From IMG/VR virus record IMGVR_UViG_3300045988_179183: a stretch of 64,000 nucleotides of DNA. The stretch is one strand, 5' to 3'. Origin of the DNA: a virus. A program made the position numbers and the translations under genes. Each line of letters starts with the position of its first letter. Position 1 is the first letter of the stretch. Below are positions 1 to 64,000 of the stretch, piece by piece. The notes below the pieces were generated by a model. It ran no database searches. It was not told where the DNA came from and saw only the letters and a program-made list of their open reading frames with translations.

Positions 1-540
1 TTTCCATTTGTCCTTGCTTTCAAGTACTTGAACTTTTCTCTTTCTCATATCAACCCATTTCTGCCACTCAGCCTTCCACCCATACTTTACCGACGCGGGA
101 GTTACGACGAGACATGGAAATAATTGAAGTGCTTCAACTAAAACGATTGACACACCCGTTTTTCCCAATCCCGGTGAACACCCGTTTATAGCGTTAGGGT
201 GATTTGCAAGGTAATGAATACATTCAATCTGATAATCACGTAAATTTCTTTTCAGATGGAGATCATTTATCAATTCCTTTATATTTTCCAACGAAATAAT
301 CTCCTCGTATTCTGGGAGAGTGAGATTATCCAATGAAGGTTGAGGTCTCTTGTTTACAAAATCATTCTGTTCAAGGAATCGTTCTATCAGTTTACCCTTA
401 TCCAACGAGATCTCACGGTACCATTCCTTCGTTTGGGGATTATAGAAGAAACCACCGATTTGCTTGAGCATGGATACAAGTGATGGGTCATATTTGAAAC
501 CCACATAGATGTATGTCTTCTCCAAATAAAAATACCGCAT
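1..540 (-). CDS. SNF2/SF2-type helicase, N-terminal part (CDS continues beyond window start)
   Basis: Truncated, so absent from the ORF track. Manual translation from ATG (540-538): MRYFYLEKTYIYVGFKYDPSLVSMLKQIGGFFYNPQTKEWYREI...LRDYQIECIHYLANHPNAINGCSPGLGKTGVSIVLVEAL...VVTPASVKYGWKAEW. DYQ motif plus GxGKT Walker A, as in SNF2-family helicases. The first ~45 aa look HARP-like. Confidence 0.65.
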   Translation of the reverse strand, partial: MRYFYLEKTYIYVGFKYDPSLVSMLKQIGGFFYNPQTKEWYREISLDKGKLIERFLEQNDFVNKRPQPSLDNLTLPEYEEIISLENIKELINDLHLKRNLRDYQIECIHYLANHPNAINGCSPGLGKTGVSIVLVEALQLFPCLVVTPASVKYGWKAEWQKWVDMRKRKVQVLESKDKWK

Positions 541-542
541 AA

Positions 543-2498
543 CTACCCGTTAATTTTCGACAAAATACCCTCCCTGTCATCGATCGATAAAATATCAACA
601 CCGAGTTCCTTCGCTTTATTAATCTTTGAGGAATTCCCGTTCACATCCTTGACGATCAGAATATCCGTGTTTTTACTAACCCCCGATACTATTTTATGAC
701 CCCTCCCCTCTAATTCACTTTCAAGCGATTTATCCCTCACACCAGAAAAACATATTGAGTAAGATTTACCCTGGCACTCAGTTCTCTTTTTTCGAATATA
801 CGTTTTAAATTTATCCAAGGGTATCATGTCCTTGTCTAATTCAATCATGCTTGATAGAAATTTTGATGCCACAATGGCACCGATCCCTTTGATTTCCCGT
901 AGACGGTTTTCAAGGTCGAACCGGCGATGTTCCGGGGAAGGCATCTTCCTCCATATCTCATCAAACTCAACATCATCAATGTTATCGAAAATTAACTGGC
1001 ATGTTTTCTCACCGAACGCACCACCGAAAACGTTACACGCGGTTAAAAGTCTCGCGAGGGGTATCTCGGTGAACAACCCGATCTTCTCTATCTGTAAAAA
1101 GATCTTATCATAATTCGCCACGCCAAGTCCCTCTATCTTGGTCCAAGCCTCTTTTGACATTGATAATATGTCCTTGATCGTTTTATAACCGTTTTCGTAT
1201 AATTTCTTAACCGTTGGTTCACCTATCTCCTCGATACCCATCGTGACAAAGAAAAACAGGTTTCTCGCGATGATCTTTTCCTTGCAATCTCGGTTGACAC
1301 AAACAAGTTCGACAAGGTTCTTATCCCAGCGTAACGGTCTCCCACAACTCGGACATATAATCATATCATCACGCATCTTTTCATAATCCGGTGCATCGTA
1401 CATTATCGTTTTATCATGCTTCGGTATGACATCGCCGGATCTCCTAACCTTGATGTTCGCTCCCTCGCAAATACAATTATCCACGATATATGCCGCGTTA
1501 TGTCCTGTAACATTTGTCACAGTCGCACCGGCCAGCTCAACGGGTTCTATGTTAATCACCGGTTTTGAGAGACCGTCCTTGCTGATCTTCCACGTGATAC
1601 CTGTTACCTTCGTTAGCTTACTATCATTCCATTCAGGAAATTTCACTGCCACGGCATATCGTGGGTTTCCATTTGGCAATCTTCCCAACTCCTTTCTAAG
1701 ATCGACGGAACTAATCTCCATGACGATACCGTCAATGTTATAAACATCGCCCCACTCGTCGTATAGCTGCTGGAAGATATCGGGATTATCCAATATTTCA
1801 TGAACAGTGGTAACCTCGTACTTGATATCACTAACCTGTTTCAGTTCGGCCATCTGGATCGATTTATCGAGATCAAGATCACAACCGTAAATAACGTAGT
1901 CAATTTTTGTCATAATATCAGCTCGCCATTTATCACCGTTAAACTGACCGGCAACCATGTTTCGAGCCGTTTTGTACTCGCCACTTTCAAGATACGGTTT
2001 GAATTCATCCTTTCTCATGATAGCCTCTCCCCAACAGTAATGCGCGCCAATCTCTCTCAAATGGATCATACCACGGCGCCTGTACCATAAAAGTTTGAAC
2101 CTTTCCGAACTCTCCTGACCTTCATCACCATCACCTCTTGTCCAAGCCTTCCCGTAAAGATCCGTCTCCGTGAGGAGGGAAATGCCGTCATATTTAGGTG
2201 TCAAAACCAATTTTGTTTCCCCGGGGAACGTTTTTAACCACTTTAACCACGAGATAACCTCATCCATCGTTTTAACTTTTTCCAAGCTAAACATCGGTAG
2301 AGGGAGTTTACTCACTCGATCCTTACCTTTTACCGACTCGATAACGCTTCTCGTCAACAGCATATGGTCGGGTTCTATCTCCCGTAAGTCGTCGATCAAT
2401 GAATCGTACTCCGCGTCCGTCATAATGGGAGACCCCTTTCTGTATAAATTATTCGCGTTCAGTATTTTTTCAACTAAAATCTCAACATCAGTTCTCAT
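543..2498 (-). CDS. ligA: NAD-dependent DNA ligase (LigA type)
   Basis: 651 aa. Adenylation motif KxDG (LTPKYDGISL). Cys4 zinc finger (CPSCGRPLRW...LVCVNRDC). HhH region. C-terminal BRCT-like segment (ICFSGVRDKSLESELEGRGHKIVSGVSKNTDILIV). Confidence 0.9.
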   Translation of the reverse strand: MRTDVEILVEKILNANNLYRKGSPIMTDAEYDSLIDDLREIEPDHMLLTRSVIESVKGKDRVSKLPLPMFSLEKVKTMDEVISWLKWLKTFPGETKLVLTPKYDGISLLTETDLYGKAWTRGDGDEGQESSERFKLLWYRRRGMIHLREIGAHYCWGEAIMRKDEFKPYLESGEYKTARNMVAGQFNGDKWRADIMTKIDYVIYGCDLDLDKSIQMAELKQVSDIKYEVTTVHEILDNPDIFQQLYDEWGDVYNIDGIVMEISSVDLRKELGRLPNGNPRYAVAVKFPEWNDSKLTKVTGITWKISKDGLSKPVINIEPVELAGATVTNVTGHNAAYIVDNCICEGANIKVRRSGDVIPKHDKTIMYDAPDYEKMRDDMIICPSCGRPLRWDKNLVELVCVNRDCKEKIIARNLFFFVTMGIEEIGEPTVKKLYENGYKTIKDILSMSKEAWTKIEGLGVANYDKIFLQIEKIGLFTEIPLARLLTACNVFGGAFGEKTCQLIFDNIDDVEFDEIWRKMPSPEHRRFDLENRLREIKGIGAIVASKFLSSMIELDKDMIPLDKFKTYIRKKRTECQGKSYSICFSGVRDKSLESELEGRGHKIVSGVSKNTDILIVKDVNGNSSKINKAKELGVDILSIDDREGILSKING

Positions 2499-3060
2499 AA
2501 TCAGTTTTTCTATATTGTTTCAACACTTCTTGGAATTCATTCGTTTTATCATACCCGCACCCCTCCATCTCCGGGCAAAAACCTCTGTATACACAGGACG
2601 GTACGCACTTATCCGCCATCACAGGATCTATCTCCCTCACCGCGTCTATAACTTGACGCCACGCCCTTCTCGTTTCTTTCGATGCCTTCATGCAGAGACG
2701 AACCTTCGATATATTTATTAACGCTTGTGCGTTAGCAGTCATATCCATGTCATTCAGTGAACCTTGTTCGAGTTTATCCCGGGGTACAATCAAATTCCTC
2801 CGATCCTCTCTCTGGGAATGAATAAATTTCTCACATCCCTCATGATGTCTCACTAGATGAACAGTGATCCATTGTTTTATATCCTGCCACGTCCATTCGA
2901 ATTCAACCAACCGAATCGGGCTATGCTCTGCCAGTAGCATTTTCGCTTCCCATGATTTTGAAGGCTCCCTGTCTAAAGGTCGTTTGCCAACCGTTCTTCT
3001 CGCTGCATTAAGAGCCCTCCCCCATGAGGTAACCCTTTCCATTCTAATTATTTTACTCAC
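2488..3060 (-). CDS. Divergent ThyX-like (flavin-dependent thymidylate synthase family) protein
   Basis: 190 aa. EHSPIRLVEFEWTWQDIKQWITVHLVRHHEGCEKFIHSQRED resembles the ThyX core (H-SP..E / RHRxxSxxxxSxR), but with RHH and Cys in place of RHR and Ser and one extra residue of spacing. Annotated start is GTG; an ATG lies 6 codons downstream. Confidence 0.5.
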   Translation of the reverse strand: MSKIIRMERVTSWGRALNAARRTVGKRPLDREPSKSWEAKMLLAEHSPIRLVEFEWTWQDIKQWITVHLVRHHEGCEKFIHSQREDRRNLIVPRDKLEQGSLNDMDMTANAQALINISKVRLCMKASKETRRAWRQVIDAVREIDPVMADKCVPSCVYRGFCPEMEGCGYDKTNEFQEVLKQYRKTDYEN

Positions 3061-3100
3061 AATCGTATTTATTGAATCTTGTTCTTATCTTTCAACACCA

Positions 3101-3132
3101 TAAAGATACACAATATTTATCTATTCTCCAAA
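3101..3132 (-). promoter_or_regulatory. Bacteroidota-type promoter, conserved-box class (copy 1), upstream of the ThyX-like/ligase operon
   Basis: Minus strand reads TTTG-N20-TATCTTTA (plus-strand taaagata at 3101-3108, caaa at 3129-3132). Lies within the conserved box GATAAATATTGTGTATCTTTATGGTGTT. Confidence 0.6.
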
Positions 3133-3168
3133 TGTTTTCACGGAAAAGTTCATGTAAAAAGATAAAAA

Positions 3169-3188
3169 GAGGAGGAAAATTCCTCCTC
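3169..3188 (-). terminator. Rho-independent terminator after CDS 3195..3500
   Basis: 8-bp GC-rich stem gaggagga/tcctcctc with a 4-nt loop, followed on the minus strand by TTTTTAT. It sits 6 nt after the stop codon. Confidence 0.7.
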
Positions 3189-3194
3189 GCATGG

Positions 3195-3500
3195 TTACTC
3201 AACATTTAAGACCCAGATATAATTATCGTGCCCAAACTTCATTGTTACCCGTTTCACCCCCTGCGCCTGCTCCAACAAGGATTTTCCACTCGGTGAATAA
3301 AACGCTTGATGAGATAAATACTGTGTGACATCTTTCCCGGTCAACTCATTGTAGCTTTGACCGATACCTTTTGTTGAAAAACTGTCAACGATCCAGAAAC
3401 TCAACTCCCCGAAATTCTCAAGGACCATGAGCTGAACTCCCTGATGTTTGACAATACCCAAACAAACTTCCCAGATATTGTTTGTTAATAACTCCGCCAT
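3195..3500 (-). CDS. hypothetical protein
   Basis: 101-aa ORF, same strand, abuts the neighbouring CDS (1-nt gap) and is followed by a terminator. No recognisable motif. Confidence 0.6.
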   Translation of the reverse strand: MAELLTNNIWEVCLGIVKHQGVQLMVLENFGELSFWIVDSFSTKGIGQSYNELTGKDVTQYLSHQAFYSPSGKSLLEQAQGVKRVTMKFGHDNYIWVLNVE

Positions 3501-3501
3501 A

Positions 3502-3822
3502 TTAATCTAAATTTGTACCGAGAATCTTCTTTTCATAGAATCGCTTCATCTCGGCATCGTGTTTTCGAACCTTTTTATTTCTCTCCATTATCCATCTCTT
3601 TTTATCATCATTGGAGAGAGAATCGAACCGTGCGAGATTAAACCCCACACCCCCTTCATTTTTCACATTCACCATCTCAACTTCTTGGTTACAATGATCG
3701 CAAACAAGCCGCTCCTTTGGTGTGAGATGTCCATCCCGAATCACGTAACTGACCGAATTAAAATGAATTTCTTCATTGTACTTGTCGCATTTCTCATTTC
3801 GACAATAAAATTTCGTCGCCAT
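3502..3822 (-). CDS. zinc-ribbon protein, function unknown
   Basis: 106 aa. Two CxxC pairs (CRNEKC ... CDHCNQE). Basic C-terminus. Confidence 0.6.
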   Translation of the reverse strand: MATKFYCRNEKCDKYNEEIHFNSVSYVIRDGHLTPKERLVCDHCNQEVEMVNVKNEGGVGFNLARFDSLSNDDKKRWIMERNKKVRKHDAEMKRFYEKKILGTNLD

Positions 3823-3823
3823 A

Positions 3824-4357
3824 TCAAAAATTTTTACGTTTTAAGTACATCGCGATGAGCAAACTATCGCATTTATTATCATCCATCTTCGTTGATCTTT
3901 CAGTTCTTCTAAGATCAACGGTGGGGAATAATTTCTTGCAGGCCTTGATAGAGGTTGCCTTCGTATCAGTTACCTCGGTCTTCCCGGACGATGATTTCTT
4001 CTTAATCAAACCCACGCCCTCCCACATAACCTTTTGCCATTCCTTCGGCTGTGGGTTAACAATGGTGATGCCTTTTGCCGCGACGAGACCGTTCAGCACC
4101 CCGGTTATATAACCGAAGTTAAACGTACTACCTGCCGACGCACCGAATAATGCATGAACCGATTCAATACCAACGATAATATCCATACCCTCAAACCGAG
4201 TGAATATACCCTCAATAACACCCCTAATGTGCCACAGATCGAATTCCGCTTTCGGATCTTTTTGAATCGGTATAAATTCAATCTCTTCATACGGTGGCAA
4301 GATACATATAAAACCCGCTTTTCCGGGATCAATTCCAATATAAACCTTCTCTTTCAT
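3824..4357 (-). CDS. RuvC-like Holliday junction resolvase
   Basis: 177 aa. YIGIDPGKAG (first catalytic Asp), GIESVH (Glu), and C-terminal DDNKCDSLLIAMY (Asp) fit the RuvC/RNase-H-fold resolvase pattern. Sits in the recombination module. Confidence 0.65.
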   Translation of the reverse strand: MKEKVYIGIDPGKAGFICILPPYEEIEFIPIQKDPKAEFDLWHIRGVIEGIFTRFEGMDIIVGIESVHALFGASAGSTFNFGYITGVLNGLVAAKGITIVNPQPKEWQKVMWEGVGLIKKKSSSGKTEVTDTKATSIKACKKLFPTVDLRRTERSTKMDDNKCDSLLIAMYLKRKNF

Positions 4358-6354
4358 TATTCTATCCTACTTATGTCGTTTTCCTTGATAACCTTCAAAA
4401 CCTTACTTCCAACCGCTTGGTTCACAACGTGAGTCGTTATCAGTATGGGAAATGAAAATTGATTCAATGATTTCACGAGGGATTTTAAACCCAGCGCATC
4501 GATTCCTTCCGCTATCTCATCCGTGAACAAAAAATTCAAACCGTTATGTTTACTTGAATTATTGATCATTTTCTGTTGTGCGAGTACCATCGCGTATTCC
4601 AATCTACCCCTCTCACCCCCTGAAAAAGAATTGAACGGCATCGCTTCATCCCTTATGATTGTCGGTGTGATCTCCTCCTTGATTGTACCATCGGCCTTTC
4701 TTTTGAAACCGTCAATACTAACTCGCAAATCGGACCCCATATCTTTCAACATCTCATTACAATTATATTGTATCTCCTTGATACTGATATTCGCAAGGTA
4801 CATTCTGAATTCTTTATATTGAATGAGCCAAACCCTCATATTTTCAATCTCCGACTCAACCTCTTTTAAAAGGTTATCGATATCTTTTAGAGTTACCTGG
4901 GCCTCGTATAAATCTGTCCTTCTTCTCGTTATTTCCTCGTTCCATGAATCACTCGGATCTTTCTCACTTATTTTTTTAATACATTCTTCCCATTTCGTTA
5001 TCTCATCCCTGCTATCGAGTATACTTTTTTCCTCCAATTTAATACGTCTATTATTGTTTTCAATCATCGATTGATTTTTATCGATGTCTTCTTCAATTTG
5101 AAGAATATTTTTCCTTAAAGACGATAATTCACGGGAAAAAGATATCTCGATCTCCCTTTCCGATTTTAATGAGTTCGTTGATTCGCAGCTTTCGTCCTCC
5201 AATCGCGATAAATCGTTCCTTAACGATTGGATGGATTTTTCAATCTCTTTTTTCAACGAAAGAATTTCCACCTTCTTCGATTCCTCTTCGTCAACATCCG
5301 AATCCTCATCAACGAGGAATCTATGGCCGCACTTGGGGCAGGTAATAACACCCGCGAGTTTCTTGTTTATCTCACCAAGCGCCATTTCAATTTCACGTTC
5401 AGTATCAACCGCGTCCTTTACTGCTGAATTCAATTCAATCTCTCTCTCTCGATAACCCTTCAAGCTCGCTTCGATATCACCGATTTTTCTATTTATCAAT
5501 GAATGTTCATCAACTTTTCGTGAGAGCGAATCGGTGTATTCCTTTAATTTCTTATTAACGGATACCAACTCCCCTTTAATATCCTCGTTTTCAGTCGAAA
5601 GACGGTCAATCGTTTTTCTACTCAATTCGATTGAATTTTCATAATTATCTATCTCATCCCTGTACTTTGATATCGCCTCCTCTTTCGCTTTCTCAAACTT
5701 CTCAAGAGAACATTCATTAATCTGTTCTTCGAGAACCGAAATTTTTCCTTGAATAAATGATTTTTTTTCAAGAATGTCCGCCCTTTCATGTTCCTTCGTT
5801 GATATCCCGACTTTGATATCATTATCAATATCATCAAGAAAACCTACGTTACTAAATCGGGCCATCAACTGAAGTTTTTGCGAATTTGATGATGAGAAGA
5901 AAGATGCAAAACGCTCCTTGTTCACTATATAATAATTACTCAGATCCTCCTTTGTGATACCGATCCATTCGATGATTCGATTATTCCCATCGTTCACTGT
6001 GGCGAATTGAATTGGTTCATCATTGATATAGAGTTCAAGTTTGTTACCCTTTCTCGTTAAAACCCTTTTGATGTGAAGAACTTGATCTCTTACCGCGCAA
6101 TAAATCCATGATTCGATAACCGATTCATTTTGGCCCCTTCTAATTAAATCGATGTCTCGGACATTCTTTCTAGAAGTATAATCGAGCCAACATTTCTCTA
6201 TCGCGGATTGAATCGCAGTCTTCCCACTTCCATTACTCTCCTGACCCTCATCGGATCTATTCTCACCAACCAGAAGCACCGGTCCTTCCTCGAAATCATA
6301 CTCAAGTTCCTTGAACGAAAGAAAATTCGTTAACTTTAATTTTATCGGTTGCAT
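4357..6354 (-). CDS. SbcC/Rad50-like (T4 gp46-like) recombination ATPase
   Basis: 665 aa. N-terminal Walker A (ESNGSGKTAI). Long coiled-coil centre with a CxxC zinc hook (CPKCGHRF). ABC signature SFSGGERGRL. Walker B LFTDEIAEGID. Confidence 0.85.
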   Translation of the reverse strand: MQPIKLKLTNFLSFKELEYDFEEGPVLLVGENRSDEGQESNGSGKTAIQSAIEKCWLDYTSRKNVRDIDLIRRGQNESVIESWIYCAVRDQVLHIKRVLTRKGNKLELYINDEPIQFATVNDGNNRIIEWIGITKEDLSNYYIVNKERFASFFSSSNSQKLQLMARFSNVGFLDDIDNDIKVGISTKEHERADILEKKSFIQGKISVLEEQINECSLEKFEKAKEEAISKYRDEIDNYENSIELSRKTIDRLSTENEDIKGELVSVNKKLKEYTDSLSRKVDEHSLINRKIGDIEASLKGYREREIELNSAVKDAVDTEREIEMALGEINKKLAGVITCPKCGHRFLVDEDSDVDEEESKKVEILSLKKEIEKSIQSLRNDLSRLEDESCESTNSLKSEREIEISFSRELSSLRKNILQIEEDIDKNQSMIENNNRRIKLEEKSILDSRDEITKWEECIKKISEKDPSDSWNEEITRRRTDLYEAQVTLKDIDNLLKEVESEIENMRVWLIQYKEFRMYLANISIKEIQYNCNEMLKDMGSDLRVSIDGFKRKADGTIKEEITPTIIRDEAMPFNSFSGGERGRLEYAMVLAQQKMINNSSKHNGLNFLFTDEIAEGIDALGLKSLVKSLNQFSFPILITTHVVNQAVGSKVLKVIKENDISRIE

Positions 6355-6355
6355 G

Positions 6356-8356
6356 TTAATCCAATTTTATCTGTTTACGTATTTCCTCCAATAATTCCGG
6401 GTTGTCGGATAGTACTGTTTTAACATTCACCTCTCCTTGACCCAGACTCGTTCCATTATAGGAGAACCAACTTCCGTTCTTCTTGATGATACCCTGCTCG
6501 ATCGATAAATCTAATATTTCTTGCATGATATCGATCCCCTTACCGAAAGCGATTGAAATCTCCGCCTGCTTAAACGGGGGTGCTATTTTGTTTTTTTTAA
6601 CGGTGACCTTGCTCCGAATAGCGGTGACATCGTCACCCTCTTTTTTATTACCCATCCTGCAAATCTCGATACGCTGGGATGCGTAAAATTTCATCGCGTT
6701 TCCTCCGGGTGTTGTGTTCGCCGCACCCATAAATCCGATATTACTTCGGTATTGATTTATGAATATAACCAACGTCTTATTCTTCTTTGCCTTCTGCGCT
6801 ATAAGGGGTAACTCCGCGCTCATCAACCGAGCGACTAATGCGATCACGGCATCACCGACCTCACCATCTATCCTCGCCTTGGGTACTAACGCGGCGATGG
6901 AGTCAAGGATAATTATACCAATATCCGGGCAATCCAACATCCTCCTCATGATGGAAAGGGCCATCTCTGCCGAATCTGCCTGACTTAACACAAACTTTTC
7001 CGGGCTCAAATCAACCCCGAGTGCCCTCATATAATCAGGATCCATTGCTTGCTCGGTATCGATATAACCCGCCGAGCGACCCATATCCTGTACTTCCCTG
7101 CACGCGTGAATGGCGAGGGAAGTATTATGTGTTATAACATGATCCTCAAGCAAATATGAATGATCGGGTGAATCTATGCTAATACAAGTACATTCGCCTG
7201 CATCAACCTCATCTATTGCGACAACCTTTCTATGACACCCCCTTCCTGTGAGAAGAGCGGCTTTACTATGCTTTCTTTTGCAACTAAATGGATTGAACGT
7301 CACCCTCAACGAAATAGAGTAATAGGAAAAACCTTTCGTGTTATGACATAATTTAACCGGGGACGTATATCCACCTAAACTTTGAACAAGATAAATGATA
7401 TCGTTTATAAGTTGAAGTGATGCGCTTGTATATGATACAACACTTGCCGAAACGCAACCATCCGTATCCATTAATCCCGCCAACAGATCCCTTCTTTGCG
7501 AAATAGAACCGTTGAGATAGTTTTTTGGTATAAACTTATCGGACGAAGGAACTCGAATACCTAATCGATCAAGTTCAGAAATATATTCATTTTCACGACT
7601 ATAAATATCCTTTACAATTCGATATTGAGAACAATTTTTCTGATTTCTACAAACAGTTATCCTGTAACCATCATTTAATTCTAATTTAACTCGATCGATA
7701 ATATCGGAATCAGTGTTTCCTATCGCCATAGTGGGATAACAATGGAGGCATCCATCGCCAAGAAGAACCCCCAAAATATAAGGAGAGATAAAACAATCAA
7801 TAGGTTCTCTCTCTAAAGGTTTGCATAAAGGAATCTCCCATCTATAATTAGGCTTTGTTATGCCCCTCCTATAATCACTCGGAACGCGATTTCTTAAAAC
7901 GCCTTTTTCTATCATTGATTTAAGCGTTCTGGGTGCATATTTTCGAATATGAGGGTTACCCATATCTTTTGCGAACCAAATATGGTCCTCCGAGCATATT
8001 TTTTCAACACCATCAATAAACCGAACCTTATATAATCGTTTTATTCCTTGAGGATAAACACCGGTTACAGGATAAAGGTTTCCATCCGACGCGTAAACCT
8101 TATCCCCTATTCTTAAACTCTCAATAGGCGTGAGACCTTGTTCCGTAAATATCTTTGTACCATTCTTTAGGGCTTTGCCACTCGATTCATGTCCGAATAT
8201 CTCAACCAGCCTACCCAGTCCGTAACCACCACCTAGCGCTCTATCTAGAATCAACGAACCCGATGGCACTCTCTCAACATCTATGTAACTACCACATATT
8301 GCTTCCTTGCCGAACTCTTTCTCAATTCCGGCAATCATACTTTTTAAATCCATCAC
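6356..8356 (-). CDS. recA: RecA/UvsX-family recombinase interrupted by an intein
   Basis: N-extein SGSLILDRALGGGYGLGRLVEIFGHESSGK joins C-extein TSLAIHACREVQ...IIILDSIAALVP...FINQYRS, restoring the P-loop GHESSGKT. The exteins sum to 316 aa. Confidence 0.9.
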   Translation of the reverse strand: MMDLKSMIAGIEKEFGKEAICGSYIDVERVPSGSLILDRALGGGYGLGRLVEIFGHESSGKALKNGTKIFTEQGLTPIESLRIGDKVYASDGNLYPVTGVYPQGIKRLYKVRFIDGVEKICSEDHIWFAKDMGNPHIRKYAPRTLKSMIEKGVLRNRVPSDYRRGITKPNYRWEIPLCKPLEREPIDCFISPYILGVLLGDGCLHCYPTMAIGNTDSDIIDRVKLELNDGYRITVCRNQKNCSQYRIVKDIYSRENEYISELDRLGIRVPSSDKFIPKNYLNGSISQRRDLLAGLMDTDGCVSASVVSYTSASLQLINDIIYLVQSLGGYTSPVKLCHNTKGFSYYSISLRVTFNPFSCKRKHSKAALLTGRGCHRKVVAIDEVDAGECTCISIDSPDHSYLLEDHVITHNTSLAIHACREVQDMGRSAGYIDTEQAMDPDYMRALGVDLSPEKFVLSQADSAEMALSIMRRMLDCPDIGIIILDSIAALVPKARIDGEVGDAVIALVARLMSAELPLIAQKAKKNKTLVIFINQYRSNIGFMGAANTTPGGNAMKFYASQRIEICRMGNKKEGDDVTAIRSKVTVKKNKIAPPFKQAEISIAFGKGIDIMQEILDLSIEQGIIKKNGSWFSYNGTSLGQGEVNVKTVLSDNPELLEEIRKQIKLD
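7124..8173 (-). mobile_element. Intein (350 aa) with LAGLIDADG homing endonuclease in the RecA P-loop; class-3 signature
   Basis: Begins ALKNGTKIF (Ala1; codon gcc at 8173-8171). Ends VITHN followed by +1 Thr (7123-7121). LAGLIDADG blocks ILGVLLGDGC and LLAGLMDTDGC. Block B is SEDHIW (Trp at B:12). Block F is ECTCISID (Cys where class 1 has Asp). Block G is THN (Thr at G:5). Confidence 0.85.
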
Positions 8357-9411
8357 TCAACGTATTTTTTCAGGAAATTATATCCCGCGTTAAAATCATA
8401 TTTTTTCTCGTCACAGAATTTTTTAAACACATCTTTCATACTTGCCCTCGACACCGGATTATTTTCTTCCCCGTTAACGGGAGCAACATCACACTCTATA
8501 TCCTTTCTCCGCTTCTTCACAACAATACCCTTCTCCGTGAAAATTTCATCAGCAAGTGATTTAAGTTTACTTTCAGATCCGATAAATTCAATTTTCACGT
8601 TTGAATTCGATGTGTCTTGCTCTTCAGCGAGCTTAACTAGCTCTGATTTCGATATGTTATCTAGGTCAACCTTGAATGAACGGTATTCCCTGAATCGTGC
8701 CTTCTCAAAAATCACCTCGCCGTCATCACATAGCAACCAAAAGCCTTTTTCCGGATCCTCGCCGAAATTATTCTGCCTTATCGAAGATAGGTGATATATT
8801 CCCTGTGATACTTCTTGAGCGTTGTGATAGTGGCCGAGATAAACTCTCGTGAAGGTTTCTTTCAATAACTTGGGTGTGATCTTGCTTATGACTTTTGAGC
8901 CGTCATTGTTGACACTCCCCGTTAACGCGGTATGACTCAACAATACCTTGGGTGCCGATGCCGCGATACCGTTCTCGGAGATCTTTCTCCTCAACTTCTC
9001 ATACCTCTCCAACCATATTTCAGTGTCATAAAACGGTATAACACCCACCGCTAGATCTTGAATTGATATTAATTCCTCGGTTCTGTGAAGGTGAAATGCC
9101 GGGTGATGATAAAACGGATCCAAAAAACTACTATCACTTTTATAATCAGTCTTATCATGGTTTCCGGGAATACAACTCAGACCCATGTGATTCTCCCTGA
9201 TCATGTCAAGTATCGCCGTGAACGCATTCAAAACTTCCTCTCTCTGTGAAATCCTACTATCGAACACATCTCCCAAACAGAGCAATGTCTTGCAATCATG
9301 TTGTTGTGCAAGTTTGATCTGCTGATCGATAAGATCTTTCACGATAGCTATATTAGATTGTTGTAGATGCCAATCCGTTGAGATGACACCTATGACTCTA
9401 TCCTTATCCAT
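8353..9411 (-). CDS. SbcD/Mre11-like (T4 gp47-like) nuclease
   Basis: 352 aa. Calcineurin-like phosphoesterase motifs: ISTDWHL, LGDVFD, GNHD, LSHTAL, GHYH. Overlaps the RecA start by 4 nt. Confidence 0.85.
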   Translation of the reverse strand: MDKDRVIGVISTDWHLQQSNIAIVKDLIDQQIKLAQQHDCKTLLCLGDVFDSRISQREEVLNAFTAILDMIRENHMGLSCIPGNHDKTDYKSDSSFLDPFYHHPAFHLHRTEELISIQDLAVGVIPFYDTEIWLERYEKLRRKISENGIAASAPKVLLSHTALTGSVNNDGSKVISKITPKLLKETFTRVYLGHYHNAQEVSQGIYHLSSIRQNNFGEDPEKGFWLLCDDGEVIFEKARFREYRSFKVDLDNISKSELVKLAEEQDTSNSNVKIEFIGSESKLKSLADEIFTEKGIVVKKRRKDIECDVAPVNGEENNPVSRASMKDVFKKFCDEKKYDFNAGYNFLKKYVE

Positions 9412-9426
9412 ATTTCATATTGATAA

Positions 9427-9450
9427 AAGAAAGGGTGTTACCCCTTTCTT
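9427..9450 (-). terminator. Probable rho-independent terminator after the SSB-like gene
   Basis: 9-bp stem aagaaaggg/ccctttctt with a 6-nt loop, overlapping the stop codon. The minus strand continues TTTTATCA. Confidence 0.5.
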
Positions 9451-10759
9451 ATTTTTTTCGATTAAGAATGTTTCTTAAAGAAGCTTTCACATCTTTCGGA
9501 TCGTGAACCTTAACACCTGTATCCTCCTGTTTTACCTCTCTTTTTTCGGTTACCGGTGATGCATTGGGCACTTCATCCATGACTCCGGGTTCATCCCCCT
9601 CTATTTCATCAAACGGTAATTCTTCCCCCTCCATCGCGAGTTGATACCACTTAACAAGATCCTCTTTCGATAAATTCGGTAAGGTATACCCTTCGTCGGA
9701 ATAATTGGATGCTATATACTCACGAAGCATTTTTTTCATCTTCAGTGGTGTCACTTCATTCGATTCTTCTTTTTTAAATGCCTGCTCGACCTCATCCTCG
9801 GCAACTTGTTTCGGTTCCGGAACGATTTCATATAACTTACTTACAAGTTCTTCAAAATCTGGATCACGCAACACGTCGAACTCCGGGTGTTGCGCTTCGA
9901 GATTCTTCAACCCCTCTAACGCAAGATTCAAATCACGAGTTGTGTAGCAGTCAACGTATAATTCTTTCAAGGATGGCTGACCTACCAATCTTTCTAATTC
10001 CGAATCGGAGATCTTACATTTTTCAAAGAAATCTTCCCATGATTGTCCAACCGTGGGTTTTCCCGCCTCAACATCGTAATAAACTCTTTCCTTTCCGTTC
10101 TGCGTTTTAGTTCCCTTCACAATAATCAACGGGAAACCATCGTCAGGTGATGAGAACATATCCAAGGATACTTTATTGCACTCTTCCGCCAATTCGATTG
10201 ATTTCTTGTGCAATAAATTGAACCAATTTGTTCTCAATTCGAGACGATACAAATCCCTTTTTGCATCCTGCACGTAGCAGACCCAGGTTGATTGAGGAAT
10301 ACACCCAGGTTTCCAATTCTTTCCCGATCCCCCACCCTGTATCGGAAATAAGAATTTCTTCTTATCATTCTCATCCTGAAAATCTTCCGCTTTTTCAAAC
10401 ACCTTTTGGATGTAGAACTCAACGGGATCCTGAAGACCTGATTCCTTAACCGCGTCACAGTGGGTTGTTGCGATGAAAATTTTCTTATTCTTCATCACTT
10501 TCCGCCCTGTTTTCTCACCGTTTTCCCATTCGTCATCTAAAACGGGTAACTGCGTTGTACGCATCGCGACGTACGCCGCCGTTTCCGGGTCTGATGATGG
10601 TAGCACGCGGAGCCAATTTCGTCCGTCGCTGATTGTGTAAAAGGGAGCTCGTCGTCCATCGGTTTGATAAAATGTTTTATTCGTTTCCTTCTGTTTCTGT
10701 TCCTCTTTCTGAATAGTCTCAAAACTTGATGCTTTAAATCTACTTCTGTCAAATGCCAT
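9449..10759 (-). CDS. gp32-like single-stranded DNA-binding protein (tentative)
   Basis: 436 aa. SDGRNWLRVLPSSDPETAAYVAM parallels the T4 gp32 segment [21 protein letters not shown]. Strongly acidic tail (EELPFDEIEGDEPGVMDE). Lies between the DnaE and Mre11/Rad50 genes. Confidence 0.5.
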   Translation of the reverse strand: MAFDRSRFKASSFETIQKEEQKQKETNKTFYQTDGRRAPFYTISDGRNWLRVLPSSDPETAAYVAMRTTQLPVLDDEWENGEKTGRKVMKNKKIFIATTHCDAVKESGLQDPVEFYIQKVFEKAEDFQDENDKKKFLFPIQGGGSGKNWKPGCIPQSTWVCYVQDAKRDLYRLELRTNWFNLLHKKSIELAEECNKVSLDMFSSPDDGFPLIIVKGTKTQNGKERVYYDVEAGKPTVGQSWEDFFEKCKISDSELERLVGQPSLKELYVDCYTTRDLNLALEGLKNLEAQHPEFDVLRDPDFEELVSKLYEIVPEPKQVAEDEVEQAFKKEESNEVTPLKMKKMLREYIASNYSDEGYTLPNLSKEDLVKWYQLAMEGEELPFDEIEGDEPGVMDEVPNASPVTEKREVKQEDTGVKVHDPKDVKASLRNILNRKK

Positions 10760-10779
10760 AACTTTACGTTTTAAATTGT

Positions 10780-11055
10780 TTAATTAATCTTTTTACTTAA
10801 CTCTGATAATCTACTTAAAAATTCGTCCTTCAATAAATGATATTTATTTAACAATGAACTTAAATCACTAGCCGTATCAAATGACACTCTCTCAACTGCG
10901 AGAGATATCGCCCTTTCTAAAGTGACACCGTATGCTAAATCTTTCGAATATGATTCCTTGATTTTCTCGCCGCTTCTTATTTCGAACACGTCATATCTAC
11001 CAAGGGTACCCGGGCAGGGTTTGATCTCAATATTCTCAATTATTAATGAATCCAT
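10780..11055 (-). CDS. hypothetical protein
   Basis: 91-aa ORF, co-directional, 1-nt gap to the upstream CDS. Confidence 0.55.
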   Translation of the reverse strand: MDSLIIENIEIKPCPGTLGRYDVFEIRSGEKIKESYSKDLAYGVTLERAISLAVERVSFDTASDLSSLLNKYHLLKDEFLSRLSELSKKIN

Positions 11056-11056
11056 G

Positions 11057-11623
11057 CTATAATCCTTTCTTGATTAAAAATGTGTTTACTTTTGCTTCAA
11101 CTAATTCGGATAAAAATTCCTCCGGTGATACGGGTCGAACTATCGAACTTAACTTCTTACTTTTATCATTGATCGCCCAGAACCAAGAATCCAAAATATT
11201 CAACATTCTCTGATTCTCAATCATATCATCCTTCAACGCCTGAAATTCAGTGTCAGTATAGATAGCTTCATCAACTGATTTCTCCGTTAATTTGATATAA
11301 TCATCACCGAATTTAAACTTTCCTTGATTTTTATTCGCTTCGATACGGATATCCTTGCGAAAATTCGCCTCGTAAATATCACATTTCAATTTACTCCTAT
11401 TGTATAGCGCCTCTGCTTCCGCCTTCCAGATCCCCACCTTGTTCAACAATGCTGAAACGGTCACTATCTCGCCGTACAAATTTCCATGATCGATCCTGCA
11501 CAAAGCGTCAATATCTATTTCATCTTCCGAATCCTCCGATATCAGCACAACAGGCCTATTTCCTATATGAACAACAGTATTCATCTCTTCTTGTTTTCGT
11601 TTACGTCGTTTAAAGATACCCAT
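11057..11623 (-). CDS. hypothetical protein
   Basis: 188-aa ORF, co-directional. No recognisable motif. Confidence 0.6.
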   Translation of the reverse strand: MGIFKRRKRKQEEMNTVVHIGNRPVVLISEDSEDEIDIDALCRIDHGNLYGEIVTVSALLNKVGIWKAEAEALYNRSKLKCDIYEANFRKDIRIEANKNQGKFKFGDDYIKLTEKSVDEAIYTDTEFQALKDDMIENQRMLNILDSWFWAINDKSKKLSSIVRPVSPEEFLSELVEAKVNTFLIKKGL

Positions 11624-11656
11624 TCAAAAATCAAATCACAACAACCAAAATAACCG

Positions 11657-13650
11657 TTACGTTAGTATCAACACCTCCGTGTTTTCATTCGCGTAAATAG
11701 CCATTTGTTGATTTCTCTCGTCCCAGTTTGTTCGACCGTTCATAAACAGGATCGTATCCTTACAGTTTTTCAAAATATTTTCGAACGATTCATATTCATT
11801 GGACCAGAAAACAACCGTTCGAAACTGGTAATTCTGCTCAAGCGTGATGATGGCGTAATCACCCTTTCGTCCAGTTTTTATTGCGATTTCATACACATAA
11901 CCCCCAGCCGTTAAATTATAACTTTTCGTTTCCAAGGGATCGTCCACTATTTCCGAAAAATCTTTGAAAGGATACTCCGAATCACCAACCATCTCCTTGA
12001 AATAATCCAAGTATAATTTTGAGTAATTGAAAAACGCCAAACCACACAATTTCTTCTGCCTCAAATTATGCCACCACTCTAGTTTCACCTTATCGGGATT
12101 CAACTCAAACACATCTTTTTCCTTATCGATTTTTACCTTATTAACGGTTCTGTATCGTTTTATAAGTTTTATCCTGTCTATAACGTTTGATATTGATTCT
12201 AGCTTATCGAAAGCACCACATGAAATCAAATTTTCTATAACACTTTTATTAACGGCACTTCCTTTCTGTGAATGACGGTCTAAAAATTCATCAAAACCAA
12301 AGTAGGGGCCGTTCTCGGATCTTTCCTTCATGATCTCCGCTTGTGCCTTCTCGCCGACCTGTTTCACTGATGAGATTGACCACACCAAACTTTTATCAGT
12401 GAAATCTGTCTTGATCTTATCCGTCGATTCATTAATATCAGGGGGGGTCACCTTGATATTTCCTATTTCATTTATCTCGTGTAGATAAACGGGGAAATCA
12501 TCATCATCAGCGTAGGAGAACGCAACGGACCAGAAAGCTAACGGATAATTTACTTTTAACCACTGACACGCGTATCCTGTGTTTGCATACGCGACCGCGT
12601 GGGATTTATTGAACTGATAATCAGCCATATTCTCAATTTCCTTCCATGTCTCTTCCGCGTATTTTTGATCAACACCGAAATTCTCGATATAATTTTTCAA
12701 AAATCTTTCCCTGAAGGGTTGAAGTTTCTCCACGTTCTTCTTACCAATCGCACGGCGTGCGCCATCCGCGTCAACAAGATTAAACCCTCCTAACACTTGG
12801 AACATTTTCATTGTCTGCTCCTGCCATATCATGATATACCGGCTACTTTGAAGTATTTCTCCCGCCCCTTTTCTAAATGATACTTCCCTCTCACCCTTTT
12901 TACGAAGGATATACTCGTTATGGAAATTTCCCTCCATAACCCCCGGTCGATATAACCCAATACAGTTTACAAGCTCTGTTATGTTATCGGGCTTTAACAT
13001 CTTACAATATCCGGTTAACCCTTTCGCGCCAAAATGAAATACATCACCATTCCACCCCCTTTGAAAATACGAGTAAACTTTCGGATCATCAAGAGGTAAT
13101 TCATAGAGGTTGATTTCTTCACCAGTATCATCTTTGATTAATTTCAATATATCACCGAACTTACTTAACTGCAAGATTCCCAGAATATCCTCTTTCAAAA
13201 AACCCGCGGTGTCAAGTTCACCACCCTCCCACTCACTGATCAACATATCACCCTGCCGGCGAATCGGATTCCAATGATACATATCCTTTTCATCCGGGTA
13301 AATCATCATGGCACATGCGTGAATCGATTTCGCCTTAGGTTGACCCTGTATCAAGCCGACCATCTCGATGATCTCCGGGTTTCTGTTAATGAAATTCGCG
13401 ACATCTTTTTTCTGACAGGCGATTCTGAATAAATCATCAAAATCCTTCACACCATCTATTTTAGAAGTAAATGAGTTTACCTCTGCGACGGGGACACCTT
13501 TCAACCTACATAGATCCTTGACGGCGGCCTTGACTTGAAGAGTCGTGTAGGTTCCCACGGAGCAAACTTGATCGGCACCGTAACGCTCCTCCATGTATCT
13601 TTTAACTTCCGGTCTTCTCGCCATCTCGAAATCAGTATCGATGTCCCTTA
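11657..13650 (-). CDS. dnaE: DNA polymerase III alpha subunit (DnaE), downstream exon / C-terminal part
   Basis: The ORF-track protein starts at MARRPEVKRYMEERYGADQVCSVGTYTT. The frame is open a further 23 codons upstream with no ATG/GTG/TTG start and encodes ...AARLRDIDTDFE, the Pol III alpha catalytic Asp pair (E. coli PDFDVDF). Downstream motifs: FHFGAKGL, YRPGVMEG, FNKSHAVAYA. The 5' boundary near 13650 is approximate. Confidence 0.85.
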
Positions 13651-14643
13651 GTCTGGCAGCGAACCGTGCTTGATTCGCTGCCGCTTTTCTAATTTAATTG
13701 ATTTAACTATATATTCCATTTCAAATTTTGTTTTATCTGTTTTACAAATCTAGATTTTTCAATAAAAGACATCACCTTTCTCCTTATATCTGTTTCTCTT
13801 AAATACACCTCCGTATATAAAGGAACCCATTTCCTTTCGAATAGCTTGCCTTTCTGAAGAAAAGTAAGTAATGTATCATGATTACCACTCGGTGATAATG
13901 TTTTTTGTGCGTCATAAGCAGATAGAAATTTATGTACCTCTAAAGTATAAATATTTATCATCACAATCGGTTTCGCATTCGGATTAAGACTCCCTTTCGC
14001 AACACCCCGGTCTTTTCGGATTACTGAGATATGATCCTTCATTTCCTGGGACCATTTATTCCCATAATTACCATTTTTCCCACCCACTCGTCTCGGCGGC
14101 TTAATACCGCCAATTTTTAAATTTAGTGTTCGTCGATCTCTCACCCACTGATGATCAACTACACGTTTTTCCTGAATCAATGCATCATCTACGGTATTAA
14201 AATACAACAAATTCACTCTCTTAAACGCACCAACCCCGTACAATCTCACGCAATTACCTAATGGCATTGGTAAAGGGTCCTTGTAATCTTTTAAACCGGT
14301 GGAGTAATCCGTCTTGATTCCGCCACCAATATAAGAATCTTCCACTGTTTTTGATGAATGAACCCCAACATATACTTTTCCGTTTACCATACAGGTTGTT
14401 TTATACAAAATATTATAAAGGTTATTGTCACCCTTAAACGGATTCTTTTGTCCGTTCGAGCATTTTGCTAATATCTCCTGATCCGACACTAACGATTCTA
14501 TCTCCATCTTTTAAATCTTGAGCTTTTACATCTAATTTTTCTCCCGATCTAAAAATACACACTTTATCATCAAAATCCAACTCTATATCTAAATTATTAT
14601 CGAATGTGATTTTTACAACGTCCACTTCAACTTGTTGACCGAT
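13625..14643 (-). mobile_element. Intervening sequence in dnaE, probably a group I intron carrying a GIY-YIG homing endonuclease (boundaries approximate)
   Basis: Separates ...LLFERFLNKGR (codons ending ~14644) from ...RDIDTDFE (13627-13650), which are adjacent motifs in DnaE. Contains a free-standing GIY-YIG ORF. A 9-bp stem ggcagcgaa/ttcgctgcc (13655-13663/13674-13682) lies just 5' of exon 2. Confidence 0.6.
13707..14507 (-). CDS. GIY-YIG homing endonuclease
   Basis: 266 aa. N-terminal NLYNILYKTTCMVNGKVYVGVHSS...YIGGG fits the GIY-(10-11 aa)-YIG module. Basic C-terminal region with repeated GxxNxNxK-like motifs (GGKNGNYGNKW, GSLNPNAKP), typical of the NUMOD-type DNA-binding tails of intron endonucleases. 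Confidence 0.8.
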   Translation of the reverse strand: MEIESLVSDQEILAKCSNGQKNPFKGDNNLYNILYKTTCMVNGKVYVGVHSSKTVEDSYIGGGIKTDYSTGLKDYKDPLPMPLGNCVRLYGVGAFKRVNLLYFNTVDDALIQEKRVVDHQWVRDRRTLNLKIGGIKPPRRVGGKNGNYGNKWSQEMKDHISVIRKDRGVAKGSLNPNAKPIVMINIYTLEVHKFLSAYDAQKTLSPSGNHDTLLTFLQKGKLFERKWVPLYTEVYLRETDIRRKVMSFIEKSRFVKQIKQNLKWNI

Positions 14644-16056
14644 ACGACCTTTATTCAGAAAACGTTCGAATAGCAAATCGTAATCAAACGGGTTAATGTG
14701 CGTCAGACCCAATAAATAGGCGACGAGGGAGCCACAAGCTGATCCACGGCCGAACCCTACGAGTATACCTTGACGTTTACACCATTGGGTGATATCCCAA
14801 AGTATCAAGAAATAATCAACAACATCTCCGTATTTAATTACATCTATCTCAGTTTCAAGTCTATCAAGATACTTCTCTTGTTCATCAACATCACTTATCC
14901 CCATGCTATTAAACCCATCCGCGACCAAGGATATAAGCATATCAACTTTTGATCCATCATATTTCTTGAACTCCTCCTCGGTCATTTTATATTTAGGAAG
15001 ATGACGTTGTGATAGATCGACCTTGAAATTACTACACCTTTCAGCGATATCATTTGTGTTCTCGATCGCGAATCCGATGATATCAAGCATAATATCTTGG
15101 TCATTATCAGAGAATAACTCCCTAATCTCCATCAAATATTCTTCGTTACATTTGAAGTATTGATTTTTTGAAAAATCGTTACTTATACCCGCGGATGAAT
15201 TCAACGCTTTTTTCAGATAGAAATATTCTTGGTCCAAATAATACGCATCACAGATATTTGTGGGCAACATGGAACTTGAGAAATATTCCTGAAGATTCAA
15301 AAGATATACCCTATCTCTTTCATTTGAATCAAACTTAACTGAATCAAGTTGATAGTATGTGTTCATCAATTCTTTCGGCACATCTTTAAATTGCAGGCTC
15401 TTCGGGTCAATCACGATAATTAATCCCTCTCTCAATGACAGAAACTTTCCTTCATCGATCCTCACATTATTATCAACGTTAATTTCCTTGTTGATAGAAA
15501 GAAGGTTCATCCACCCTGTTTCATCCACGACGTAAACCTTCACATCGTACAGAAGATCTTTCTTTTGATTGAACACGGTAACGGTTTCACCGATCACCGG
15601 TTTCAAACCGTGTTTCTGGCATTCCAACTGAAATTTAAGCACACCCGCAAGTGTGTTTTTCTCACAGATACCCAAAATACTCACACCGAAAAAATTCGCT
15701 TTTCGACACCAATCTCCATAATCTCCGGTTCCGTTCAATAATTCAAACGGACCTCTCACTCCCAGAAATGATTCGGTCGGTAAATCACTATCAACCTTAC
15801 CGATATATTTCAAGAGTTTCAACTTCACTTTCGATTCATTACCCTTTCTCAAAGTGTAATACAGACGGCCGAACTTATAGATGTAATTATTCGCAGTGAT
15901 GGGTGTTCCTATGTAATTAAACCCTCGATCAAACAGAAGTCCGTCGACATTGGGCCCTGATAATTCATATGTATCACCATCCATTGTGATAATACCCAGG
16001 TCGGAAATATCATATATAAATCCATTGCGATCGAGATACGATAACAGTTCTTTCAT
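14644..16056 (-). CDS. dnaE: DNA polymerase III alpha subunit (DnaE), upstream exon / N-terminal PHP-domain part
   Basis: ORF 14434..16056. DnaE-like sequence (FLGVRGPFELLNGTG, GICEKNTLAGV, VGFGRGSACGSLVAYLLGLTHINPFDYDLLFERFLN) ends at ~14644. The remaining 69 codons are read-through into the intervening sequence. Confidence 0.85.
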
Positions 16057-16104
16057 ATTTTAAATATAATGGGAACCCTTTTACGGGGCCCCGTAAATTC
16101 AAAT

Positions 16105-16701
16105 TTATATCTCGCCCTGGCTGGAATCACAACTCGATGCCTCAATTGCCTTAACACACTTGTAAATATACACGTTGCTTTTTCCAAGAATGGTTGCTAT
16201 TTCAGCTTTTTTCTTTCCCTCAGAGAGAAGTTGTTTGATTTGAGGTAATAGTGGGTTACTGAGAGAGATCACACCGTTTCTCTTCCCGGTCACTGACTGT
16301 TTCTTCGCCTTCTTCTCAGCCGGTTTTTCATCCACACTTTTATCCGTTTCAACTGTGTGCTTCCTGAAATCATCCGGGTTGAAATTTTCACGGAATGAAA
16401 GGATCGCATCCAACTCACTCTCTTCAAGATCCTTCATATCGCGATCATCAACAATCGCGTCAACCCTGGCGTATAAATCGCATGCGCCAAACGCCGCCAG
16501 TTGATCGTAAAATTCGGTTGCCTGATCGCACTTGCTCTTTACATCCTGACCCAGTTGATCCGCAACCGAATTCTTTCGAGCCTCATATTCTTCCAATGTC
16601 TCAACTAATTTTAAATTAGACATTGTGATATAATTTTTAATTCCACGAATTGATGCTTCTTTACGAAGTTCCTCACGGGTCATTTCACTAAACTTTTTCA
16701 T
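16105..16701 (-). CDS. putative DNA-binding protein (SAP/Rho-N-like N-terminus, C-terminal HTH)
   Basis: 198 aa. MTREELRKEASIRGIKNYITMSNLKLVETLEE resembles SAP/Rho_N helices. C-terminal KKAEIATILGKSNVYIYKCVKAI is HTH-like. Confidence 0.45.
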   Translation of the reverse strand: MKKFSEMTREELRKEASIRGIKNYITMSNLKLVETLEEYEARKNSVADQLGQDVKSKCDQATEFYDQLAAFGACDLYARVDAIVDDRDMKDLEESELDAILSFRENFNPDDFRKHTVETDKSVDEKPAEKKAKKQSVTGKRNGVISLSNPLLPQIKQLLSEGKKKAEIATILGKSNVYIYKCVKAIEASSCDSSQGEI

Positions 16702-16745
16702 AATCTCTTGTTTTTAAGTTGTTACTGTTTCATTGTTTCAATGTC

Positions 16746-16776
16746 TAAAGATACACAATGTTTATTTATTTACCAA
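16746..16776 (-). promoter_or_regulatory. Bacteroidota-type promoter, conserved-box class (copy 2)
   Basis: Minus strand reads TTGG-N19-TATCTTTA within AATAAACATTGTGTATCTTTAGAC. It lies 45 nt upstream of the CDS start at 16701. Confidence 0.55.
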
Positions 16777-17569
16777 CGAATCCAGCAAAAAATCGGTACT
16801 TTTCAATATTAAATTTTATGTCATTCCATTGAGATTGTTGTACATCGATACCCACCATCTTATGAAGCATCACGGGAATTTTTTCTTCAAGTCCGCTATC
16901 CGTATATCTTACACCGTGTAAACCATGAATAACTGGATTAGATGTATCGATACTTCTGATAAAGTGATACTTATCCTCGTTATATTGGCAAACTTCTTGC
17001 GGTAATACTGTGCCCAGTAAATGCAACGGCTTTTCACAATCCATAACACCGTGATTGATGAGCTGGTCAATGAACATTTTTCTTCCTCTACAATATGCCT
17101 TCGATGTATTCTCATCAGCCGCGAGACTTAAATAAATGGGTAAGTTGAAAGGTAGCGCAACCATATCACAGCATTCGACCATGCATTTATAGCATTCGAC
17201 AAGTTCATTCCAACTTATCCCCTGAACAACACCGATTGAATAGCTGCACGATATTTTCTCCCACGTTCTCGCCATTCTCATCGTTTCTTTCGCATTTCTC
17301 AAAACATCGGGTAAAACGTAATAAGTTGGCTTCAGTGCCTTAATCCATGAACGAAATCTATTTGCGTCAAATGCCGACCCCAATTCGAACACTGAATTGT
17401 CAAGAATTACCTCGCGTCCCTTGTTAACAAGCGCATCCATGAAAAATTCGAAATAATCGCCACCTATATCGGGATCTTCAAACAAGTGAACAAGTGCGTA
17501 ATCATAATCAGTCATCGATTGAACCTTGTTCATAATCGATAACGGTGCTTCATGCGCTATCTTAATCAT
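16766..17569 (-). CDS. Divergent TGT/DpdA-like TIM-barrel protein (second transglycosylase paralog, tentative)
   Basis: 267 aa. VILDNSVFELG matches TGT DSGGFQ, IGVVQGISWNE matches GGLAxGE, PLHLLGTVLPQE matches hLLGxGxP, and IRSIDTSNPVIHGL matches DmFDcVxPTRxArxG. The same motif order is seen in the adjacent bona fide DpdA (20477..21373). Overlaps the QueC stop by 8 nt. Confidence 0.45.
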   Translation of the reverse strand: MIKIAHEAPLSIMNKVQSMTDYDYALVHLFEDPDIGGDYFEFFMDALVNKGREVILDNSVFELGSAFDANRFRSWIKALKPTYYVLPDVLRNAKETMRMARTWEKISCSYSIGVVQGISWNELVECYKCMVECCDMVALPFNLPIYLSLAADENTSKAYCRGRKMFIDQLINHGVMDCEKPLHLLGTVLPQEVCQYNEDKYHFIRSIDTSNPVIHGLHGVRYTDSGLEEKIPVMLHKMVGIDVQQSQWNDIKFNIEKYRFFAGFVGK

Positions 17570-19292
17570 TGTGTTGATATTTTATGGGATCCGTCATTCC
17601 GTTTAATTCAAACGCTTCGAGCCGCTCGGTACAATTATGCACCAAATATCCCTCACAAATAAATGAACCAGCACTAGTCTTAATATCATATACATGTGCC
17701 TCCTTAACTGGTTCATCTATTTTATTTACCACCACTTGGTCTAAAAGCCTTATTGAATTATATGTGCCTAACTTTTCAAGCATCGACGCACGTTTTCCCG
17801 CACCGTACTTTAATGTAATTATGTACGGTCTTGTTACTCTCCAAGTTTGCATAAGGGTACCGCCCTCTTTAAAACCGGGCGTAACGGATTGCGACCTGTC
17901 ACACTTAATCCCCAACAATGATAATGCTTTATCGATTTGAATACACTTTTCTTTATTCACAATCACTGCTTGGCTTATAGAAAAACCGAATGATCCATTT
18001 GATTTATTATGACAAGCACACCCATCAGCTATCAACATTCCGTTTAAATACCCGCGCAAATACTCAGGGTGTTCATTAAATTTTGTCTTCTCAAGAAACA
18101 CAGGACCATAACCGCCACCAGCACGGTGCATGTTGGTATCCTCCCTGTAAGTGATTTTTACATCACATGGCTTGATATATTTATCATAAAGAGACCAAAA
18201 TTCTTCCAATACATCGAACTCCTTTTGAAATGTATGAACACCCCGTGTGTCAATGGATCCATCACCATCAGCAAATCCACGTAAATAACCCAGGGCGAAT
18301 TTTTCATCATCAACCTCTTTTCTTGTATTTGATACTGGCCAAAATTTCACCATATAAGTAGCATCCTTTCTCTTCATCTCCTCGTACTTTCTATATCTTG
18401 GCCTTAACTTCATATTTGAAGCATACACATAATGATCCTTCGTTAAAAGAAGACCCGCCATATCATATACCGGTTGAATACCATTATCAAACTTATCCAA
18501 TACCTTCGCCACACAAATTTTCTTCGTGTTTTCATCCACGGACCACACTTCGTCTCCAATACAAATATCCTTAATTTGCTTCCATGTATTATCACTCATC
18601 AGTACTTTCTGCGATTCTTCTATACACGACCCACACCTTCCACACGATCTTCCTTCTGGATCGGGATTATAGCACGTGTGAGTGTTACCCAGAACCAAAT
18701 TAATTTCATAATCATTGAACCCGAGGATCGTCATCGCACGTAACCCTTCGGCAAGTACACCGCCCTTATCCATGTGATTGAACGGAGCTTCGTATCCCAC
18801 TCTTTCACTACCCCAATTCGATACTTTAAACGCGTGCTCACAAGCGATTCGAGATTCCTCGGATGTATCAGGATAACAGCAATGATCGCCGCTATGTAGG
18901 CCTAAAAACACATCAACATTACTCTCCGTTTTATTCGCCCATGAAAGTGCCTTCCCATAAATGATAGCGGAAAAGATCACGTTTCTATTTTCAATAACCG
19001 TTGATTTCATATTTTCGGACGCGTAATGACCTTCCGGTATAGGTTCACCACCTACATGAAGGGACGAATTACTGTCACTGAAACAATCCCTCAGATCGAT
19101 AATCTGGTGTGATAACTTAAACCTCTTACCTTGCAAGAACTCAATATTTCTTTTCACCTTCTCCAATTCAACCTGATGCTTCTGACCGTATTGAAAAGAA
19201 TAAGCCTTAACTTCGTAATCATGAGCAAGTAAATACATGAGCAAGCACGTACTATCCAATCCGCCCGATAAACTTAAAATCGCCTTTTTCAT
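17562..19292 (-). CDS. queC: 7-cyano-7-deazaguanine (preQ0) synthase QueC, interrupted by an intein
   Basis: MKKAILSLSGGLDSTCLLMYL (PP-loop SGGxDS), SFQYGQKH. Zinc motif CGRCGS + CTERLEAFELNG is restored after intein removal. The start is more likely ATG at 19292 than the ORF-track start at 19349, being 1 nt after the upstream stop. The exteins sum to ~245 aa. Confidence 0.88.
   Translation of the reverse strand: MKKAILSLSGGLDSTCLLMYLLAHDYEVKAYSFQYGQKHQVELEKVKRNIEFLQGKRFKLSHQIIDLRDCFSDSNSSLHVGGEPIPEGHYASENMKSTVIENRNVIFSAIIYGKALSWANKTESNVDVFLGLHSGDHCCYPDTSEESRIACEHAFKVSNWGSERVGYEAPFNHMDKGGVLAEGLRAMTILGFNDYEINLVLGNTHTCYNPDPEGRSCGRCGSCIEESQKVLMSDNTWKQIKDICIGDEVWSVDENTKKICVAKVLDKFDNGIQPVYDMAGLLLTKDHYVYASNMKLRPRYRKYEEMKRKDATYMVKFWPVSNTRKEVDDEKFALGYLRGFADGDGSIDTRGVHTFQKEFDVLEEFWSLYDKYIKPCDVKITYREDTNMHRAGGGYGPVFLEKTKFNEHPEYLRGYLNGMLIADGCACHNKSNGSFGFSISQAVIVNKEKCIQIDKALSLLGIKCDRSQSVTPGFKEGGTLMQTWRVTRPYIITLKYGAGKRASMLEKLGTYNSIRLLDQVVVNKIDEPVKEAHVYDIKTSAGSFICEGYLVHNCTERLEAFELNGMTDPIKYQHND
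17634..18626 (-). mobile_element. Class-1 intein (331 aa) with LAGLIDADG endonuclease inside the QueC Cys-cluster
   Basis: Starts CIEESQKVLMSDNTWKQIKDICIGDEVWS (Cys1 codon 18626-18624). Block B LLLTKDHYVY. LAGLIDADG blocks LGYLRGFADGDGS and LRGYLNGMLIADGC. Block F HVYDIKTSAGSFI. Ends GYLVHN with +1 Cys (17633-17631). Confidence 0.85.
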
Positions 19293-19293
19293 T

Positions 19294-19878
19294 TTATAAT
19301 CTGTAATTAAATTCCATAATATCCAATACCTGGGAAACTCTTTCGTCAATACTTCCGCTCACATAGTGTATCCCTCGTGGTGCGAAGTCTTGTAACATAC
19401 GCGCGTTTTTCTCAAATAAACGATCGATTTCCTTTTGAAATACTTCATCAGTTGACCGAACTCCGTCGTCCACGATTTTAAACTCCGGCCTCAGTACAAT
19501 GTGATGGCTGTAAAGGGGCTCTATATGAAATAGAAGTTGGGTGACCGTGTCAACCATTTCATCCCAGAGAGGCCTATCCTCGCTCGATGACCTGTCCCGG
19601 TTATACTCCGTGTAGCATAGAACATCTAATAAACATCTATCGGAAATAATATGATCATGCGCTGACATCGCTGACTCGATAATTTCTTTCACATACGAAG
19701 TTGCGATCCAAAGTTGATCATAAATACCCGCTTCCTTATTAATCTTTATGCCGCGATCATTACCTTTCCTTGAAGGAGATCCCATAAAGAGAGATCCCTT
19801 CAAACACTCCTCCTTTTTCAACGCCTCAATTAACGTTGTCTTACCTGTGCATTGAGCACCTGAAATTGATATAATCAT
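19294..19878 (-). CDS. P-loop NTPase / nucleotide-kinase-like protein
   Basis: 194 aa. N-terminal Walker A ISISGAQCTGKTTLIEAL. Its size and layout resemble small (d)NMP kinases or NadR-type kinases. Confidence 0.55.
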   Translation of the reverse strand: MIISISGAQCTGKTTLIEALKKEECLKGSLFMGSPSRKGNDRGIKINKEAGIYDQLWIATSYVKEIIESAMSAHDHIISDRCLLDVLCYTEYNRDRSSSEDRPLWDEMVDTVTQLLFHIEPLYSHHIVLRPEFKIVDDGVRSTDEVFQKEIDRLFEKNARMLQDFAPRGIHYVSGSIDERVSQVLDIMEFNYRL

Positions 19879-19908
19879 TTTTAAACAATTAATTTATTTC
19901 TAACACCA

Positions 19909-19943
19909 TAAAGATACACAAAGTGTATCGAATTATCAACAAA
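19909..19943 (-). promoter_or_regulatory. Bacteroidota-type promoter, conserved-box class (copy 3)
   Basis: Minus strand reads (T)TTG...CACTTTGTGTATCTTTATGGTGTTA. The -7 box TATCTTTA corresponds to plus 19909-19916, 30 nt upstream of the CDS start at 19878. Confidence 0.55.
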
Positions 19944-19966
19944 AACAGAGATTATTTTCTCTGTTT
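19943..19966 (-). terminator. Rho-independent terminator at the end of the dCTP-deaminase-like gene
   Basis: 8-bp stem aaacagag/ctctgttt with an 8-nt loop spanning the stop codon. The minus strand continues TTTTTGTTG. Overlaps the -33 region of the next promoter. Confidence 0.5.
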
Positions 19967-20452
19967 GTCGTTTTGATATTGGCCGTTATATAAATCTTCC
20001 TCGTTTACATCCGTGCAATCATAACAGTAGAACTGGGCCACGCGGGCGTTCTTCTCGATCGTGATTGTGTGAAACACTTCCATGAACGTACCCATCGAAT
20101 CAGTGTGAAAACCCGCGTCGAAAATCGATGAATAAATCCAAGCACCGCACCGGGCAACTGAACTTCGCTGTACTATCCGACCCATTTTGTTTTTGGGTAT
20201 GTTACAACCTTCAATGAAATCAACCATGTAATACCCCGGAGGTAGATGCCAAACTTCGTTTCCATTTATATCAGGAAAACATCGAACTTCTTCGTATGAG
20301 GGTAACATTGTTTTGCCCTCGCGGGGTATGAATCCATGACCTTTCACAACACTTACCTTTCTCAACCGAATATCACATCCGTGCTGGGTTAGATTCTCTT
20401 CTAAATGATTAACGATAACACCTTCTCCGTGTAATTCCTTTCCGTTTAACAT
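19952..20452 (-). CDS. dCTP deaminase/dUTPase-superfamily protein
   Basis: 166 aa. RSSVARCGAWIYSSIFDAGFHTDSMGTFMEVFHT matches the Dcd/dUTPase pattern RSSxaRxG...xDxGfxG... Confidence 0.6.
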   Translation of the reverse strand: MLNGKELHGEGVIVNHLEENLTQHGCDIRLRKVSVVKGHGFIPREGKTMLPSYEEVRCFPDINGNEVWHLPPGYYMVDFIEGCNIPKNKMGRIVQRSSVARCGAWIYSSIFDAGFHTDSMGTFMEVFHTITIEKNARVAQFYCYDCTDVNEEDLYNGQYQNDKQRK

Positions 20453-20476
20453 AATCTCTAATTTATTAAAATTTAA

Positions 20477-21373
20477 CTATTCAATTATTTCATCATTCTG
20501 TTTTTCATACAAGAACTCTCTCGCTCTCGCGTCAGCGAACGCGTACAAAACTATATCTCGACTCAGATAATGATACGGTATCCTGCCAGATAGATCGGGG
20601 CCGGCACTCCCATACGCATCTTGCCCCGGTACGAGGGTTCCCTCTGCCACTTTCTTCAAAAAATTATTACGTGCCTTCTCAATATTGATGGCGTACCTGA
20701 AAATAGAGAAATCGACCGAATCCGGCATGACAAACCGGGTTGTTTCAACGTTTGAACATCCCAGGAGATGAACGTATTTCCCTTTATCGCGAGCGTACTT
20801 CATCATCTTTCCCAGTTCATCCCTGTACACATGCCATTCCCTACCCTGAGCCAGACCTCCTATCGAAAGGATGGGGTAGAGGGGCGAGTCACAGAGATCC
20901 TTCCAGTATTGAAAACCCTGATGCATTTTAAATACCGGTGCGGGATAGTACCCTGTTATTTCCTTGATCTCGTCTCTCAGATAATTTTTAGGTGATAACA
21001 GGTTATCATCTTTTCTAAAATACTCGTTATCAAGTTCAAAACACATTTTAAACGGATACATTTTAAGAAACCGAAGAAACTTTTTCTTCATTTTCTCGCA
21101 TTCATTCCAAAAATCAGGGTTGTTTTCACCCAGTTTCTTCTGTTTTTTGAATAATGTGAAACCACCGGAATCCAACCATATTCGATCGCCTCCAACAACG
21201 GTTTGAATAAATTTAATATACCCGGCGGTCATATCAACGGTTGAAATTAGATAGTCGTTATCATGTGCAAGCAAAAGTTTTTCCAAGACCTTATCGGACC
21301 TACAACTACACACCAGACCACCACCCAATCCCATCACAAGCCTTTTTTTAGGTTTTTCAAACATATCAATCAA
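20477..21373 (-). CDS. dpdA: DpdA-type DNA (7-deazaguanine) transglycosylase, TGT family
   Basis: 298 aa. IWLDSGGFTLF (TGT DSGGFQ motif), ILSIGGLAQGRE, VHLLGCSNVE, DSVDFSIFRY. Embedded in the folE/queD/queE/queC cluster. Confidence 0.75.
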   Translation of the reverse strand: MIDMFEKPKKRLVMGLGGGLVCSCRSDKVLEKLLLAHDNDYLISTVDMTAGYIKFIQTVVGGDRIWLDSGGFTLFKKQKKLGENNPDFWNECEKMKKKFLRFLKMYPFKMCFELDNEYFRKDDNLLSPKNYLRDEIKEITGYYPAPVFKMHQGFQYWKDLCDSPLYPILSIGGLAQGREWHVYRDELGKMMKYARDKGKYVHLLGCSNVETTRFVMPDSVDFSIFRYAINIEKARNNFLKKVAEGTLVPGQDAYGSAGPDLSGRIPYHYLSRDIVLYAFADARAREFLYEKQNDEIIE

Positions 21374-21803
21374 TACCAGCTATTAATTTATCAAGTTCAT
21401 CTTTGTTATCTTGAAGGGTTGTGATACCGATTTCTTTCATCGCATCCTTGTTGCCTGATTTTTCAACAAGACGTTGAAGGCCTGTATAATTCCATGAGGA
21501 ATACTCACCAACTTTATTATCAGCGACCAAAAAACCAACCTTTTCCTCGTCCGTTAAACCACTAACGACTAAAACATCAAACTCTTCAACGCCAAGTAGC
21601 TGTAACGCTTTGAATCTCGTGTTTCCCGCAAGTATCGTTCCTTCTTCATCAACAACAATAGGATTGATATATCCATATTCTTGGATGCTTTTTGCAACAA
21701 TTTTCGCGGATTTCGAATTTTTTCGAGGATTCAATGGGTGGCAGCGTATGTCACCCACGCTCACCCATTTAATTTCCTTCCGTATTTTCTTTATCGCCGA
21801 CAT
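21366..21803 (-). CDS. ParB N-terminal (ParB/Srx) domain protein
   Basis: 145 aa. VSVGDIRCHPLNPRKNS ... VVDEEGTILAGNTRFKAL is the ParB-box pattern (GxxR). Overlaps the DpdA start by 8 nt and begins 3 nt after the FolE stop. Confidence 0.7.
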   Translation of the reverse strand: MSAIKKIRKEIKWVSVGDIRCHPLNPRKNSKSAKIVAKSIQEYGYINPIVVDEEGTILAGNTRFKALQLLGVEEFDVLVVSGLTDEEKVGFLVADNKVGEYSSWNYTGLQRLVEKSGNKDAMKEIGITTLQDNKDELDKLIAGID

Positions 21804-21806
21804 ATT

Positions 21807-22448
21807 TTATTTTCTCCCGAGTTTATAAATCTGTATCGCTCTTAAAAACTCATCTCGGCTATTCATCTCATTTGTTAAAAACGCCCCCGAACAATAGTGG
21901 GTTGTCATCGTACTATTATCTTCCGCGCCCCGCATACTCACGCACATATGTTCCGCCTCAATATAAACTGCGATACCCAGCACTGTGTCGCCGAATATGT
22001 TAACCAAATAATCATGAATCTGACGAGTTAATTGTTCTTGTAATTGAGGCCGTTTGGCGAACCAGTGAACTATTCTGTTTAGTTTCGAAAGACCAATAAC
22101 TTGGCCACTTTCCTTGCTGATATACGCCAAACTACAGAATCCTGTGAACGGAAGTAAATGGTGTGAACACAATGAATTCACCTCGATCCCATGTTCAATT
22201 ACCATACCTGAGTATCCTGAACTTGGGAATACCGCCAATTTCGGAGGTGCAGAATACGCACCTGACGTGATTTCATTGACAAACATTTTCGCAACCCTGT
22301 ACGGTGTTTTTATCATGTTAGGGTCATTCTTCCAATCATACCCCAGGGCCTCCAAGAACTTACCGTACGCCTCGGTGGCCCTTGCCAACATCTCGTTTCT
22401 ATCATCATCGGAAAGAACGACGTTCCCTCCTGCCATTATTTTTTTCAT
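21807..22448 (-). CDS. folE: GTP cyclohydrolase I (FolE)
   Basis: 213 aa. SLCSHHLLPFTG (CxHH zinc site), RPQLQEQLTRQI, EAEHMCVSMRG. All are hallmark GCYH-IA motifs. Confidence 0.9.
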   Translation of the reverse strand: MKKIMAGGNVVLSDDDRNEMLARATEAYGKFLEALGYDWKNDPNMIKTPYRVAKMFVNEITSGAYSAPPKLAVFPSSGYSGMVIEHGIEVNSLCSHHLLPFTGFCSLAYISKESGQVIGLSKLNRIVHWFAKRPQLQEQLTRQIHDYLVNIFGDTVLGIAVYIEAEHMCVSMRGAEDNSTMTTHYCSGAFLTNEMNSRDEFLRAIQIYKLGRK

Positions 22449-22473
22449 ATTTCGTGTTTTATCTCGTTTTTAA

Positions 22474-23238
22474 CTAAGCATCTCTCTTATCTCCGAAGAT
22501 TATTATATGTAAGCGGTCAGAGTAGAAGTAGCCCAAATCTATACATCTCTGTGCCAACCATTTTCTTTTCTCTGCCAGTTTCTCCTCGGTATCCCCCTCC
22601 GGCATCAGATAGACTATTACAGGCCAGAAGGGGTCCAGTTTAGATACCTCCTTCTTAATTTTCCGAACTTGTCTCTCGACTTCCTTTATATCATCCTCCG
22701 AGGACACCACATATTTCAACTGCGAGAATTTCGATTCCATGATCCATGACACTATAGCGGGGATATTCTCCCTCGTTTTCGCGTGTTTCTCCGCGAATTC
22801 GCCCGAACTCGGAATTGAACTCTTCAATTTAGGTGAGATTGATACGACGTCTACGTACGTATCCTCATCCAGTACATCACCTCTCGCGATGGTTCCGTTC
22901 GTTTCCATGCTCACACTCAACTTATGTCTCCGACCTATCTCGATCAACGATCTCAACAATTCGGGATGAAGGGTCGGTTCTCCCCCGGTAATAAGCATGC
23001 ATTTTATCTGAGGGTTCATGATTATGATATCGACGACATCGTTCAATGAATATTTACCCTTTTCCGGGTTCCACGAGCTGTAGGCCGTGTCACATATACT
23101 CCCTTTAAAAGTACATCTCAGGTTACACCCAGATGTTCTTATAAGAATATGGGGGACCCCCACCTTCATACCCTCTCCCTGTATACAGGTGTGCAAATCA
23201 ATAATCGGTTGAATTTCTGAATAATCCATTTTTAACAT
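22474..23238 (-). CDS. queE: 7-carboxy-7-deazaguanine synthase QueE (radical SAM)
   Basis: 254 aa. IQGEGMKVGVPHILIRTSGCNLRCTFKGSICDTAYS, LITGGEPTL. Confidence 0.85.
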   Translation of the reverse strand: MLKMDYSEIQPIIDLHTCIQGEGMKVGVPHILIRTSGCNLRCTFKGSICDTAYSSWNPEKGKYSLNDVVDIIIMNPQIKCMLITGGEPTLHPELLRSLIEIGRRHKLSVSMETNGTIARGDVLDEDTYVDVVSISPKLKSSIPSSGEFAEKHAKTRENIPAIVSWIMESKFSQLKYVVSSEDDIKEVERQVRKIKKEVSKLDPFWPVIVYLMPEGDTEEKLAEKRKWLAQRCIDLGYFYSDRLHIIIFGDKRDA

Positions 23239-23465
23239 AAATAAGCGTTATACAATTCTATAAACTCGGCGAGATCCAGTTCTGAGAATCTCCGTTCTTT
23301 CGCAATCTCTTTAATAAGATCAAGTTGATTTTCATAAAGCTCGTCCGCCATCTCACCATACCCGCTCACCCTTAAATCAATCACAGGCAATGAAAGTTCA
23401 AATGCCAGACTTTCATCAAACCCATAGCGATCAACAAGATCATTTAGTTCCTTTTTCGTTATCAT
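23232..23465 (-). CDS. small acidic hypothetical protein within the deazaguanine operon
   Basis: 77 aa. Overlaps the QueD stop (4 nt) and the QueE start (7 nt), implying co-translation. No motif. Confidence 0.55.
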   Translation of the reverse strand: MITKKELNDLVDRYGFDESLAFELSLPVIDLRVSGYGEMADELYENQLDLIKEIAKERRFSELDLAEFIELYNAYLC

Positions 23466-24037
23466 AACTTCACTTGTAGTTCAACCTTTGGGTTCACGAA
23501 TTTAATCCCTCGAAAAAGTTTATGATAAATCTCAGTTTTTGCCAGTGAAGGGCTAACTTCTATTTCTTCGGGATACATTTCCAAGTATCTATCATAATCA
23601 TTTCGATCCGATTCGGCATAACCAGTATCTGTTTCATGAACTCGCACTGATTGCACAACCACGTTACCCTCACCATTGTTAAATTCTGTTTTTTCCAATA
23701 TCGATTCAAAACAAGCGAAAAACATGGATGAGAGTAATTCAGCGGAGGGATTGCAAGGTAAAATTATCCACCTATCATTCATCGCCTGTATAAAATTTTT
23801 GTAAACCTCGTTATCCTTCGCCCACAATAAATGAGTATGATCGAATAAATCAACGACTTCTTTAAAATTACCAAGAAGACCGAAATCGACGACCATCCCT
23901 GCGTTATCCAAACGATCCGAGGTCAAAAATAACTCAACTTTATAGCTGTGTCCGTGAATTGAATGTGAACATCTGTCCGATGTACAATTTCTCACAATAT
24001 GGCTTCCCTCAAACTTAAACAATTTTCTAATTATCAT
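23462..24037 (-). CDS. queD: 6-carboxy-5,6,7,8-tetrahydropterin synthase QueD (PTPS family)
   Basis: 191 aa. FKFEGSHIV...CSHSIHGHSYKVELFL (PTPS zinc-His motif), VVDFGLL, VRVHETDTGYAE. Confidence 0.85.
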   Translation of the reverse strand: MIIRKLFKFEGSHIVRNCTSDRCSHSIHGHSYKVELFLTSDRLDNAGMVVDFGLLGNFKEVVDLFDHTHLLWAKDNEVYKNFIQAMNDRWIILPCNPSAELLSSMFFACFESILEKTEFNNGEGNVVVQSVRVHETDTGYAESDRNDYDRYLEMYPEEIEVSPSLAKTEIYHKLFRGIKFVNPKVELQVKL

Positions 24038-24064
24038 ACTATCAATATTTTTAAATCAACACCA

Positions 24065-24096
24065 TAAAGATACACAATGTTTATCAGATAAACAAA
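24065..24096 (-). promoter_or_regulatory. Bacteroidota-type promoter, conserved-box class (copy 4), upstream of queD
   Basis: Minus strand reads TTTG-N20-TATCTTTA within GATAAACATTGTGTATCTTTATGGTGTTGA. It lies 28 nt upstream of the queD ATG. Confidence 0.6.
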
Positions 24097-24554
24097 TCTT
24101 CAACCAACAATTCTACGTCTATATAGCGTAATGGTATACTTTCTCCTTTCGGTGTTGTGACGATTATTTTTTCCCAATTAGGATTATTCTCCTTCACAAC
24201 ACACACTTCACCCTGATACCTTACCTTTCTCCCTGATTTAAATGCGTAAAATCTATCATATATCACCGGACTGTTTTTTAAAGGGTCATATTTCAAACTC
24301 GGCATCCCGTACGGTTGAAGGAACACATCCTTCAACATGCGATGGTATTCTTGACTATCCTTGAAAATACTACGCAGTTGGTATTGATGCGAGATTTTCA
24401 TTATCTTAGCCTTTTTCTTCTCGCAAATATCATTACACATTTTAATAAAACAAGGTTCCTCGTACACCAAGGCCCTGAATAAATATGAGAAATATTCCAA
24501 CTCCAATTGTTCAAAATATTCCCTTACCGTTAATTTTCCGTTCTGAGGTATCAT
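24084..24554 (-). CDS. hypothetical protein
   Basis: 156-aa ORF downstream of the primase gene (overlaps it). No motif. Confidence 0.6.
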   Translation of the reverse strand: MIPQNGKLTVREYFEQLELEYFSYLFRALVYEEPCFIKMCNDICEKKKAKIMKISHQYQLRSIFKDSQEYHRMLKDVFLQPYGMPSLKYDPLKNSPVIYDRFYAFKSGRKVRYQGEVCVVKENNPNWEKIIVTTPKGESIPLRYIDVELLVEDLFI

Positions 24555-25566
24555 ATATCGTTTTATCTAGGTTATTTAAATAAAAATTCAAAGGATCCTG
24601 CATATCGATCAGAACTCGTTGTAAATATTGCATCGTCATATTTCCGGGATCAACATCTTTATCCTTTATCCGACAAACTTTCACATTGAAAAATTTACTC
24701 AAATGGAGTGCTGTTTCCTTGCTTTCCCTTAAAGCGTCCTCATCGTACATTAAGATCACCGTTTTGACGTTCGTTTTTCTTAATTGATTCAATTGACCCG
24801 GACTTATCTTCTTGCCAAATGTGAAGCAACATGCGATTTCTTGGTTAAATCCCAGGTTAATCAGATAATCAACGTTCACCTTATCAAACAAACCCTCAAC
24901 CAATATCACCGTTTCTGTTTCCGGCCCGATAAAATTATACCCACCCAGAATATGAGAAAAACCATCCTGACTGTTCATGTATCGTAGAACCATTTTGCCA
25001 ATACCTTCCTTGAATAACGTTCTATTATTATCATGCCACGTTTTATTGTATCGTGACCTTGCCAGCCACGCGACAACCCTATCTCCTTCCTTAATCTTGA
25101 AGATAATGTAATTATGCTTGGCTAACGTCTCCTCCAAAACTGATTTAGTGTATGATGGTTCAAATTCTTCATAGTGTTCCTTTAAAAAATGCCTGCTCTC
25201 CAGATACGGATCGTTGACCAAAGGTTTCAACCCAATGGGGAGTCTTGTGTTTGATTGAACATTCTCTTCAATATCATCCTCTTCTTTGATTAAAGGTGTT
25301 AATTTAGTATTTTTTTTCGACATTTGGTAATCATTTCTTATCAAATCTTTTCGGTCCATTTTGATAAGATAATTACGAATACTTGTTTTCGTTCCGCATT
25401 TAAAACAATGGAATACTGCCGAATGTCCATCGTCCGTGAAAATTAATGCATTCTTCCCATCTTTCCCACAAAACGGGCACGGTTCTTTCGAACTTAACCA
25501 ACCTTTTTGGCCGAAGGGCTTGAGGTTTAATTCGGCGATTATCTCATCCTTATCAATAATCATCAC
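24511..25566 (-). CDS. DNA primase (zinc-finger + TOPRIM)
   Basis: 351 aa. CPFCGKDGK...HCFKCGTK zinc finger. TOPRIM VILVEGLFDKV and VILMYDEDALR (DxD). Confidence 0.75.
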   Translation of the reverse strand: MMIIDKDEIIAELNLKPFGQKGWLSSKEPCPFCGKDGKNALIFTDDGHSAVFHCFKCGTKTSIRNYLIKMDRKDLIRNDYQMSKKNTKLTPLIKEEDDIEENVQSNTRLPIGLKPLVNDPYLESRHFLKEHYEEFEPSYTKSVLEETLAKHNYIIFKIKEGDRVVAWLARSRYNKTWHDNNRTLFKEGIGKMVLRYMNSQDGFSHILGGYNFIGPETETVILVEGLFDKVNVDYLINLGFNQEIACCFTFGKKISPGQLNQLRKTNVKTVILMYDEDALRESKETALHLSKFFNVKVCRIKDKDVDPGNMTMQYLQRVLIDMQDPLNFYLNNLDKTIYDTSERKINGKGIF

Positions 25567-26981
25567 ACAACCCTCCCTTTCTGTTCGTTTGAATTAGATC
25601 TTGTTCGTTTTCTCCCACCACCATGTGTGTGTGTAATTTTTAAATCATAGAATTCCTCTAGGGTTCTCTTTCTATCATAGAACCGTCCGGCGTTATAATT
25701 CGTTGCCACTTTAAAAACAGGATCGATATTTTCATAATCACGGACCTTATCCTTGAAAATCCTACAAGTTTTATGTTTCACCTCCTCTAATGTTTGATTA
25801 ATAGAAAATACCCAACTAAAAGGTTGAACAACAGTTCTATCACCTTCCGCGTAGCTTCGATCTATAACTTTTTCTTCGTCATTCCAAACTTCAAAAGGAA
25901 CATCACCCGTCTGAATCGCGGTTACACAGGACATACTGAATTCCTCACACATATTTTTCAATCTTTTTCCACACTCCTGAAACTTATATTTTGGTCGGGG
26001 GTCATTATCAAAACTCGGTATACCCGTTCTTATCAGGTTAAATGAATCTATGATTAAAATCCTAGGAAACTTACCCACTAATTTCTTATATTCGAGGCAT
26101 ATCGTCCTCACATCAAGAATGGTCGCATCACCAAATTTCTTGAAACTGTAAATTTTAATATCATTCGCATAGGATTCTATATCCTTCAATGTCTTATGTA
26201 AATCATCAAGCTCATCCTGGGTGAAATTATCCTCCTTCAAATCGGTATACGTCTTAAAGGTCCACATCTGGGAATATTTCATATGTATTTTCTCTTTCGC
26301 CTCCTCACATTGGATATGAAGAACGTCTGCCCCGGTAAGTGCGGATGTTAACCCCCTCCATCGTAACACTGTTGACTTTCCCACCCCGGATCTGGCCAAC
26401 CATAACTCAGTGTCGCCCACATCAATTCCCCCGTATTTATCATCAAGTGCATCTATTCCGAATGCAACAGGAGGCTGCTGCTCTGTTTTTTCGGCCCAAT
26501 CTTTCCGGCATTTATCAAAATCACTAAACACCCCTAAAAACATCTCCGACTGAGCCCTTAATGAAAATTCCAAAATCCTCGTACTTTCCTCCTTGCTTAA
26601 CCTCATCGCCTCTTCTTTTTTTCCTTCACCATAAAGATCAACGATGGCCTTGTTAAGGAGAAGAAATTCACTGTCACGAATATAGCTTTCAAGTTGATTT
26701 AAAAGGACTTCGTCATCAACAATTTGAGATTCCTTTATCTGATCAACCGCGAGTTGAACAGACTCCATGTCACTATATTTTTGGGAGATAACCCCCAGTG
26801 AAGGTATTTTATCATATTGGTGAAACTGTTCTTTCGCATCCTTCAAAATAAATTTATACCCCACTTCCTCTTTAGGAATAAATTTAAAATCAAGGTGTCT
26901 GTCAACAATAAACATCATTTCCTTGCTTAGAAACATTTTCCGAAACAGTTCACCTAAAAAATTTGCGTTTATTTTTTCCAT
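25563..26981 (-). CDS. DnaB-like replicative helicase
   Basis: Walker A WLARSGVGKSTVL, Walker B ILIIDSFNLI, RecA-fold C-terminal half. The likely start is MEKINANF at 26981 (1 nt after the TerL stop) rather than the ORF-track start at 27005. Confidence 0.7.
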   Translation of the reverse strand: MEKINANFLGELFRKMFLSKEMMFIVDRHLDFKFIPKEEVGYKFILKDAKEQFHQYDKIPSLGVISQKYSDMESVQLAVDQIKESQIVDDEVLLNQLESYIRDSEFLLLNKAIVDLYGEGKKEEAMRLSKEESTRILEFSLRAQSEMFLGVFSDFDKCRKDWAEKTEQQPPVAFGIDALDDKYGGIDVGDTELWLARSGVGKSTVLRWRGLTSALTGADVLHIQCEEAKEKIHMKYSQMWTFKTYTDLKEDNFTQDELDDLHKTLKDIESYANDIKIYSFKKFGDATILDVRTICLEYKKLVGKFPRILIIDSFNLIRTGIPSFDNDPRPKYKFQECGKRLKNMCEEFSMSCVTAIQTGDVPFEVWNDEEKVIDRSYAEGDRTVVQPFSWVFSINQTLEEVKHKTCRIFKDKVRDYENIDPVFKVATNYNAGRFYDRKRTLEEFYDLKITHTHGGGRKRTRSNSNEQKGRVV

Positions 26982-26982
26982 A

Positions 26983-29900
26983 TCAATCCAAATCAACAAA
27001 ATCAATCATTGCCTGTACGTTGTTTTCCCTCAAATCTTGTATTGCCATGAACGATGACATACATATATCATCATGTCCACAAACTGATTCAAGAGTCCCT
27101 TTCTTTGAGTTAAACGCGATTGAATTAAATTCACCAAACATCGTATCAACCAACTTTCGTGTGTTTTCATCTCCGTAAGGCACCCTCAAACGTGCACTTT
27201 CAAAAAACGCTGATAGTGAGGGTAGACCTGATTTCAGATCCTTTTTATTCCCTTCAGTTGTGATAAATTCCTCGACATTAACTAATCCCCTCTCTTTCGC
27301 CATACCCGCAAGAATTCTTTGAAATCCATTCGACTCACACACGGATTTGTTCGGTTTATATCTCGCGTTAAATTCAATAAGTTTATTCACTTGAAGATCA
27401 TGGCTCGCACCCTGCTCTCTAAATATATTTATAAGATATATCAATCCGTGTGCATCCATACCCCATACAGTGTATACTGTATAATCGGCACCCACATTAC
27501 CCGATATCGCAAAATCACATCCCACGACAACCCTGACTAACTTTATGGGGTAACTTTCTATATCATTTGCGAAACTGATATGTTCCATCCCACGTATCGA
27601 TCTTTTCAGAAATTCATACGGGAAAATCGTTGACGTGTCCGCGATCGGCACAACTAGATATTCTCGGTTGAAAACTAACGTTCCAAGTGATTTCCGTTCC
27701 TCCGTTAACCTTTTAAACGTAAGACGATCAGGTGCTAACAGTTGACCATTTGGGAAAACCGCCGGGTATTCAAATACCTTGAATCGGCCATCTTTTTTTA
27801 AATCCCCGTAAATATCCGTTGCCGAATACGGTGTGTTGTGTGATATTATCCCATTCGAAATAAACCGATGAGAAATTGGGATTTTGAAATCAACGGTGTA
27901 AGACTCACTCTCAATTATCGATTTTATCGGTGCGAAATGATACTTCAAATTCATATTACTCAAAATAATCTGAACATCAGGATCATTTTGAGGTAAAGAT
28001 AAAATCCATTTTTTTATCGGTCCGTTCATTCTTTTAAAAGAATGAACTTTCGTATAAAAATCCCCCGATCTCATACCGTAAAATTTCATCTTATCATTAC
28101 CCAACGGATATTTTGATCGAATCTTTCTTAATATCACCGATTGAAACGGTATTCCTTTATCAATGCAAGAGGATTCTCTCCTAGTTTCTCGCGGAACCTT
28201 CCCTTTTCCTGAATAAGTGAACCCGATTTTCTCCATGAATAGTTTCACGCTCGAATTTTTGCTTATAACCAAATTGTATCCTGTTCGGTTTGATTTAACT
28301 AATTCGGTTGATTGGCATTTTTTCTTCTCAATACGTGAATCAATCCCCATGTTAAGAAGAAGTATTTGAATCTGCTGGATTAAACGAAAGCTCGTTGAAA
28401 AATAGCTTACATTTATTCCTTTATCTGAACGATGTCCGTGATAGCAGCATCCATCGCCATCAAAACACCCTCGAAGAAACCATATAACATCCTCCTCGGA
28501 CGCACTCATGATTTTATCAGGAATTGTCTTGGTATGCGAATACATCCCTTTTCGATACCCTAAACTCAACCACGTGGAGATTTTCTCCTTGCTATTAAAC
28601 GACATCCCTATGTGATTTTTCTTAGGGTGATACCCCCTCTCATTAATCAGAAAATTTCTTATACCGGGATTCTTTTTTGTTATCGTGACCCTATTTCCAT
28701 AACCACTTAAATCCAACGTACCGTCCGCTATACAAAGCCCGATTTCATAAAGCTCCTCCCCTTCTATACCAAGAGAACGACCCCAAATATTTGACCCCAT
28801 CTTAAACGCGACAAAATCTCCTTCATACAAATCTTTCGCGTTAACCCATTCGAATAAGCCCGTTTCCGAATTACATCTAAGTAAAGGATGAATGAAACTT
28901 GTTTCAATCTCCAATCCGTTTGAAAGGGTTATGATTTTTGTGGGGGTTTTTCCGTTTACGTAATAGTCTGTCGCGTTAACAAATCCCTCACCATCATGAA
29001 TGTTCATATCAAGAGGGAAAAACCCCTTCTCTCTTTCAATATTAACAGGAGATAATTTGCCAATTTCAGTTAAACCGTTTTCGGTAAACACGTACGTATC
29101 TGGTCTCACACAACCGAGTACACATAAATAGCCGAACGGTTCCACGATCGGAGTGATTGACCCGTAAAAAACTTCATGAAGCTTCTCCCTTTGCTCTTGT
29201 GAATACAACGAACTTTCATCAGGCAGGTCGTCGCATACGACGGCACCAACGTGAAGACCTCGAATCATGGAATCTTTCGATCTCAAATGGAGGATTGAAT
29301 CTGTTTCAGTCGTGATTGATGTCGCGGCTAACTTAGCTTTTCCGTTGCGATTCAATTTCTCCCGAAGAATATCATTTTGCTCTATCTCGGAAATAATCAT
29401 CGCGATGTGTTTCTTGCCGAGTGTTTCATTATTCGTAATCATACACGTTTCCTTACGATTCTTATTGTCGATACTATCCCTAAGAAACGTGGTTGGTCGG
29501 TCATAAGAATATAACCTCCATAAAATGAATGCAAAACACCCCTCGTAACTATTATGTACAACGGTCCCATCTTTCAAGAGAAAAAGGTGATCTCCGTCAC
29601 AAGAAAAACCAACATAATCGCCATCACCGATACATTCAACCTTGAGAGAGGTTGATAAATTATCCTGCACCGTGATTTTTGAAGGTATCTTCTTTCTTTC
29701 TATTTTCACAGGAATTTCATCAACATCTCCCGAAATTGTTATCCTGTAATGAGTATAATCATGAAGGATGTTTTCACCCTTTAATGTTTTCACCTTTACA
29801 TCTGCCGTCCGAGTTATAATCGAATTACATCTGAATCCCAATGATTGAGCAAGTCTTTGCGTTTGCTCTATTAAATTCCTGTCCTTAAACCCAATTTCAA

Positions 29901-30996
29901 AAGCATATTTACTTCGAGGATTTCCTTTTTTATACTGGGATGAACCGTCAGTATCAATTAACCCGGCTAAAAGTTTCAACCGTTGTTCCCTTGATCCAAG
30001 AAGATAAATTTCAGGTATATGCTTATTACCAAGAACCCCTAAATCTTTAAGAGCGGTTTTTAGGCGGTTTTTGAATAACCTTTCTTTTTCAATAATTCGA
30101 TATGAATATTTATTTGAATTATGTTTTGACAAAATAAAACCGTTTTTCTCACAAAATTCATTTAAATATTCAATTATTTCATGATCAATAGTTGTCACTA
30201 CGGGTTCCGTGTATAAACCATCACCCAACCACAACCCCAATAAATACGGATCAACAGGAAGGTCTTTTTCAGGAAGGTCCCACCCCTTCGTTCTATACCC
30301 CATTATTTTTCTCTGAGTGTACCCTGGCATAGAGGGGATCTCCTCAACGGGAATATTAAAGGTTTTCCAGCGCATATCTTTCCCAATACGTTTTTCATAT
30401 CGAGATGGAACCTTCTTTTTGCAACAAACAATATGACCCTCGTTTACAACGTAATCAATACCCCATGTTTGTTTCACTTTCCACATTCTCGATCTACCTT
30501 TGTGTAAAGATAAAACGGTTCTTGGTTTTGAATCGGGCCCCATAACTTGATCTCCGATCGAAACATCCTTTATCTTGCGAATCGTTCCATCAGCCATCAC
30601 TATTTCTGTCTCGGGAGATAAACACTTTCCCGATGAGCGGCTCGCTAAAATGCAGTTATACAAATATAACTGGAATAGGTTACCCCATTCAAGGTTTCTC
30701 CATCCCTGTCGAAACGTTGGAAGACAAACAGTTTTAAAATAATTATAACTCTGCTTACGTAGCGAGAGGTCCATGCTCTTCTCCACGTTGGCGAGATATT
30801 CCAGTTTTTCCATGTCAAGAGTTCTATCCATGTGGGTAACGATGCATGTTTGTTCTCTCATCACGGATAGAAGCCGATCCAAATCATTTTCATAACCTGA
30901 AAGTAACTCTTGGATCGCCTTCGGTGGTAAACTCGATATTATCTCCCTGACGTAGTTATCTATATAGCTTTCTTGTACGGGAGATAATAACATCAT
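26983..30996 (-). CDS. terL: Terminase large subunit (TerL) interrupted by two inteins
   Basis: The exteins (124+146+283 aa = 553 aa) carry Walker A ILASRSSGK|S, Walker B GAVVCDDLPDES, the coupling motif VLG|TPYS, and the RNase-H-like nuclease motif VVVGCDFAISGNVGADYTVYTVWG ... HDDICMS. Confidence 0.85.
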   Translation of the reverse strand: MMLLSPVQESYIDNYVREIISSLPPKAIQELLSGYENDLDRLLSVMREQTCIVTHMDRTLDMEKLEYLANVEKSMDLSLRKQSYNYFKTVCLPTFRQGWRNLEWGNLFQLYLYNCILASRSSGKCLSPETEIVMADGTIRKIKDVSIGDQVMGPDSKPRTVLSLHKGRSRMWKVKQTWGIDYVVNEGHIVCCKKKVPSRYEKRIGKDMRWKTFNIPVEEIPSMPGYTQRKIMGYRTKGWDLPEKDLPVDPYLLGLWLGDGLYTEPVVTTIDHEIIEYLNEFCEKNGFILSKHNSNKYSYRIIEKERLFKNRLKTALKDLGVLGNKHIPEIYLLGSREQRLKLLAGLIDTDGSSQYKKGNPRSKYAFEIGFKDRNLIEQTQRLAQSLGFRCNSIITRTADVKVKTLKGENILHDYTHYRITISGDVDEIPVKIERKKIPSKITVQDNLSTSLKVECIGDGDYVGFSCDGDHLFLLKDGTVVHNSYEGCFAFILWRLYSYDRPTTFLRDSIDNKNRKETCMITNNETLGKKHIAMIISEIEQNDILREKLNRNGKAKLAATSITTETDSILHLRSKDSMIRGLHVGAVVCDDLPDESSLYSQEQREKLHEVFYGSITPIVEPFGYLCVLGCVRPDTYVFTENGLTEIGKLSPVNIEREKGFFPLDMNIHDGEGFVNATDYYVNGKTPTKIITLSNGLEIETSFIHPLLRCNSETGLFEWVNAKDLYEGDFVAFKMGSNIWGRSLGIEGEELYEIGLCIADGTLDLSGYGNRVTITKKNPGIRNFLINERGYHPKKNHIGMSFNSKEKISTWLSLGYRKGMYSHTKTIPDKIMSASEEDVIWFLRGCFDGDGCCYHGHRSDKGINVSYFSTSFRLIQQIQILLLNMGIDSRIEKKKCQSTELVKSNRTGYNLVISKNSSVKLFMEKIGFTYSGKGKVPRETRRESSCIDKGIPFQSVILRKIRSKYPLGNDKMKFYGMRSGDFYTKVHSFKRMNGPIKKWILSLPQNDPDVQIILSNMNLKYHFAPIKSIIESESYTVDFKIPISHRFISNGIISHNTPYSATDIYGDLKKDGRFKVFEYPAVFPNGQLLAPDRLTFKRLTEERKSLGTLVFNREYLVVPIADTSTIFPYEFLKRSIRGMEHISFANDIESYPIKLVRVVVGCDFAISGNVGADYTVYTVWGMDAHGLIYLINIFREQGASHDLQVNKLIEFNARYKPNKSVCESNGFQRILAGMAKERGLVNVEEFITTEGNKKDLKSGLPSLSAFFESARLRVPYGDENTRKLVDTMFGEFNSIAFNSKKGTLESVCGHDDICMSSFMAIQDLRENNVQAMIDFVDLD
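27835..29112 (-). mobile_element. TerL intein 2 (426 aa, LAGLIDADG) in the ATPase coupling motif
   Basis: Starts CVRPDTYVFTENGLTEIGKL (Cys codon 29112-29110). Block B IETSFIHPLL. LAGLIDADG blocks IGLCIADGTL and FLRGCFDGDGC. Ends SNGIISHN with +1 Thr (27834-27832). Confidence 0.88.
29551..30624 (-). mobile_element. TerL intein 1 (358 aa, LAGLIDADG) in the Walker A P-loop
   Basis: Starts CLSPETEIVMADGTIRKIKDVSIGDQV (Cys codon 30624-30622). LAGLIDADG blocks LLGLWLGDGL and LLAGLIDTDGS. Ends LKDGTVVHN with +1 Ser (29550-29548). Confidence 0.88.
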
Positions 30997-31655
30997 GATG
31001 GTATCTGAAATTTAAATTGTTCCCTGAAAGATCCCTCACCGTTTGATTGGGATGCTACACCTTCTCCTCTCAATTTTTTGATATACGTGATAAAAAGCTG
31101 AGCGTTCGATCTTGTATCATAGATCGCCCTGTGGGCCCCCACCAAGGCTATATCGTTATTACTACAACATGTCGCAAGCTTATAATCCTGCTGTTCAAGA
31201 GATGAGTAATAAGCTAATTTCTGCGTGTCCTCAACCCATTTCACATATTTCCACACATCATCACCGTAATATTTGAATAATTCGATCGTGAAAGGGTGGT
31301 CAAACCCCGTGAAATTATGTCCGCATACAATTGCTCCCTGACGCGGATTCTTATATTTCACATACAAATCTTTTATCTCCTTGTAAATGATTTTCGGATC
31401 TTTTCCTTGTTCGTCCAACATATCAAGTGTGAGACCGTTCACCTCCAGCGCTTTAGGTGCGTAGACAAGACCATCTTTGTAATGAGGCTTAAATAATGAT
31501 TGGTACTCTTCAATCACCTCCAACTTTTCCATATCAACGACAACGCACGCCACCTCGCATAACGCTATATCAATGAACGGTTGATGGTCTTTATCGGGTA
31601 ATCCCCCGGTCTCATAATCTTGAACGATTACATATTTTACACTACTTTTCGCCAT
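30993..31655 (-). CDS. DnaQ-like 3'-5' exonuclease (DEDDh)
   Basis: 220 aa. ExoI VIVQDYETGG, ExoII VCGHNFTGFDHPF, ExoIII GAHRAIYDTRSNAQLF. Confidence 0.8.
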   Translation of the reverse strand: MAKSSVKYVIVQDYETGGLPDKDHQPFIDIALCEVACVVVDMEKLEVIEEYQSLFKPHYKDGLVYAPKALEVNGLTLDMLDEQGKDPKIIYKEIKDLYVKYKNPRQGAIVCGHNFTGFDHPFTIELFKYYGDDVWKYVKWVEDTQKLAYYSSLEQQDYKLATCCSNNDIALVGAHRAIYDTRSNAQLFITYIKKLRGEGVASQSNGEGSFREQFKFQIPS

Positions 31656-31899
31656 TTTCTTTCAATAAATTATACGTTTTTATTCTTGGATCTTTTTTTG
31701 AGATCACCTTTTCAATCCTATTTCCTCCCAAATACTTAGGTAGACGGCCCCTATTGCAATACGCTTTCACATCGTGAATAGTGAATTCCTTCGCTACACC
31801 CGACCCTTCCGTGGAAACGGGGGTTTTCATTTTATTCTCATTTAACCAATCTCTCAATGTTGAAAGAGTAACTCCCTCCAAAACAAACTTATTATCCAT
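31642..31899 (-). CDS. hypothetical protein (possible small HTH protein)
   Basis: 85-aa ORF overlapping both neighbours. LSTLRDWLNENKMK is weakly HTH-like. Confidence 0.5.
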   Translation of the reverse strand: MDNKFVLEGVTLSTLRDWLNENKMKTPVSTEGSGVAKEFTIHDVKAYCNRGRLPKYLGGNRIEKVISKKDPRIKTYNLLKENGEK

Positions 31900-32410
31900 T
31901 CTTTCTTCTTACTATTAAATCAAAATCATCATCACGGTCGTGTTCATCCGTATACGATAATACGGTGTTGTAAATTAACGGTCGACGCGTGACGTCCAAA
32001 CTCCCCCTATTCAACAATATGGCCGGATTCCCATTTTCATCCTCGGTTTTCTCCCACGAGAAAATCTCAGATACCTTGATACAGGTATAATTAAAATCTC
32101 TAAACAAAAGAGCCGTCCCTTTAGTTGACACCGAAACCCCACCCACTAATTTTTTAGTGGGTATGTTTAACGATAATCTCGTTAATTTCTCTTCAATATC
32201 CTTATCACTCACTGTCTTGTACTTCCTAAAAACATGGAAAACTTCTTCTTTTCCACATTTTTTAAGAATTTCCAGCAATAACATGATTATTCTGATATCA
32301 CTATTGGATATCGGATTGATATATCGATCACCGAACATTTCGCGGTGGAGATCCGTCATATTCTTGATAACTTCCTCATTCATGATGTAAAAATACGATT
32401 TTAAATTCAA
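31892..32410 (-). CDS. hypothetical protein
   Basis: 172-aa co-directional ORF. No motif. Confidence 0.6.
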   Translation of the reverse strand: MNLKSYFYIMNEEVIKNMTDLHREMFGDRYINPISNSDIRIIMLLLEILKKCGKEEVFHVFRKYKTVSDKDIEEKLTRLSLNIPTKKLVGGVSVSTKGTALLFRDFNYTCIKVSEIFSWEKTEDENGNPAILLNRGSLDVTRRPLIYNTVLSYTDEHDRDDDFDLIVRRKNG

Positions 32411-32420
32411 TAAACAAAGT

Positions 32421-32876
32421 TTATTCCTTTTTTCTTTTTAAAAAAGCCTCACGTGATCTGAAATCATGGGTGTAATGACAATCAATACACCATAACTTGA
32501 TATTATCCTCGTTCAATCTTTCCTCCGTGTGAGCACCCTTACCCTTCACATGTGCAAAAAATTGTACTCGAGGTTCTTCTCCTAGATAACAACCACAATG
32601 TTCGCAATAATGAGGCCTCAATTTCCATATTTTAAGAAACAAATCCTTCTCACCCGTTGCCTTACGAGGTTTTCGTTTTATGGGGGTGGGTTTCAACCGT
32701 CCGGGTGTGAATGATGATGGCACGCTCACGCGGCCTAATCTCTCCCTGTTACAATAATCGCATAATCCGTACTTCTTATTCACTATATAGGTCTCCCTCC
32801 CGCATTTATGACAAACACCTCTACTCTTTAGCATATATTTCGTTCCAATTACAGGTTGTGATTGGTAATCCCTCAC
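32421..32876 (-). CDS. HNH/NinG-like zinc-binding nuclease
   Basis: 151 aa. CHKCGRE...CDYCNRE, then CEHCGCYL...FAHVKGKGAHTEERLNEDNIKLWCIDCH (HNH His...Asn...CxxCH pattern). Basic linker KRKPRK. Confidence 0.55.
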   Translation of the reverse strand: MRDYQSQPVIGTKYMLKSRGVCHKCGRETYIVNKKYGLCDYCNRERLGRVSVPSSFTPGRLKPTPIKRKPRKATGEKDLFLKIWKLRPHYCEHCGCYLGEEPRVQFFAHVKGKGAHTEERLNEDNIKLWCIDCHYTHDFRSREAFLKRKKE

Positions 32877-32929
32877 TAATCATTCCACCAAAAGTAATTT
32901 CAATCTGATTTAATATATACTCCTCCATG

Positions 32930-33430
32930 TTAACAACAATGTTTTTTATATTTACAATTCTTACAAAACGGGTTTGCCTCATCGTAAAGAACACCCCCGA
33001 AATCCAAACAATTCAAATACCCCCGTGATGTGTTCCAATACATTTTACGCTGTTTGTTTTTATAATCCTCCGACAGCTTCAACGAATAACTTTCTCTAAG
33101 AGGGTTTTTTATCGTTTTGGACTCCTTGTATTGCTGGAGGTAATATATTTGCTCCTCCGTCCTTTCATTATAGCGTAAATACATTTTTTCACTATAAATC
33201 CAATTCAATTCGATGTGGCGTCGTGTTAGGAGACCCTCATAGCACCAAAAAGCGTACACGGAATAATTCCATATAAAACTATCACCGCTGCTAATGGGTA
33301 TCAACTTTGTGAACTTCGAGAGCATCCTTAGATTTCTCGAAGTTCTGGGTAAACGATATTCGGGTTGCAAGTACTTTCTTTGGTATAAATACTCAAAAAC
33401 GCGAATTATCTTATATACAGGAACCATCAC
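32930..33430 (-). CDS. hypothetical protein with Cys-rich C-terminus
   Basis: 166 aa. Ends FCKNCKYKKHCC. Confidence 0.55.
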   Translation of the reverse strand: MMVPVYKIIRVFEYLYQRKYLQPEYRLPRTSRNLRMLSKFTKLIPISSGDSFIWNYSVYAFWCYEGLLTRRHIELNWIYSEKMYLRYNERTEEQIYYLQQYKESKTIKNPLRESYSLKLSEDYKNKQRKMYWNTSRGYLNCLDFGGVLYDEANPFCKNCKYKKHCC

Positions 33431-34036
33431 CTATTTTTTGAACCGACCTAATTCGGCTCTCAGAGATTCAATGTTCGTACAAGGATCGTTAGATTCAAGA
33501 CCCCTCACTTTCAAATAGGCCTCGTATGCTTCAGGAAAATTATCCTTCAATGAATTTTCTGTTGTTATCCCTGATAGTGCGCAATCGATCTGATTTTTTA
33601 GACTAAAAATCTTGTGGGTTAATCGAGCCCATGCTAAAACAAGCTCGAACACTTTGTTTAAAACAGCCTCATCTTTCGCTATAAGACTGATGATATTTGC
33701 CTTTGATTTTCTCTCAAAATCATACCTATATGGTATATCAGAAAAGTCAATCGATTCGACATACATCCCCTCGATTTTTTTACGTTCAGGTAATCTCGAC
33801 CAATCACCTTTAATATTGAAAAAATCACGAGGACCGTACCACTCAGAATCTTTCGAAATTAAACCGGGATATTTTTCATGAAACTTAATCACCTCGTCGG
33901 GAGCTTTACCTTGTATAAAAGACGAAATCTCATCTTTTATGTTTTTACGAATTTCATTCACTTCTTTCCGAGTCGGTTCAAGAAGTTTGTTCCTAATAGC
34001 CTCTCTCTCGGCCTTATTTAATCTTTTCACTGCCAT
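33431..34036 (-). CDS. hypothetical protein
   Basis: 201-aa ORF, first gene after a conserved-box promoter. Confidence 0.6.
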   Translation of the reverse strand: MAVKRLNKAEREAIRNKLLEPTRKEVNEIRKNIKDEISSFIQGKAPDEVIKFHEKYPGLISKDSEWYGPRDFFNIKGDWSRLPERKKIEGMYVESIDFSDIPYRYDFERKSKANIISLIAKDEAVLNKVFELVLAWARLTHKIFSLKNQIDCALSGITTENSLKDNFPEAYEAYLKVRGLESNDPCTNIESLRAELGRFKK

Positions 34037-34069
34037 AATTAATTGGTATTAATATTAATTTTAACAGGA

Positions 34070-34100
34070 TAAAGATACACAATGTTTATCTATTTGCCAA
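34070..34100 (-). promoter_or_regulatory. Bacteroidota-type promoter, conserved-box class (copy 5)
   Basis: Minus strand reads TTGG-N19-TATCTTTA within GATAAACATTGTGTATCTTTATCCTGTT. It lies 34 nt upstream of the CDS start at 34036. Confidence 0.6.
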
Positions 34101-34104
34101 CAAT

Positions 34105-34128
34105 AAAAGGAGGAATTTTCCTCCTTTT
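34105..34128 (-). terminator. Rho-independent terminator ending the structural (late) transcription unit
   Basis: Near-perfect hairpin aaaaggagga-attt-tcctcctttt. The minus strand continues TTTTATTG. It lies 8 nt after the stop at 34136. Confidence 0.7.
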
Positions 34129-34135
34129 ATATCTT

Positions 34136-34699
34136 TTAATTCCACTCAACATTTAATTGCCAACTCTCATCGGTTTCTTTCTTCACACTCTCAAACCAAT
34201 ACAATTTATTCTCCATCGGTTTTGCCACATCCCTATAATCTTTCATCACATTATCGGTATCTATCTGCCTGCACACCCATATACCGATAGATCCATTGGG
34301 AGGTATCGCCCCTATATTAAGTTTATTCTCGGAATCAGTCGTTTGAAAATCTCCGACAAAAGGTTTTGAATAGATATCCGGGATTCTTTCCATGACGGGT
34401 CTCCCCTCCTTATCAACATTCATGGCAACGGGAGCGATCAGGAGAGTTCCTTGATTTAATTCACCCGCTGTTGTCATATATAATGTCACATCCGTCGCCT
34501 CCTGATCCGAATCATTAACGAGGACGAGGGCCCGGTATTCAGTTTTAGCTTTCGATGCCCCGTACACGGAGATTTCACCGAATAAATTATCAAACTCATC
34601 ATTTCTCACGGTTAACTCTGATATATAACCGCCGATCGATCCACTCGGTCTATTAGGCCCTTGACCCGAATTCAAACTCGTTGTATAACACAATTTCAT
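34136..34699 (-). CDS. hypothetical structural protein (tail-fibre module)
   Basis: ORF 34136..34747. The internal start MKLCYTT at 34699 avoids a 38-nt overlap. Last gene of the tail-fibre cluster. Confidence 0.55.
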   Translation of the reverse strand: MKLCYTTSLNSGQGPNRPSGSIGGYISELTVRNDEFDNLFGEISVYGASKAKTEYRALVLVNDSDQEATDVTLYMTTAGELNQGTLLIAPVAMNVDKEGRPVMERIPDIYSKPFVGDFQTTDSENKLNIGAIPPNGSIGIWVCRQIDTDNVMKDYRDVAKPMENKLYWFESVKKETDESWQLNVEWN

Positions 34700-34709
34700 T
34701 TTTCTTCTC

Positions 34710-35519
34710 TTAAATGGTCCAATACTTACGTAACGTATCCTGATCACTAACCGTGATCACTCCGTTATTATTAACAACTTTTGCTAAAAGGAATTCGATA
34801 TCCTGAACATACGCTGGAGGGCCGCCATTAACCGATTCAGTCAATAACTTCGACGCGTTATATCTATCATATGAATACAATCCCTCTTTCTGTTCGTCTG
34901 AGAAATTAGTACCGATGGGTAATGTACCGAGAACAACCATTTTTAGATTCTGCTCGGCAACCAAACTATTATATGAATTAATAATCGCGGAAGTTCCGTT
35001 CACGACATCAACAACTTCGTATATGCCGTTATTCAAAGGATCTGACCCGTCTTCTTTCTCAAACTTAATACTGATCGGTGCCTGACTTCCCTGCCCTCTT
35101 AGAACGTTTAAGAAATCAGTGTTTAGCCCGTTCAAATTTCCATTCACATCGACCGATACGTACCCATCCTCCCAGTGAACGATATCATACGCTAGAAAGA
35201 CATAATAAGGTATCCCGTTGTTGGGAACTTCTAGATATCGTATTTCAGGTACTGTGATTAACTGTTTGTTCTTCGTAACGATATACCCCGGGGTTATTTT
35301 AATCGTGCCGGGATTCGAATCAGCTGTCACTCTTAGCTCTGTCGAACTCGATCCCCCCGCTGATGATACTATCCCCCATGATTTCGTTATCCCCATCAAC
35401 AGGGTCTTGCAGAAACCCAGTTCGGAGAGAAACTCCTGACTTTTTTGTAGCTCCTCCTTTGAAAGAAACGTTCTTCTGTTATAATTTAATTTACTCATAT
35501 ATCCTTTTGTTTTAATCAA
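34710..35519 (-). CDS. hypothetical structural protein (tail-fibre module)
   Basis: 269-aa ORF overlapping the LRR-protein stop by 8 nt. Confidence 0.6.
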   Translation of the reverse strand: MIKTKGYMSKLNYNRRTFLSKEELQKSQEFLSELGFCKTLLMGITKSWGIVSSAGGSSSTELRVTADSNPGTIKITPGYIVTKNKQLITVPEIRYLEVPNNGIPYYVFLAYDIVHWEDGYVSVDVNGNLNGLNTDFLNVLRGQGSQAPISIKFEKEDGSDPLNNGIYEVVDVVNGTSAIINSYNSLVAEQNLKMVVLGTLPIGTNFSDEQKEGLYSYDRYNASKLLTESVNGGPPAYVQDIEFLLAKVVNNNGVITVSDQDTLRKYWTI

Positions 35520-38500
35520 CTAAAATCAAATTCCAACCTTTTGCTAGCACCAAATCACGAGAAGGCCCACCCTCTTTTAAATAAAGATCACTGTTTGAAT
35601 AATAATACTTACCATCAGTTGTTGAATTTAAGTAACGTAAAAATCCGTTGTAATTACTCAAAAGTTCGGATGCGACACGAGCGTTCTCGGCATGAATTTC
35701 TTTATATGAAGGTGTCTCCGATGAGACTACCATGGTGTCGGCTGAACATCCTGCAAAATTCAGGTATGTTATCCTCGTTGAAGTGAAAACTTCTATCCGC
35801 TCCAACTGTTTACAATTCTCAACAGACATCCATCTTAAATTAGCACAGTATTTTACTGTACCACCGACAGATTTTTGAACCTCCGTTCGAACCGCAGTTG
35901 AACCGCTAATATCAATCACTTCAAGCCCCTCCATATGATAAAGAGGAACCCAACCTTCATACGCGTCTTGTGGTGAGAATTGCGTTAAATTTCTCAAATA
36001 CAACTCTTTCAGTTTACTTGATTGCAATAACGCGTAATAAACTTGCGCACCCGGAAGATTCACAGAATCGGATAAATCAAGATACTCCAACGAAGTGGGA
36101 ACTGCGATAAGCAGGGTTTTCAATGAGTTATTCTTACTCAGATCTAATTTGACAAGATTCCGTGTTACAATCCCGAACGCGGGTATTGATGTGTTCGATG
36201 ATAGCCAAGTTTGAACGTTCATTATCGAATTCCACCAACCGAGTCCATCAATGGTCATATCGGGGTTATTATTTAGGTTGACATTCAATAAATTCGAATT
36301 ATTCGTCAAATCTATAAGTTTCAACTGATTATTGCTCGCATTGAAATCCTCTAGCTTATTACCCGCTGCCAACGCTTTTCCAAATGTTATCGAAGGTTGA
36401 CCTGATGATTGATTTTTTCCCAGTTGATTATACGAGCAATTGAATTTTCTCACATAATCGATTGTAGATAAATCCAACGTTGTTAATTCGTTGTATGAAC
36501 AATTAACAAGTTCAAGTTTAGGAAAACGGAGCGCACCGACATTTTTATAGTAATTGATCAACCGCTGAACATCACTATCGGAAAAGTATCTATCAGTTAT
36601 GATAACATCCTGCGCTCTTCCTTTAAACAACTTCCACCCTGATTGATATCCCCGGCCGAATGATATATGCTCGGTTCCGGTAAATCCAAGTAATCCATCA
36701 TACGATAACGTGTCGCCTCCGGGTGTTGTTGATGCCGTGTATTTAACACCGTCAACATATATCTCGGTTAACCATGGGCCACCATTCCACTTAAATCTGA
36801 ACATGACATGTTGCCATCGATTAGGAGTTAGCTGGATCGCTTGACAGGTTTGACGCCCCGATCTCGTATAAAGGTCGACCGTTAATTTATTTTGGAACGT
36901 ATTTTGCCCCCATCCAATCGCCCATCCAAATTGTCCTGTATTTAACCCGAAAAACACACCACCACATAGCCCCTGATAAGAAGTGACATCCGTTGGATAA
37001 ATCATAAAACTACCTGAAACTTCTGACGTTACATTCGAACTCATTGTTAAAGGTAACTCAGCGTAAGTGCTTCCCATTTGGAGAGCGGATCTACCTTCTT
37101 CGTAACCTTCGACATAGCGCGGTTGCCCGACAATTGATGAAAATTCGAGTAAACTCTTATTCATTTTATTCATGTTTCCGTTAAGCAGATACGCTATGTC
37201 GATCGGGGTGGTCATTGAATTAACCACATCCTCGACATTCTCCGCCGTTGAACCACCCTCCGGCGTGAATGTTAGATTGGTGAGATTGTTATTATCGCAA
37301 TTCAATGTCGTTAAATTCACCGTGTTCGTTAGATTCAATGTAGTCAGTAGGTTTTCACTGATATTTAATACCTGCAATGACTCACCTATTGCGTTTGGAT
37401 CAAACGAGGTCAATAAGTTCTGATTCAGGTTCAAATTCACGATATTTTTACATCCCGTATAATTAAATGTGTGAATTTGATTGTTATATAGATAAACGAA
37501 TTTCAACGCGTTATCCGTCGATATATTAACCGTCTCCAAGGCATTATTATACCCGTTTAAGGTTTCAAGTACAGGGTTGTTCGAAACATCCAGTGTTTCC
37601 ATCAACGCATTATTCGTCGCGGTTGCCGTTTTTAAAACAGGGCAATCATGTAACTCGACAAATTTAAGCTGAGGTTTATTACTGATGGTAAACTGGGTGA
37701 AGTTATTATAACTAGCATCGACATTGACAAGATTATTACTTGTCACAATACTTGCAGCCGAACTATCCGTCAGTAAATTGTGTGAACAGTTCAATCCCCG
37801 TACGCCGGGGTGGGAACTGAGGTTAAGTGATGTTAATTGATTATTATCAACATCAATATTCTTCAACTCAGTGTTATTCGTTAATGTTATCGATGTCAAT
37901 TGATTGTTGGATAAACTCAAATTCGCAAGTTTCGTACAATACGGGGCTGAGAACGTTGTTAATCTATTGTTATCCATCGATAGAGTTGCGAGGTTGCTGT
38001 TTGTACTCAAATCGATCATGGTTGAAATCGATGTATTATCAGTTCTTAAACTCTGTAATTTACCGTCATTCAGAACATTCACGCTCGTCAAAATCGAGTT
38101 ATCACCACAATCAGCTGTCAATAAACTACCGCACCCGGATATATCAACTGAGGGTAATTTCGAGTTATTCGTCACATTTGCCACCGTCATCGCCGGACAC
38201 TTACTCGCTGTCAACGTCGTTAGAAGATCCATCCCCGTGACTGTTAACGAGGTCATCACGGGCATATCGGCTATTAATAGAGTGGTAAGTTTCGGGTAAC
38301 CCGCCCCCGTGAAATTACCCGTGGAGAGGTTATTCTTTCCTATATTCAAATCGACTAAGATGTTCGATGATGGGATTGTGAACGTGGTTAATTTATTATT
38401 ATATACCGTGATCAATTTCAGACTCGTTGCGTTACCCAAGTTCAAAGATGTCATTTGATTATTATCGGCATTCATGTTGATAAGCGCAACATTCGCGGCA

Positions 38501-40767
38501 ACGTTAAGAGAAGTCAACTTGTTATCGTTCAAAAGTAAGTTTTTTAACGATACGAGGTTACTCAAATCAAGCGACGAAAAGTTATTTCTCCCCAAATCCA
38601 AGTAATTCACATTCGGATTCGCGGTTAGGGATAGATTGGATAATTTATTATTCTTCAATGAAATCGATGTTACCTTTGTTAACGATGATATATCTATCTG
38701 GGTTAACAAATTATTATCCATGTTAAGAACATCGATATTCGGCATATTAGTAAAACTGACAGATATAATTTCATTATCGGGTACGTTCAATGTCGTTATA
38801 TCCCCGTCATTGATCACGATAACGTGTTGGGCCTGATTATCAGTATATCGGTGTGTTAGAATATCGGTTGTCGTCACACCATCCCCCCAATCAACAACCA
38901 ACTTCCCATCATACTGAGTTCCCTCGAAAGAAAACGCACGTTTTGACGTGACAAAATTCATCAACGATTTTTTGAACACGACGTTTGCGACTATGTTTTT
39001 GCTCATCGAAACCAGATATTGATTCGAAACTGGCTTCATCTCCCCGTCTATCTCGACCGAATCTATCTGATACCCAACACTAGGTGTGATTCTGATAGTC
39101 GCGATATCCCCGGCTCTGTACGTCCCGGCACCCACAACAACACCTCCGGCTGTTGGAACCCAGTTAACTGTAAGAACGAAGAACATAATATCAACACCCG
39201 TTAAATAAGTTGGTAGCAGAACATTGTTCTTGTAACTTAAAAGGTATTGCTCCGTGAAGTTCTTAATATATGATTCCTCCCTCCCGGAATTATTATAAAA
39301 GTATGTTGCAATCGGTAGTATCGAACTCAAGTATCCCCGCTCGATCGATAATTGTAGCGGTTTTACCTTGATATCTCGTATTAGAAGTGCCTTATCGCCG
39401 CTCTGATATGTTTGTGTTATAACGGGCGTGAAATATCGCATATCCTTGTGGGATAACAAGGGTGTCCCGTTTAGGAAGTTAAGTCTCACATTCGGGTTCG
39501 GATATTCATCCGCTCTTAATATAACCGCACGGAACCAATATTCAACACCGATCTGATTTATCACCCGTGGTGTATCCTTGTCGTAAAATGAATTCTGAGG
39601 CTGCCCGGTCTGAGCGTTGGAAAAATCCAAGGGTGAGAGATTTTTATCGTAACCCTTCACACCGAAATTCAAATGATCGGGTGCGGTTACCTCACCGGAA
39701 ATGGCGATGACCCTGAAATAAATCTCATAGGGTATGGAAGGCGAGATCTTCAACAATTTTTCTTTATCAACAGGTGCTTCAATACCGTTCGTCCCCGCGG
39801 ATGTTGCCAACCTCAACCATTCATAGAGTCCGTGTTGAAAAACATCAACTGAACCAACGACAGGATACTTCGATATATCCTTAATCGATTCGGTGTACTC
39901 ATATGCCTTCATCGCGTTAACGATCTGCTCCGTTCCGATCCACATGGGCGAGGAGAAATCACAACACCAGCCCAGATCCTGTCTCACTAAGTTAAAAAAC
40001 ATGAATTCCTCGTCCGGGTTATAATTAATCAGTCTCAAAAATTCCCCGTTCACCGTCCCGTCCATGTCTATGATGTTACGCGTTCCCCTTTTTCGAAATT
40101 CATCTATGTAATGCGAGAAGAGATAATTTCTCTGTAATTGAGTTTCCTCCCCGGAAAGGGCCAACCCCCTTCCCTCCAGAAATAAATTGAATAGAATGTT
40201 ATTTCCCGGTATATCCTCAAACTGTCGTGCCATGTAAACGATCAGAGCGAAAAAATGCGTTATCGATAGCCAATAATCGATGAAATCCTTACTATTCTCC
40301 GTGTAATCTCTTTGTACATATTTAGGAAGTATTCCTAATTCATATAATTTTTCGAGCACGTTAAAAGCCCAGCCCAGAACATTGATATCATTAACATCGA
40401 AAAATTGCTTGAAATCCGTTTTCGAATATATCGTATCATCGCCTTGACGAACCTCGCCTTCAAGCTGAACCCAGTTAAAATAGAGCTCTCCATTCTGTCC
40501 TTCGTGTTCATACGTGTATTCGAATAAAAACGATTCCTTTTCCTTGATTGGAACGTTTTGTAGGTTCGCGGCTGTCAAATTTTGCCAATCACTCCAATTT
40601 GTTCCTATATCTTTTGAATAGCGGAATTTCTTCTGATAATACATATCGGCTGTTTCACCGGATGTGTTATCTATGAAACCGTACAACAAAACTAAACCCA
40701 AAACGGGTACATCAGTACTGATATGGAGCACATCGCCATTCTCCGTTGTTTTATTCTCAATGATCAT
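35512..40767 (-). CDS. Giant tail-associated adhesin with leucine-rich repeats and a LamG/ConA-like lectin domain
   Basis: 1751 aa.
- Two LRR blocks of ~22-24-aa LxxLxLxxNxLtxLdl repeats (nt ~37290-38810 and ~35800-36540), e.g. NNKLSNLSLTANPNVNYLDLGRNNFSSLDLSNLVSLKNLLLNDNKLTSLNV.
- A LamG-like domain (~36545-37140): FFGLNTGQFGWAIGWG...WQHVMFRF...IYVDGVKY...FKGRAQDVIITDRYFSDSDVQRL.
- A Listeria-Bacteroides-repeat-like segment: GAGTYRAGDIATIRITPSVGYQIDSVEIDG. Confidence 0.75.
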   Translation of the reverse strand: MIIENKTTENGDVLHISTDVPVLGLVLLYGFIDNTSGETADMYYQKKFRYSKDIGTNWSDWQNLTAANLQNVPIKEKESFLFEYTYEHEGQNGELYFNWVQLEGEVRQGDDTIYSKTDFKQFFDVNDINVLGWAFNVLEKLYELGILPKYVQRDYTENSKDFIDYWLSITHFFALIVYMARQFEDIPGNNILFNLFLEGRGLALSGEETQLQRNYLFSHYIDEFRKRGTRNIIDMDGTVNGEFLRLINYNPDEEFMFFNLVRQDLGWCCDFSSPMWIGTEQIVNAMKAYEYTESIKDISKYPVVGSVDVFQHGLYEWLRLATSAGTNGIEAPVDKEKLLKISPSIPYEIYFRVIAISGEVTAPDHLNFGVKGYDKNLSPLDFSNAQTGQPQNSFYDKDTPRVINQIGVEYWFRAVILRADEYPNPNVRLNFLNGTPLLSHKDMRYFTPVITQTYQSGDKALLIRDIKVKPLQLSIERGYLSSILPIATYFYNNSGREESYIKNFTEQYLLSYKNNVLLPTYLTGVDIMFFVLTVNWVPTAGGVVVGAGTYRAGDIATIRITPSVGYQIDSVEIDGEMKPVSNQYLVSMSKNIVANVVFKKSLMNFVTSKRAFSFEGTQYDGKLVVDWGDGVTTTDILTHRYTDNQAQHVIVINDGDITTLNVPDNEIISVSFTNMPNIDVLNMDNNLLTQIDISSLTKVTSISLKNNKLSNLSLTANPNVNYLDLGRNNFSSLDLSNLVSLKNLLLNDNKLTSLNVAANVALINMNADNNQMTSLNLGNATSLKLITVYNNKLTTFTIPSSNILVDLNIGKNNLSTGNFTGAGYPKLTTLLIADMPVMTSLTVTGMDLLTTLTASKCPAMTVANVTNNSKLPSVDISGCGSLLTADCGDNSILTSVNVLNDGKLQSLRTDNTSISTMIDLSTNSNLATLSMDNNRLTTFSAPYCTKLANLSLSNNQLTSITLTNNTELKNIDVDNNQLTSLNLSSHPGVRGLNCSHNLLTDSSAASIVTSNNLVNVDASYNNFTQFTISNKPQLKFVELHDCPVLKTATATNNALMETLDVSNNPVLETLNGYNNALETVNISTDNALKFVYLYNNQIHTFNYTGCKNIVNLNLNQNLLTSFDPNAIGESLQVLNISENLLTTLNLTNTVNLTTLNCDNNNLTNLTFTPEGGSTAENVEDVVNSMTTPIDIAYLLNGNMNKMNKSLLEFSSIVGQPRYVEGYEEGRSALQMGSTYAELPLTMSSNVTSEVSGSFMIYPTDVTSYQGLCGGVFFGLNTGQFGWAIGWGQNTFQNKLTVDLYTRSGRQTCQAIQLTPNRWQHVMFRFKWNGGPWLTEIYVDGVKYTASTTPGGDTLSYDGLLGFTGTEHISFGRGYQSGWKLFKGRAQDVIITDRYFSDSDVQRLINYYKNVGALRFPKLELVNCSYNELTTLDLSTIDYVRKFNCSYNQLGKNQSSGQPSITFGKALAAGNKLEDFNASNNQLKLIDLTNNSNLLNVNLNNNPDMTIDGLGWWNSIMNVQTWLSSNTSIPAFGIVTRNLVKLDLSKNNSLKTLLIAVPTSLEYLDLSDSVNLPGAQVYYALLQSSKLKELYLRNLTQFSPQDAYEGWVPLYHMEGLEVIDISGSTAVRTEVQKSVGGTVKYCANLRWMSVENCKQLERIEVFTSTRITYLNFAGCSADTMVVSSETPSYKEIHAENARVASELLSNYNGFLRYLNSTTDGKYYYSNSDLYLKEGGPSRDLVLAKGWNLILVD

Positions 40768-40787
40768 AAATACTTTCGTTTATTCCG

Positions 40788-40818
40788 TAAAGATAAAAAA
40801 AATAATCCTTTAAACAAA
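40788..40818 (-). promoter_or_regulatory. Bacteroidota-type promoter (late/structural class) for the LRR adhesin gene
   Basis: Minus strand reads TTTG-N19-TATCTTTA (plus taaagata 40788-40795, caaa 40815-40818). The -33 TTTG lies in the loop of the preceding terminator hairpin. Confidence 0.5.
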
Positions 40819-40826
40819 GGATTATT
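40801..40826 (-). terminator. Rho-independent terminator after the LamG-domain gene
   Basis: 11-bp stem aataatccttt/aaaggattatt with a 4-nt loop, followed on the minus strand by TTTTTT(TT). Confidence 0.7.
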
Positions 40827-40859
40827 CATCTTGTGTATCTATCTCGTTAATAAACAGGA

Positions 40860-42104
40860 TCAGGTTGTTTTCGTCACGATAAACTTTTGAGTGACTCCCT
40901 GAAATGTAAATTCAAAAACTATATCACCTAACGGGAAAACATTATTAACCGGTAAATACGCTCCACTGCCGTCAAGATTATTCTTGATCTCTTTCATCGA
41001 CCCGGTTATATTATACGGGATTGTAATTCCACTGACGGTCACGGTCGCCTTGAGTGAGTACCCACCCAGCGACCCCTCAACGCCAACATCAGGAGACATC
41101 GACCGGTTAAAATACAAACCATTTATTGCACTCGTTATGATTTTATTCGTTTCCGACGCTGCGGTCATATTAGGCTTGATATTATCTTCCGTGGTACCCG
41201 TTCCACCCGTACAAACGAAAGGCTTCGTTGCTCCCCATGAATCGATAGAAGGTGATTTCGATGTACTCGGCAACATATTACCCTTATACACCCGGTATAA
41301 AAGATTCAGTTCCACGGGTGTGAGTGCCCGTGAAAAGTAGGCATATTCTTGAAGATACCCTTGCCACCAATCTAAGGGAGGTACCGTCGTGCGGAACGCC
41401 CGACCCAACCAGATATTACCATCCCAGGTGTAATCTCGGCCATCATATTGAACCGGGCCCCCTAGAGGATATTGATCGGGTGTCATCAACCCGTATTTCT
41501 CCCCGTTCAAGTAAAATTCAATGGTGTTAGATGATACATCGAGAATCATTATCAGGTGATTCCACCCGTTCACGATCCAATTATCAACATCCGCCTTACA
41601 TACCTGATTTGATGAACCGTTATAAATTTGGAACCTCATCGGCGTGGATGACGGGGTTCCGTTCGCGACATCTAGACCGAGAGCGTATCCCAGACCGGAG
41701 GTTCCCGGACCGTTTAAAACACCACCCATGATCCCGTCATACGTGGTGTTTGACGTACCCATACTGAACGCACAGATGGATATGGTAAACGCGTTCGTAC
41801 CTTTCACTACCGTGGGCAATCGAATGGCCGCACCCCCGTCGATTAAATCAAGGCAAGTCGCCCCGTTAAAGCCGGCTGTGTAATATTCTATATTCCCTAT
41901 CGTTGCACCGGGATCATTACCGTTCCCGGAATAGTCGGTTATATCCCCTCCCAGGGGTAAATAGATAGAAGGTTTCAGGTTAAGTATCGTGTTAATACCG
42001 GCAACCGGCCATAACTTCACACCCTCGAACCACGCTTCTTTCAAGTTCTTACCTTCAAAGGCCCCCGCCTTCAGATCACCCAGTGTTCCCAGTGTTATTC
42101 CCAT
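40860..42104 (-). CDS. LamG/concanavalin-A-like lectin domain tail protein
   Basis: 414 aa. GNGNDPGATIGNIEYYTAGFNGATCLDL...NAFTISICAF...WNHLIMILDVSSNTIEFYLNGEKYG...WQGYLQEYAYFSRALTPVELNLLY fits the Laminin_G_3 pattern. Confidence 0.65.
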   Translation of the reverse strand: MGITLGTLGDLKAGAFEGKNLKEAWFEGVKLWPVAGINTILNLKPSIYLPLGGDITDYSGNGNDPGATIGNIEYYTAGFNGATCLDLIDGGAAIRLPTVVKGTNAFTISICAFSMGTSNTTYDGIMGGVLNGPGTSGLGYALGLDVANGTPSSTPMRFQIYNGSSNQVCKADVDNWIVNGWNHLIMILDVSSNTIEFYLNGEKYGLMTPDQYPLGGPVQYDGRDYTWDGNIWLGRAFRTTVPPLDWWQGYLQEYAYFSRALTPVELNLLYRVYKGNMLPSTSKSPSIDSWGATKPFVCTGGTGTTEDNIKPNMTAASETNKIITSAINGLYFNRSMSPDVGVEGSLGGYSLKATVTVSGITIPYNITGSMKEIKNNLDGSGAYLPVNNVFPLGDIVFEFTFQGVTQKFIVTKTT

Positions 42105-42108
42105 AATC

Positions 42109-45100
42109 TTATCCGAAAACTAAATATAAAACCCCACTTGCCTGTGTAGCCGGTAACGCGTCAACCGGCTGAATATCTGTGACCTTCTTGGTTGAAGTCG
42201 ATTTCACGAAATTCTGGGAATTAACCCACGCCTGAGTCGCGTAACCATTTAATGCAGAACTAGTAATAAATCCACTATCATTAGTCAAATGACTGGTATT
42301 TGTTGGTATATTAACTGTTGCTGCAGCACCATTAGGATCAAATGTTTTAGCAGAGAAAGTTCCAGCTTGGAATGTTAGATTATATATAGTTTGATGTGAT
42401 GTTAGATAACCCTTATTATTTACCCATGTTTGGGTGGCCACTAAATCTCCATTCATGTATAAACTACCCCAATATCCATTAGCATAAGAAGTACTAGAAC
42501 CAGCTCTCCATACCCAAGTAGAAGGAGCATAAGTACAACCAGAAGGAATTCTATAATTAACTATCACTTCATTGGAAGCAGAAGTGGCAATAGTATTTCC
42601 TAAACAAAATTCATTTCCTCTAGTTCTAATAGTAGTATAACTACCAGTAGTATTGTATAATGATAGGGAAGCAAATTGACCATTAGCCCAACTCTGTGTT
42701 GCATATCCATCTAAAGAACTAGATGTTAAATATGTAGCTCCTTTAGTAACAGTTAATGTATGGCCATTAGCTGTTATTGCAGTTACAGCATTACCAGAAC
42801 CACTATTAGATATAGAGATACTTGGTATAGATGGTATTTGATCTGTAGTAGCTATTGTTTTTCCAAATAAAAATCCTTTAGCTGTGCTTAAGTCTAATTG
42901 AAATGTTGAAGTATTAGACAAAGTAATCCTAAAAGTATTACCAGTATTTAATAATTCCATACTAAGTAGTCTTTCAGCTGCAGTGGTAGTATCTATAGCT
43001 GCACCAGATCTTCTAGCTACTAATAAAGGAGTTTGACCCCCATCCCCTGGAACTTGAACACTTAATGCTCCAGCTCCTCCATTCCAATTATTTCCTGTTC
43101 CTCCAACTACATCAATTACAGCATTATTTTTTCTGCTGTTCATGGTCAGAGCACCTGTTAATGTTCCTCCAGACAAAGGTAAATATCCTGAAACAGTAGG
43201 AATATCTGTAATTAAAGCTAATCTAGTACTGCCAGAAGTTGTTCCAACTCTAGCATATCCATCATTATCTATAAATAAATATTTGTTAGAATTATAATTA
43301 TATATATAAGCACCTAGACTATCCATGAATCCTATTGCAGCTGAAGCAGTTCCCCTTCTAAGAACTCTCATAAAAGTTTCAGATCCATTAGTGTCATTAT
43401 TATTAATTACAAGAGTTGTGCTTCCAACTGTATTTATAGTTAAATTGCCTGATAATGTTCCTCCAGTTAGAGGAAGATAATTACCTATATCAGATGTAGT
43501 AGCTAATTTAATCCACTTTCCAAATGATGTCCATTTAGTTCTATAATAAAGTTCTGTCCTATTAGCACCTGCCCATAATTGGATTCCTTCATCATCTCCT
43601 TGAACACTAAATAATAATCCACTACTTGTTGGAGTTCCAGCAACACCCTGAGTTTCAGCATAAAATATTTGATTAGTAGGTACACTATTTGGATTATTAT
43701 TATAAGATGCTGATAATATATTAACATCTTTATTTGTTAATAACCTATTCCATTCTCCATATGTTGTCTCATTATAAGCCATATGCCTATAATAAAGACC
43801 ATTTTTACTAGCTTCTGCACCACCTGGAAACCATAATTGATTTGCCCAATGAGCATTTCTTGAATTTACTTGTAATACAGTTCCATAATTAGTGGGACCT
43901 CCTGCACTAGATACATCATAAGCATCTAATACTTGTAAATACCCACTATAATTTCTATTTGGAGTTAAATCATTTGTCCAAATACTACTTCTAAATCCTA
44001 TTCCATTTTCAATATATATAATTCCTCTAGAATAAATTCCATTAGCAGGTACTAAATTTAAAGCATCACTGGTATAACTTGGTCCTACATACAATCCTCC
44101 AGTAGCTACTTTATGAACTCCACCAGCAGAATTTAGAAACTGAAATGCATTAGTGGAGGCGATCATATATGGACCCGTTACACCGAATACCAATTTGTTG
44201 GTATATACCGATGCGATATATCCTGCCAGAAAAGCCCAACTCGATGATCCTAATTGCGATACACCACCCGATGCAAGACTCTTTTCGACATTGGGAAGGA
44301 AACCATTACCATTTGCTCTCAACCATGGATACGTTGTGCCGTCAACTCTGATGATCGCCGGGTAATTGTTCTCATCGAAAGATAACCCAGCAATATTCTC
44401 ATCTGCGGTCACGACTCTCTTCCAGTTGGATGAATCACCGTACCCAAGGTTATTGGCGGTCCTGAACCACATCCTGCCTGTTCCGTTATCCACGTTATGG
44501 ATTATATCGAATGCGAGCTGAGTTTTCAGTGCCGCCTCATTATAGGATGAAGTGTAAGGTCCATCTATCTGTAATACATTGCCATAACCCATACCAGTAG
44601 GTGCATTGACAATCTTCCCTGGGGTGTAATAATTGAATAGGAGTTTCGGTTTATCCACCCCGATCATAGAATTCGCATCGTACCCATCGTTATTAACAGC
44701 GTGGGAAACAAATCCGTAAGTCCATGTGATGTTTTGGGGGAGGAACTCCGTGTAATTCGATGAATCAAGAATCGTGTAATCAGTTGCCCCCTTGGTGTGA
44801 ATCAAATTGACATTACCACTTCTAATTTTAGTGGTACCTGAAGCACGACCTAAATGTGCCAACGTTGAACTCTGAGACCAAACCAACGCATTACCGTTCG
44901 GGTCATCCAATGACCATGTGATTGGAACTACTAATGAAGCGGGTTTGAATTTATATTGTGCTGTACTAGAATTAACATCTCCTATACCTATATAAGCATA
45001 TCCAAGATTAGTATTATTAACTGAATTGTATCCTCCAAATATAGACTTTGAAGTGGCATCACTATTAGCTTGAAATGTAAGATTTCTTGCCCATGCACTT

Positions 45101-47106
45101 CCTGCAGGTGTACTTATATTTACTAACAAATGTTCATTATTTGTAACTTCAAAAGAACCCACATTAAATTTACCTACTTGAAATGTGTTATTACCAGTAA
45201 ATGTATTATTCCCTGATTTCGTTGCGGGATCAGATAAATTATATTTATCCCAGATTTCATAATAAGTTCCACCATGTCCAATAGCCCATTTATCTCCTGC
45301 ATATCCAAATACCCCTAACTGAGAGGCTTGTGAATTTATAGCTTGTATAATACAATAATTATCAGCATCAGTGGACTGTAATCTCAATTTAATATCCACT
45401 GATTGTTTTATTGTAAGTTGTCCAGTTAAGGTACCTCCAACAAGTGGAAGGTACTTACCGTCACCCAGATCCTCTAATTGTTGCCATACGGGTGCGCCGG
45501 TACCGCTTGAGACAAGGTAATATCCTTTTGTTCCGACCGTTGTCGGGGCGAAGATCGACGTTGTCGGTGCGTTCGTCGCGCTTAAAAAAGTCCATCCTGT
45601 TCCATTAACACTCAAATTTCGATCGTATATCGTCGTGGGTGTCCCAATGGCACCACCGTTATAAACTGTGGGTTTACTAAGATTATAGGAATCCCATATT
45701 TTATATGGGGTGGTATGTCTATAATGTATTAAATCCTTATTCGAACTATAAATATTAAGATCTAATGCCGTGTTGCCAAAGCTTAATGTTTCTATGTTGT
45801 TAGTATTGTTGATAATTAAAAGTGTGGCAATCCCTTGTGATATTGATGCCAATAAGGGCTTGTTACCAAGATTTATACTACCAGTCATTGTGCCACCAGA
45901 AAGTGGTAAATAATTAGCTAAATCAGTTGTGCTCGCCGGGGTTGGTAGGTTATAAGCATCCCATATTTTATAACTAGTATCCGACCTATGATGTAAGAGA
46001 TCGCTAGCATTTGAAATAATTCTAGTTGAAAGAGCTGCTGATCCTATATCAAGTCGATTATTAAAAGATCTTAATATGTAGGTGTCACCAGTGCCATCAG
46101 CATTTCCTATTATACCTGATTCTGCAGGAAATCTAATACTACCCTTCATTGTACCACCGGCAAGGGGGAGGTAATTGGTTAGTTTATTATTGAAATCATC
46201 ACTTAACGTTTTTAACGCGTCCGTGACAGCTTTCTGAGACATGACTTTATCCGTCGCCGCACCCGATACTTGAAGAACTGATGCTTTGTCAAACTTCAAA
46301 TTAAGGGCATCCGTCGTTGCCTTCTGAGACATCGGATCAATTGTTGATTCCCCGGTTCCTTGCTGACTCACCAACCGATTGATGATATCATTATAATTAT
46401 GTTTATGCGCCGGTGTGAGCGGAGTGAGTGGTGAGGGATCTCCCGGAACGATTGATCCATTTGATAGAGCCTGTAACCATGAATATTGTCCCGGCAACAT
46501 AACCCCGGCTAATTGATCTGTCGCACCTTGAATCGTTGTCTCCTTTCCGGCAGAGCTGTGAATCGTCACCTCCGTCTCCGAATATGACGTGGTTAAGTTA
46601 ACCGTGATATTTATCTTTCCCAGGGATTCCCAGGACCGGGTGACCTCATCCCAGACAATCTTCTCCGAATCCTCGAATGTCTTCCCGCTATACGGATCTG
46701 TTACCGTCCCCCCGACGGGTGAAGTGATGATAACGTACATATCACCCGCTTCCAACGTTGATGGATTAGGAAAATCCGCGCTCACCCGGATCACCCCCTT
46801 GAAATCAAGAGGATTACCCACGGCACTTTTAACGAAATCCTTTACGGTTATCTTGTAATTGACGTTATTCGAATTAATCAACATGTAATCACCATCATCC
46901 GCTAGTTGCCGGGGTGGTAATGTAACCAGCCACCCGTCGACATACGCTCGAACCCATTTATGGGTTGCAAGTTCCGACCATGCCGACCCGTCGTAGGCAC
47001 GAAACACAAACGGAACAACCGTGTTATCCAACCATATCAGGTTGGTATTGCGGGGAGCGGAACTCCCTATATATATGGCCGCGACCTGTCCTAAATTTCT
47101 AATCAT
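42109..47106 (-). CDS. Long tail fibre protein with repeated YLPLSGGTxTG motifs and reiterated distal modules
   Basis: 1665 aa. Five copies of the phage-fibre repeat (NYLPLAGGTMKGSI, NYLPLSGGTMTGSI, KYLPLVGGTLTGQL, NYLPLTGGTLSGNL, GYLPLSGGTLTGAL). Recurrent YGxVLQ...W.R/K modules. Repeated GYATQxW motifs near the C-terminus. Confidence 0.8.
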   Translation of the reverse strand: MIRNLGQVAAIYIGSSAPRNTNLIWLDNTVVPFVFRAYDGSAWSELATHKWVRAYVDGWLVTLPPRQLADDGDYMLINSNNVNYKITVKDFVKSAVGNPLDFKGVIRVSADFPNPSTLEAGDMYVIITSPVGGTVTDPYSGKTFEDSEKIVWDEVTRSWESLGKINITVNLTTSYSETEVTIHSSAGKETTIQGATDQLAGVMLPGQYSWLQALSNGSIVPGDPSPLTPLTPAHKHNYNDIINRLVSQQGTGESTIDPMSQKATTDALNLKFDKASVLQVSGAATDKVMSQKAVTDALKTLSDDFNNKLTNYLPLAGGTMKGSIRFPAESGIIGNADGTGDTYILRSFNNRLDIGSAALSTRIISNASDLLHHRSDTSYKIWDAYNLPTPASTTDLANYLPLSGGTMTGSINLGNKPLLASISQGIATLLIINNTNNIETLSFGNTALDLNIYSSNKDLIHYRHTTPYKIWDSYNLSKPTVYNGGAIGTPTTIYDRNLSVNGTGWTFLSATNAPTTSIFAPTTVGTKGYYLVSSGTGAPVWQQLEDLGDGKYLPLVGGTLTGQLTIKQSVDIKLRLQSTDADNYCIIQAINSQASQLGVFGYAGDKWAIGHGGTYYEIWDKYNLSDPATKSGNNTFTGNNTFQVGKFNVGSFEVTNNEHLLVNISTPAGSAWARNLTFQANSDATSKSIFGGYNSVNNTNLGYAYIGIGDVNSSTAQYKFKPASLVVPITWSLDDPNGNALVWSQSSTLAHLGRASGTTKIRSGNVNLIHTKGATDYTILDSSNYTEFLPQNITWTYGFVSHAVNNDGYDANSMIGVDKPKLLFNYYTPGKIVNAPTGMGYGNVLQIDGPYTSSYNEAALKTQLAFDIIHNVDNGTGRMWFRTANNLGYGDSSNWKRVVTADENIAGLSFDENNYPAIIRVDGTTYPWLRANGNGFLPNVEKSLASGGVSQLGSSSWAFLAGYIASVYTNKLVFGVTGPYMIASTNAFQFLNSAGGVHKVATGGLYVGPSYTSDALNLVPANGIYSRGIIYIENGIGFRSSIWTNDLTPNRNYSGYLQVLDAYDVSSAGGPTNYGTVLQVNSRNAHWANQLWFPGGAEASKNGLYYRHMAYNETTYGEWNRLLTNKDVNILSASYNNNPNSVPTNQIFYAETQGVAGTPTSSGLLFSVQGDDEGIQLWAGANRTELYYRTKWTSFGKWIKLATTSDIGNYLPLTGGTLSGNLTINTVGSTTLVINNNDTNGSETFMRVLRRGTASAAIGFMDSLGAYIYNYNSNKYLFIDNDGYARVGTTSGSTRLALITDIPTVSGYLPLSGGTLTGALTMNSRKNNAVIDVVGGTGNNWNGGAGALSVQVPGDGGQTPLLVARRSGAAIDTTTAAERLLSMELLNTGNTFRITLSNTSTFQLDLSTAKGFLFGKTIATTDQIPSIPSISISNSGSGNAVTAITANGHTLTVTKGATYLTSSSLDGYATQSWANGQFASLSLYNTTGSYTTIRTRGNEFCLGNTIATSASNEVIVNYRIPSGCTYAPSTWVWRAGSSTSYANGYWGSLYMNGDLVATQTWVNNKGYLTSHQTIYNLTFQAGTFSAKTFDPNGAAATVNIPTNTSHLTNDSGFITSSALNGYATQAWVNSQNFVKSTSTKKVTDIQPVDALPATQASGVLYLVFG
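42242..44159 (-). other. CpG-free compositional island inside the tail-fibre gene (encodes ~aa 983-1621)
   Basis: A visual scan of every line, including the 10-mer and line junctions, found no CG dinucleotide between the CpG at 42240/41 and the one at 44160/61. Flanking fibre sequence and the rest of the window are CpG-rich. GpC is not depleted. Confidence 0.85.
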
Positions 47107-47461
47107 TCACAGTTTGAATTAATTGTCCATCTAACCTATCTATCTTGTATTGATCGGGATTGTTCGATTCAACGATCAAATCACCGCTTCCATCAACATA
47201 AAATGTATCCTCGACCCCTCCCTTAACTCTCATCACCAAATCACCGATACCGATCTTCTCGCCCTCCATTGTCCTGTCAAACTGGGATATGAAAAAGAAC
47301 AAAAATTCTCCCGCCCCATCCTTGTCATAATAGGTTAATATCTCAATATAAGGTCTGTATATATTGAAGACGGTCGATGTATTCAGTTTCTTAGTCTCCG
47401 GCATAATCACTGGGATAAAATATCGGTGACAGTACTCCGTTTGAATCAAATATTGGATCAC
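47099..47461 (-). CDS. hypothetical baseplate/fibre-attachment protein
   Basis: 120-aa ORF (alternative start at 47404) between the baseplate-J-like gene and the tail fibre gene. Overlaps the fibre start by 8 nt. Confidence 0.5.
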   Translation of the reverse strand: MIQYLIQTEYCHRYFIPVIMPETKKLNTSTVFNIYRPYIEILTYYDKDGAGEFLFFFISQFDRTMEGEKIGIGDLVMRVKGGVEDTFYVDGSGDLIVESNNPDQYKIDRLDGQLIQTVND

Positions 47462-48575
47462 CTTTTAAATCTCTCATCACAAACCCCCTAATACGAGGAA
47501 GCTCATTTATGGGAACAAGCTCGTCGGCAGAAGGATAAAATGTTGAATCTTGGACATACTTAACACCCTCCGTATCCTTCACTATACCTAATAAATCATC
47601 CCACTCTACCTTCGATCCCGGTACCCAGTATCTAAAATCGAGATACTTTGTCATCGCGATTTGAATATTCCGACGTACATCATCGGGATCATAGTTATCT
47701 GCTATCTCAACCCTGAAATCAACACCCCGGCTTCCACCCACACTATACCATTTCACATTCGTAAGAACTATCTCAACTGTATCGCCATATTTATTTCTAT
47801 CACTTAGCGGGAAATATGGTGCAGCTTGTTCTAGTAAATTTGCCAACTCAGTATCGGTAAACTCAACGCCATTCTGAGTCGAAAGTGCTAATTGTAATTT
47901 CGCATTCTCATTTACACCGAAATTAAAAAACATCAGCACTCTATCGTCTATATTTTGGAAAACTTGTGTGAAATATTCCCTTGTACCAATTGATAATATA
48001 TTCAAATTATTTCTAATCCGAATCCTGAATGTTTCATCATCTTCTGAATCTCTCCCTCCCACCGCGTAATATTCGTTTGAACACGCCTTATGACCGACAG
48101 GTTCGGGAACCACATTCGTAATCGTATTAGGGGCTACATTCGTCTGAGATCCTGTTCCAGCGCTCCTCACTTTCACATACGTATAGCCGTTATCACCCAC
48201 TGTTGCATCAAACTCGGTCATAAAACGAACACCGTTTATATTCACGAATTCCGTTTTACCGGCTTCGTAAAAAGTTCCCTGTTCGGCGATAACCTTAACA
48301 TAGGTCGAAGATCCCAGCGCACCCTTTCGCGGACTAACACCGAATAGCTGGGCCGCGACATCGAGATCACTCCCGGAAGCTGTATCCGGGAATATACGTG
48401 CCGCCACGATCGCGACGTCCTTTAAACACTTCTGCCCGACTTTCGCAACACCGAAAGCCGTGGCATTCACAACCGAGTTATCGCTGATATCCGACACTTT
48501 ATCAGTTTTATTCAGGAACAACTCGATGAACAAACTTTTCAGAAGGGATATTGTATGTTTAACGCCTATTATCAT
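47391..48575 (-). CDS. Baseplate J-like (wedge) protein
   Basis: 394 aa. LFGVSPRKGALGSSTYVKVIAEQGTFYEAGKTEFVNINGVRFMT...VKVRSAGTGSQTNVAPNTITNV fits the Baseplate_J pattern. Lies just upstream of the fibre genes. Confidence 0.55.
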   Translation of the reverse strand: MIIGVKHTISLLKSLFIELFLNKTDKVSDISDNSVVNATAFGVAKVGQKCLKDVAIVAARIFPDTASGSDLDVAAQLFGVSPRKGALGSSTYVKVIAEQGTFYEAGKTEFVNINGVRFMTEFDATVGDNGYTYVKVRSAGTGSQTNVAPNTITNVVPEPVGHKACSNEYYAVGGRDSEDDETFRIRIRNNLNILSIGTREYFTQVFQNIDDRVLMFFNFGVNENAKLQLALSTQNGVEFTDTELANLLEQAAPYFPLSDRNKYGDTVEIVLTNVKWYSVGGSRGVDFRVEIADNYDPDDVRRNIQIAMTKYLDFRYWVPGSKVEWDDLLGIVKDTEGVKYVQDSTFYPSADELVPINELPRIRGFVMRDLKGDPIFDSNGVLSPIFYPSDYAGD

Positions 48576-49486
48576 ACGTTTATATTTGTAATAAAACTAT
48601 CACTGTTAACCGTTCTTATCTTTATCTTCATGATTATGTAATCATCTTCACGAGTTAAAGATAATAAATTTACTTCTATAAACCGATCGTCTTTCGCGAA
48701 CATCGTCGATAAATTTCTGAATAGCGTGGGGTACTGTATCGCTGAAACATTGGTTCCCACGAATTCATTCGATATACCATCTTCTGGAAATTCAGGAATA
48801 TCTCCCTTGAGAGTATTCATTATCGTGTCTATAGTTTGATTTATCGCATCCTTGTATTCAACTATCGCTAAATCATTATCCTTGAAATAAAAACGCTTAT
48901 CGATATCTTTTCCGAGAATTCTTTCGCCCACCAAACTATCAACGACGGTCTGTATCCCAAAATTAGCCGTGCTACTTAAACTGATCTTAAATATCGGCCC
49001 GCCATTTCTAGGAGAATATTTCTCCTCTATAATGAAATTATCAATCGCTATATTTTCCCAGTCATTCTGCGGATCATTACTACCCACACTTGATGCGACT
49101 TGTTCAAAATTTTCGAAATCCGCTAACGCTCTTTCAAGGTAAAATTTCCCGTCATACCTTCCCACTCTCGAACTTCTCATCCATTTACTGGTATTGTTGA
49201 TCGTGAGTAATTGACCCCAAGTATCCTCGAACGTATCTAAAAGATCCCACATATCAGTGGTCTTCATCTGCCCTGAAAAATTATAAAACGCGGCATCTAT
49301 CTTTTCCGCTCTAAAAAGAAGATCGTCAAGTACCTTGAAACTATTGGCCGGCAGATTTCCACCTTCATAATACGATAAAATGGATGGATATCCTTGATTG
49401 ATAAAATCAACGACATCCTGAAAAAATTGAGCTATATCAATTCTCGTTATATTGTAATATTTTTCCGCACTCGTTGTTTCCATCAC
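48572..49486 (-). CDS. baseplate component (hypothetical)
   Basis: 304-aa ORF with 4-nt overlaps on both sides, in the baseplate block. Confidence 0.5.
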   Translation of the reverse strand: MMETTSAEKYYNITRIDIAQFFQDVVDFINQGYPSILSYYEGGNLPANSFKVLDDLLFRAEKIDAAFYNFSGQMKTTDMWDLLDTFEDTWGQLLTINNTSKWMRSSRVGRYDGKFYLERALADFENFEQVASSVGSNDPQNDWENIAIDNFIIEEKYSPRNGGPIFKISLSSTANFGIQTVVDSLVGERILGKDIDKRFYFKDNDLAIVEYKDAINQTIDTIMNTLKGDIPEFPEDGISNEFVGTNVSAIQYPTLFRNLSTMFAKDDRFIEVNLLSLTREDDYIIMKIKIRTVNSDSFITNINV

Positions 49487-50274
49487 GGTAAAGTATCAGT
49501 TGCCCACTTTTGAATTAATGAACCCAATTGATTCGAAAGAACATTAACACCTTTTTGAATGATCCCTGTTTGCAGTGAATTCTTCAATGAACCCTCATAG
49601 GCTTTCTTTGATAGCACCAGACTCAAAGGCGCTATGGCTGTTAATGTCAAATTATAATTCCATAACGTATTTGAATTATCCGCGTCAGTATTTAACGTCA
49701 ACCCGTTACTGGGAACCGTGACAAGGTAGCTCTCACCTAAAGCCATGTTATAAAAATACAGCCGGAAGGGTAATCCCTGATCATCTATCCCGTTTGATTT
49801 CGCTATAATCGCACGGAGTAAATTCATGGCACCGAAACCACTCTTCACACCAACATCAAAATTGGGATAATTAACTATCAAACTTTTCGATTTCGCCTGA
49901 TATAAGTCATAAACACCCCTCGACGTGGAATATGCAACCGCGCTTCCAGTAGGACCTTTCGTTGAAAGTATCAATTTAAAAAACCTTCCAAAATTACCCT
50001 TTATAGTAATCTGTTGAGGTACGAACGCTGTGCTACTTAACACCGTAATCCCAGTATTCGATTGCTTTATATTCGTTCTTTTAGGTTCTGTTTTCTGAAT
50101 TGATGCGGGTAAGACCGGGAATGAAAAATAATCTATCGTCCTACCCGATCCATCCGTTAATTCGAGTGCCACCATGTAATACTCAAAGTCATGAGGTGAT
50201 AAGCTGCTCAAAGCCGCCTGCCCTATTGACCTAACAAGGTTCGTATACTGTCTATTAACTGAATCTATTGACAT
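49483..50274 (-). CDS. baseplate component (hypothetical)
   Basis: 263-aa ORF in the baseplate block. Confidence 0.5.
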   Translation of the reverse strand: MSIDSVNRQYTNLVRSIGQAALSSLSPHDFEYYMVALELTDGSGRTIDYFSFPVLPASIQKTEPKRTNIKQSNTGITVLSSTAFVPQQITIKGNFGRFFKLILSTKGPTGSAVAYSTSRGVYDLYQAKSKSLIVNYPNFDVGVKSGFGAMNLLRAIIAKSNGIDDQGLPFRLYFYNMALGESYLVTVPSNGLTLNTDADNSNTLWNYNLTLTAIAPLSLVLSKKAYEGSLKNSLQTGIIQKGVNVLSNQLGSLIQKWATDTLP

Positions 50275-50314
50275 GATTTCACTCTATTTTACAGTTAAAA
50301 TTACGCAAAATATT

Positions 50315-51298
50315 TCAATCCGTAAAGGATATCTCAGAATTTAATTTACTTAAATCGGGGGCTTGTATACCGGCGACCGCGTTAACACCTGCTGTGAATG
50401 CTGTTCCACCGCCACCCCCTGGGCTCCCTTGTGCTGCCGGTGTGACTGCCGCGGAACCAGTTGACCAAGCCCGTTTCAAAGTATCTATATTCGAATTTAT
50501 CTTTTCCAAAATACCCTTCAACGTATCACCTAAAGGGATCGGTTCACTACCTCCCTTAACTTTCATTTTTATTGAAGGATCAATTATTATATTCTCCTTA
50601 TCGATAAAAATTTTTGACGTATCACCGCTTTCGGGATCAACGACTTCAATATTAACATCCATCGATGACGTGACATTCGTTGATGTGGGTGTTAACAACG
50701 CGGTCGTCGTTTTCTCATTTTCAACATCAATCACGGTCGCTTCAATCTGCTTGAAAGATTTCACGGAAACATTCCCATTCACAACTTCCATCTTATCACC
50801 GTTCGTGTTGAGTTCAATCCCGGATCCCTCGTCACCGTTAACAACAACCTTTAATTTCCGGGGGCCTATCCCGTCAACATTCACAAGTAAAGTTTGGTCA
50901 TTGAGTGATGCTTGTATTAGAAACGATCCGTTATCATCCTGAAAGATTTTTCGATAATCACCCTCTTTGAATGTCACACCACTATTCGTACTTGGAATCG
51001 TCGCTATCACTAGTGGTTTTTCACCGAATTCAGGTTTAACCAAAATAATCGGAGTACCCAGCTCATTCTCTGACTCCGGGATTTTTAGGTATTGATAAAC
51101 CTGTTCGGTAACTAGGCAATTATGTATAACCGCGTTATTTCGATCTATCATGACTGAAACCCTGAGGTTTTTATCACAGGTATCAATAAAATTATCTCTT
51201 TCAACACCAGCGGGTAATATCACGTACCCGATCTCAATCGAATAACCTCCGTTAAGAACGGGAATTCCTGTCACACCTTTATTAAATTTCATTGTCAT
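50315..51298 (-). CDS. baseplate/central spike-like component (hypothetical)
   Basis: 327 aa. Beta-rich, with a Gly-rich C-terminal region (AAQGSPGGGGGTAFTAG). Called on position only. Confidence 0.4.
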   Translation of the reverse strand: MTMKFNKGVTGIPVLNGGYSIEIGYVILPAGVERDNFIDTCDKNLRVSVMIDRNNAVIHNCLVTEQVYQYLKIPESENELGTPIILVKPEFGEKPLVIATIPSTNSGVTFKEGDYRKIFQDDNGSFLIQASLNDQTLLVNVDGIGPRKLKVVVNGDEGSGIELNTNGDKMEVVNGNVSVKSFKQIEATVIDVENEKTTTALLTPTSTNVTSSMDVNIEVVDPESGDTSKIFIDKENIIIDPSIKMKVKGGSEPIPLGDTLKGILEKINSNIDTLKRAWSTGSAAVTPAAQGSPGGGGGTAFTAGVNAVAGIQAPDLSKLNSEISFTD

Positions 51299-51299
51299 G

Positions 51300-53531
51300 T
51301 TATAAATATCTTCTTTTTAGCATGTACTCAAAAACATCTTCGTTTATATTGAAATCAGATTTTATCATCGATAACGAATTAAACGCGTTTCCCGTTCTCC
51401 GATTCTCCAATATCGATTTACGTAGTTCTTCAGTGTTCACAATATTAAAATACGAGTATCGAACGGGAACTGTTTTGTTTTGATCGATTACTGTCGTCCT
51501 TGCCTTTTCAAATCCCAAACCAACCGTGTTTGTTCGCGGGTTCCGGGCCATCCTCACTTCACCAGTATCAACACCCTTAATCAAATCCCATCTCATCCCT
51601 CTTTCGACTTGAATTGTTGTTACTCTGTCAATATTTGAACCTATCGTAAGGCTATTATCGACGCCGGTAACGTAATACAATTCATCTGTTACGTCAAGTC
51701 TGATAAATGTTCCAACCTTTATCCTTCTATCACCATTAATCTGAATGGTTCCCTTTCTTGTGAAGGGTAGATACACGAATGATTCGATCAAAAACAGAAG
51801 GTCATTTAATATCGCTTGTGATATGAAATCAATATCGCCTATCTGCTCCTGCCCCTTTAACGCACCCGTGTACAAATAGATGTCTGATATTTGAAGACGT
51901 TTATTCCCGAACACTTCCGCTATCTGTGGTAGGAAGACGACTGGGATGTTTGCGGCTGTTGTTTTACCCTCCTCCCCGGTCGATGTATCCGATGGTGTTA
52001 CCTGATACCACGCGTATGATGTTGTATCATATCCAAGGGTTAGATTTAACAAATCCTTGTTTTCTATCGTGATATAGTTCGCCGAATCATTTATAACACT
52101 TCTAATCGACTCACCAGTAAAAGGTGGCTGTCTGACGGTAAAATTAAACATATCAATCCATGTATCACCGAATATTTCGACGAACGGTGGCTGACATATC
52201 CTGTTAAATAATTCGAGAAGCGTTCCGTCCGCGCCACCCAGATCCCCGGATAAAACCCGGTCGTTAATATGTTCATCAAAAAAGAACTTTATGATCGACC
52301 AAACTCCCTTTAAATTTCGATTTTCATCATCTATTCCCTCAACCTTGTTCAATTTACTCAATCGCTCCCCATAACTACTAAAAACATTACTTGATATTAT
52401 CCCAAGATTTGATAATCTATTCACGACAAATCCCAGGTATTCCTTTATACTTTTCAGGCTGTAATTAAGAAAATATTGCTCAAATTGACCTGTTAGAATG
52501 TTTCTTTTAAACACACCCGAATTCTCATCACCCATCCACATGAAACGATTATCGCTCGCCGACATAAATCGATACGAATAAAAATAAGACCCATCCTCTG
52601 ATAAAAGTTTCATAAAATCACGTCCTTTGATTGAAATTGATTTATCAGTGTATGAGAAATTCGTCGTTACATCGACGGAATCAACCAACCCCATCATATC
52701 CCAAACGCGGTACCATGATGGGTTCTCATTTGGATCGGTAATCGGGTTGGCGAGGGTGCTTAATTTCAGCACTTGACCACTTTCATATCCAACATCATCC
52801 TTCTCAACTTGTAGCCTTTCAAATCTTATAAAAACAAGATCATTATACTGTATATATTTCTCAAAATAATCAGCGATCAATTCATCTCGATTCCCCGTGA
52901 AATTAAACGTATTAACGGAACCTTTCTGGTTAACTGCGGTCGGATATTCAACATCAAACTCCAAACTTTTAGCAGGGTTGAGTGTTATCGAAAACGCTCC
53001 CATTGCCATGTTCTTCGATGTGTTACATGCCACAACGAGAGGTGATACATCTATCAACTCATCTAATACTTTACTATAAATCCACACACGAACATTTAAA
53101 TTCACAATCTGTGCGTCAATAGATACCCGGTCGATGTGTGATATAAGTGATTCAAGTTTATAATAACCGTCACTACTTTGCAGTATTTTCTGATATTCAT
53201 TAAAATACGCGTTGAAATTATCCTGTTTCAGATATTGATTCTTCCCGTAAATCAATTGTTTTTCAACCATCGTTTTATTCAAAGGAACTCGTACGAAAAT
53301 CCCCGCTTTTATCATGGTAGGATCAGCACCGTTCATCCACTTCAACTGTTCCTCTGGAGTGTAAGTTTTTACGATTTTCTGTCGATTTGTTAAATTCGAT
53401 GACCCCGTGAAATCAAGAAAATCTTTCACTGTTAAGGGTGCTCCACCCGTTAAACCGTTATCATCATTGAATTTTGATACAAAAGCACTAACTTCTATAT
53501 CCTCTCCTATCGTTACAACCATGCTTTTCAT
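51300..53531 (-). CDS. large baseplate hub / distal tail protein (hypothetical)
   Basis: 743-aa ORF immediately downstream of the tape measure gene (4-nt overlap). Called on position only. Confidence 0.4.
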   Translation of the reverse strand: MKSMVVTIGEDIEVSAFVSKFNDDNGLTGGAPLTVKDFLDFTGSSNLTNRQKIVKTYTPEEQLKWMNGADPTMIKAGIFVRVPLNKTMVEKQLIYGKNQYLKQDNFNAYFNEYQKILQSSDGYYKLESLISHIDRVSIDAQIVNLNVRVWIYSKVLDELIDVSPLVVACNTSKNMAMGAFSITLNPAKSLEFDVEYPTAVNQKGSVNTFNFTGNRDELIADYFEKYIQYNDLVFIRFERLQVEKDDVGYESGQVLKLSTLANPITDPNENPSWYRVWDMMGLVDSVDVTTNFSYTDKSISIKGRDFMKLLSEDGSYFYSYRFMSASDNRFMWMGDENSGVFKRNILTGQFEQYFLNYSLKSIKEYLGFVVNRLSNLGIISSNVFSSYGERLSKLNKVEGIDDENRNLKGVWSIIKFFFDEHINDRVLSGDLGGADGTLLELFNRICQPPFVEIFGDTWIDMFNFTVRQPPFTGESIRSVINDSANYITIENKDLLNLTLGYDTTSYAWYQVTPSDTSTGEEGKTTAANIPVVFLPQIAEVFGNKRLQISDIYLYTGALKGQEQIGDIDFISQAILNDLLFLIESFVYLPFTRKGTIQINGDRRIKVGTFIRLDVTDELYYVTGVDNSLTIGSNIDRVTTIQVERGMRWDLIKGVDTGEVRMARNPRTNTVGLGFEKARTTVIDQNKTVPVRYSYFNIVNTEELRKSILENRRTGNAFNSLSMIKSDFNINEDVFEYMLKRRYL

Positions 53532-55609
53532 CTTCCAAATAAACTAAGAATTGAACCTATTAATGATGTAGGATCCAACATCGCCGAAGCACGAGCGGCT
53601 GCCGATAATCTTTCACCCACCCCTCTGTTTTCATCCTTCATCAGAGACATTAAATCGTTTATCTGTTTTGCCCTACGTTCCGGATCATCGTATAAAAAGT
53701 TAAGTAACTCATTCATTTTACCCACTATTGCATCTTTTAATGAGTCAATACCTCTTGTGATCTGTTCCTGTGTTGTTGTTAGTTCTCGTGCACGAGAATC
53801 TGAACTCGGACCTCCCCCGGTTTTTATTTTACTGATTGCTTCGTCTAAGTTACCCGATGTATATGCTCTGTAAAGTGCTTCAGTATCAGCATGAGATAAT
53901 CCTGTTAATCCTTTAAGCAAATATTTCGTGCTCACTTCATTACCACCAGATAGACTAGACGCTTGTGATAGATATTGGTTTAAAAATTGTGTGTTATTTA
54001 ATGGATTCTCAGCCATCATTGCAAGATCCCATGTATTTGCATTCGGGTTAACCATTGCCGCTGCCCTGTATGCAAGCCCCCTTGCTAACGGATTCTGATT
54101 ACTTCCGATATTCTGCAATCCGCCAACAATCCTATTTAACTGAGCACCCTGAATACCGCTTTGAGTTAAACCGCCGATAACCCCTGCAATGGCATTTTGA
54201 TTAAAATCACCCCTTGAACTTAATACACTCTGTGCCGCACTTTGATACGCACCCAAAATTTCAGGTAATAACGCTAAATTTCCAAAACCATTCCTTGTAA
54301 TTCGCGCAAGTGCGTTGATGGCGCCGGTCGCTGTTCCTCCTTGACCAAATCTACCCAAGGATAGCATTTGATCATATTGTCCATTATCAATCGCGAGCGC
54401 TCTTTGTTGCGCAAAATTAGAAAGTGCTTGCCGGGGTGAATAAAGTCTCCCGGTTGCTCTTTCATATGCGATCATGCGGGATGTTAATTCTCCCGATTTC
54501 AAACCCAATGCGATTGACTTTTCATCCCATTGAGTTACCATATCTCTTGCACGATCAAGCGATGTATCATGCATGACCGCCAAATCTCTTGCGCCAATCG
54601 CTTGATCGGAATATCTATTCCAACCCCACATGCTGGCCCCAATAATCGCCCCCGCAGTCAACCCTGCGGGTCCAAATCTTGAAATCATTCTGCCTATACC
54701 ACCGCCAGCACCCGCAGCGGTAAGGGCCCCCGTTGTAAATAAATTACCCCAAATACCGCCTCCGCCTGACTCGCCAAGCGCAAATTGATCTTTTAATATA
54801 TTAGCGGCCTCCTGTCTCCGTATTATATCCCGTGCGTCACCGGTTCTTTTTCCTTCAAGTCTCGCAATCCATTTAGCGGCATCATCTTTCGATGTAATTC
54901 CAAGCCGTCTTACAAGCTCTTCCGCCGAATTTTTGGCGTCATTCTTCGTGTTATCCGCTATCTCACGGAGTAACTTAATAAGTAAGGCGTCTCCCTGGCG
55001 ATCCGCCTGTATAGACCTCAATCCACTACGATACTGTTCCCTACTCAAATACCCCTGATCATATCGTGATCTTAATTGAAATGCACGTTGAGTTTGATCA
55101 ATTCTACTTTGCCGCTCAAATTGCTTGATTTTTTCGTTAATATTCGAGCCAATATCACCCCCAGCCCCCAGAGCGCTCGATGCCATTTCGGAATAAAGTT
55201 CACGCGCTCTTTTACTGGGTGACATGTCACTTTCAAGCATCTCGCGGAGACTCCTTACCTGTGCGGTGTAATAGGATCTGTTCGCCTCGAGTCCTTTGAG
55301 GTTCGATTTATATTCCCTCGCAGAAATTGCACCGCCCTTAAATTCAGCCTCTAATTCTTGTCTCCTTAAAGCGTTCGCTTTTTGATTTCTTGTTTCAAGT
55401 AAACGAATCTGTTCCGATATATGTCGGTTAACATCACGTAAATCCTTCGCTTGTTCACGGGCGTTTTTAGCGAATTTATCGTATAATTCAGCAGCACTCT
55501 GTCTCAGTTCTTTTACCCTTGAATCATCGACCTGAATTTTAACCCTGGCATTATTGTCCATTTTGTGCCTCCTGCATCTTTTGTAAAAACTCTCGTGCTT
55601 CTGCTGCAC
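53528..55609 (-). CDS. Tail tape measure protein
   Basis: 693 aa. Long helical, Arg/Gln-rich N-terminal region. Gly/Ala-rich hydrophobic segment (GGGIWGNLFTTGALTAAGAGGGIGRMI...). Follows the tube gene and two chaperone-sized ORFs. The true start may be MDNNARV at 55561. Confidence 0.7.
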   Translation of the reverse strand: MQQKHESFYKRCRRHKMDNNARVKIQVDDSRVKELRQSAAELYDKFAKNAREQAKDLRDVNRHISEQIRLLETRNQKANALRRQELEAEFKGGAISAREYKSNLKGLEANRSYYTAQVRSLREMLESDMSPSKRARELYSEMASSALGAGGDIGSNINEKIKQFERQSRIDQTQRAFQLRSRYDQGYLSREQYRSGLRSIQADRQGDALLIKLLREIADNTKNDAKNSAEELVRRLGITSKDDAAKWIARLEGKRTGDARDIIRRQEAANILKDQFALGESGGGGIWGNLFTTGALTAAGAGGGIGRMISRFGPAGLTAGAIIGASMWGWNRYSDQAIGARDLAVMHDTSLDRARDMVTQWDEKSIALGLKSGELTSRMIAYERATGRLYSPRQALSNFAQQRALAIDNGQYDQMLSLGRFGQGGTATGAINALARITRNGFGNLALLPEILGAYQSAAQSVLSSRGDFNQNAIAGVIGGLTQSGIQGAQLNRIVGGLQNIGSNQNPLARGLAYRAAAMVNPNANTWDLAMMAENPLNNTQFLNQYLSQASSLSGGNEVSTKYLLKGLTGLSHADTEALYRAYTSGNLDEAISKIKTGGGPSSDSRARELTTTQEQITRGIDSLKDAIVGKMNELLNFLYDDPERRAKQINDLMSLMKDENRGVGERLSAAARASAMLDPTSLIGSILSLFGR

Positions 55610-55853
55610 GATCCTCGGGTGTTCGATCTATCTTCCTTGATTTCAGAAAATCGCATTCATTTGGTTTATACTCATCGGTATCCTGAATCTCATTAAACAA
55701 TCGATCTTCCTCCCATTCTAACCGCATATTTAAAAAAGAAGATTCCCTATGTTGTTGCGACATGAAGGGAATCTTATGTTTTTCTCTATACCACCTGTCG
55801 ATCGGAAATTTGAGATTCCATTTTACCATGAACTCTCTAAACTCATTCGACAT
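55551..55853 (-). CDS. tail assembly chaperone-sized protein (hypothetical)
   Basis: 100-aa ORF with its own ATG, between the tube and tape measure genes. Confidence 0.45.
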   Translation of the reverse strand: MSNEFREFMVKWNLKFPIDRWYREKHKIPFMSQQHRESSFLNMRLEWEEDRLFNEIQDTDEYKPNECDFLKSRKIDRTPEDRAAEAREFLQKMQEAQNGQ

Positions 55854-55858
55854 GGCCG

Positions 55859-56203
55859 TTAAATTTTCATCAACTTCTCAATTTCATCTGCGAGGGGTTT
55901 CACATCCCGGTTAAAGGCCTCCTTGATCACCGCGAAATCTTTCAAACCCAAATCTCTGATTTCACACTTCAAATCTTCCATGAATTTAGGACACAACACC
56001 CTCAATGTCGCCTCGATATCAATGATATCTAACGCATTCATCGCACTGTTTGTTGCTGACGTAACCAAACTCGCGTACATCCCGTTGGATAACATCTGTT
56101 TGTAAACTTCAATATCCCGGTACTGTCCGACTGTGGGTAGATTGATCTCGTACTCGTTCTGAACAGTCGATGTCTTAACTTTAAATAAAATTTTTTCCTT
56201 CAT
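55859..56203 (-). CDS. tail assembly chaperone-sized protein (hypothetical)
   Basis: 114-aa ORF directly after the tube gene. Confidence 0.45.
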   Translation of the reverse strand: MKEKILFKVKTSTVQNEYEINLPTVGQYRDIEVYKQMLSNGMYASLVTSATNSAMNALDIIDIEATLRVLCPKFMEDLKCEIRDLGLKDFAVIKEAFNRDVKPLADEIEKLMKI

Positions 56204-56215
56204 ATCTGATTTTTA

Positions 56216-56701
56216 TTAACTCATTGTCATGGGAGTCTTGTATCGACCTGAAATATCCGTTGTTGCAATACCACCTGTTGCGACACTCCATGACATATTT
56301 TCCATGACGCAATCGCGTGCCCTCATGATGGTGTTTCCCGTTGTGTCCGTTTCTGTAACAAGACGGTTTGTCTCATCAACACCCGTTGCCTGTTTACGAT
56401 ACACAACAATAGAGAAAGTTAACGACATCAATGAGATGGTATTGATAACTTCGTCAACGGATCCGTATCTATTCAACATTTTCTTAAACCAAGGAGTATC
56501 AAATCCTATAAAGAAATAGTTGCTACTGAAACTACAATCAACAGCAGTCGGTACAAATTCATTGACCAATAAGTCACCGAGACCCCTAACCGGAGTTAAG
56601 GTGGTCTGTTCGGTGAACTGAACCTGTTGCATTTGACCAACAAGTTCATTATCTATATAAACTGCGGCTTGAGGTGCCCCGAAAGATTTAATCGAATCCA
56701 T
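56216..56701 (-). CDS. Tail tube protein (positional call)
   Basis: 161-aa ORF 4 nt downstream of the sheath-sized gene. Size and order match myovirus tube proteins. Confidence 0.55.
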   Translation of the reverse strand: MDSIKSFGAPQAAVYIDNELVGQMQQVQFTEQTTLTPVRGLGDLLVNEFVPTAVDCSFSSNYFFIGFDTPWFKKMLNRYGSVDEVINTISLMSLTFSIVVYRKQATGVDETNRLVTETDTTGNTIMRARDCVMENMSWSVATGGIATTDISGRYKTPMTMS

Positions 56702-56705
56702 TTAT

Positions 56706-58367
56706 TTAGTTTTTAAATACAAATCCGGTGAAGAATATCTTATTAATCTCATTATTAACAACAATACCGTACGTTACCCAGTAATAATCATCTTTCTTCG
56801 TCACAGTTACGTTACGATAAGAGAGAATCAGATTATCGGTATTCGAATTGGCGGTTCTTGTTAAGAGATAATTCTCCGTCCAATTTTTCAAAATACCCAC
56901 ACTTAATGTGTTCGCATTTACACCGTTCTCGGCACCCAGCAAATCGATCTCACTGTTCACAATCAATTCTTTGTTAATCTGATCAACGATTCTCATGAAT
57001 TGAATTGAGAATGATTCCCCGTTTCCTGTGAACAACACTTGATTATCCTGCAATGTGTTTATACCCTGAAGTACAACAAATTTCTGAAGACTTTCGTTAT
57101 AAACAGTGACGAGCACACCCGCATCAAGAGCTTTTTTCTTATCTGTTTCAGTTAATTGGTGTTTTAGCTTTGAAACCCCTATACTCTTATTTGTAACGGG
57201 AATTTGAGGTGCCTTACCTGCCGTGCGACCGATAATACTACATAAATTATACATCACACCCCACCAACGGTATCCAATTCCCAGTGCGGTAGAAGGCATA
57301 CCCACGCCGCCATGAACGACACAAACATGAGATGAATTGAATCCTTGCGCTGCCTCTAATGATGTCGAAAAATCTCCCTGATCTTCTCCCACGCCGATAA
57401 ATACTTGTTTTTTAAATTTCGCCACGTTATTAACATGAGCAATTAATGCGTTATTCATCGCGCTATTATAGTTTTGTGTACCGTACTGATCCGTGAAAAC
57501 AAAACTTTCATCCAAATTCACGATAGCAGAGAGAACATTATCAAAATATTCACTATTATACGTTTCACTACCGCCTGTTGCCGCACTGTATTTTGTAAGT
57601 ACCGTTATATCCTGCTTATTGATTGCGCCAGTACCTGTCGCTGTCGATGAACTATCCAACATAAACAATTGATTGAACGCTGAACTTGATCTGGCCCAAC
57701 TGATCAATTCATTCATGTTATTAAATTCAGGTGATTCAATAATCAATCGAGGTGCCGCCGATGCCGCGGGAACTTCGTTAAATGGTACACCATCGGGTGC
57801 CAATCCCGTAAATGTTCCTCTCCAAATTTGAAAAACATACTTCGAAGGGTCAAGTGTTCCCGAAACAATTGAAAACGCGTACCCCGTCGTAAGTTCGTCG
57901 GTTGCAGCTTCTCCCGCGGAATTTAAACCATTTGCATTGAGACCCTCATCTAATGTGATTATCTTAAATACCCCACCATTAGATCCGCCCCCGGTCGCGG
58001 TAAATGTCATTGTTGCTGGTGTTGTTGAGGCTGCTCTCACGAACATAAGCTCGGAGATACCAACAGCCGCGGGGTTACTAGCATCCGGAAAAAAGAGTGC
58101 GTTTGCCAGTTGCCAGTACCATCCACCTTTAACAAAGGACCTAAAATCTTCAATATTATCGAACCTATAGATGGCATTTTTCCCGTTGGCATTTTTCCCG
58201 TTAATTCCCGCTCCGCCACCCCATTTTGCACCAAGCACACCGGTATCAATTATCAGACACTTACCATAGTCAAGTGCACGGGGATCGTTTTGCTCCCCGG
58301 CTGCAATCGTTGCGTAAGCGCCCGGCAAAGTGATTTTTTTATTATTAAAATATACTGATATTGCCAT
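56706..58367 (-). CDS. Contractile tail sheath protein (positional/size call)
   Basis: 553-aa ORF with its own promoter-like box, followed by tube, chaperone and tape measure genes in canonical myovirus order. Confidence 0.6.
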   Translation of the reverse strand: MAISVYFNNKKITLPGAYATIAAGEQNDPRALDYGKCLIIDTGVLGAKWGGGAGINGKNANGKNAIYRFDNIEDFRSFVKGGWYWQLANALFFPDASNPAAVGISELMFVRAASTTPATMTFTATGGGSNGGVFKIITLDEGLNANGLNSAGEAATDELTTGYAFSIVSGTLDPSKYVFQIWRGTFTGLAPDGVPFNEVPAASAAPRLIIESPEFNNMNELISWARSSSAFNQLFMLDSSSTATGTGAINKQDITVLTKYSAATGGSETYNSEYFDNVLSAIVNLDESFVFTDQYGTQNYNSAMNNALIAHVNNVAKFKKQVFIGVGEDQGDFSTSLEAAQGFNSSHVCVVHGGVGMPSTALGIGYRWWGVMYNLCSIIGRTAGKAPQIPVTNKSIGVSKLKHQLTETDKKKALDAGVLVTVYNESLQKFVVLQGINTLQDNQVLFTGNGESFSIQFMRIVDQINKELIVNSEIDLLGAENGVNANTLSVGILKNWTENYLLTRTANSNTDNLILSYRNVTVTKKDDYYWVTYGIVVNNEINKIFFTGFVFKN

Positions 58368-58400
58368 TGTATACTATTTTTAAATCTAATCTTCGTGTCA

Positions 58401-58408
58401 TAAAGATA
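58401..58408 (-). promoter_or_regulatory. -7 box (TATCTTTA) upstream of the sheath gene; -33 element weak
   Basis: Plus-strand taaagata at 58401-58408, 34 nt upstream of the ATG at 58367. No clear TTTG at the expected spacing. Confidence 0.35.
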
Positions 58409-58416
58409 AAAACTTT

Positions 58417-58635
58417 TTAGCAGTTACGGAAATTAAAACCGTTTTTTAATAGAAAATTTTTCCACTCATCGATCGTTCTACCGGGTGATTCGGGTAACAT
58501 GTTATATAATGTCATCCTCGTTATACCCGAGATATGAAAATGATTGCACATTTGAGATAGGGTGTACAATCTTTGATTCTCTTGTTGGGGCGCCATGTTT
58601 TCATGGGCTACATTTCCTGTTCTTTTCTTCGCCAT
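58417..58635 (-). CDS. hypothetical protein
   Basis: 72-aa ORF between the neck genes and the sheath gene. Confidence 0.45.
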   Translation of the reverse strand: MAKKRTGNVAHENMAPQQENQRLYTLSQMCNHFHISGITRMTLYNMLPESPGRTIDEWKNFLLKNGFNFRNC

Positions 58636-59399
58636 ACTGTTTTCTCAACCAATAAATTCTGATCTTCCTCGCTTAACACTGGGCCATCATTCTCCTGTAA
58701 TATCGCCTTGCGAGTTTTTTCTTCTTCCTTCTCCTCCCGTATCTGTGTACGTGTTTCAATTTTCGCCTCAAAACGTATACTGTCAAGATACATCTTTCTC
58801 TCTATCGATGGAATGAAATTTGATCTCTGAAGATCTAATCCCACCGTTCTTATAAATGTGGGGTAAGGATTTAATTCCGAATTAACCAACATCTCCCTAA
58901 GTGAAAAGCTCACTTTTTCATAGTCGCGTGCAAATGTATTATACGCACCCACCAATAAGCCGTACAAAGTATCAGAGATTGTCAGTGTCTCCTTGTAGTT
59001 TAAACCCACGCACATCAAATCATAATTAAAACGCTTCGAATCTCTGAAAACTTGCATCTGAGCCCCACCTGATAAGGAAATTACCTCGCTATCAGTTGCT
59101 CCGATTATATTTGTATCACCATCCACCCGGGACGGTTCACGAAGCACGATCACAGGCAAAATGGTGGTATCTTTCGGAAATTCAAGTTCAACGGTTAACA
59201 TGTTTCTCGATGATTCTCTTCGAAGAAAAATCTCTTTTGCCATTAAATAAAATTCCTCGACATCACCATCTCTTTCGCCTAAATGAATGAACTGATATAA
59301 CCACGAATCTTCTTCGTTATCAAATTTATCAAAATCTTGCTTCACCCATTCTAAAAGTGCTTGCACTATACCCTTTAAGTTATATATCGGACTTATCAT
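58608..59399 (-). CDS. head-tail/neck module protein (hypothetical)
   Basis: 263-aa ORF in an overlapping gene chain between the capsid and sheath genes. Confidence 0.5.
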   Translation of the reverse strand: MISPIYNLKGIVQALLEWVKQDFDKFDNEEDSWLYQFIHLGERDGDVEEFYLMAKEIFLRRESSRNMLTVELEFPKDTTILPVIVLREPSRVDGDTNIIGATDSEVISLSGGAQMQVFRDSKRFNYDLMCVGLNYKETLTISDTLYGLLVGAYNTFARDYEKVSFSLREMLVNSELNPYPTFIRTVGLDLQRSNFIPSIERKMYLDSIRFEAKIETRTQIREEKEEEKTRKAILQENDGPVLSEEDQNLLVEKTVWRRKEQEM

Positions 59400-60169
59400 A
59401 ACCCAAAAAAATTATCAATCGCCATCGCGACTGTCGTTTGTATATTCATATTTGAAAGAGCTTGGCCCATAAAATCATGTCTCTCGAAACCCTTATTCCA
59501 CCATGATAGAGGATCACTCTTATCACTAACACGACGGAAAACATAATACCCACCTCTTTTCTCCTTGTTCGTCGACGATATATCTTTCCGAATCAAACCC
59601 GCATAAACCGATACCTTGTGTTTATATTCTTCGACGCGCTTATTCATCCTCTCTATGGTAGCTCTTTGATTCGTGCCATTAAAAGGTATCGGAAGATCCG
59701 TCTGACGTAAAGGTATCGTCGATTGTTTTGCCAACCTCTCTATCTGTTTAGGTAAAATTCCCGCGAACGCACCCGATTCTGCCAACGCCTCACTTGATGC
59801 GTATCTGAATGGAATCGTCATATACCAACCACCGCCCTTTTTCATTTTCTTTTTAGGAGATTGGCTGAATCCGATCTTCTCATCAAAAGGTTCATGACCA
59901 ACCTCCAACATTAAAGGTACCGGGTTTCCTTTTGAGTAATTTAATGTGAAAATGGCTTCGGTTGATGATATCCTATCGAATGACATTGCTCTTAAATAAT
60001 CAACTCTCGTTGATCTAAGATTCTTATTCACAACATTCGTCCATTCTTCTGAATACCTTTGAACCAATCTATCAAGAACAAATGATGATAACGCGGACAT
60101 TCTATCGGCTGTAAGTGCAAGTGATGCACCTACCTCGCTTAAATCAATATACACTGGGAGTGGTATCAT
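59396..60169 (-). CDS. head-tail/neck module protein (hypothetical)
   Basis: 257-aa ORF with 4-nt overlaps on both sides. Confidence 0.5.
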   Translation of the reverse strand: MIPLPVYIDLSEVGASLALTADRMSALSSFVLDRLVQRYSEEWTNVVNKNLRSTRVDYLRAMSFDRISSTEAIFTLNYSKGNPVPLMLEVGHEPFDEKIGFSQSPKKKMKKGGGWYMTIPFRYASSEALAESGAFAGILPKQIERLAKQSTIPLRQTDLPIPFNGTNQRATIERMNKRVEEYKHKVSVYAGLIRKDISSTNKEKRGGYYVFRRVSDKSDPLSWWNKGFERHDFMGQALSNMNIQTTVAMAIDNFFGL

Positions 60170-60930
60170 AACTCACTACCTTTTATGGTTTGATTCGATT
60201 CATTCACAACAAAATTCGCTCTTCTCGCGATTGCTTGCACGGGGAGGTCTATCTTTTGTAAATTCCCGTTTTCATCCGTTTTATTGCTCGCTCTAATTTC
60301 ATGAGGTAAATCAATAACGTTATACTGCACATAATGCTTATAATACACGGAAACAATATCACCCTCTTTTAATCCTGCATTAGCGTTGAAGAATAGGGTA
60401 TATTCATTATTCTCGGGATCGGTGTAATAGGAGTCGGGTGTTAGATTTTGAAGTTGGCCATTCCCATCTATCACGCTTAATTGAAATAATTTAAAGGGTT
60501 GGAATGTTAACCATACAAATAACATCCCATTGAAAGCTCGAACAACACGGTTCTCAGAAAATATCCCAAACTTTTCTTTAAATGTTAATTTATCAAAAAA
60601 ACTGAAGTTCAACCCCTCATCATACGTTGAAACCGCAATGGTACCAGCATTATCCATCGTCCACTCTCGGTATTTCGTATTAACATTAACACCTGTAATT
60701 AAACATATTACCTCGGTTGGATCAATATAATAATAACCAGTTCCCCCACAATAAGGACACGATGGATTCGGGTGGCCCGCATCCATTCCACAAGGACACG
60801 CAACAGCCCGTTCCTGATATATCCTATACCCTTTTTGAGTAATTGCCGCATCAAACGCACCCTTATCAAATTCAGGTGACGGATATCCCGTCGTATTAGG
60901 CGACTGCTGTAACGTGTAATTTTTGCTCAT
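60166..60930 (-). CDS. head-tail/neck module protein (hypothetical) with a Cys4 cluster
   Basis: 254 aa. CPCGMDAGHPNPSCPYCGG zinc-ribbon-like motif. Confidence 0.5.
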   Translation of the reverse strand: MSKNYTLQQSPNTTGYPSPEFDKGAFDAAITQKGYRIYQERAVACPCGMDAGHPNPSCPYCGGTGYYYIDPTEVICLITGVNVNTKYREWTMDNAGTIAVSTYDEGLNFSFFDKLTFKEKFGIFSENRVVRAFNGMLFVWLTFQPFKLFQLSVIDGNGQLQNLTPDSYYTDPENNEYTLFFNANAGLKEGDIVSVYYKHYVQYNVIDLPHEIRASNKTDENGNLQKIDLPVQAIARRANFVVNESNQTIKGSEL

Positions 60931-61724
60931 AATACCTCAAATTGTAGCCCCTTGTAAATACCCTCGATCCGTTTCACTGTTTCGGTAATTTCTTTCCCAT
61001 AATTGATTAACCTCGCGTTATACCCCGCTGATGTTGCGGATGCCGTTGTTGAAATTGATTGACTCAAACCATCAATCGAAAGACTCTGACTCGCAACACC
61101 CGCAGTTCCGAGAATCAAATCACCCGCTATATTTAGCGGCCCGAAAGTTGCAAGTTTACCGATAATCCCGATTAAATCCCACGGTAAATTATCAAGATCA
61201 AATCCCGTTATGTACTGATAGTTCCAGTAATCGGGTATGTTACGAAATCTTTGAATTCCAAGTTGTGTCACAATACCCGTTAAAATAATATCCTGATTCG
61301 CCGCCATTCCACCTGACCCCGTCGGAACTATACTTATACGTCTTCCCCCAATTTGATCAGGATCCTTCGCATATGATAACCATTCAACGGGATATCTTAC
61401 TTGTTCAATCGTTTTTAAAAGACCAATCAATGCAAGAGGTCTTTGAACTATATACTTCGTATTGATTATCGGGAATTGCTGGCTATAACTGTCCCAGTAA
61501 TAAGAAGATGATTCGGTTATCAACTGTTTGATAATTTTCACGGAGAACCAATTTTCAACCGTTTTCTGAGCTTCCCTCACATAATATGTATAGGCTTCAT
61601 CAGAGAATTTAGTGCCATTCGTCGCATTAATCTCAATACCATACAGATACAGGGTTATCACCTCCGCCGGTGAAAATAATAACCCCGTATTCTTCTTATA
61701 TTTTATAGACAGTGTGAGTTTCAT
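60927..61724 (-). CDS. head-tail/neck module protein (hypothetical)
   Basis: 265-aa ORF with a 4-nt overlap to the next gene. Confidence 0.5.
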   Translation of the reverse strand: MKLTLSIKYKKNTGLLFSPAEVITLYLYGIEINATNGTKFSDEAYTYYVREAQKTVENWFSVKIIKQLITESSSYYWDSYSQQFPIINTKYIVQRPLALIGLLKTIEQVRYPVEWLSYAKDPDQIGGRRISIVPTGSGGMAANQDIILTGIVTQLGIQRFRNIPDYWNYQYITGFDLDNLPWDLIGIIGKLATFGPLNIAGDLILGTAGVASQSLSIDGLSQSISTTASATSAGYNARLINYGKEITETVKRIEGIYKGLQFEVL

Positions 61725-62311
61725 TACTTCACAGACATAAGTAATTCGATGATATCATCCTTCGTTCTGAATTTTCCGTCAACCATCAATTGATCCTCGC
61801 TAATTCCAAGTTGTTTAGCCATATCAATTAACTCATCTTTTTTCTTCTCTTTCAACCGTTTTAGAATTTCATCGTCTTCTGTCTCTGTATCGGGTTCAGT
61901 TTTCCCGGGTTTAGTATCAGACCCTTCTTTTTCAACTTCGGCTGATTTATTAAGAATTTCACCCAGCAACGTTGGATCGATGTGTTTTTTTAATTTCTCA
62001 CAAATTCCTTTCCATAAAACAAGCTCCTCGTTGAGTTTCTGGATCTTTAAATTCAGGCCCATAATTTCATTCTTCAAAAAGCCCGTTTCTGCCTTGTATC
62101 CCGCCACTCGTTTTGAGAGTTCATTTTCAAGCATCAGTTCTGATTTTGTTTTATTTGACGGAACGCCCCCTTCAATATAAATGGGTAGGCCTGATGATAT
62201 AGCTTTCTCACCTAACTCGTCGGTTACATCGGCAATGCCATTAACAAATTCGATATCTTCATCAAAGATTCTAATCGTTTGATTTCTATACACTTGAGAT
62301 TCTATCTTCAT
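61724..62311 (-). CDS. hypothetical head-associated protein (coiled-coil, acidic/lysine-rich C-terminal half)
   Basis: 195-aa ORF, first gene after the capsid-gene terminator and its own promoter. Confidence 0.5.
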   Translation of the reverse strand: MKIESQVYRNQTIRIFDEDIEFVNGIADVTDELGEKAISSGLPIYIEGGVPSNKTKSELMLENELSKRVAGYKAETGFLKNEIMGLNLKIQKLNEELVLWKGICEKLKKHIDPTLLGEILNKSAEVEKEGSDTKPGKTEPDTETEDDEILKRLKEKKKDELIDMAKQLGISEDQLMVDGKFRTKDDIIELLMSVK

Positions 62312-62346
62312 ACTTTAAAAATTTATTGTTAACATAGATTCAGCTA

Positions 62347-62377
62347 TAAAGGTAGAAAAAAACTTTCCATTATCAAA
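62347..62377 (-). promoter_or_regulatory. Bacteroidota-type promoter (late/structural class)
   Basis: Minus strand reads TTTG-N19-TACCTTTA (plus taaaggta 62347-62354, caaa 62374-62377). Confidence 0.5.
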
Positions 62378-62383
62378 ATAAAA

Positions 62384-62405
62384 GGGAGTGATTTTAATCA
62401 CTCCC
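62384..62405 (-). terminator. Rho-independent terminator after the major capsid gene
   Basis: 9-bp stem gggagtgat/atcactccc with a 4-nt loop, followed on the minus strand by TTTTATTTTG. Confidence 0.75.
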
Positions 62406-62435
62406 CCTTATAACTACCAATATTTAGCAACGAGA

Positions 62436-63956
62436 TTATGCTTTCGGTCTCCCGATGTTGCAAATTCTCACGAATTTACCGGGAGCGTATAATACCGGCG
62501 TACCGTAGTTCAAAATGGAGAAACGTCTACTTGGAGAAGTGATCGCGTATTCCATTTTCATAGTATCGGCTAATTGCAAGTATTGGATCAAAGAATCATC
62601 CATCTTGAATACCAATGCCGAATGAGTGCCTGCGATAGAGCGGTTTCTATCACGAACCGCACCAGCGGCGGCTCCATCATACCCAGAAGCTAACGCTGCT
62701 GCCGGGATTTGGAAAATCGGATAATAGTTCGCCGTGTTCGGATTTGCCGGGTTTGCCTCCGTACGATAAATCACAAATGCTTGTGTCGGGTACGTTGAAT
62801 TGATCGCGGCGGTAAATTTCAAATCTACCGAATCAGTTGCAGTCACAGCTTGAGCCGCATCGTTCAATTTCGTTAACGCACTCTCACCGTAGCGGTTTTT
62901 AGCTGCGACGGCGTATAAATACGTACCCGCATGATTCGTGAATTTCGTTTTTGAATCAGCTGCAACAATTTTAACAGCGGCTGATACGTCTTTAACAGGT
63001 GCTGCCGGTGCCTTATCGTTTGTTGCCGGTGAATTAAATAAACGAGCCGGTTTGCTATCAAAGAACGGATCCGCCATGAAATCAATGTCACCGAACTGGG
63101 TTGCAACACTGGTAACCTGCAAACCTGCTCTCGCGTTCATCATGCTGCCTGACACTCCATTAACATTCAGAACCTTGTTTTCAGTATGATCATTCACATA
63201 ATCAGTGAATACAATCGGGTTTGCGATAATCTTATCCGCGAAACCGTAACGCAAGTTGACAATCGTGTTTGTTGCTTCCTGCATCAAGAAATCCGTTAAG
63301 ATACTACCATCGGCATTAACAACTGCCGGGTCAGCGTAGTAAGTGTCAAGGATACCTTCAGATGTCTTTCCGGCCATTCCGCCATAAACATCGAGAATAC
63401 CTTCAACGTGCTGTTGCCAGATTCCTGAGAATTCTTCCTCGATGCAGCTACTGTCGAAATTGGTCAATGCAACATCCAAGCTTTGTAACAATAACAAAGT
63501 TTTGTTACGAACTTCGAGTTCAAACATTGAATCACCCTCTGCTGCAATCCGCACCAACGTTGCGGGATGTGTAACCTGACCGCTCACACCCAAGAATTTC
63601 GTGATGATCGGTTTGCGTCTGTATTGTGAATCAGTGAATTGAGGAGTTTCTCCCTCAAGATTAGCAATACCGACATTGTTACCGTATTTCACCAACTGAT
63701 TGTATTGATGTACGGTATTATAAATTTTTTTCTTTCCGATGTTTTTCCAGAATACCAACTGTTTTTCAGTATATTCCAACACCTTGATAACGCCATCCAA
63801 AGACTCCACTTTCAAGCCACCTCCGTTATTCAGAGTGTTGGCATATTGCATACCAGTCATAAGACCGGCTTCCATCGCCTTCAGAATATCCGCAGTTAAG
63901 AACTCTCCGCGATCGATCCCCGGAGCAACTTCATTTAAACCAATTTGTTCTAACAT
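62436..63956 (-). CDS. Major capsid protein (positional call)
   Basis: 506-aa ORF followed by the strongest terminator in the window, which is typical for a highly expressed capsid gene. It precedes the head-tail gene chain. No motif-level proof. Confidence 0.5.
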   Translation of the reverse strand: MLEQIGLNEVAPGIDRGEFLTADILKAMEAGLMTGMQYANTLNNGGGLKVESLDGVIKVLEYTEKQLVFWKNIGKKKIYNTVHQYNQLVKYGNNVGIANLEGETPQFTDSQYRRKPIITKFLGVSGQVTHPATLVRIAAEGDSMFELEVRNKTLLLLQSLDVALTNFDSSCIEEEFSGIWQQHVEGILDVYGGMAGKTSEGILDTYYADPAVVNADGSILTDFLMQEATNTIVNLRYGFADKIIANPIVFTDYVNDHTENKVLNVNGVSGSMMNARAGLQVTSVATQFGDIDFMADPFFDSKPARLFNSPATNDKAPAAPVKDVSAAVKIVAADSKTKFTNHAGTYLYAVAAKNRYGESALTKLNDAAQAVTATDSVDLKFTAAINSTYPTQAFVIYRTEANPANPNTANYYPIFQIPAAALASGYDGAAAGAVRDRNRSIAGTHSALVFKMDDSLIQYLQLADTMKMEYAITSPSRRFSILNYGTPVLYAPGKFVRICNIGRPKA

Positions 63957-64000
63957 ATTTTATTTATTTATTCTGATTCAATTTAATTACTCAACAACTT

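Follow-up and report, generated by a model that had tools for sequence, protein, structure and literature searches.

Does the queC gene of this phage carry a genuine intein in the zinc-binding motif of its product and, if so, is the element a parasite of that motif or a switch for the enzyme? The window, by which we mean the whole 64,000-nt stretch of DNA analysed, is part of the genome (about 100 kb) of an uncultured gut myovirus. An earlier note on this DNA had placed an intein in QueC at 17634-18626, and our analysis bears this out: the element lies on the minus strand, in frame within the CDS at 17562..19292. It is very probably a genuine, splicing-competent class-1 intein with a LAGLIDADG homing endonuclease that is active or was so very recently, and the reading we favour is of a selfish element that parasitises a conserved motif, as opposed to one that regulates. 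Splicing, endonuclease activity, QueC activity and DNA modification are what we infer from the comparisons below.

The queC locus and the anatomy of the intein

The phage encodes its own preQ0 pathway (FolE, QueD, QueE and QueC) together with a putative TGT/DpdA-like transglycosylase; QueC would serve in the production of a protective DNA base. As in other phage 7-deazaguanine clusters, queC is linked to queD, queE, folE and a TGT-like gene, here on one strand:

23462..24037, minus strand: QueD (PHROGs, Pfam, NCBIfam)
22474..23238, minus strand: QueE (PHROGs, Pfam, NCBIfam)
21807..22448, minus strand: FolE (PHROGs, Pfam, NCBIfam)
20477..21373, minus strand: TGT/DpdA-like (PHROGs)
19952..20452, minus strand: dCTP-deaminase/dUTPase-like (PHROGs, Pfam, NCBIfam)
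19294..19878, minus strand: AAA_28 kinase-like (PHROGs, Pfam, NCBIfam)
19294..24037, minus strand: whole block of pathway genes upstream of queC, with the same gene order in the related phage L001
16766..17569, minus strand: conserved downstream partner gene, phrog_19058, function unassigned, overlapping the queC stop codon

The TGT-like ORF matched phrog_887 (queuine tRNA-ribosyltransferase, 1.6e-10) and contains a DSGGF motif, with no match in Pfam or NCBIfam. The phrog_19058 gene is kept beside queC in L001, L002 and L013-L018. We considered this 267-aa downstream gene as a second DpdA paralogue and rejected the idea, as BLASTP against the TGT-like ORF found no similarity and the gene had no Pfam or NCBIfam match. 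Short plus-strand ORFs over the queC region were without support and were disregarded.

Within queC, the features are as follows (a slash marks an insertion point here and below):

17562..19292, minus strand: queC precursor CDS, 576 codons plus stop, comprising N-extein, intein and C-extein (ORF list, translation)
18627..19292, minus strand: N-extein, 222 aa (translation, alignment to solved QueCs)
19251..19268, minus strand: SGGLDS in the N-extein, the PP-loop motif SGGxDS (as defined in PMC13329287)
19167..19190, minus strand: YGQKHQVE in the N-extein, a complete YxQxHxxE motif
18981..18995, minus strand: IENRN in the N-extein, in place of VPxRN, with RN retained
18864..18890, minus strand: GDH/CCYPDT in the N-extein, a second insertion site, empty here
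18627..18674, minus strand: CYNPDPEGRSCGRCGS, the end of the N-extein, with three zinc-ligand Cys
17634..18626, minus strand: intein, 993 nt, 331 aa, class 1, with an inserted LAGLIDADG endonuclease domain (motifs, profile, Foldseek)
18624..18626, minus strand: Cys1, invariant in alignment A1
18432..18452, minus strand: block B, LLLTKDH (T62, H65), both residues invariant in alignment A1
18258..18293, minus strand: LAGLIDADG motif 1, LGYLRGFADGDG, with acidic D122, at least 90% conserved
18021..18059, minus strand: LAGLIDADG motif 2, LRGYLNGMLIADG, with acidic D201, D or E in all relatives aligned
17634..17693, minus strand: blocks F and G, VYDIKT...GYLVHN (D314, H330, N331), the three residues invariant
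starting at 17693, minus strand: VYD of block F
17634..17639, minus strand: HN of block G
17631..17633, minus strand: +1 Cys, C554 of the precursor, invariant in alignment A2
17565..17633, minus strand: C-extein, 23 aa, CTERLEAFELNGMTDPIKYQHND, its +1 Cys being the fourth zinc ligand

The ORF itself spans 17562..19349, and its likely start is MKKAIL at 19292, the start chosen by gene callers on other contigs. Pfam QueC matched aa 22-244 of the TTG-started ORF (E = 4.6e-36, 124.7 bits against a cut-off of 22), and the NCBIfam model TIGR00364 scored below threshold (119.7 against 150.3) with an alignment that covered the full model. The extein is divergent, at about 23-24% identity to solved QueCs. 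The motifs that define the family are SGGxDS, YxQxHxxE, VPxRN, YPDC and C(x)8CxxCxxC (PMC13329287). The phage protein shares the PP-loop SGGxDS, YxQxHxxE and the zinc motif with canonical QueC (E. coli, B. subtilis 3BL5) but departs from it in its intein, the x9 zinc spacing, YPDT for YPDC and IENRN for VPxRN; close relatives have YPDC.

Each intein feature named in the earlier note (Cys1, TxxH, two LAGLIDADG blocks, VYD, HN and the +1 Cys) was found at the coordinates listed above. Across 12 inteins that are 40-73% identical to the window's intein, C1, T62, H65, D314, H330, N331 and the +1 Cys are invariant. Pfam LAGLIDADG_3 passed its threshold (30.1 against 22.5), and Intein_splicing reached 25.9, under its gathering cut-off of 35.8. 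An intein profile matched the solved inteins Spl DnaX (2.7e-8), DnaB, PI-MtuI and PI-SceI, with the C-terminal blocks aligning to Spl DnaX, NrdJ-1 and PI-MtuI; a profile was required for the inteins in the PDB, since phmmer with the single intein sequence found no match there. An AF2 model (pLDDT 83.7) gave Foldseek matches for each part of the protein: for the HINT fold to the TliVMA intein (1.1e-14), PI-SceI (1.5e-12) and the Ssp DnaB mini-intein (1e-4), for the extein to QueC 3bl5/2pg3 (about 4e-8, TM 0.7), and for the alpha-beta-beta-alpha-beta-beta-alpha double-domain endonuclease fold to I-Tsp061I (4e-7), I-DmoI (about 3e-6, TM 0.6) and I-SceI (1e-4). Taken together, the Pfam QueC, LAGLIDADG_3, intein-profile and Foldseek matches rule out a chance resemblance at the level of sequence and predicted fold. 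By its motifs, the queC insert is a class-1 intein with a two-motif LAGLIDADG endonuclease.

The V-ATPase inteins PI-SceI and TliVMA, which were the best structural matches and also profile matches, share with the QueC intein Cys1, the block B TxxH, HN and the +1 Cys, as well as a HINT domain interrupted by a two-motif LAGLIDADG endonuclease, at a sequence identity of 11-15%. Their host is the catalytic subunit of an ATPase whereas here it is QueC, and PI-SceI has 454 aa compared with 331 aa. NF038136, for an intein-containing radical SAM protein of the Rv2578c family, was the only NCBIfam model that the intein matched (E = 1.4e-7); the match is weak (30.8 bits against a cut-off of 700) and covers only shared intein blocks, the extein being unrelated. 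The likeness is that of an intein in a metal-cluster enzyme outside replication.

The splice junction and the zinc-binding motif

The translation reads ...SCGRCGS / CIEESQ...GYLVHN / CTERLEAF, in agreement with the earlier proposal that the motif is split between CGRCGS and CTERLEAF. With the intein removed computationally, the predicted spliced QueC has 245 aa and 27.5 kDa and aligns with PDB 2pg3 and 3bl5 from end to end with no gap at the junction. The stretch TCYNPDPEGRSCGRCGSCTERL of the spliced protein falls on the zinc-motif stretch of these solved QueCs, so the +1 Cys corresponds to the last Cys of the zinc motif, and the proposal that the +1 nucleophile is itself the third Cys of CxxCxxC holds. 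The full C(x)9CxxCxxC site exists only once the intein is removed, and then aligns with Cys186, 195, 198 and 201 of 3bl5. The intein-less relatives P0109, P0111 and P0063 match at the junction (CG.CGSCTERLEAF); against these homologues, as against 2pg3 and 3bl5, the insertion boundaries restore the zinc motif. The reconstituted intein-free target site in queC is GAAGGAAGATCGTGTGGAAGGTGTGGGTCG/TGTACCGAGCGGCTCGAAGCGTTTGAATTA; L019 and L020 have empty sites.

We propose the following course of splicing. Cys1, aided by T62, H65 and D314, would carry out the N-S acyl shift; the N-extein would pass to the +1 Cys by trans-thioesterification; and cyclisation of Asn331, helped by His330, followed by an S-N shift, would yield CGRCGS-CTERLEAF. 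The product would be the 27.5-kDa QueC with its C(x)9CxxCxxC site complete, and the released 37.8-kDa intein would cut intein-less queC alleles during co-infection, with repair copying the intein in. Since the precursor has its zinc site in two parts, it is reasonable to suppose, as the earlier note did, that the phage-encoded QueC, and hence DNA modification, depends on splicing, although a host QueC could bypass this dependence.

Mobility, selection and distribution

Comparison of the window with L001 showed a sharp step in identity at the intein. The exteins and flanking genes are 55-80% identical at the nucleotide level, and 100% identity, in one 992-nt run, is confined to the intein block, with the step falling 3 nt inside the N-extein and 14 nt inside the C-extein. 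Similarly, the inteins of P0047-49 are 99-100% identical, compared with 73-79% for their N-exteins. Seven close relatives in IMG/VR were compared, namely L004-L007, L009, L011 and the mosaic L008. In six of them the intein shows no more than 1-4 mismatches over its 993 nt, with roughly 2-6% in adjoining genes, and in L008 it shows 36; N-extein tracts are mosaic in L004, L005 and L008. These alignments are indirect evidence that the intein is mobile, and the pattern is the footprint of a recent horizontal transfer, consistent with homing into cognate alleles. The identical 992-nt block provides an unusually clean natural case of recent intein homing between divergent phages. No intein-less allele was seen in the same close lineage, where the intein seems to have reached fixation; any homing still under way inside this lineage is therefore invisible.

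The intein is under purifying selection, with a dN/dS of 0.10 overall and 0.12 in the endonuclease domain (dS was saturated for the L010 pair, which gave no value). This bears on a very unlikely reading in which the insertion is dead or domesticated, either with queC inactive and host preQ0 used or with a working QueC-endonuclease fusion. Splicing is a prediction here, the extein falls under the NCBIfam QueC cut-off, and its YPDC has changed to YPDT; moreover, free-standing intein-like ORFs that have neither Cys1 nor HN (P0125-P0127) indicate that derivatives of the family do lose splicing. However, all splicing residues of the window's intein are intact and invariant, dN/dS in the N-terminal splicing domain is about 0.07, and the extein motifs and zinc Cys are conserved on either side of the intein. 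In addition, a zinc knuckle like that of 3bl5 would be impossible with 331 residues inserted, unless they were spliced out.

A chimeric contig or mis-joined reads would be a general possibility for any metagenomic sequence, and nothing beyond this speaks for such an artefact of assembly or frame. Index entries for the identical 576-aa product come from 48 collection blocks, with 24 contigs read (NCBI, ENA and Logan), and IMG/VR has it too; the insertion keeps the reading frame, and 67 clusters show exact junctions. We reject this reading, whose probability is negligible, on the basis of these contigs and the exact in-frame junctions.

The earlier note had called an intein in QueC unusual. This stands for the literature, where searches for inteins with QueC, 7-deazaguanine or queuosine returned unrelated co-occurrences only and a 2026 survey of the QueC family never mentions inteins, but not for metagenomes, in which QueC of this clade of phages is heavily invaded: among 124 retrieved QueC cluster representatives, 67 carry this intein at this site (site b) and 51 another one shortly before the YPDC motif, and an exhaustive search found a third insertion site at YPD/C. 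QueC belongs to the PP-loop enzymes that use ATP, acts in nucleic-acid metabolism and for this reason fits the known bias of inteins. That bias is towards ATPases and nucleotide metabolism (PMC4760082). QueC is a real and, it would seem, hitherto undescribed home for an otherwise ordinary intein. Cys1, HN and the +1 Cys were present in 66 of 66 site-b proteins found with a motif pattern that itself demanded Cys1, a terminal [HS]N and a +1 Cys, and inspection of a 67th, P0123, showed the same junction. The list of intein hosts now includes QueC and, through it, the phage pathway for 7-deazaguanine DNA modification. In one clade of gut phages QueC is a hotspot: inteins enter it at three sites, and each site lies at a functional motif, YPDC or the zinc knuckle. 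Intein-bearing proteins of 560-950 aa are annotated simply as '7-cyano-7-deazaguanine synthase', and surveys of QueC length or motifs would misread them.

Megablast of 16700..20500 against GenBank phages gave no match, and tblastn with the precursor as query gave, in that set, QueC matches at the extein level only; as no record covers at least 80% of the query, no isolated phage in this set has the intein. The sole match when GTDB genomes were scanned was an intein of 26% identity, located in the SNF2 helicase of a MAG, so that the QueC-b intein seems to be a viral element and not a cellular one. It resembles the inteins in TerL, RecA and related proteins of mycobacteriophages and of Delta and Zeta crAss-like phages in being phage-borne, endonuclease-carrying and horizontally exchanged, and in occurring in multi-intein genomes (PMC5050341, PMC7886860). 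The phage intein hosts named in one of these studies include TerL, methylases, TOPRIM and portal proteins (PMC5050341), and the main texts of both mention neither QueC nor queuosine.

The window's genome has further inteins in TerL (two) and RecA, and its dnaE is split. The QueC intein is weakly similar to these other inteins, and we rejected a recent copy of the TerL or RecA inteins as its source, the best match being 32% over 37 aa. A search with the Rfam gathering thresholds yielded no RNA family in the whole window and hence nothing recognisable as a group I intron where dnaE is split.

The cysteines at the insertion site

The precursor junction reads C(-6)GRC(-3)GS-C1, with the +1 Cys after the intein, and CxxC[GP][STA]/C recurs in all site-b proteins. 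This arrangement raises an alternative that we consider unlikely, in which the intein, while selfish as well, is a conditional switch that gates preQ0 synthesis by the phage. In the precursor, C(-6)GRC(-3)GSC1 forms a new CxxCxxC motif that ends in the nucleophile of the intein itself; zinc bound to it, or a disulfide of Cys1 with either Cys(-3) or Cys+1, would stop splicing at its first step, and active QueC and DNA modification would arise only in a reducing or zinc-poor cytoplasm. In a related and likewise improbable form, the cysteines of the QueC zinc knuckle and of the intein active site would be shared. Cys1 would substitute for the fourth ligand as long as the protein is unspliced, the +1 Cys being the real one, and zinc loading, thiol redox state or both would decide whether splicing occurs.

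The native Cys at -6 and -3, together with Cys1 and Cys+1, are what such a switch would use, and there are precedents. A redox trap between Cys-3 and Cys1 was engineered in Ssp DnaE, the MoaA intein of Pyrococcus abyssi has one natively, and Pab PolII has a disulfide between Cys1 and Cys+1 (PMC3922620); zinc binds catalytic residues and inhibits several inteins, including DnaB in its native host (PMC10663303). The intein is also kept at site b in QueCs whose exteins are no more than about 27-32% identical. Yet the same Cys pattern is expected of any Cys1/+1 Cys intein at this position, and it is non-diagnostic because QueC requires the flanking Cys anyway; regulation and simple parasitism are indistinguishable by the data at hand. 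The sharp step in identity and the low divergence speak for spread through homing rather than for selection on a benefit to the host; QueC functions without an intein in related phages (P0109, P0111); and the hosts are probably anaerobes, whose cytoplasm is reducing.

The P. abyssi MoaA intein is similar in that its host is a metal-dependent biosynthetic enzyme and not a replication protein (PMC10663303, PMC3922620), and in its native Cys three residues before Cys1 (PMC3922620). It differs in that the flanking Cys of the QueC intein are zinc ligands, the +1 Cys itself being one, and in its setting, a hyperthermophilic archaeon as opposed to a phage of gut bacteria. If the shared-cysteine gating were true, hypermodification of phage DNA would be a post-translationally gated step, and the QueC intein would be without natural precedent in having nucleophiles that are ligands of its host protein's structural metal site. 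The native C(-6)xxC(-3)xxC1...C+1 arrangement is a ready-made system for tests of metal- or redox-conditional splicing, and the compact 331-aa intein with its endonuclease, from a mesophilic gut phage, is a candidate for protein engineering.

The interrupted QueC and its predicted splicing

The QueC encoded in the window is split by a 331-residue segment that parts the cysteines of its zinc motif.

17562..19349, minus strand: queC-containing ORF of the ORF list
19292, minus strand: probable queC start (MKKAIL), giving a 576-aa product, as in independent gene calls on other contigs
17634..18626, minus strand: intein segment, residues 223-553 of that product

In translation, the splice junctions read ...TCYNPDPEGRSCGRCGS ↓ CIEESQKVLMSD...FICEGYLVHN ↓ CTERLEAFELNGMTDPIKYQHND. 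The earlier note had listed Cys1, a block B, two LAGLIDADG motifs, VYD, HN and a +1 Cys for this segment, and all are found there, with LLLTKDH as block B, VYD as block F and LGYLRGFADGDG and LRGYLNGMLIADG as the LAGLIDADG motifs. Removing the segment (computed mass 37.8 kDa) leaves a product of 245 aa with a computed mass of 27.5 kDa.

Searched as a single sequence, the intein scored 25.9 bits against Pfam Intein_splicing, under the cut-off, and 30.1 bits against LAGLIDADG_3, over the cut-off, and phmmer returned no match in the PDB. Across an alignment of 12 homologous inteins (40-73% identical to that of the window), C1, T62, H65, D314, H330 and N331 are invariant, and an acidic residue is kept in both LAGLIDADG motifs. 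A profile built from this alignment matched solved inteins in the N- and C-terminal splicing blocks, with Spl DnaX best (2.7e-8), followed by DnaB, NrdJ-1, PI-MtuI and PI-SceI. Foldseek searches with an AlphaFold2 model of the precursor (mean pLDDT 83.7) recovered the TliVMA intein (1.1e-14) and PI-SceI (1.5e-12), the QueC structures 3bl5 and 2pg3 (~4e-8, TM ~0.7) and the LAGLIDADG enzymes I-Tsp061I, I-DmoI and I-SceI. The Pfam, profile and structural matches thus support a predicted three-part architecture of QueC, HINT and endonuclease.

The extein matches Pfam QueC (E = 4.6e-36) and is divergent, being ~23-24% identical to solved QueCs; NCBIfam TIGR00364 scores it at 119.7 bits (cut-off 150.3) in an alignment spanning the whole model. 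Canonical QueCs carry SGGxDS, YxQxHxxE, VPxRN, YPDC and a zinc motif C(x)8CxxCxxC, according to a 2026 family survey (PMC13329287). The window QueC has SGGLDS and YGQKHQVE, but IENRN in place of VPxRN, YPDT in place of YPDC, and a zinc motif with x9 rather than x8 spacing, C(x)9CxxCxxC, that is complete only after splicing. Alignment of the spliced sequence with 2pg3 and 3bl5 runs from end to end and places TCYNPDPEGRSCGRCGSCTERL on a 21-residue stretch of 2pg3 and, in 3bl5 of B. subtilis, on the segment of Cys186/195/198/201. This alignment bears out the earlier proposal that the +1 nucleophile is itself a cysteine of the QueC motif, with insertion boundaries that restore CxxCxxC, and argues that the +1 Cys is the fourth zinc ligand. 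Because 331 residues part this ligand from the other three, the phage-encoded QueC should need splicing; a host QueC could lift this dependence at the level of the pathway.

The best-supported reading, and very probably the correct one, is ordinary class-1 splicing, which would yield mature QueC, set a homing endonuclease free and make the intein a parasite of a conserved motif. Splicing that is also conditional would be compatible with this, and we consider it unlikely. The precursor natively has C(-6)xxC(-3)xxC1. A Cys-3/Cys1 redox trap of this geometry occurs naturally in the P. abyssi MoaA intein and was built into Ssp DnaE by engineering (PMC3922620), and zinc is known to inhibit inteins by binding their catalytic residues (PMC10663303). 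However, these cysteines are set by QueC itself, and their pattern is therefore no evidence for regulation.

Mobility and selection

We compared the window with L001, from a related phage whose genes run in the same order and which carries the same intein. Over ~4.6 kb of DNA, identity is 55-80% in the flanking genes and the two exteins, and 100% in the intein. The longest stretch free of mismatches covers 992 nt (18611 to 17620); a single mismatch lies at 18612, and the identical block ends 3 nt inside the N-extein and 14 nt inside the C-extein, a very clean homing footprint. Among related proteins, P0047-P0049 are 73-79% identical in the N-extein and 99-100% in the intein, and P0050 has the opposite pattern (extein 94%, intein 72.5%). 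The locus encoding P0050, L010, shows no identity step, which fits long vertical residence.

In six of seven close IMG/VR relatives, the intein has 1-4 mismatches per 993 nt, compared with ~2-6% in neighbouring genes; that of the seventh, L008, has 36 mismatches (~96% identical). N-extein divergence is 13% in two of these relatives, L004 and L005, and 25% in L008. In L008 (IMGVR_UViG_3300045988_177456), the N-extein (window 18627..19226) is ~72-75% identical, between flanks of ~100%. The N-extein mosaics of all three, milder in L004 and L005 than in L008, look like recombination tracts ending at the intein. Between window and L008, the intein as a whole has a dN/dS of 0.10, its N-terminal splicing part 0.07 and its endonuclease part 0.12, pointing to purifying selection on both functions. 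Together, the identity step, the discordant extein and intein identities, the mosaics and the low dN/dS are the footprint expected of endonuclease-driven homing, and the intein appears to be mobile, and recently so. A dead insertion is very improbable and an artefact next to impossible: both are contradicted by the invariant residues, the low dN/dS and the many independent assemblies in which the intein recurs.

Three insertion sites in QueC

Searching with the precursor gave 168 proteins, the top 120 of them listed, and all 64 proteins matched by the intein alone were QueC. Site counts were drawn from 124 cluster representatives.

Site b, CxxC[GP][STA]↓C...HN↓C: intein homologous to that of the window, 67 of 124
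Site a, GDH↓C...SN↓S(I/V)YPDC, two residues ahead of the substrate-binding YPDC motif: 51 of 124
Third site, YPD↓C, inside YPDC: P0128, P0130-P0133 and the first intein of P0052

Some site-b QueCs have only ~27-32% extein identity, yet their inteins are 40-55% identical. Site-a inteins are either mini (138-176 aa) or larger (236-395 aa) and look unrelated to the site-b intein; one protein, P0046 (945 aa), carries both. In the 51 clusters occupied at site a, in the range P0063-P0120, the +1 residue is Ser, rarely Cys. The window's own site a is empty (GDH↓CCYPDT, 18864..18890, minus strand). In L020, a NUMOD3-domain gene of the free-standing homing-endonuclease type (1766..2632, minus strand) adjoins a queC with a site-a mini-intein.

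Of 1.84 billion representatives searched exhaustively with phmmer, only 163 were relatives at E <= 1e-3, among them QueCs with a homologous intein at the third site. Third-site inteins start with Ala (AVAKGS...) rather than Cys, and those of P0128 and P0130-P0133 are 34-37% identical to the window's, which suggests that one intein lineage jumped between two Cys-preceding QueC sites, its N-terminal nucleophile changing. Three ORFs that stand alone (P0125, P0126 and P0127; 326-338 aa) show 38-40% identity to the intein as a whole, but have Met as first residue and neither Cys1 nor the terminal HN. They could represent endonucleases freed from an intein by an HO-like domestication, or fragments produced by gene calling. 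A different PP-loop ATPase (SGGVDS, 615 aa; L012 3422..5269, plus strand) in a 90-kb viral contig has a 22%-identical LAGLIDADG intein directly ahead of a Cys-rich stretch, HN↓CCGKGGNGPDCGG.

Within the close lineage (~100-kb contigs) the intein is always present, and no intein-less allele with at least 90% extein identity occurs among the matches listed. IMG/VR yielded eight close loci, and the GenBank phage records searched contained nothing comparable. When one genome was scanned for each GTDB species, the sole match was an intein in an SNF2 helicase, 26% identical.

Intein surveys put the emphasis on proteins of replication and repair, on nucleotide metabolism and on ATPases; QueC is absent from their main texts (PMC4760082; PMC5050341; PMC7886860). 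Inteins go unmentioned in the survey of the QueC family (PMC13329287), and our literature search found no description of QueC inteins. The element itself is conventional; new here are QueC as host protein, insertion at a metal ligand, a three-site hotspot and the cleanness of the homing footprint.

Genomic setting and other mobile elements

Tail sheath and baseplate J genes mark the virus as a myovirus. Its capsid protein shares 37-38% identity with those of Bacteroides thetaiotaomicron phages DAC and SJC, and 52-54% with those of uncultured human faecal phages.

Upstream of queC, minus strand: QueD, QueE, FolE, TGT/DpdA-like, dCTP-deaminase/dUTPase-like and AAA_28 kinase-like genes
16766..17569, minus strand: 267-aa gene downstream of queC, overlapping its stop codon (phrog_19058, E = 2e-46)

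This gene set is probably that of phage 7-deazaguanine DNA modification. The TGT-like ORF (phrog_887, 1.6e-10; DSGGF motif) may tentatively be assigned to DpdA. The 267-aa gene, which follows queC directly in every related locus examined, does not resemble the TGT-like ORF and is a candidate further member of the pathway. In L019 (3001..4329), P0111 (442 aa) fuses an AAA_28 kinase-like protein to an intein-less QueC, suggesting that the two act together; the window counterpart of the kinase-like part lies just upstream of queC (19294..19878).

The window is rich in other mobile elements.

11657..16056, minus strand: Pol III alpha (dnaE) region, two ORFs (14434..16056 and 11657..13624)
13707..14507, minus strand: homing-endonuclease-like gene between them (266 aa, phrog_314, GIY-YIG-like NGKVYVGVH)
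26983..30996, minus strand: TerL, 1337 aa, two inteins
6356..8356, minus strand: RecA/UvsX-like recombinase, 666 aa, one intein

After FERFLN, the N-terminal dnaE piece runs on for ~70 residues, including LDIELDFDD, and ends. No Rfam group I intron matched at the split, so dnaE is either a gene in pieces or interrupted by an unrecognised intron or a split intein. The first TerL intein (aa 125-492; Hom_end_hint and Hom_end) sits in the Walker A loop, SSGK↓CLSPETEIVMADGT...TVVHN↓SYEG, and the second (~aa 629-1054; LAGLIDADG_3) at VLG↓CVRPDTYVF...IISHN↓TPYS. The recombinase intein occupies the P-loop, GHESSGK↓ALKNGTKIF...VITHN↓TSLAI; its first residue is Ala, not Cys or Ser, and it would therefore need a splicing route other than class 1, or not splice at all.

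Follow-up and report, generated by a model that had tools for sequence, protein, structure and literature searches.

Phages change host range by swapping tail-fiber modules, and the direction and tempo of these swaps are usually invisible. Mosaic tail-fiber genes were reportedly described by Haggard-Ljungquist et al. in 1992, Sandmeier in 1994, and Tetart et al. in 1998, for P2 gene H with Mu, P1, and lambda stf and for gp37-gp38 of the T-even phages. The fiber gene analyzed here is of this known kind. As in the classic mosaic fibers, phages with no other genes in common recombine distal modules at short conserved motifs, the N-terminal attachment part is lineage specific, and alleles differ in otherwise identical genomes. 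Unlike in those cases, the partners are a crAss-like short-tailed lineage and a contractile-tailed human gut phage, and the donor's lack of CpG marks origin and direction, a mark that the classic cases are without. crAss-like phages are among the most abundant human gut viruses.

The loss of a short word from a genome also has described parallels. Vertebrate viruses are CpG depleted, which reflects ZAP and TLR9 sensing as well as methylation followed by deamination. The crAss-like donors resemble them in that CpG is specifically underrepresented while GpC is normal, but these are bacterial phages, their depletion is far more complete, and the TpG/CpA excess, which we looked at for methylation and deamination as the route of CpG loss in the donors, is small (1.05 to 1.13). 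Staphylococcus phage K is without GATC. Restriction-site avoidance in phage genomes is the subject of a 2018 paper by Rusinov et al. (PMC6286503), to which PMC12707154 refers. The donors are like such avoiders in that a short word is lost genome-wide in a virulent phage though composition allows it; restriction-site avoidance, however, concerns 4- to 6-bp, mostly palindromic sites, whereas the donors lost a 2-bp word in every context. To our knowledge, no single known restriction enzyme accounts for a 2-bp CpG loss in all contexts. A further difference from restriction-site avoiders is that the CpG void in the gene described here was very probably inherited rather than selected.

A CpG-free block within a tail-fiber gene

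We analyzed a 64,000-nucleotide stretch of phage DNA, here called the window, and its features are collected in Table 1. The assignment of the gene as a tail fiber rests on a 1665-aa open reading frame that lies by baseplate and sheath genes, on YLPLxGGT repeats, and on the Pfam domains Phage_fiber_rpt and Gp53-like_C borne by its homologues. A PDB sequence search gave no match. The Foldseek matches, to fibers of the R2 pyocin and of Mu, were weak (TM of at most 0.27) and are compatible with a fiber. AlphaFold modeled the cassette poorly (mean pLDDT of 56). A repeat search within the fiber gene recovered repeat families D1 to D3 and no long template/variable pair of the kind that would indicate a diversity-generating retroelement.

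Table 1. Coordinates of the fiber gene, its parts, and the downstream gene in the window
Feature	Position	Strand	Evidence or remark
Tail-fiber gene	42109..47106	-	Single intact ORF, 1665 aa; directly downstream of baseplate genes of a contractile-tailed phage
Native N-terminal (attachment) part, CpG-rich	45980..47106	-	95-100% identity, to window-phage relatives only
Third CpG-free patch, 234 nt, donor-like module	45225..45459	-	89-96% nt and 92-94% aa identity to crAss-like L009, L010, L026
Second CpG-free patch, 280 nt, donor-like fiber module	44940..45220	-	79-89% nt identity to crAss-like L006, L012, L017, L069
CpG-containing middle segment	44160..44939	-	Nt matches to window-phage relatives only; tiles 85-100% to L005/L058
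5' junction zone	44110..44215	-	Alignment with myovirus relative L005
CpG-free block, aa 983-1621, distal fiber modules of very probable crAss-like origin	42242..44159	-	Composition and donor matches
3' recombination junction	42246..42300	-	Conserved block coding ...LTNDSGFITSSALNGY(ATQ), common to fibers of both lineages; crossover inside
Native CpG-rich C-terminal tail, last 44 aa	42109..42241	-	10 CpG/132 nt; sister myoviruses keep it
414-aa protein, concanavalin-A-like lectin/glucanase domain (Laminin_G_3)	40860..42104	-	Pfam E=1.2e-10

The neighbors of the fiber gene include a baseplate wedge/Baseplate_J protein (47391-48575), a tail sheath, and a major head protein that is nearest to those of unclassified gut contigs and of the Bacteroides myovirus DAC19. 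We rejected placement of the window phage in the Crassvirales, given its sheath, baseplate wedge, and non-crAss head protein; crAss markers were found in a donor contig. The Laminin_G_3 gene downstream is kept beside the fiber gene in relatives, in the same order in one of them (L021), and from this sequence context its product may serve as an adhesin at the tip or as an accessory protein.

The original prediction held that 1.9 kb of this gene contains no CpG, and a computed count confirmed it, with the nearest CpGs at 42240 and 44160 and none between. This 1920-nt interval is the longest without CpG in the window, which has 3045 CpG at 39.9% G+C (CpG observed/expected ratio [o/e] of 1.24). 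The composition of the block, whose measured G+C of 33.5% matches the rough one-third first estimated, predicts 52.8 CpG from C x G (Poisson P ~1e-23), and GpC there is normal (n=61, o/e of 1.16). The amino acid range given for the block and its two YLPLxGGT repeats (43139-43185 and 43433-43479) were likewise read correctly. When we looked for similar tracts within the window, the longest CpG-free gap outside the fiber gene was 162 nt, and each 1918-nt window outside that gene held at least 63 CpG. The statement that CpG is used freely in the adjacent fiber sequence holds only in part, as two more significant CpG-free patches lie upstream. These patches (280 and 234 nt) and a gap of 165 nt (45769-45934) are the next longest in the window, all within the fiber gene; at 0.0476 CpG per nt, ~0.005 gaps of at least 280 nt and ~0.04 gaps of at least 234 nt are expected per window.

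Codon choice separates the block from the rest of the window. When aa 983-1621 were recoded with codon usage taken from 14 other window genes, the count was 110.6 +/- 8.6 CpG, with a minimum of 80 in 2000 trials, and synonymous-codon shuffles with the block's own usage gave 8.9 +/- 2.4, with zero CpG in 0 of 5000. Because the own-usage shuffles never give zero CpG, avoidance extends to codon junctions, and none of the 28 C-ending codons in the block is followed by a codon that starts with G. About 10% of third positions are G or C, and arginine is coded by AGA/AGG only. Symmetrized dinucleotide odds for CG, AG/CT, TA, and GC are 0, 1.22, 1.12, and 1.13 in the block, 0, 1.31, 0.97, and 0.98 in pooled crAss-like loci, and 1.23, 0.76, 0.77, and 0.74 in the window background. 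The Karlin dinucleotide signature and codon usage of the block fit crAss-like genomes (including crAss001 for dinucleotides) and not the window. One account of the void is local selection in the present genome, in which some CpG-containing target (a restriction or regulatory site, for instance) was purged in place from this segment of the fiber gene. The sharp bounds and the avoidance of CpG even at codon junctions do speak for DNA-level pressure at some time in the history of the block. However, the remainder of the recipient genome is CpG enriched (o/e of 1.28), and the entire codon and dinucleotide signature of the block is foreign, beyond CpG.

Donor lineage and mosaic structure of the fiber

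A homologue search with aa 983-1621 recovered crAss-like contigs whose fiber genes are 82 to 99% identical in nucleotide sequence to the window and whose composition matches the block, which bears out the prediction of a donor with extreme CpG avoidance. The homologues are on ~100-kb contigs, in 12- to 22-kb loci with 0 to 5 CpG each, and the donor-lineage genomes have 29 to 32% G+C. One donor contig codes for Pfam Crass_capsid (E ~1e-184), CrAss_Ring_3_4, crAss_AuxCP, and crAss_THA, and the flanks of the other CpG-free loci are 75 to 100% (mostly at least 90%) identical in amino acid sequence to the lineage of that contig. The donor major capsid protein has up to 60% identity to those of crAss001 and cr108_1. 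These sequence comparisons show the donor lineage to be crAss-like, within the Crassvirales and near Steigviridae. Some loci are in both the IMG/VR and the ENA set (for example, L002=L050 and L005=L058), and contig counts therefore overstate independence. Among GenBank phages, no match was found to the fiber or cassette by megablast and tblastn or to two donor loci by megablast; it was the Pfam crAss models, hit on a stretch beside a donor locus, that identified the lineage.

In 150-nt tiles, identity between the block and CpG-free crAss-like contigs is 98 to 99.3%. As a contiguous crAss-like match, L048 is best, with 92.0% over 1619 bp, the best sister myovirus reaches 93%, and no sampled crAss-like contig is more than 92% identical over the whole block. 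The immediate donor is outside the sampled contigs.

Similarity to crAss-like loci by tblastx and blastn is limited to 42190-46212; the flanking genes show no similarity between the two lineages, and within the fiber the crAss-like similarity coincides with the CpG-free patches. The middle segment had no nucleotide tile match among crAss-like (group-A) contigs, and protein-level similarity of the middle region to crAss-like fibers, ~50%, is confined to 44017-44403. The third patch spans, on the + strand, from a YEIWDKYNL-type coding motif to a YLPLxGGT coding motif (45407-45453). At the 5' junction the sequence is like that of myovirus L005 down to ~44215, continues as a unique CpG-containing stretch to 44160, and is donor-like from ~44110. 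In the 3' junction alignment, the window equals crAss-like L006 up to GGTTA and then equals the myovirus relatives L001 and L007. The C-terminal tail is 100% identical to that of L001, and no crAss-like contig has anything similar. Junction alignments and repeat families place the junctions in motif-coding blocks kept in all fibers.

The variation among relatives points to continuing traffic. Both flanks of L001 match the window at 100% identity, and the L001 cassette is a mosaic with 88 to 99% identity. Distance matrices interleave the alleles of the two lineages, with relationships that shift by segment; at 42739-43160, three myovirus alleles are 3 to 4% from crAss-like L006 and 21% from the window. 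L005 becomes donor-like 55 to 100 nt earlier than the window does, and breakpoints therefore vary between relatives. Exchange is recent and repeated, because the alleles of both lineages interleave, and each of the different alleles found between identical flanks is still nearly CpG free. The original prediction that a receptor-binding cassette was imported is supported as to import. In place of one block we find a mosaic of modules from a shared pool, which includes the two upstream patches, and the very tip, the last 44 aa, is native. Their place at the distal end of the fiber and the diversity of alleles between genomes that are otherwise near-identical lead us to infer that the modules set receptor specificity.

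We conclude that the block is very probably foreign DNA that came from crAss-like fiber genes through recombination and inherited its lack of CpG from the donor. The recipient is a ~100-kb, 40%-G+C, CpG-rich contractile-tailed human gut phage with a mosaic fiber gene. Its distal 640 codons and two short upstream modules would have been copied in by homologous recombination, presumably during coinfection of a common Bacteroidales host by both lineages, while the attachment end, like the last 44 codons, stayed native. The likely recombination sites are short blocks coding for YLPLxGGT, GYATQxW, and YxIWDxxN, which are conserved in all these fibers because they code for structural motifs. As the donor genomes are almost CpG free, the missing CpGs would be the donor's compositional signature and not the product of selection in the present genome.

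Junctions of this kind could also arise if fiber motifs common to a CpG-rich myovirus and a crAss-like phage occurring alongside it had led an assembler to join their reads. The ~60-nt blocks common to both lineages are possible switch points, and the best-matching contig varies tile by tile. Against such a chimera, the reading frame is unbroken over both junctions, native sequence resumes on either side of the cassette, and at least 20 loci, drawn from different samples and assemblies and some of them on ~100-kb contigs, likewise combine a CpG-poor cassette with CpG-rich flanks. Cassettes in these genomes also have a distinct, slightly higher CpG density. We regard a chimera as very improbable, although part of the fine mosaic could reflect assembler hopping among co-occurring variants. 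An engineered or synthetic CpG-free sequence was ruled out by the dozens of natural variants in gut metagenomes.

Probable direction and age of the transfer

DNA homologous to 42260-44100 holds 4 CpG in 29.2 kb (0.14 per kb) in crAss-like genomes and 32 CpG in 30.5 kb (1.05 per kb) in CpG-rich myovirus genomes, where the background is ~55 to 60 per kb. The sampled crAss-like fibers were all free of CpG-rich patches. Cassette copies residing in CpG-rich genomes have started gaining CpGs, and at ~2% of background CpG density the imported copies are young. This ~7-fold excess over the crAss-like copies is the opposite of continued purging and, with near-identical DNA present in genomes that are CpG free throughout, it leaves selection against a CpG target in the segment, the alternative offered in the original prediction, both unneeded and contradicted; we find that account scarcely credible. 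Nor did we find the genome-wide depletion that recognition-site avoidance in the present genome would leave (CpG o/e of 1.24 to 1.28, with resident cassettes gaining CpGs).

From composition, we infer transfer from crAss-like phage to myovirus. Modules might instead have entered crAss-like phages from a myovirus, a bacterial prophage, or a tailocin, or both lineages might have drawn on a common third CpG-free source. A third lineage (L003/L019 type, CpG o/e of 0.15 to 0.36) and a distant crAss-like contig (L070, o/e of 0.81) do hold a CpG-poor cassette, so that the module pool extends beyond two partners; annotation also places distant homologues in Alloprevotella and Segatella metagenome-assembled genomes (MAGs). 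However, the cassette signature is the genome-wide signature of the crAss-like lineage, and CpG-rich source DNA would need complete recoding to a CpG-free state while 98 to 99% identity was kept. A cassette scan of 185,579 species-representative bacterial and archaeal genomes found no close homologue (one irrelevant 32% match, in a Neisseriaceae MAG) and so pointed to neither a host nor a bacterial donor, and bacterial matches are at most 39% identical. An opposite or third-party source is accordingly very improbable, and the composition continues to favor crAss-like phages as the source.

CpG loss in crAss-like genomes and its implications

The mosaic fiber was less of a surprise than the near absence of CpG from the cultured phages crAss001 and DAC15. 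crAss001 has 84 CpG in 100 kb (o/e of 0.03), and sampled 12-kb stretches gave o/e values of 0.01 for DAC15, 0.02 for cr106_1, 0.046 for IAS virus, and 0.067 for cr85_1. Depletion is milder in crAss-like gut phages from other families, with o/e values of 0.55 to 0.91. A clade that includes crAss001, DAC15, and the donor lineage has purged CpG from whole ~100-kb genomes (o/e of 0 to 0.07). Like the donor, crAss001 (Kehishuvirus primarius) and other sampled members of the Steigviridae/Asinivirinae (DAC15, IAS virus, cr106_1, and cr85_1) are nearly CpG free and have a Crassvirales capsid and tail module. The donor lineage is distinct from the crAss001 group, uncultured, and more extreme, at 0 to 5 CpG per 22 kb. 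Our literature search found no description of CpG-free crAss-like phages, and in a broad survey of CpG in phages (10.1101/2025.05.15.652987) the Bacteroidota were represented by just four phages and crAss-like phages were absent.

A host-imposed pressure on all phages was ruled out as the cause of the purge by Bacteroides thetaiotaomicron phages, whose o/e runs from 0.01 (DAC15) to 1.44 (ARB25). Restriction at palindromic NCGN sites fits poorly with depletion of CpG in all contexts. Outside the tRNA block, 18 of the 62 residual CpGs of crAss001 are in CCGG, versus 3% expected; the residual CpGs of the donor lineage form a different set, and the numbers are too small to carry weight. We suggest tentatively, as one possibility, that an agent directed at unmodified CpG itself lies behind the purge, a Bacteroidales defense or, less likely, mammalian CpG sensing. 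The recipient genome carries a predicted 7-deazaguanine DNA-modification cluster, with FolE, QueD, QueE, QueC, and a DpdA-type transglycosylase together: GTP cyclohydrolase I (E=1.3e-48), PTPS/QueD (E=3.5e-22), a radical-SAM QueE-like protein, QueC (E=4.6e-36), and a queuine tRNA-ribosyltransferase-like PHROG (E=1.6e-10). If an agent against unmodified CpG is at work, the recipient may tolerate CpG through guanine modification by this pathway, and fiber-module traffic would be one-way, from CpG-free phages to CpG-tolerant ones.

The donor's lack of CpG labels the imported DNA and so records gene movement between two unrelated phage groups. crAss-like phages and an unrelated contractile-tailed phage draw on a live common pool of fiber modules, with flow apparently from the crAss-like side to the myovirus. 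The same label exposes a strong constraint, the near-total elimination of CpG in crAss001-like genomes. This constraint is relevant to the evasion of restriction, to the recognition of gut phage DNA by TLR9 and other CpG sensors, and to host prediction from composition.

A CpG void within the tail-fibre gene

The window (39.9% G+C) contains 3045 CpG dinucleotides, an observed/expected ratio (o/e) of 1.24. As the original prediction had it, one stretch of the fibre gene is devoid of CpG: the CpGs at 42240 and 44160 bound the longest CpG-free interval (1920 nt). The three next-longest gaps (280, 234, and 165 nt) all lie within the fibre gene, the longest gap outside it is 162 nt, and every 1918-nt window outside the gene has at least 63 CpGs. 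The block has 33.5% G+C, its base composition predicts 52.8 CpGs, and its GpC content is normal. Recoding its 639 residues by the codon usage of 14 other window genes gave 110.6 ± 8.6 CpGs, and synonymous-codon shuffles from the block's own usage gave 8.9 ± 2.4, with zero CpG in 0 of 5000. Since these two codon-aware controls agree with base composition, the CpG void is real and far exceeds chance. Codon junctions also avoid CpG, as none of the 28 C-ending block codons stands before a G-starting codon.

The composition of the block is foreign in every respect and resembles that of the crAss-like donor group. G or C stands in third position in only 68 of 638 codons, and AGA and AGG are the sole arginine codons, while the N-terminal part of the fibre gene makes free use of TCG, ACG, CCG, GCG, and CGN. 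Symmetrised odds ratios for CG, AG/CT, TA, and GC are 0, 1.22, 1.12, and 1.13 in the block, versus 1.23, 0.76, 0.77, and 0.74 in the rest of the window and 0.00, 1.31, 0.97, and 0.98 in the donor group. CpG richness resumes in the last 44 codons of the fibre ORF. Across the window, CpG is over-represented (o/e 1.24 to 1.28) and GpC and TpA are under-represented (0.74 to 0.77). The plus strand of 1-64000 has a strong surplus of C over G (15272 versus 10288).

All large ORFs of the window (every ORF of at least 200 aa) are on the minus strand, and no tRNA genes were found in 1-64000. The fibre gene neighbours genes for a baseplate wedge/Baseplate_J protein, a tail sheath, and a major head protein, which identifies a contractile-tailed phage; the genes downstream encode a lectin-like protein (Laminin_G_3) and a leucine-rich-repeat (LRR) protein of 1751 aa. 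The head protein shares 52 to 54% identity with unannotated contigs from human faeces and 38% with the Bacteroides thetaiotaomicron myovirus DAC19. Contigs of the window phage's relatives are ~100 to 102 kb. The phage also carries many selfish insertions. Its RecA bears Hint and LAGLIDADG domains and therefore probably contains an intein.

Coordinates of features in the window
Feature	Position	Strand	Remarks
RecA	6356-8356	-	Selfish insertion
DNA polymerase III alpha	11657-16056	-	Selfish insertion; two ORFs
Homing-endonuclease ORF	13707-14507		Between the two polymerase ORFs
7-Deazaguanine (preQ0-type) gene set	17562-24037	-	Full set
QueC	17562-19349	-	Selfish insertion; intein splicing and LAGLIDADG domains
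dCTP-deaminase-like gene	19952-20452		Within the 7-deazaguanine stretch
DpdA-like	20477-21373	-
ParB_N-like gene	21366-21803		Within the 7-deazaguanine stretch
FolE	21807-22448	-
QueE-like	22474-23238	-
QueD	23462-24037	-
Large terminase	26983-30996	-	Selfish insertion; 1337 aa; additional endonuclease- and helicase-like matches
Segment of LRR protein gene	36853-36993	-	~45 aa, 42-47% identity to crAss-like fibre-repeat protein
Tail-fibre ORF	42109-47106	-	1665 aa
CpG-free block	42242-44159	-	aa 983-1621 of fibre
Nucleotide similarity to crAss-like phages	42220-44208, 44908-45270, 45221-45457		Weak also at 45881-45973
Matches in window-phage relatives only	42001-42246, 45875-47299

Donor genomes and the exchange of fibre modules

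Searches of proteins and of loci with aa 983-1621 as the query found many homologues on contigs of ~100 kb, and the flanks of these loci sort into clear classes. Group B, relatives of the window phage with the same gene order, has flanks of ~40% G+C with a CpG o/e of 1.2 to 1.5. The flanks of group A, crAss-like phages, have 27 to 32% G+C and almost no CpG (0 to 5 per 22 kb). A third, unclassified lineage has a flank o/e of 0.1 to 0.36, and a single distant crAss-like contig (L070) has 43% G+C and an o/e of 0.81. The cassette is CpG-poor in all flank classes. One group A contig has genes matching Pfam Crass_capsid (E about 1e-184), CrAss_Ring_3_4, crAss_AuxCP, and crAss_THA, with a capsid protein at most 60% identical to those of cr108_1 and crAss001 (Steigviridae); flanks of the other group A loci are 75 to 100% aa-identical to its lineage, mostly at least 90%. 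Contig names indicate human gut metagenomes as the sample source. The proposed import from a CpG-avoiding donor is supported, since close fibre homologues sit in crAss-like genomes nearly without CpG. The third lineage (L003, L019, L051, L062, and L079) has contigs of ~101 to 110 kb with ~30% G+C, a CpG o/e of 0.15 to 0.36 in these five loci, and a DUF7841 protein nearby. There the cassette is CpG-free between flanks with 2 to 11 CpGs per kb, which shows that it entered a moderately depleted genome too.

Similarity between the window and the crAss-like loci is restricted to the fibre gene, where it covers the CpG-free block and the remaining CpG-poor patches. Across 43001-44050 and at 42251, crAss-like contigs match 150-nt tiles at up to 98 to 99.3% identity. 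The best contiguous crAss-like match is 92.0% over 1619 bp (L048), and the immediate donor is not among the sampled contigs; the best contiguous myovirus match is 93% over 1964 bp (L045/L046). On either side of the variable part of the fibre, the relative L001 shows 100% identity to the window; inside that part, L001 is a mosaic of 88 to 99% identity. Distance matrices by segment showed alleles of the two lineages interleaved. At 42739-43160, group B loci L001, L007, and L021 are 3 to 4% from group A locus L006 and 21% from the window, and at 43163-43483 the nearest neighbour of the window is crAss-like L017 (1.6%). The 3' crossover lies within a conserved block encoding LTNDSGFITSSALNGYATQ, where the window equals crAss-like L006 up to GGTTA and its own relatives thereafter. 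At the 5' junction, the switch to donor-like sequence occurs 55 to 100 nt apart in the window and its relative L005. Motifs coding for YLPLxGGT, GYATQxW, and YxIWDxxN repeat along the gene and flank small patches. The confined similarity, interleaved distances, and junctions in motif blocks indicate that homologous recombination has occurred repeatedly and recently at conserved motif blocks, drawing on a common pool of fibre modules; some of the fine-scale mosaic could come from the assembler. The LRR-gene segment that resembles a small crAss-like protein, encoded after the fibre gene in crAss-like loci (e.g., L009 8946-9077), may be another fibre motif held in common.

We counted CpGs only in DNA strictly homologous to 42260-44100, by genomic background. 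There were 4 CpGs in 29,165 nt (0.14 per kb) in crAss-like genomes, 0 in 6,217 nt (0 per kb) in the third lineage, and 32 in 30,471 nt (1.05 per kb) in CpG-rich myovirus genomes, counts that are not fully independent because some loci are duplicated between collections. The myovirus genomic background is ~55 to 60 CpGs per kb, and ~11% of random substitutions within the block would make a CpG. No CpG-rich patches were seen among the sampled crAss-like fibres. These densities suggest that the modules evolve in a CpG-free setting; they would acquire CpGs only once in the myovirus, and then be replaced or stay young. On these counts modules seem to pass in one direction only, out of crAss-like phages into the myovirus; the window copy, which has no CpG at all, is among the freshest of the range.

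CpG elimination in the donors and probable base modification in the recipient

Near-absence of CpG is not peculiar to the uncultured donor lineage but is also seen in published, partly cultured phages of the Steigviridae/Asinivirinae. In crAss001 (MH675552, 1-100000) the o/e is 0.03, with 84 CpGs in 100 kb, many in the tRNA block; sampled 12-kb stretches gave 0.01 for DAC15, 0.02 for cr106_1, 0.046 for IAS virus, and 0.067 for cr85_1. Values were 0.545 for cr108_1, 0.57 for the marine Cellulophaga phage phi14:2, and 0.59 and 0.91 for Suoliviridae cr10_1 and cr7_1. We found no description of CpG elimination in crAss-like phages in the literature searched, and the trait may still be published; a 2025 phage CpG survey (10.1101/2025.05.15.652987) covers four Bacteroidota phages only.

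Among phages of B. thetaiotaomicron, the o/e is 0.01 in DAC15, 0.11 in DAC19 (22.5% G+C), and 1.42 to 1.44 in the siphoviruses ARB25 and HNL05, a more than 100-fold spread within one host species. This spread rules out a blanket host or gut property and shows that the CpG pressure is specific to the phage lineage. The donors show only a modest TpG/CpA excess, which gives no evident sign of a simple history of methylation and deamination. Residual CpGs are non-random in crAss001 and in donor loci L022, L023, L025, and L026: 18 of the 62 CpGs outside the crAss001 tRNA block are in CCGG (3% expected), with ACGT and GCGC almost absent, and one donor CpG (GATTAGCGACCTTG) is kept in four contigs near the capsid gene 3' end (locus position ~3575).

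The CpG-rich window phage encodes a full 7-deazaguanine DNA-modification gene set, and its guanines are probably modified. Such modification reportedly shields phage DNA against restriction. Word avoidance and base modification may plausibly be two different ways of answering a single defence directed at CpG or at G.

The cassette and fibre-module exchange

The two YLPLxGGT repeats predicted in the block are present, with collar-like motifs besides. The structure prediction for the cassette is of poor quality as a whole (mean pLDDT 56); two beta domains, at block residues 75-220 and 260-315, are confidently modelled. The Foldseek matches, to the R2 pyocin and Mu fibres and to a baseplate chain of phi812, were all weak. 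The cassette lies distally and varies in allele among genomes that are otherwise identical, which suggests that it takes part in receptor choice; the actual fibre tip may be the native 44-aa tail with the adjacent lectin-like protein.

Tail-fibre module exchange among unrelated phages is classic in P2/Mu/P1/lambda and T-even phages, and the window is a new example. Unlike in those cases, a gut myovirus here shares modules with crAss-like phages, and the donor signature lets the direction and age of the exchange be read.
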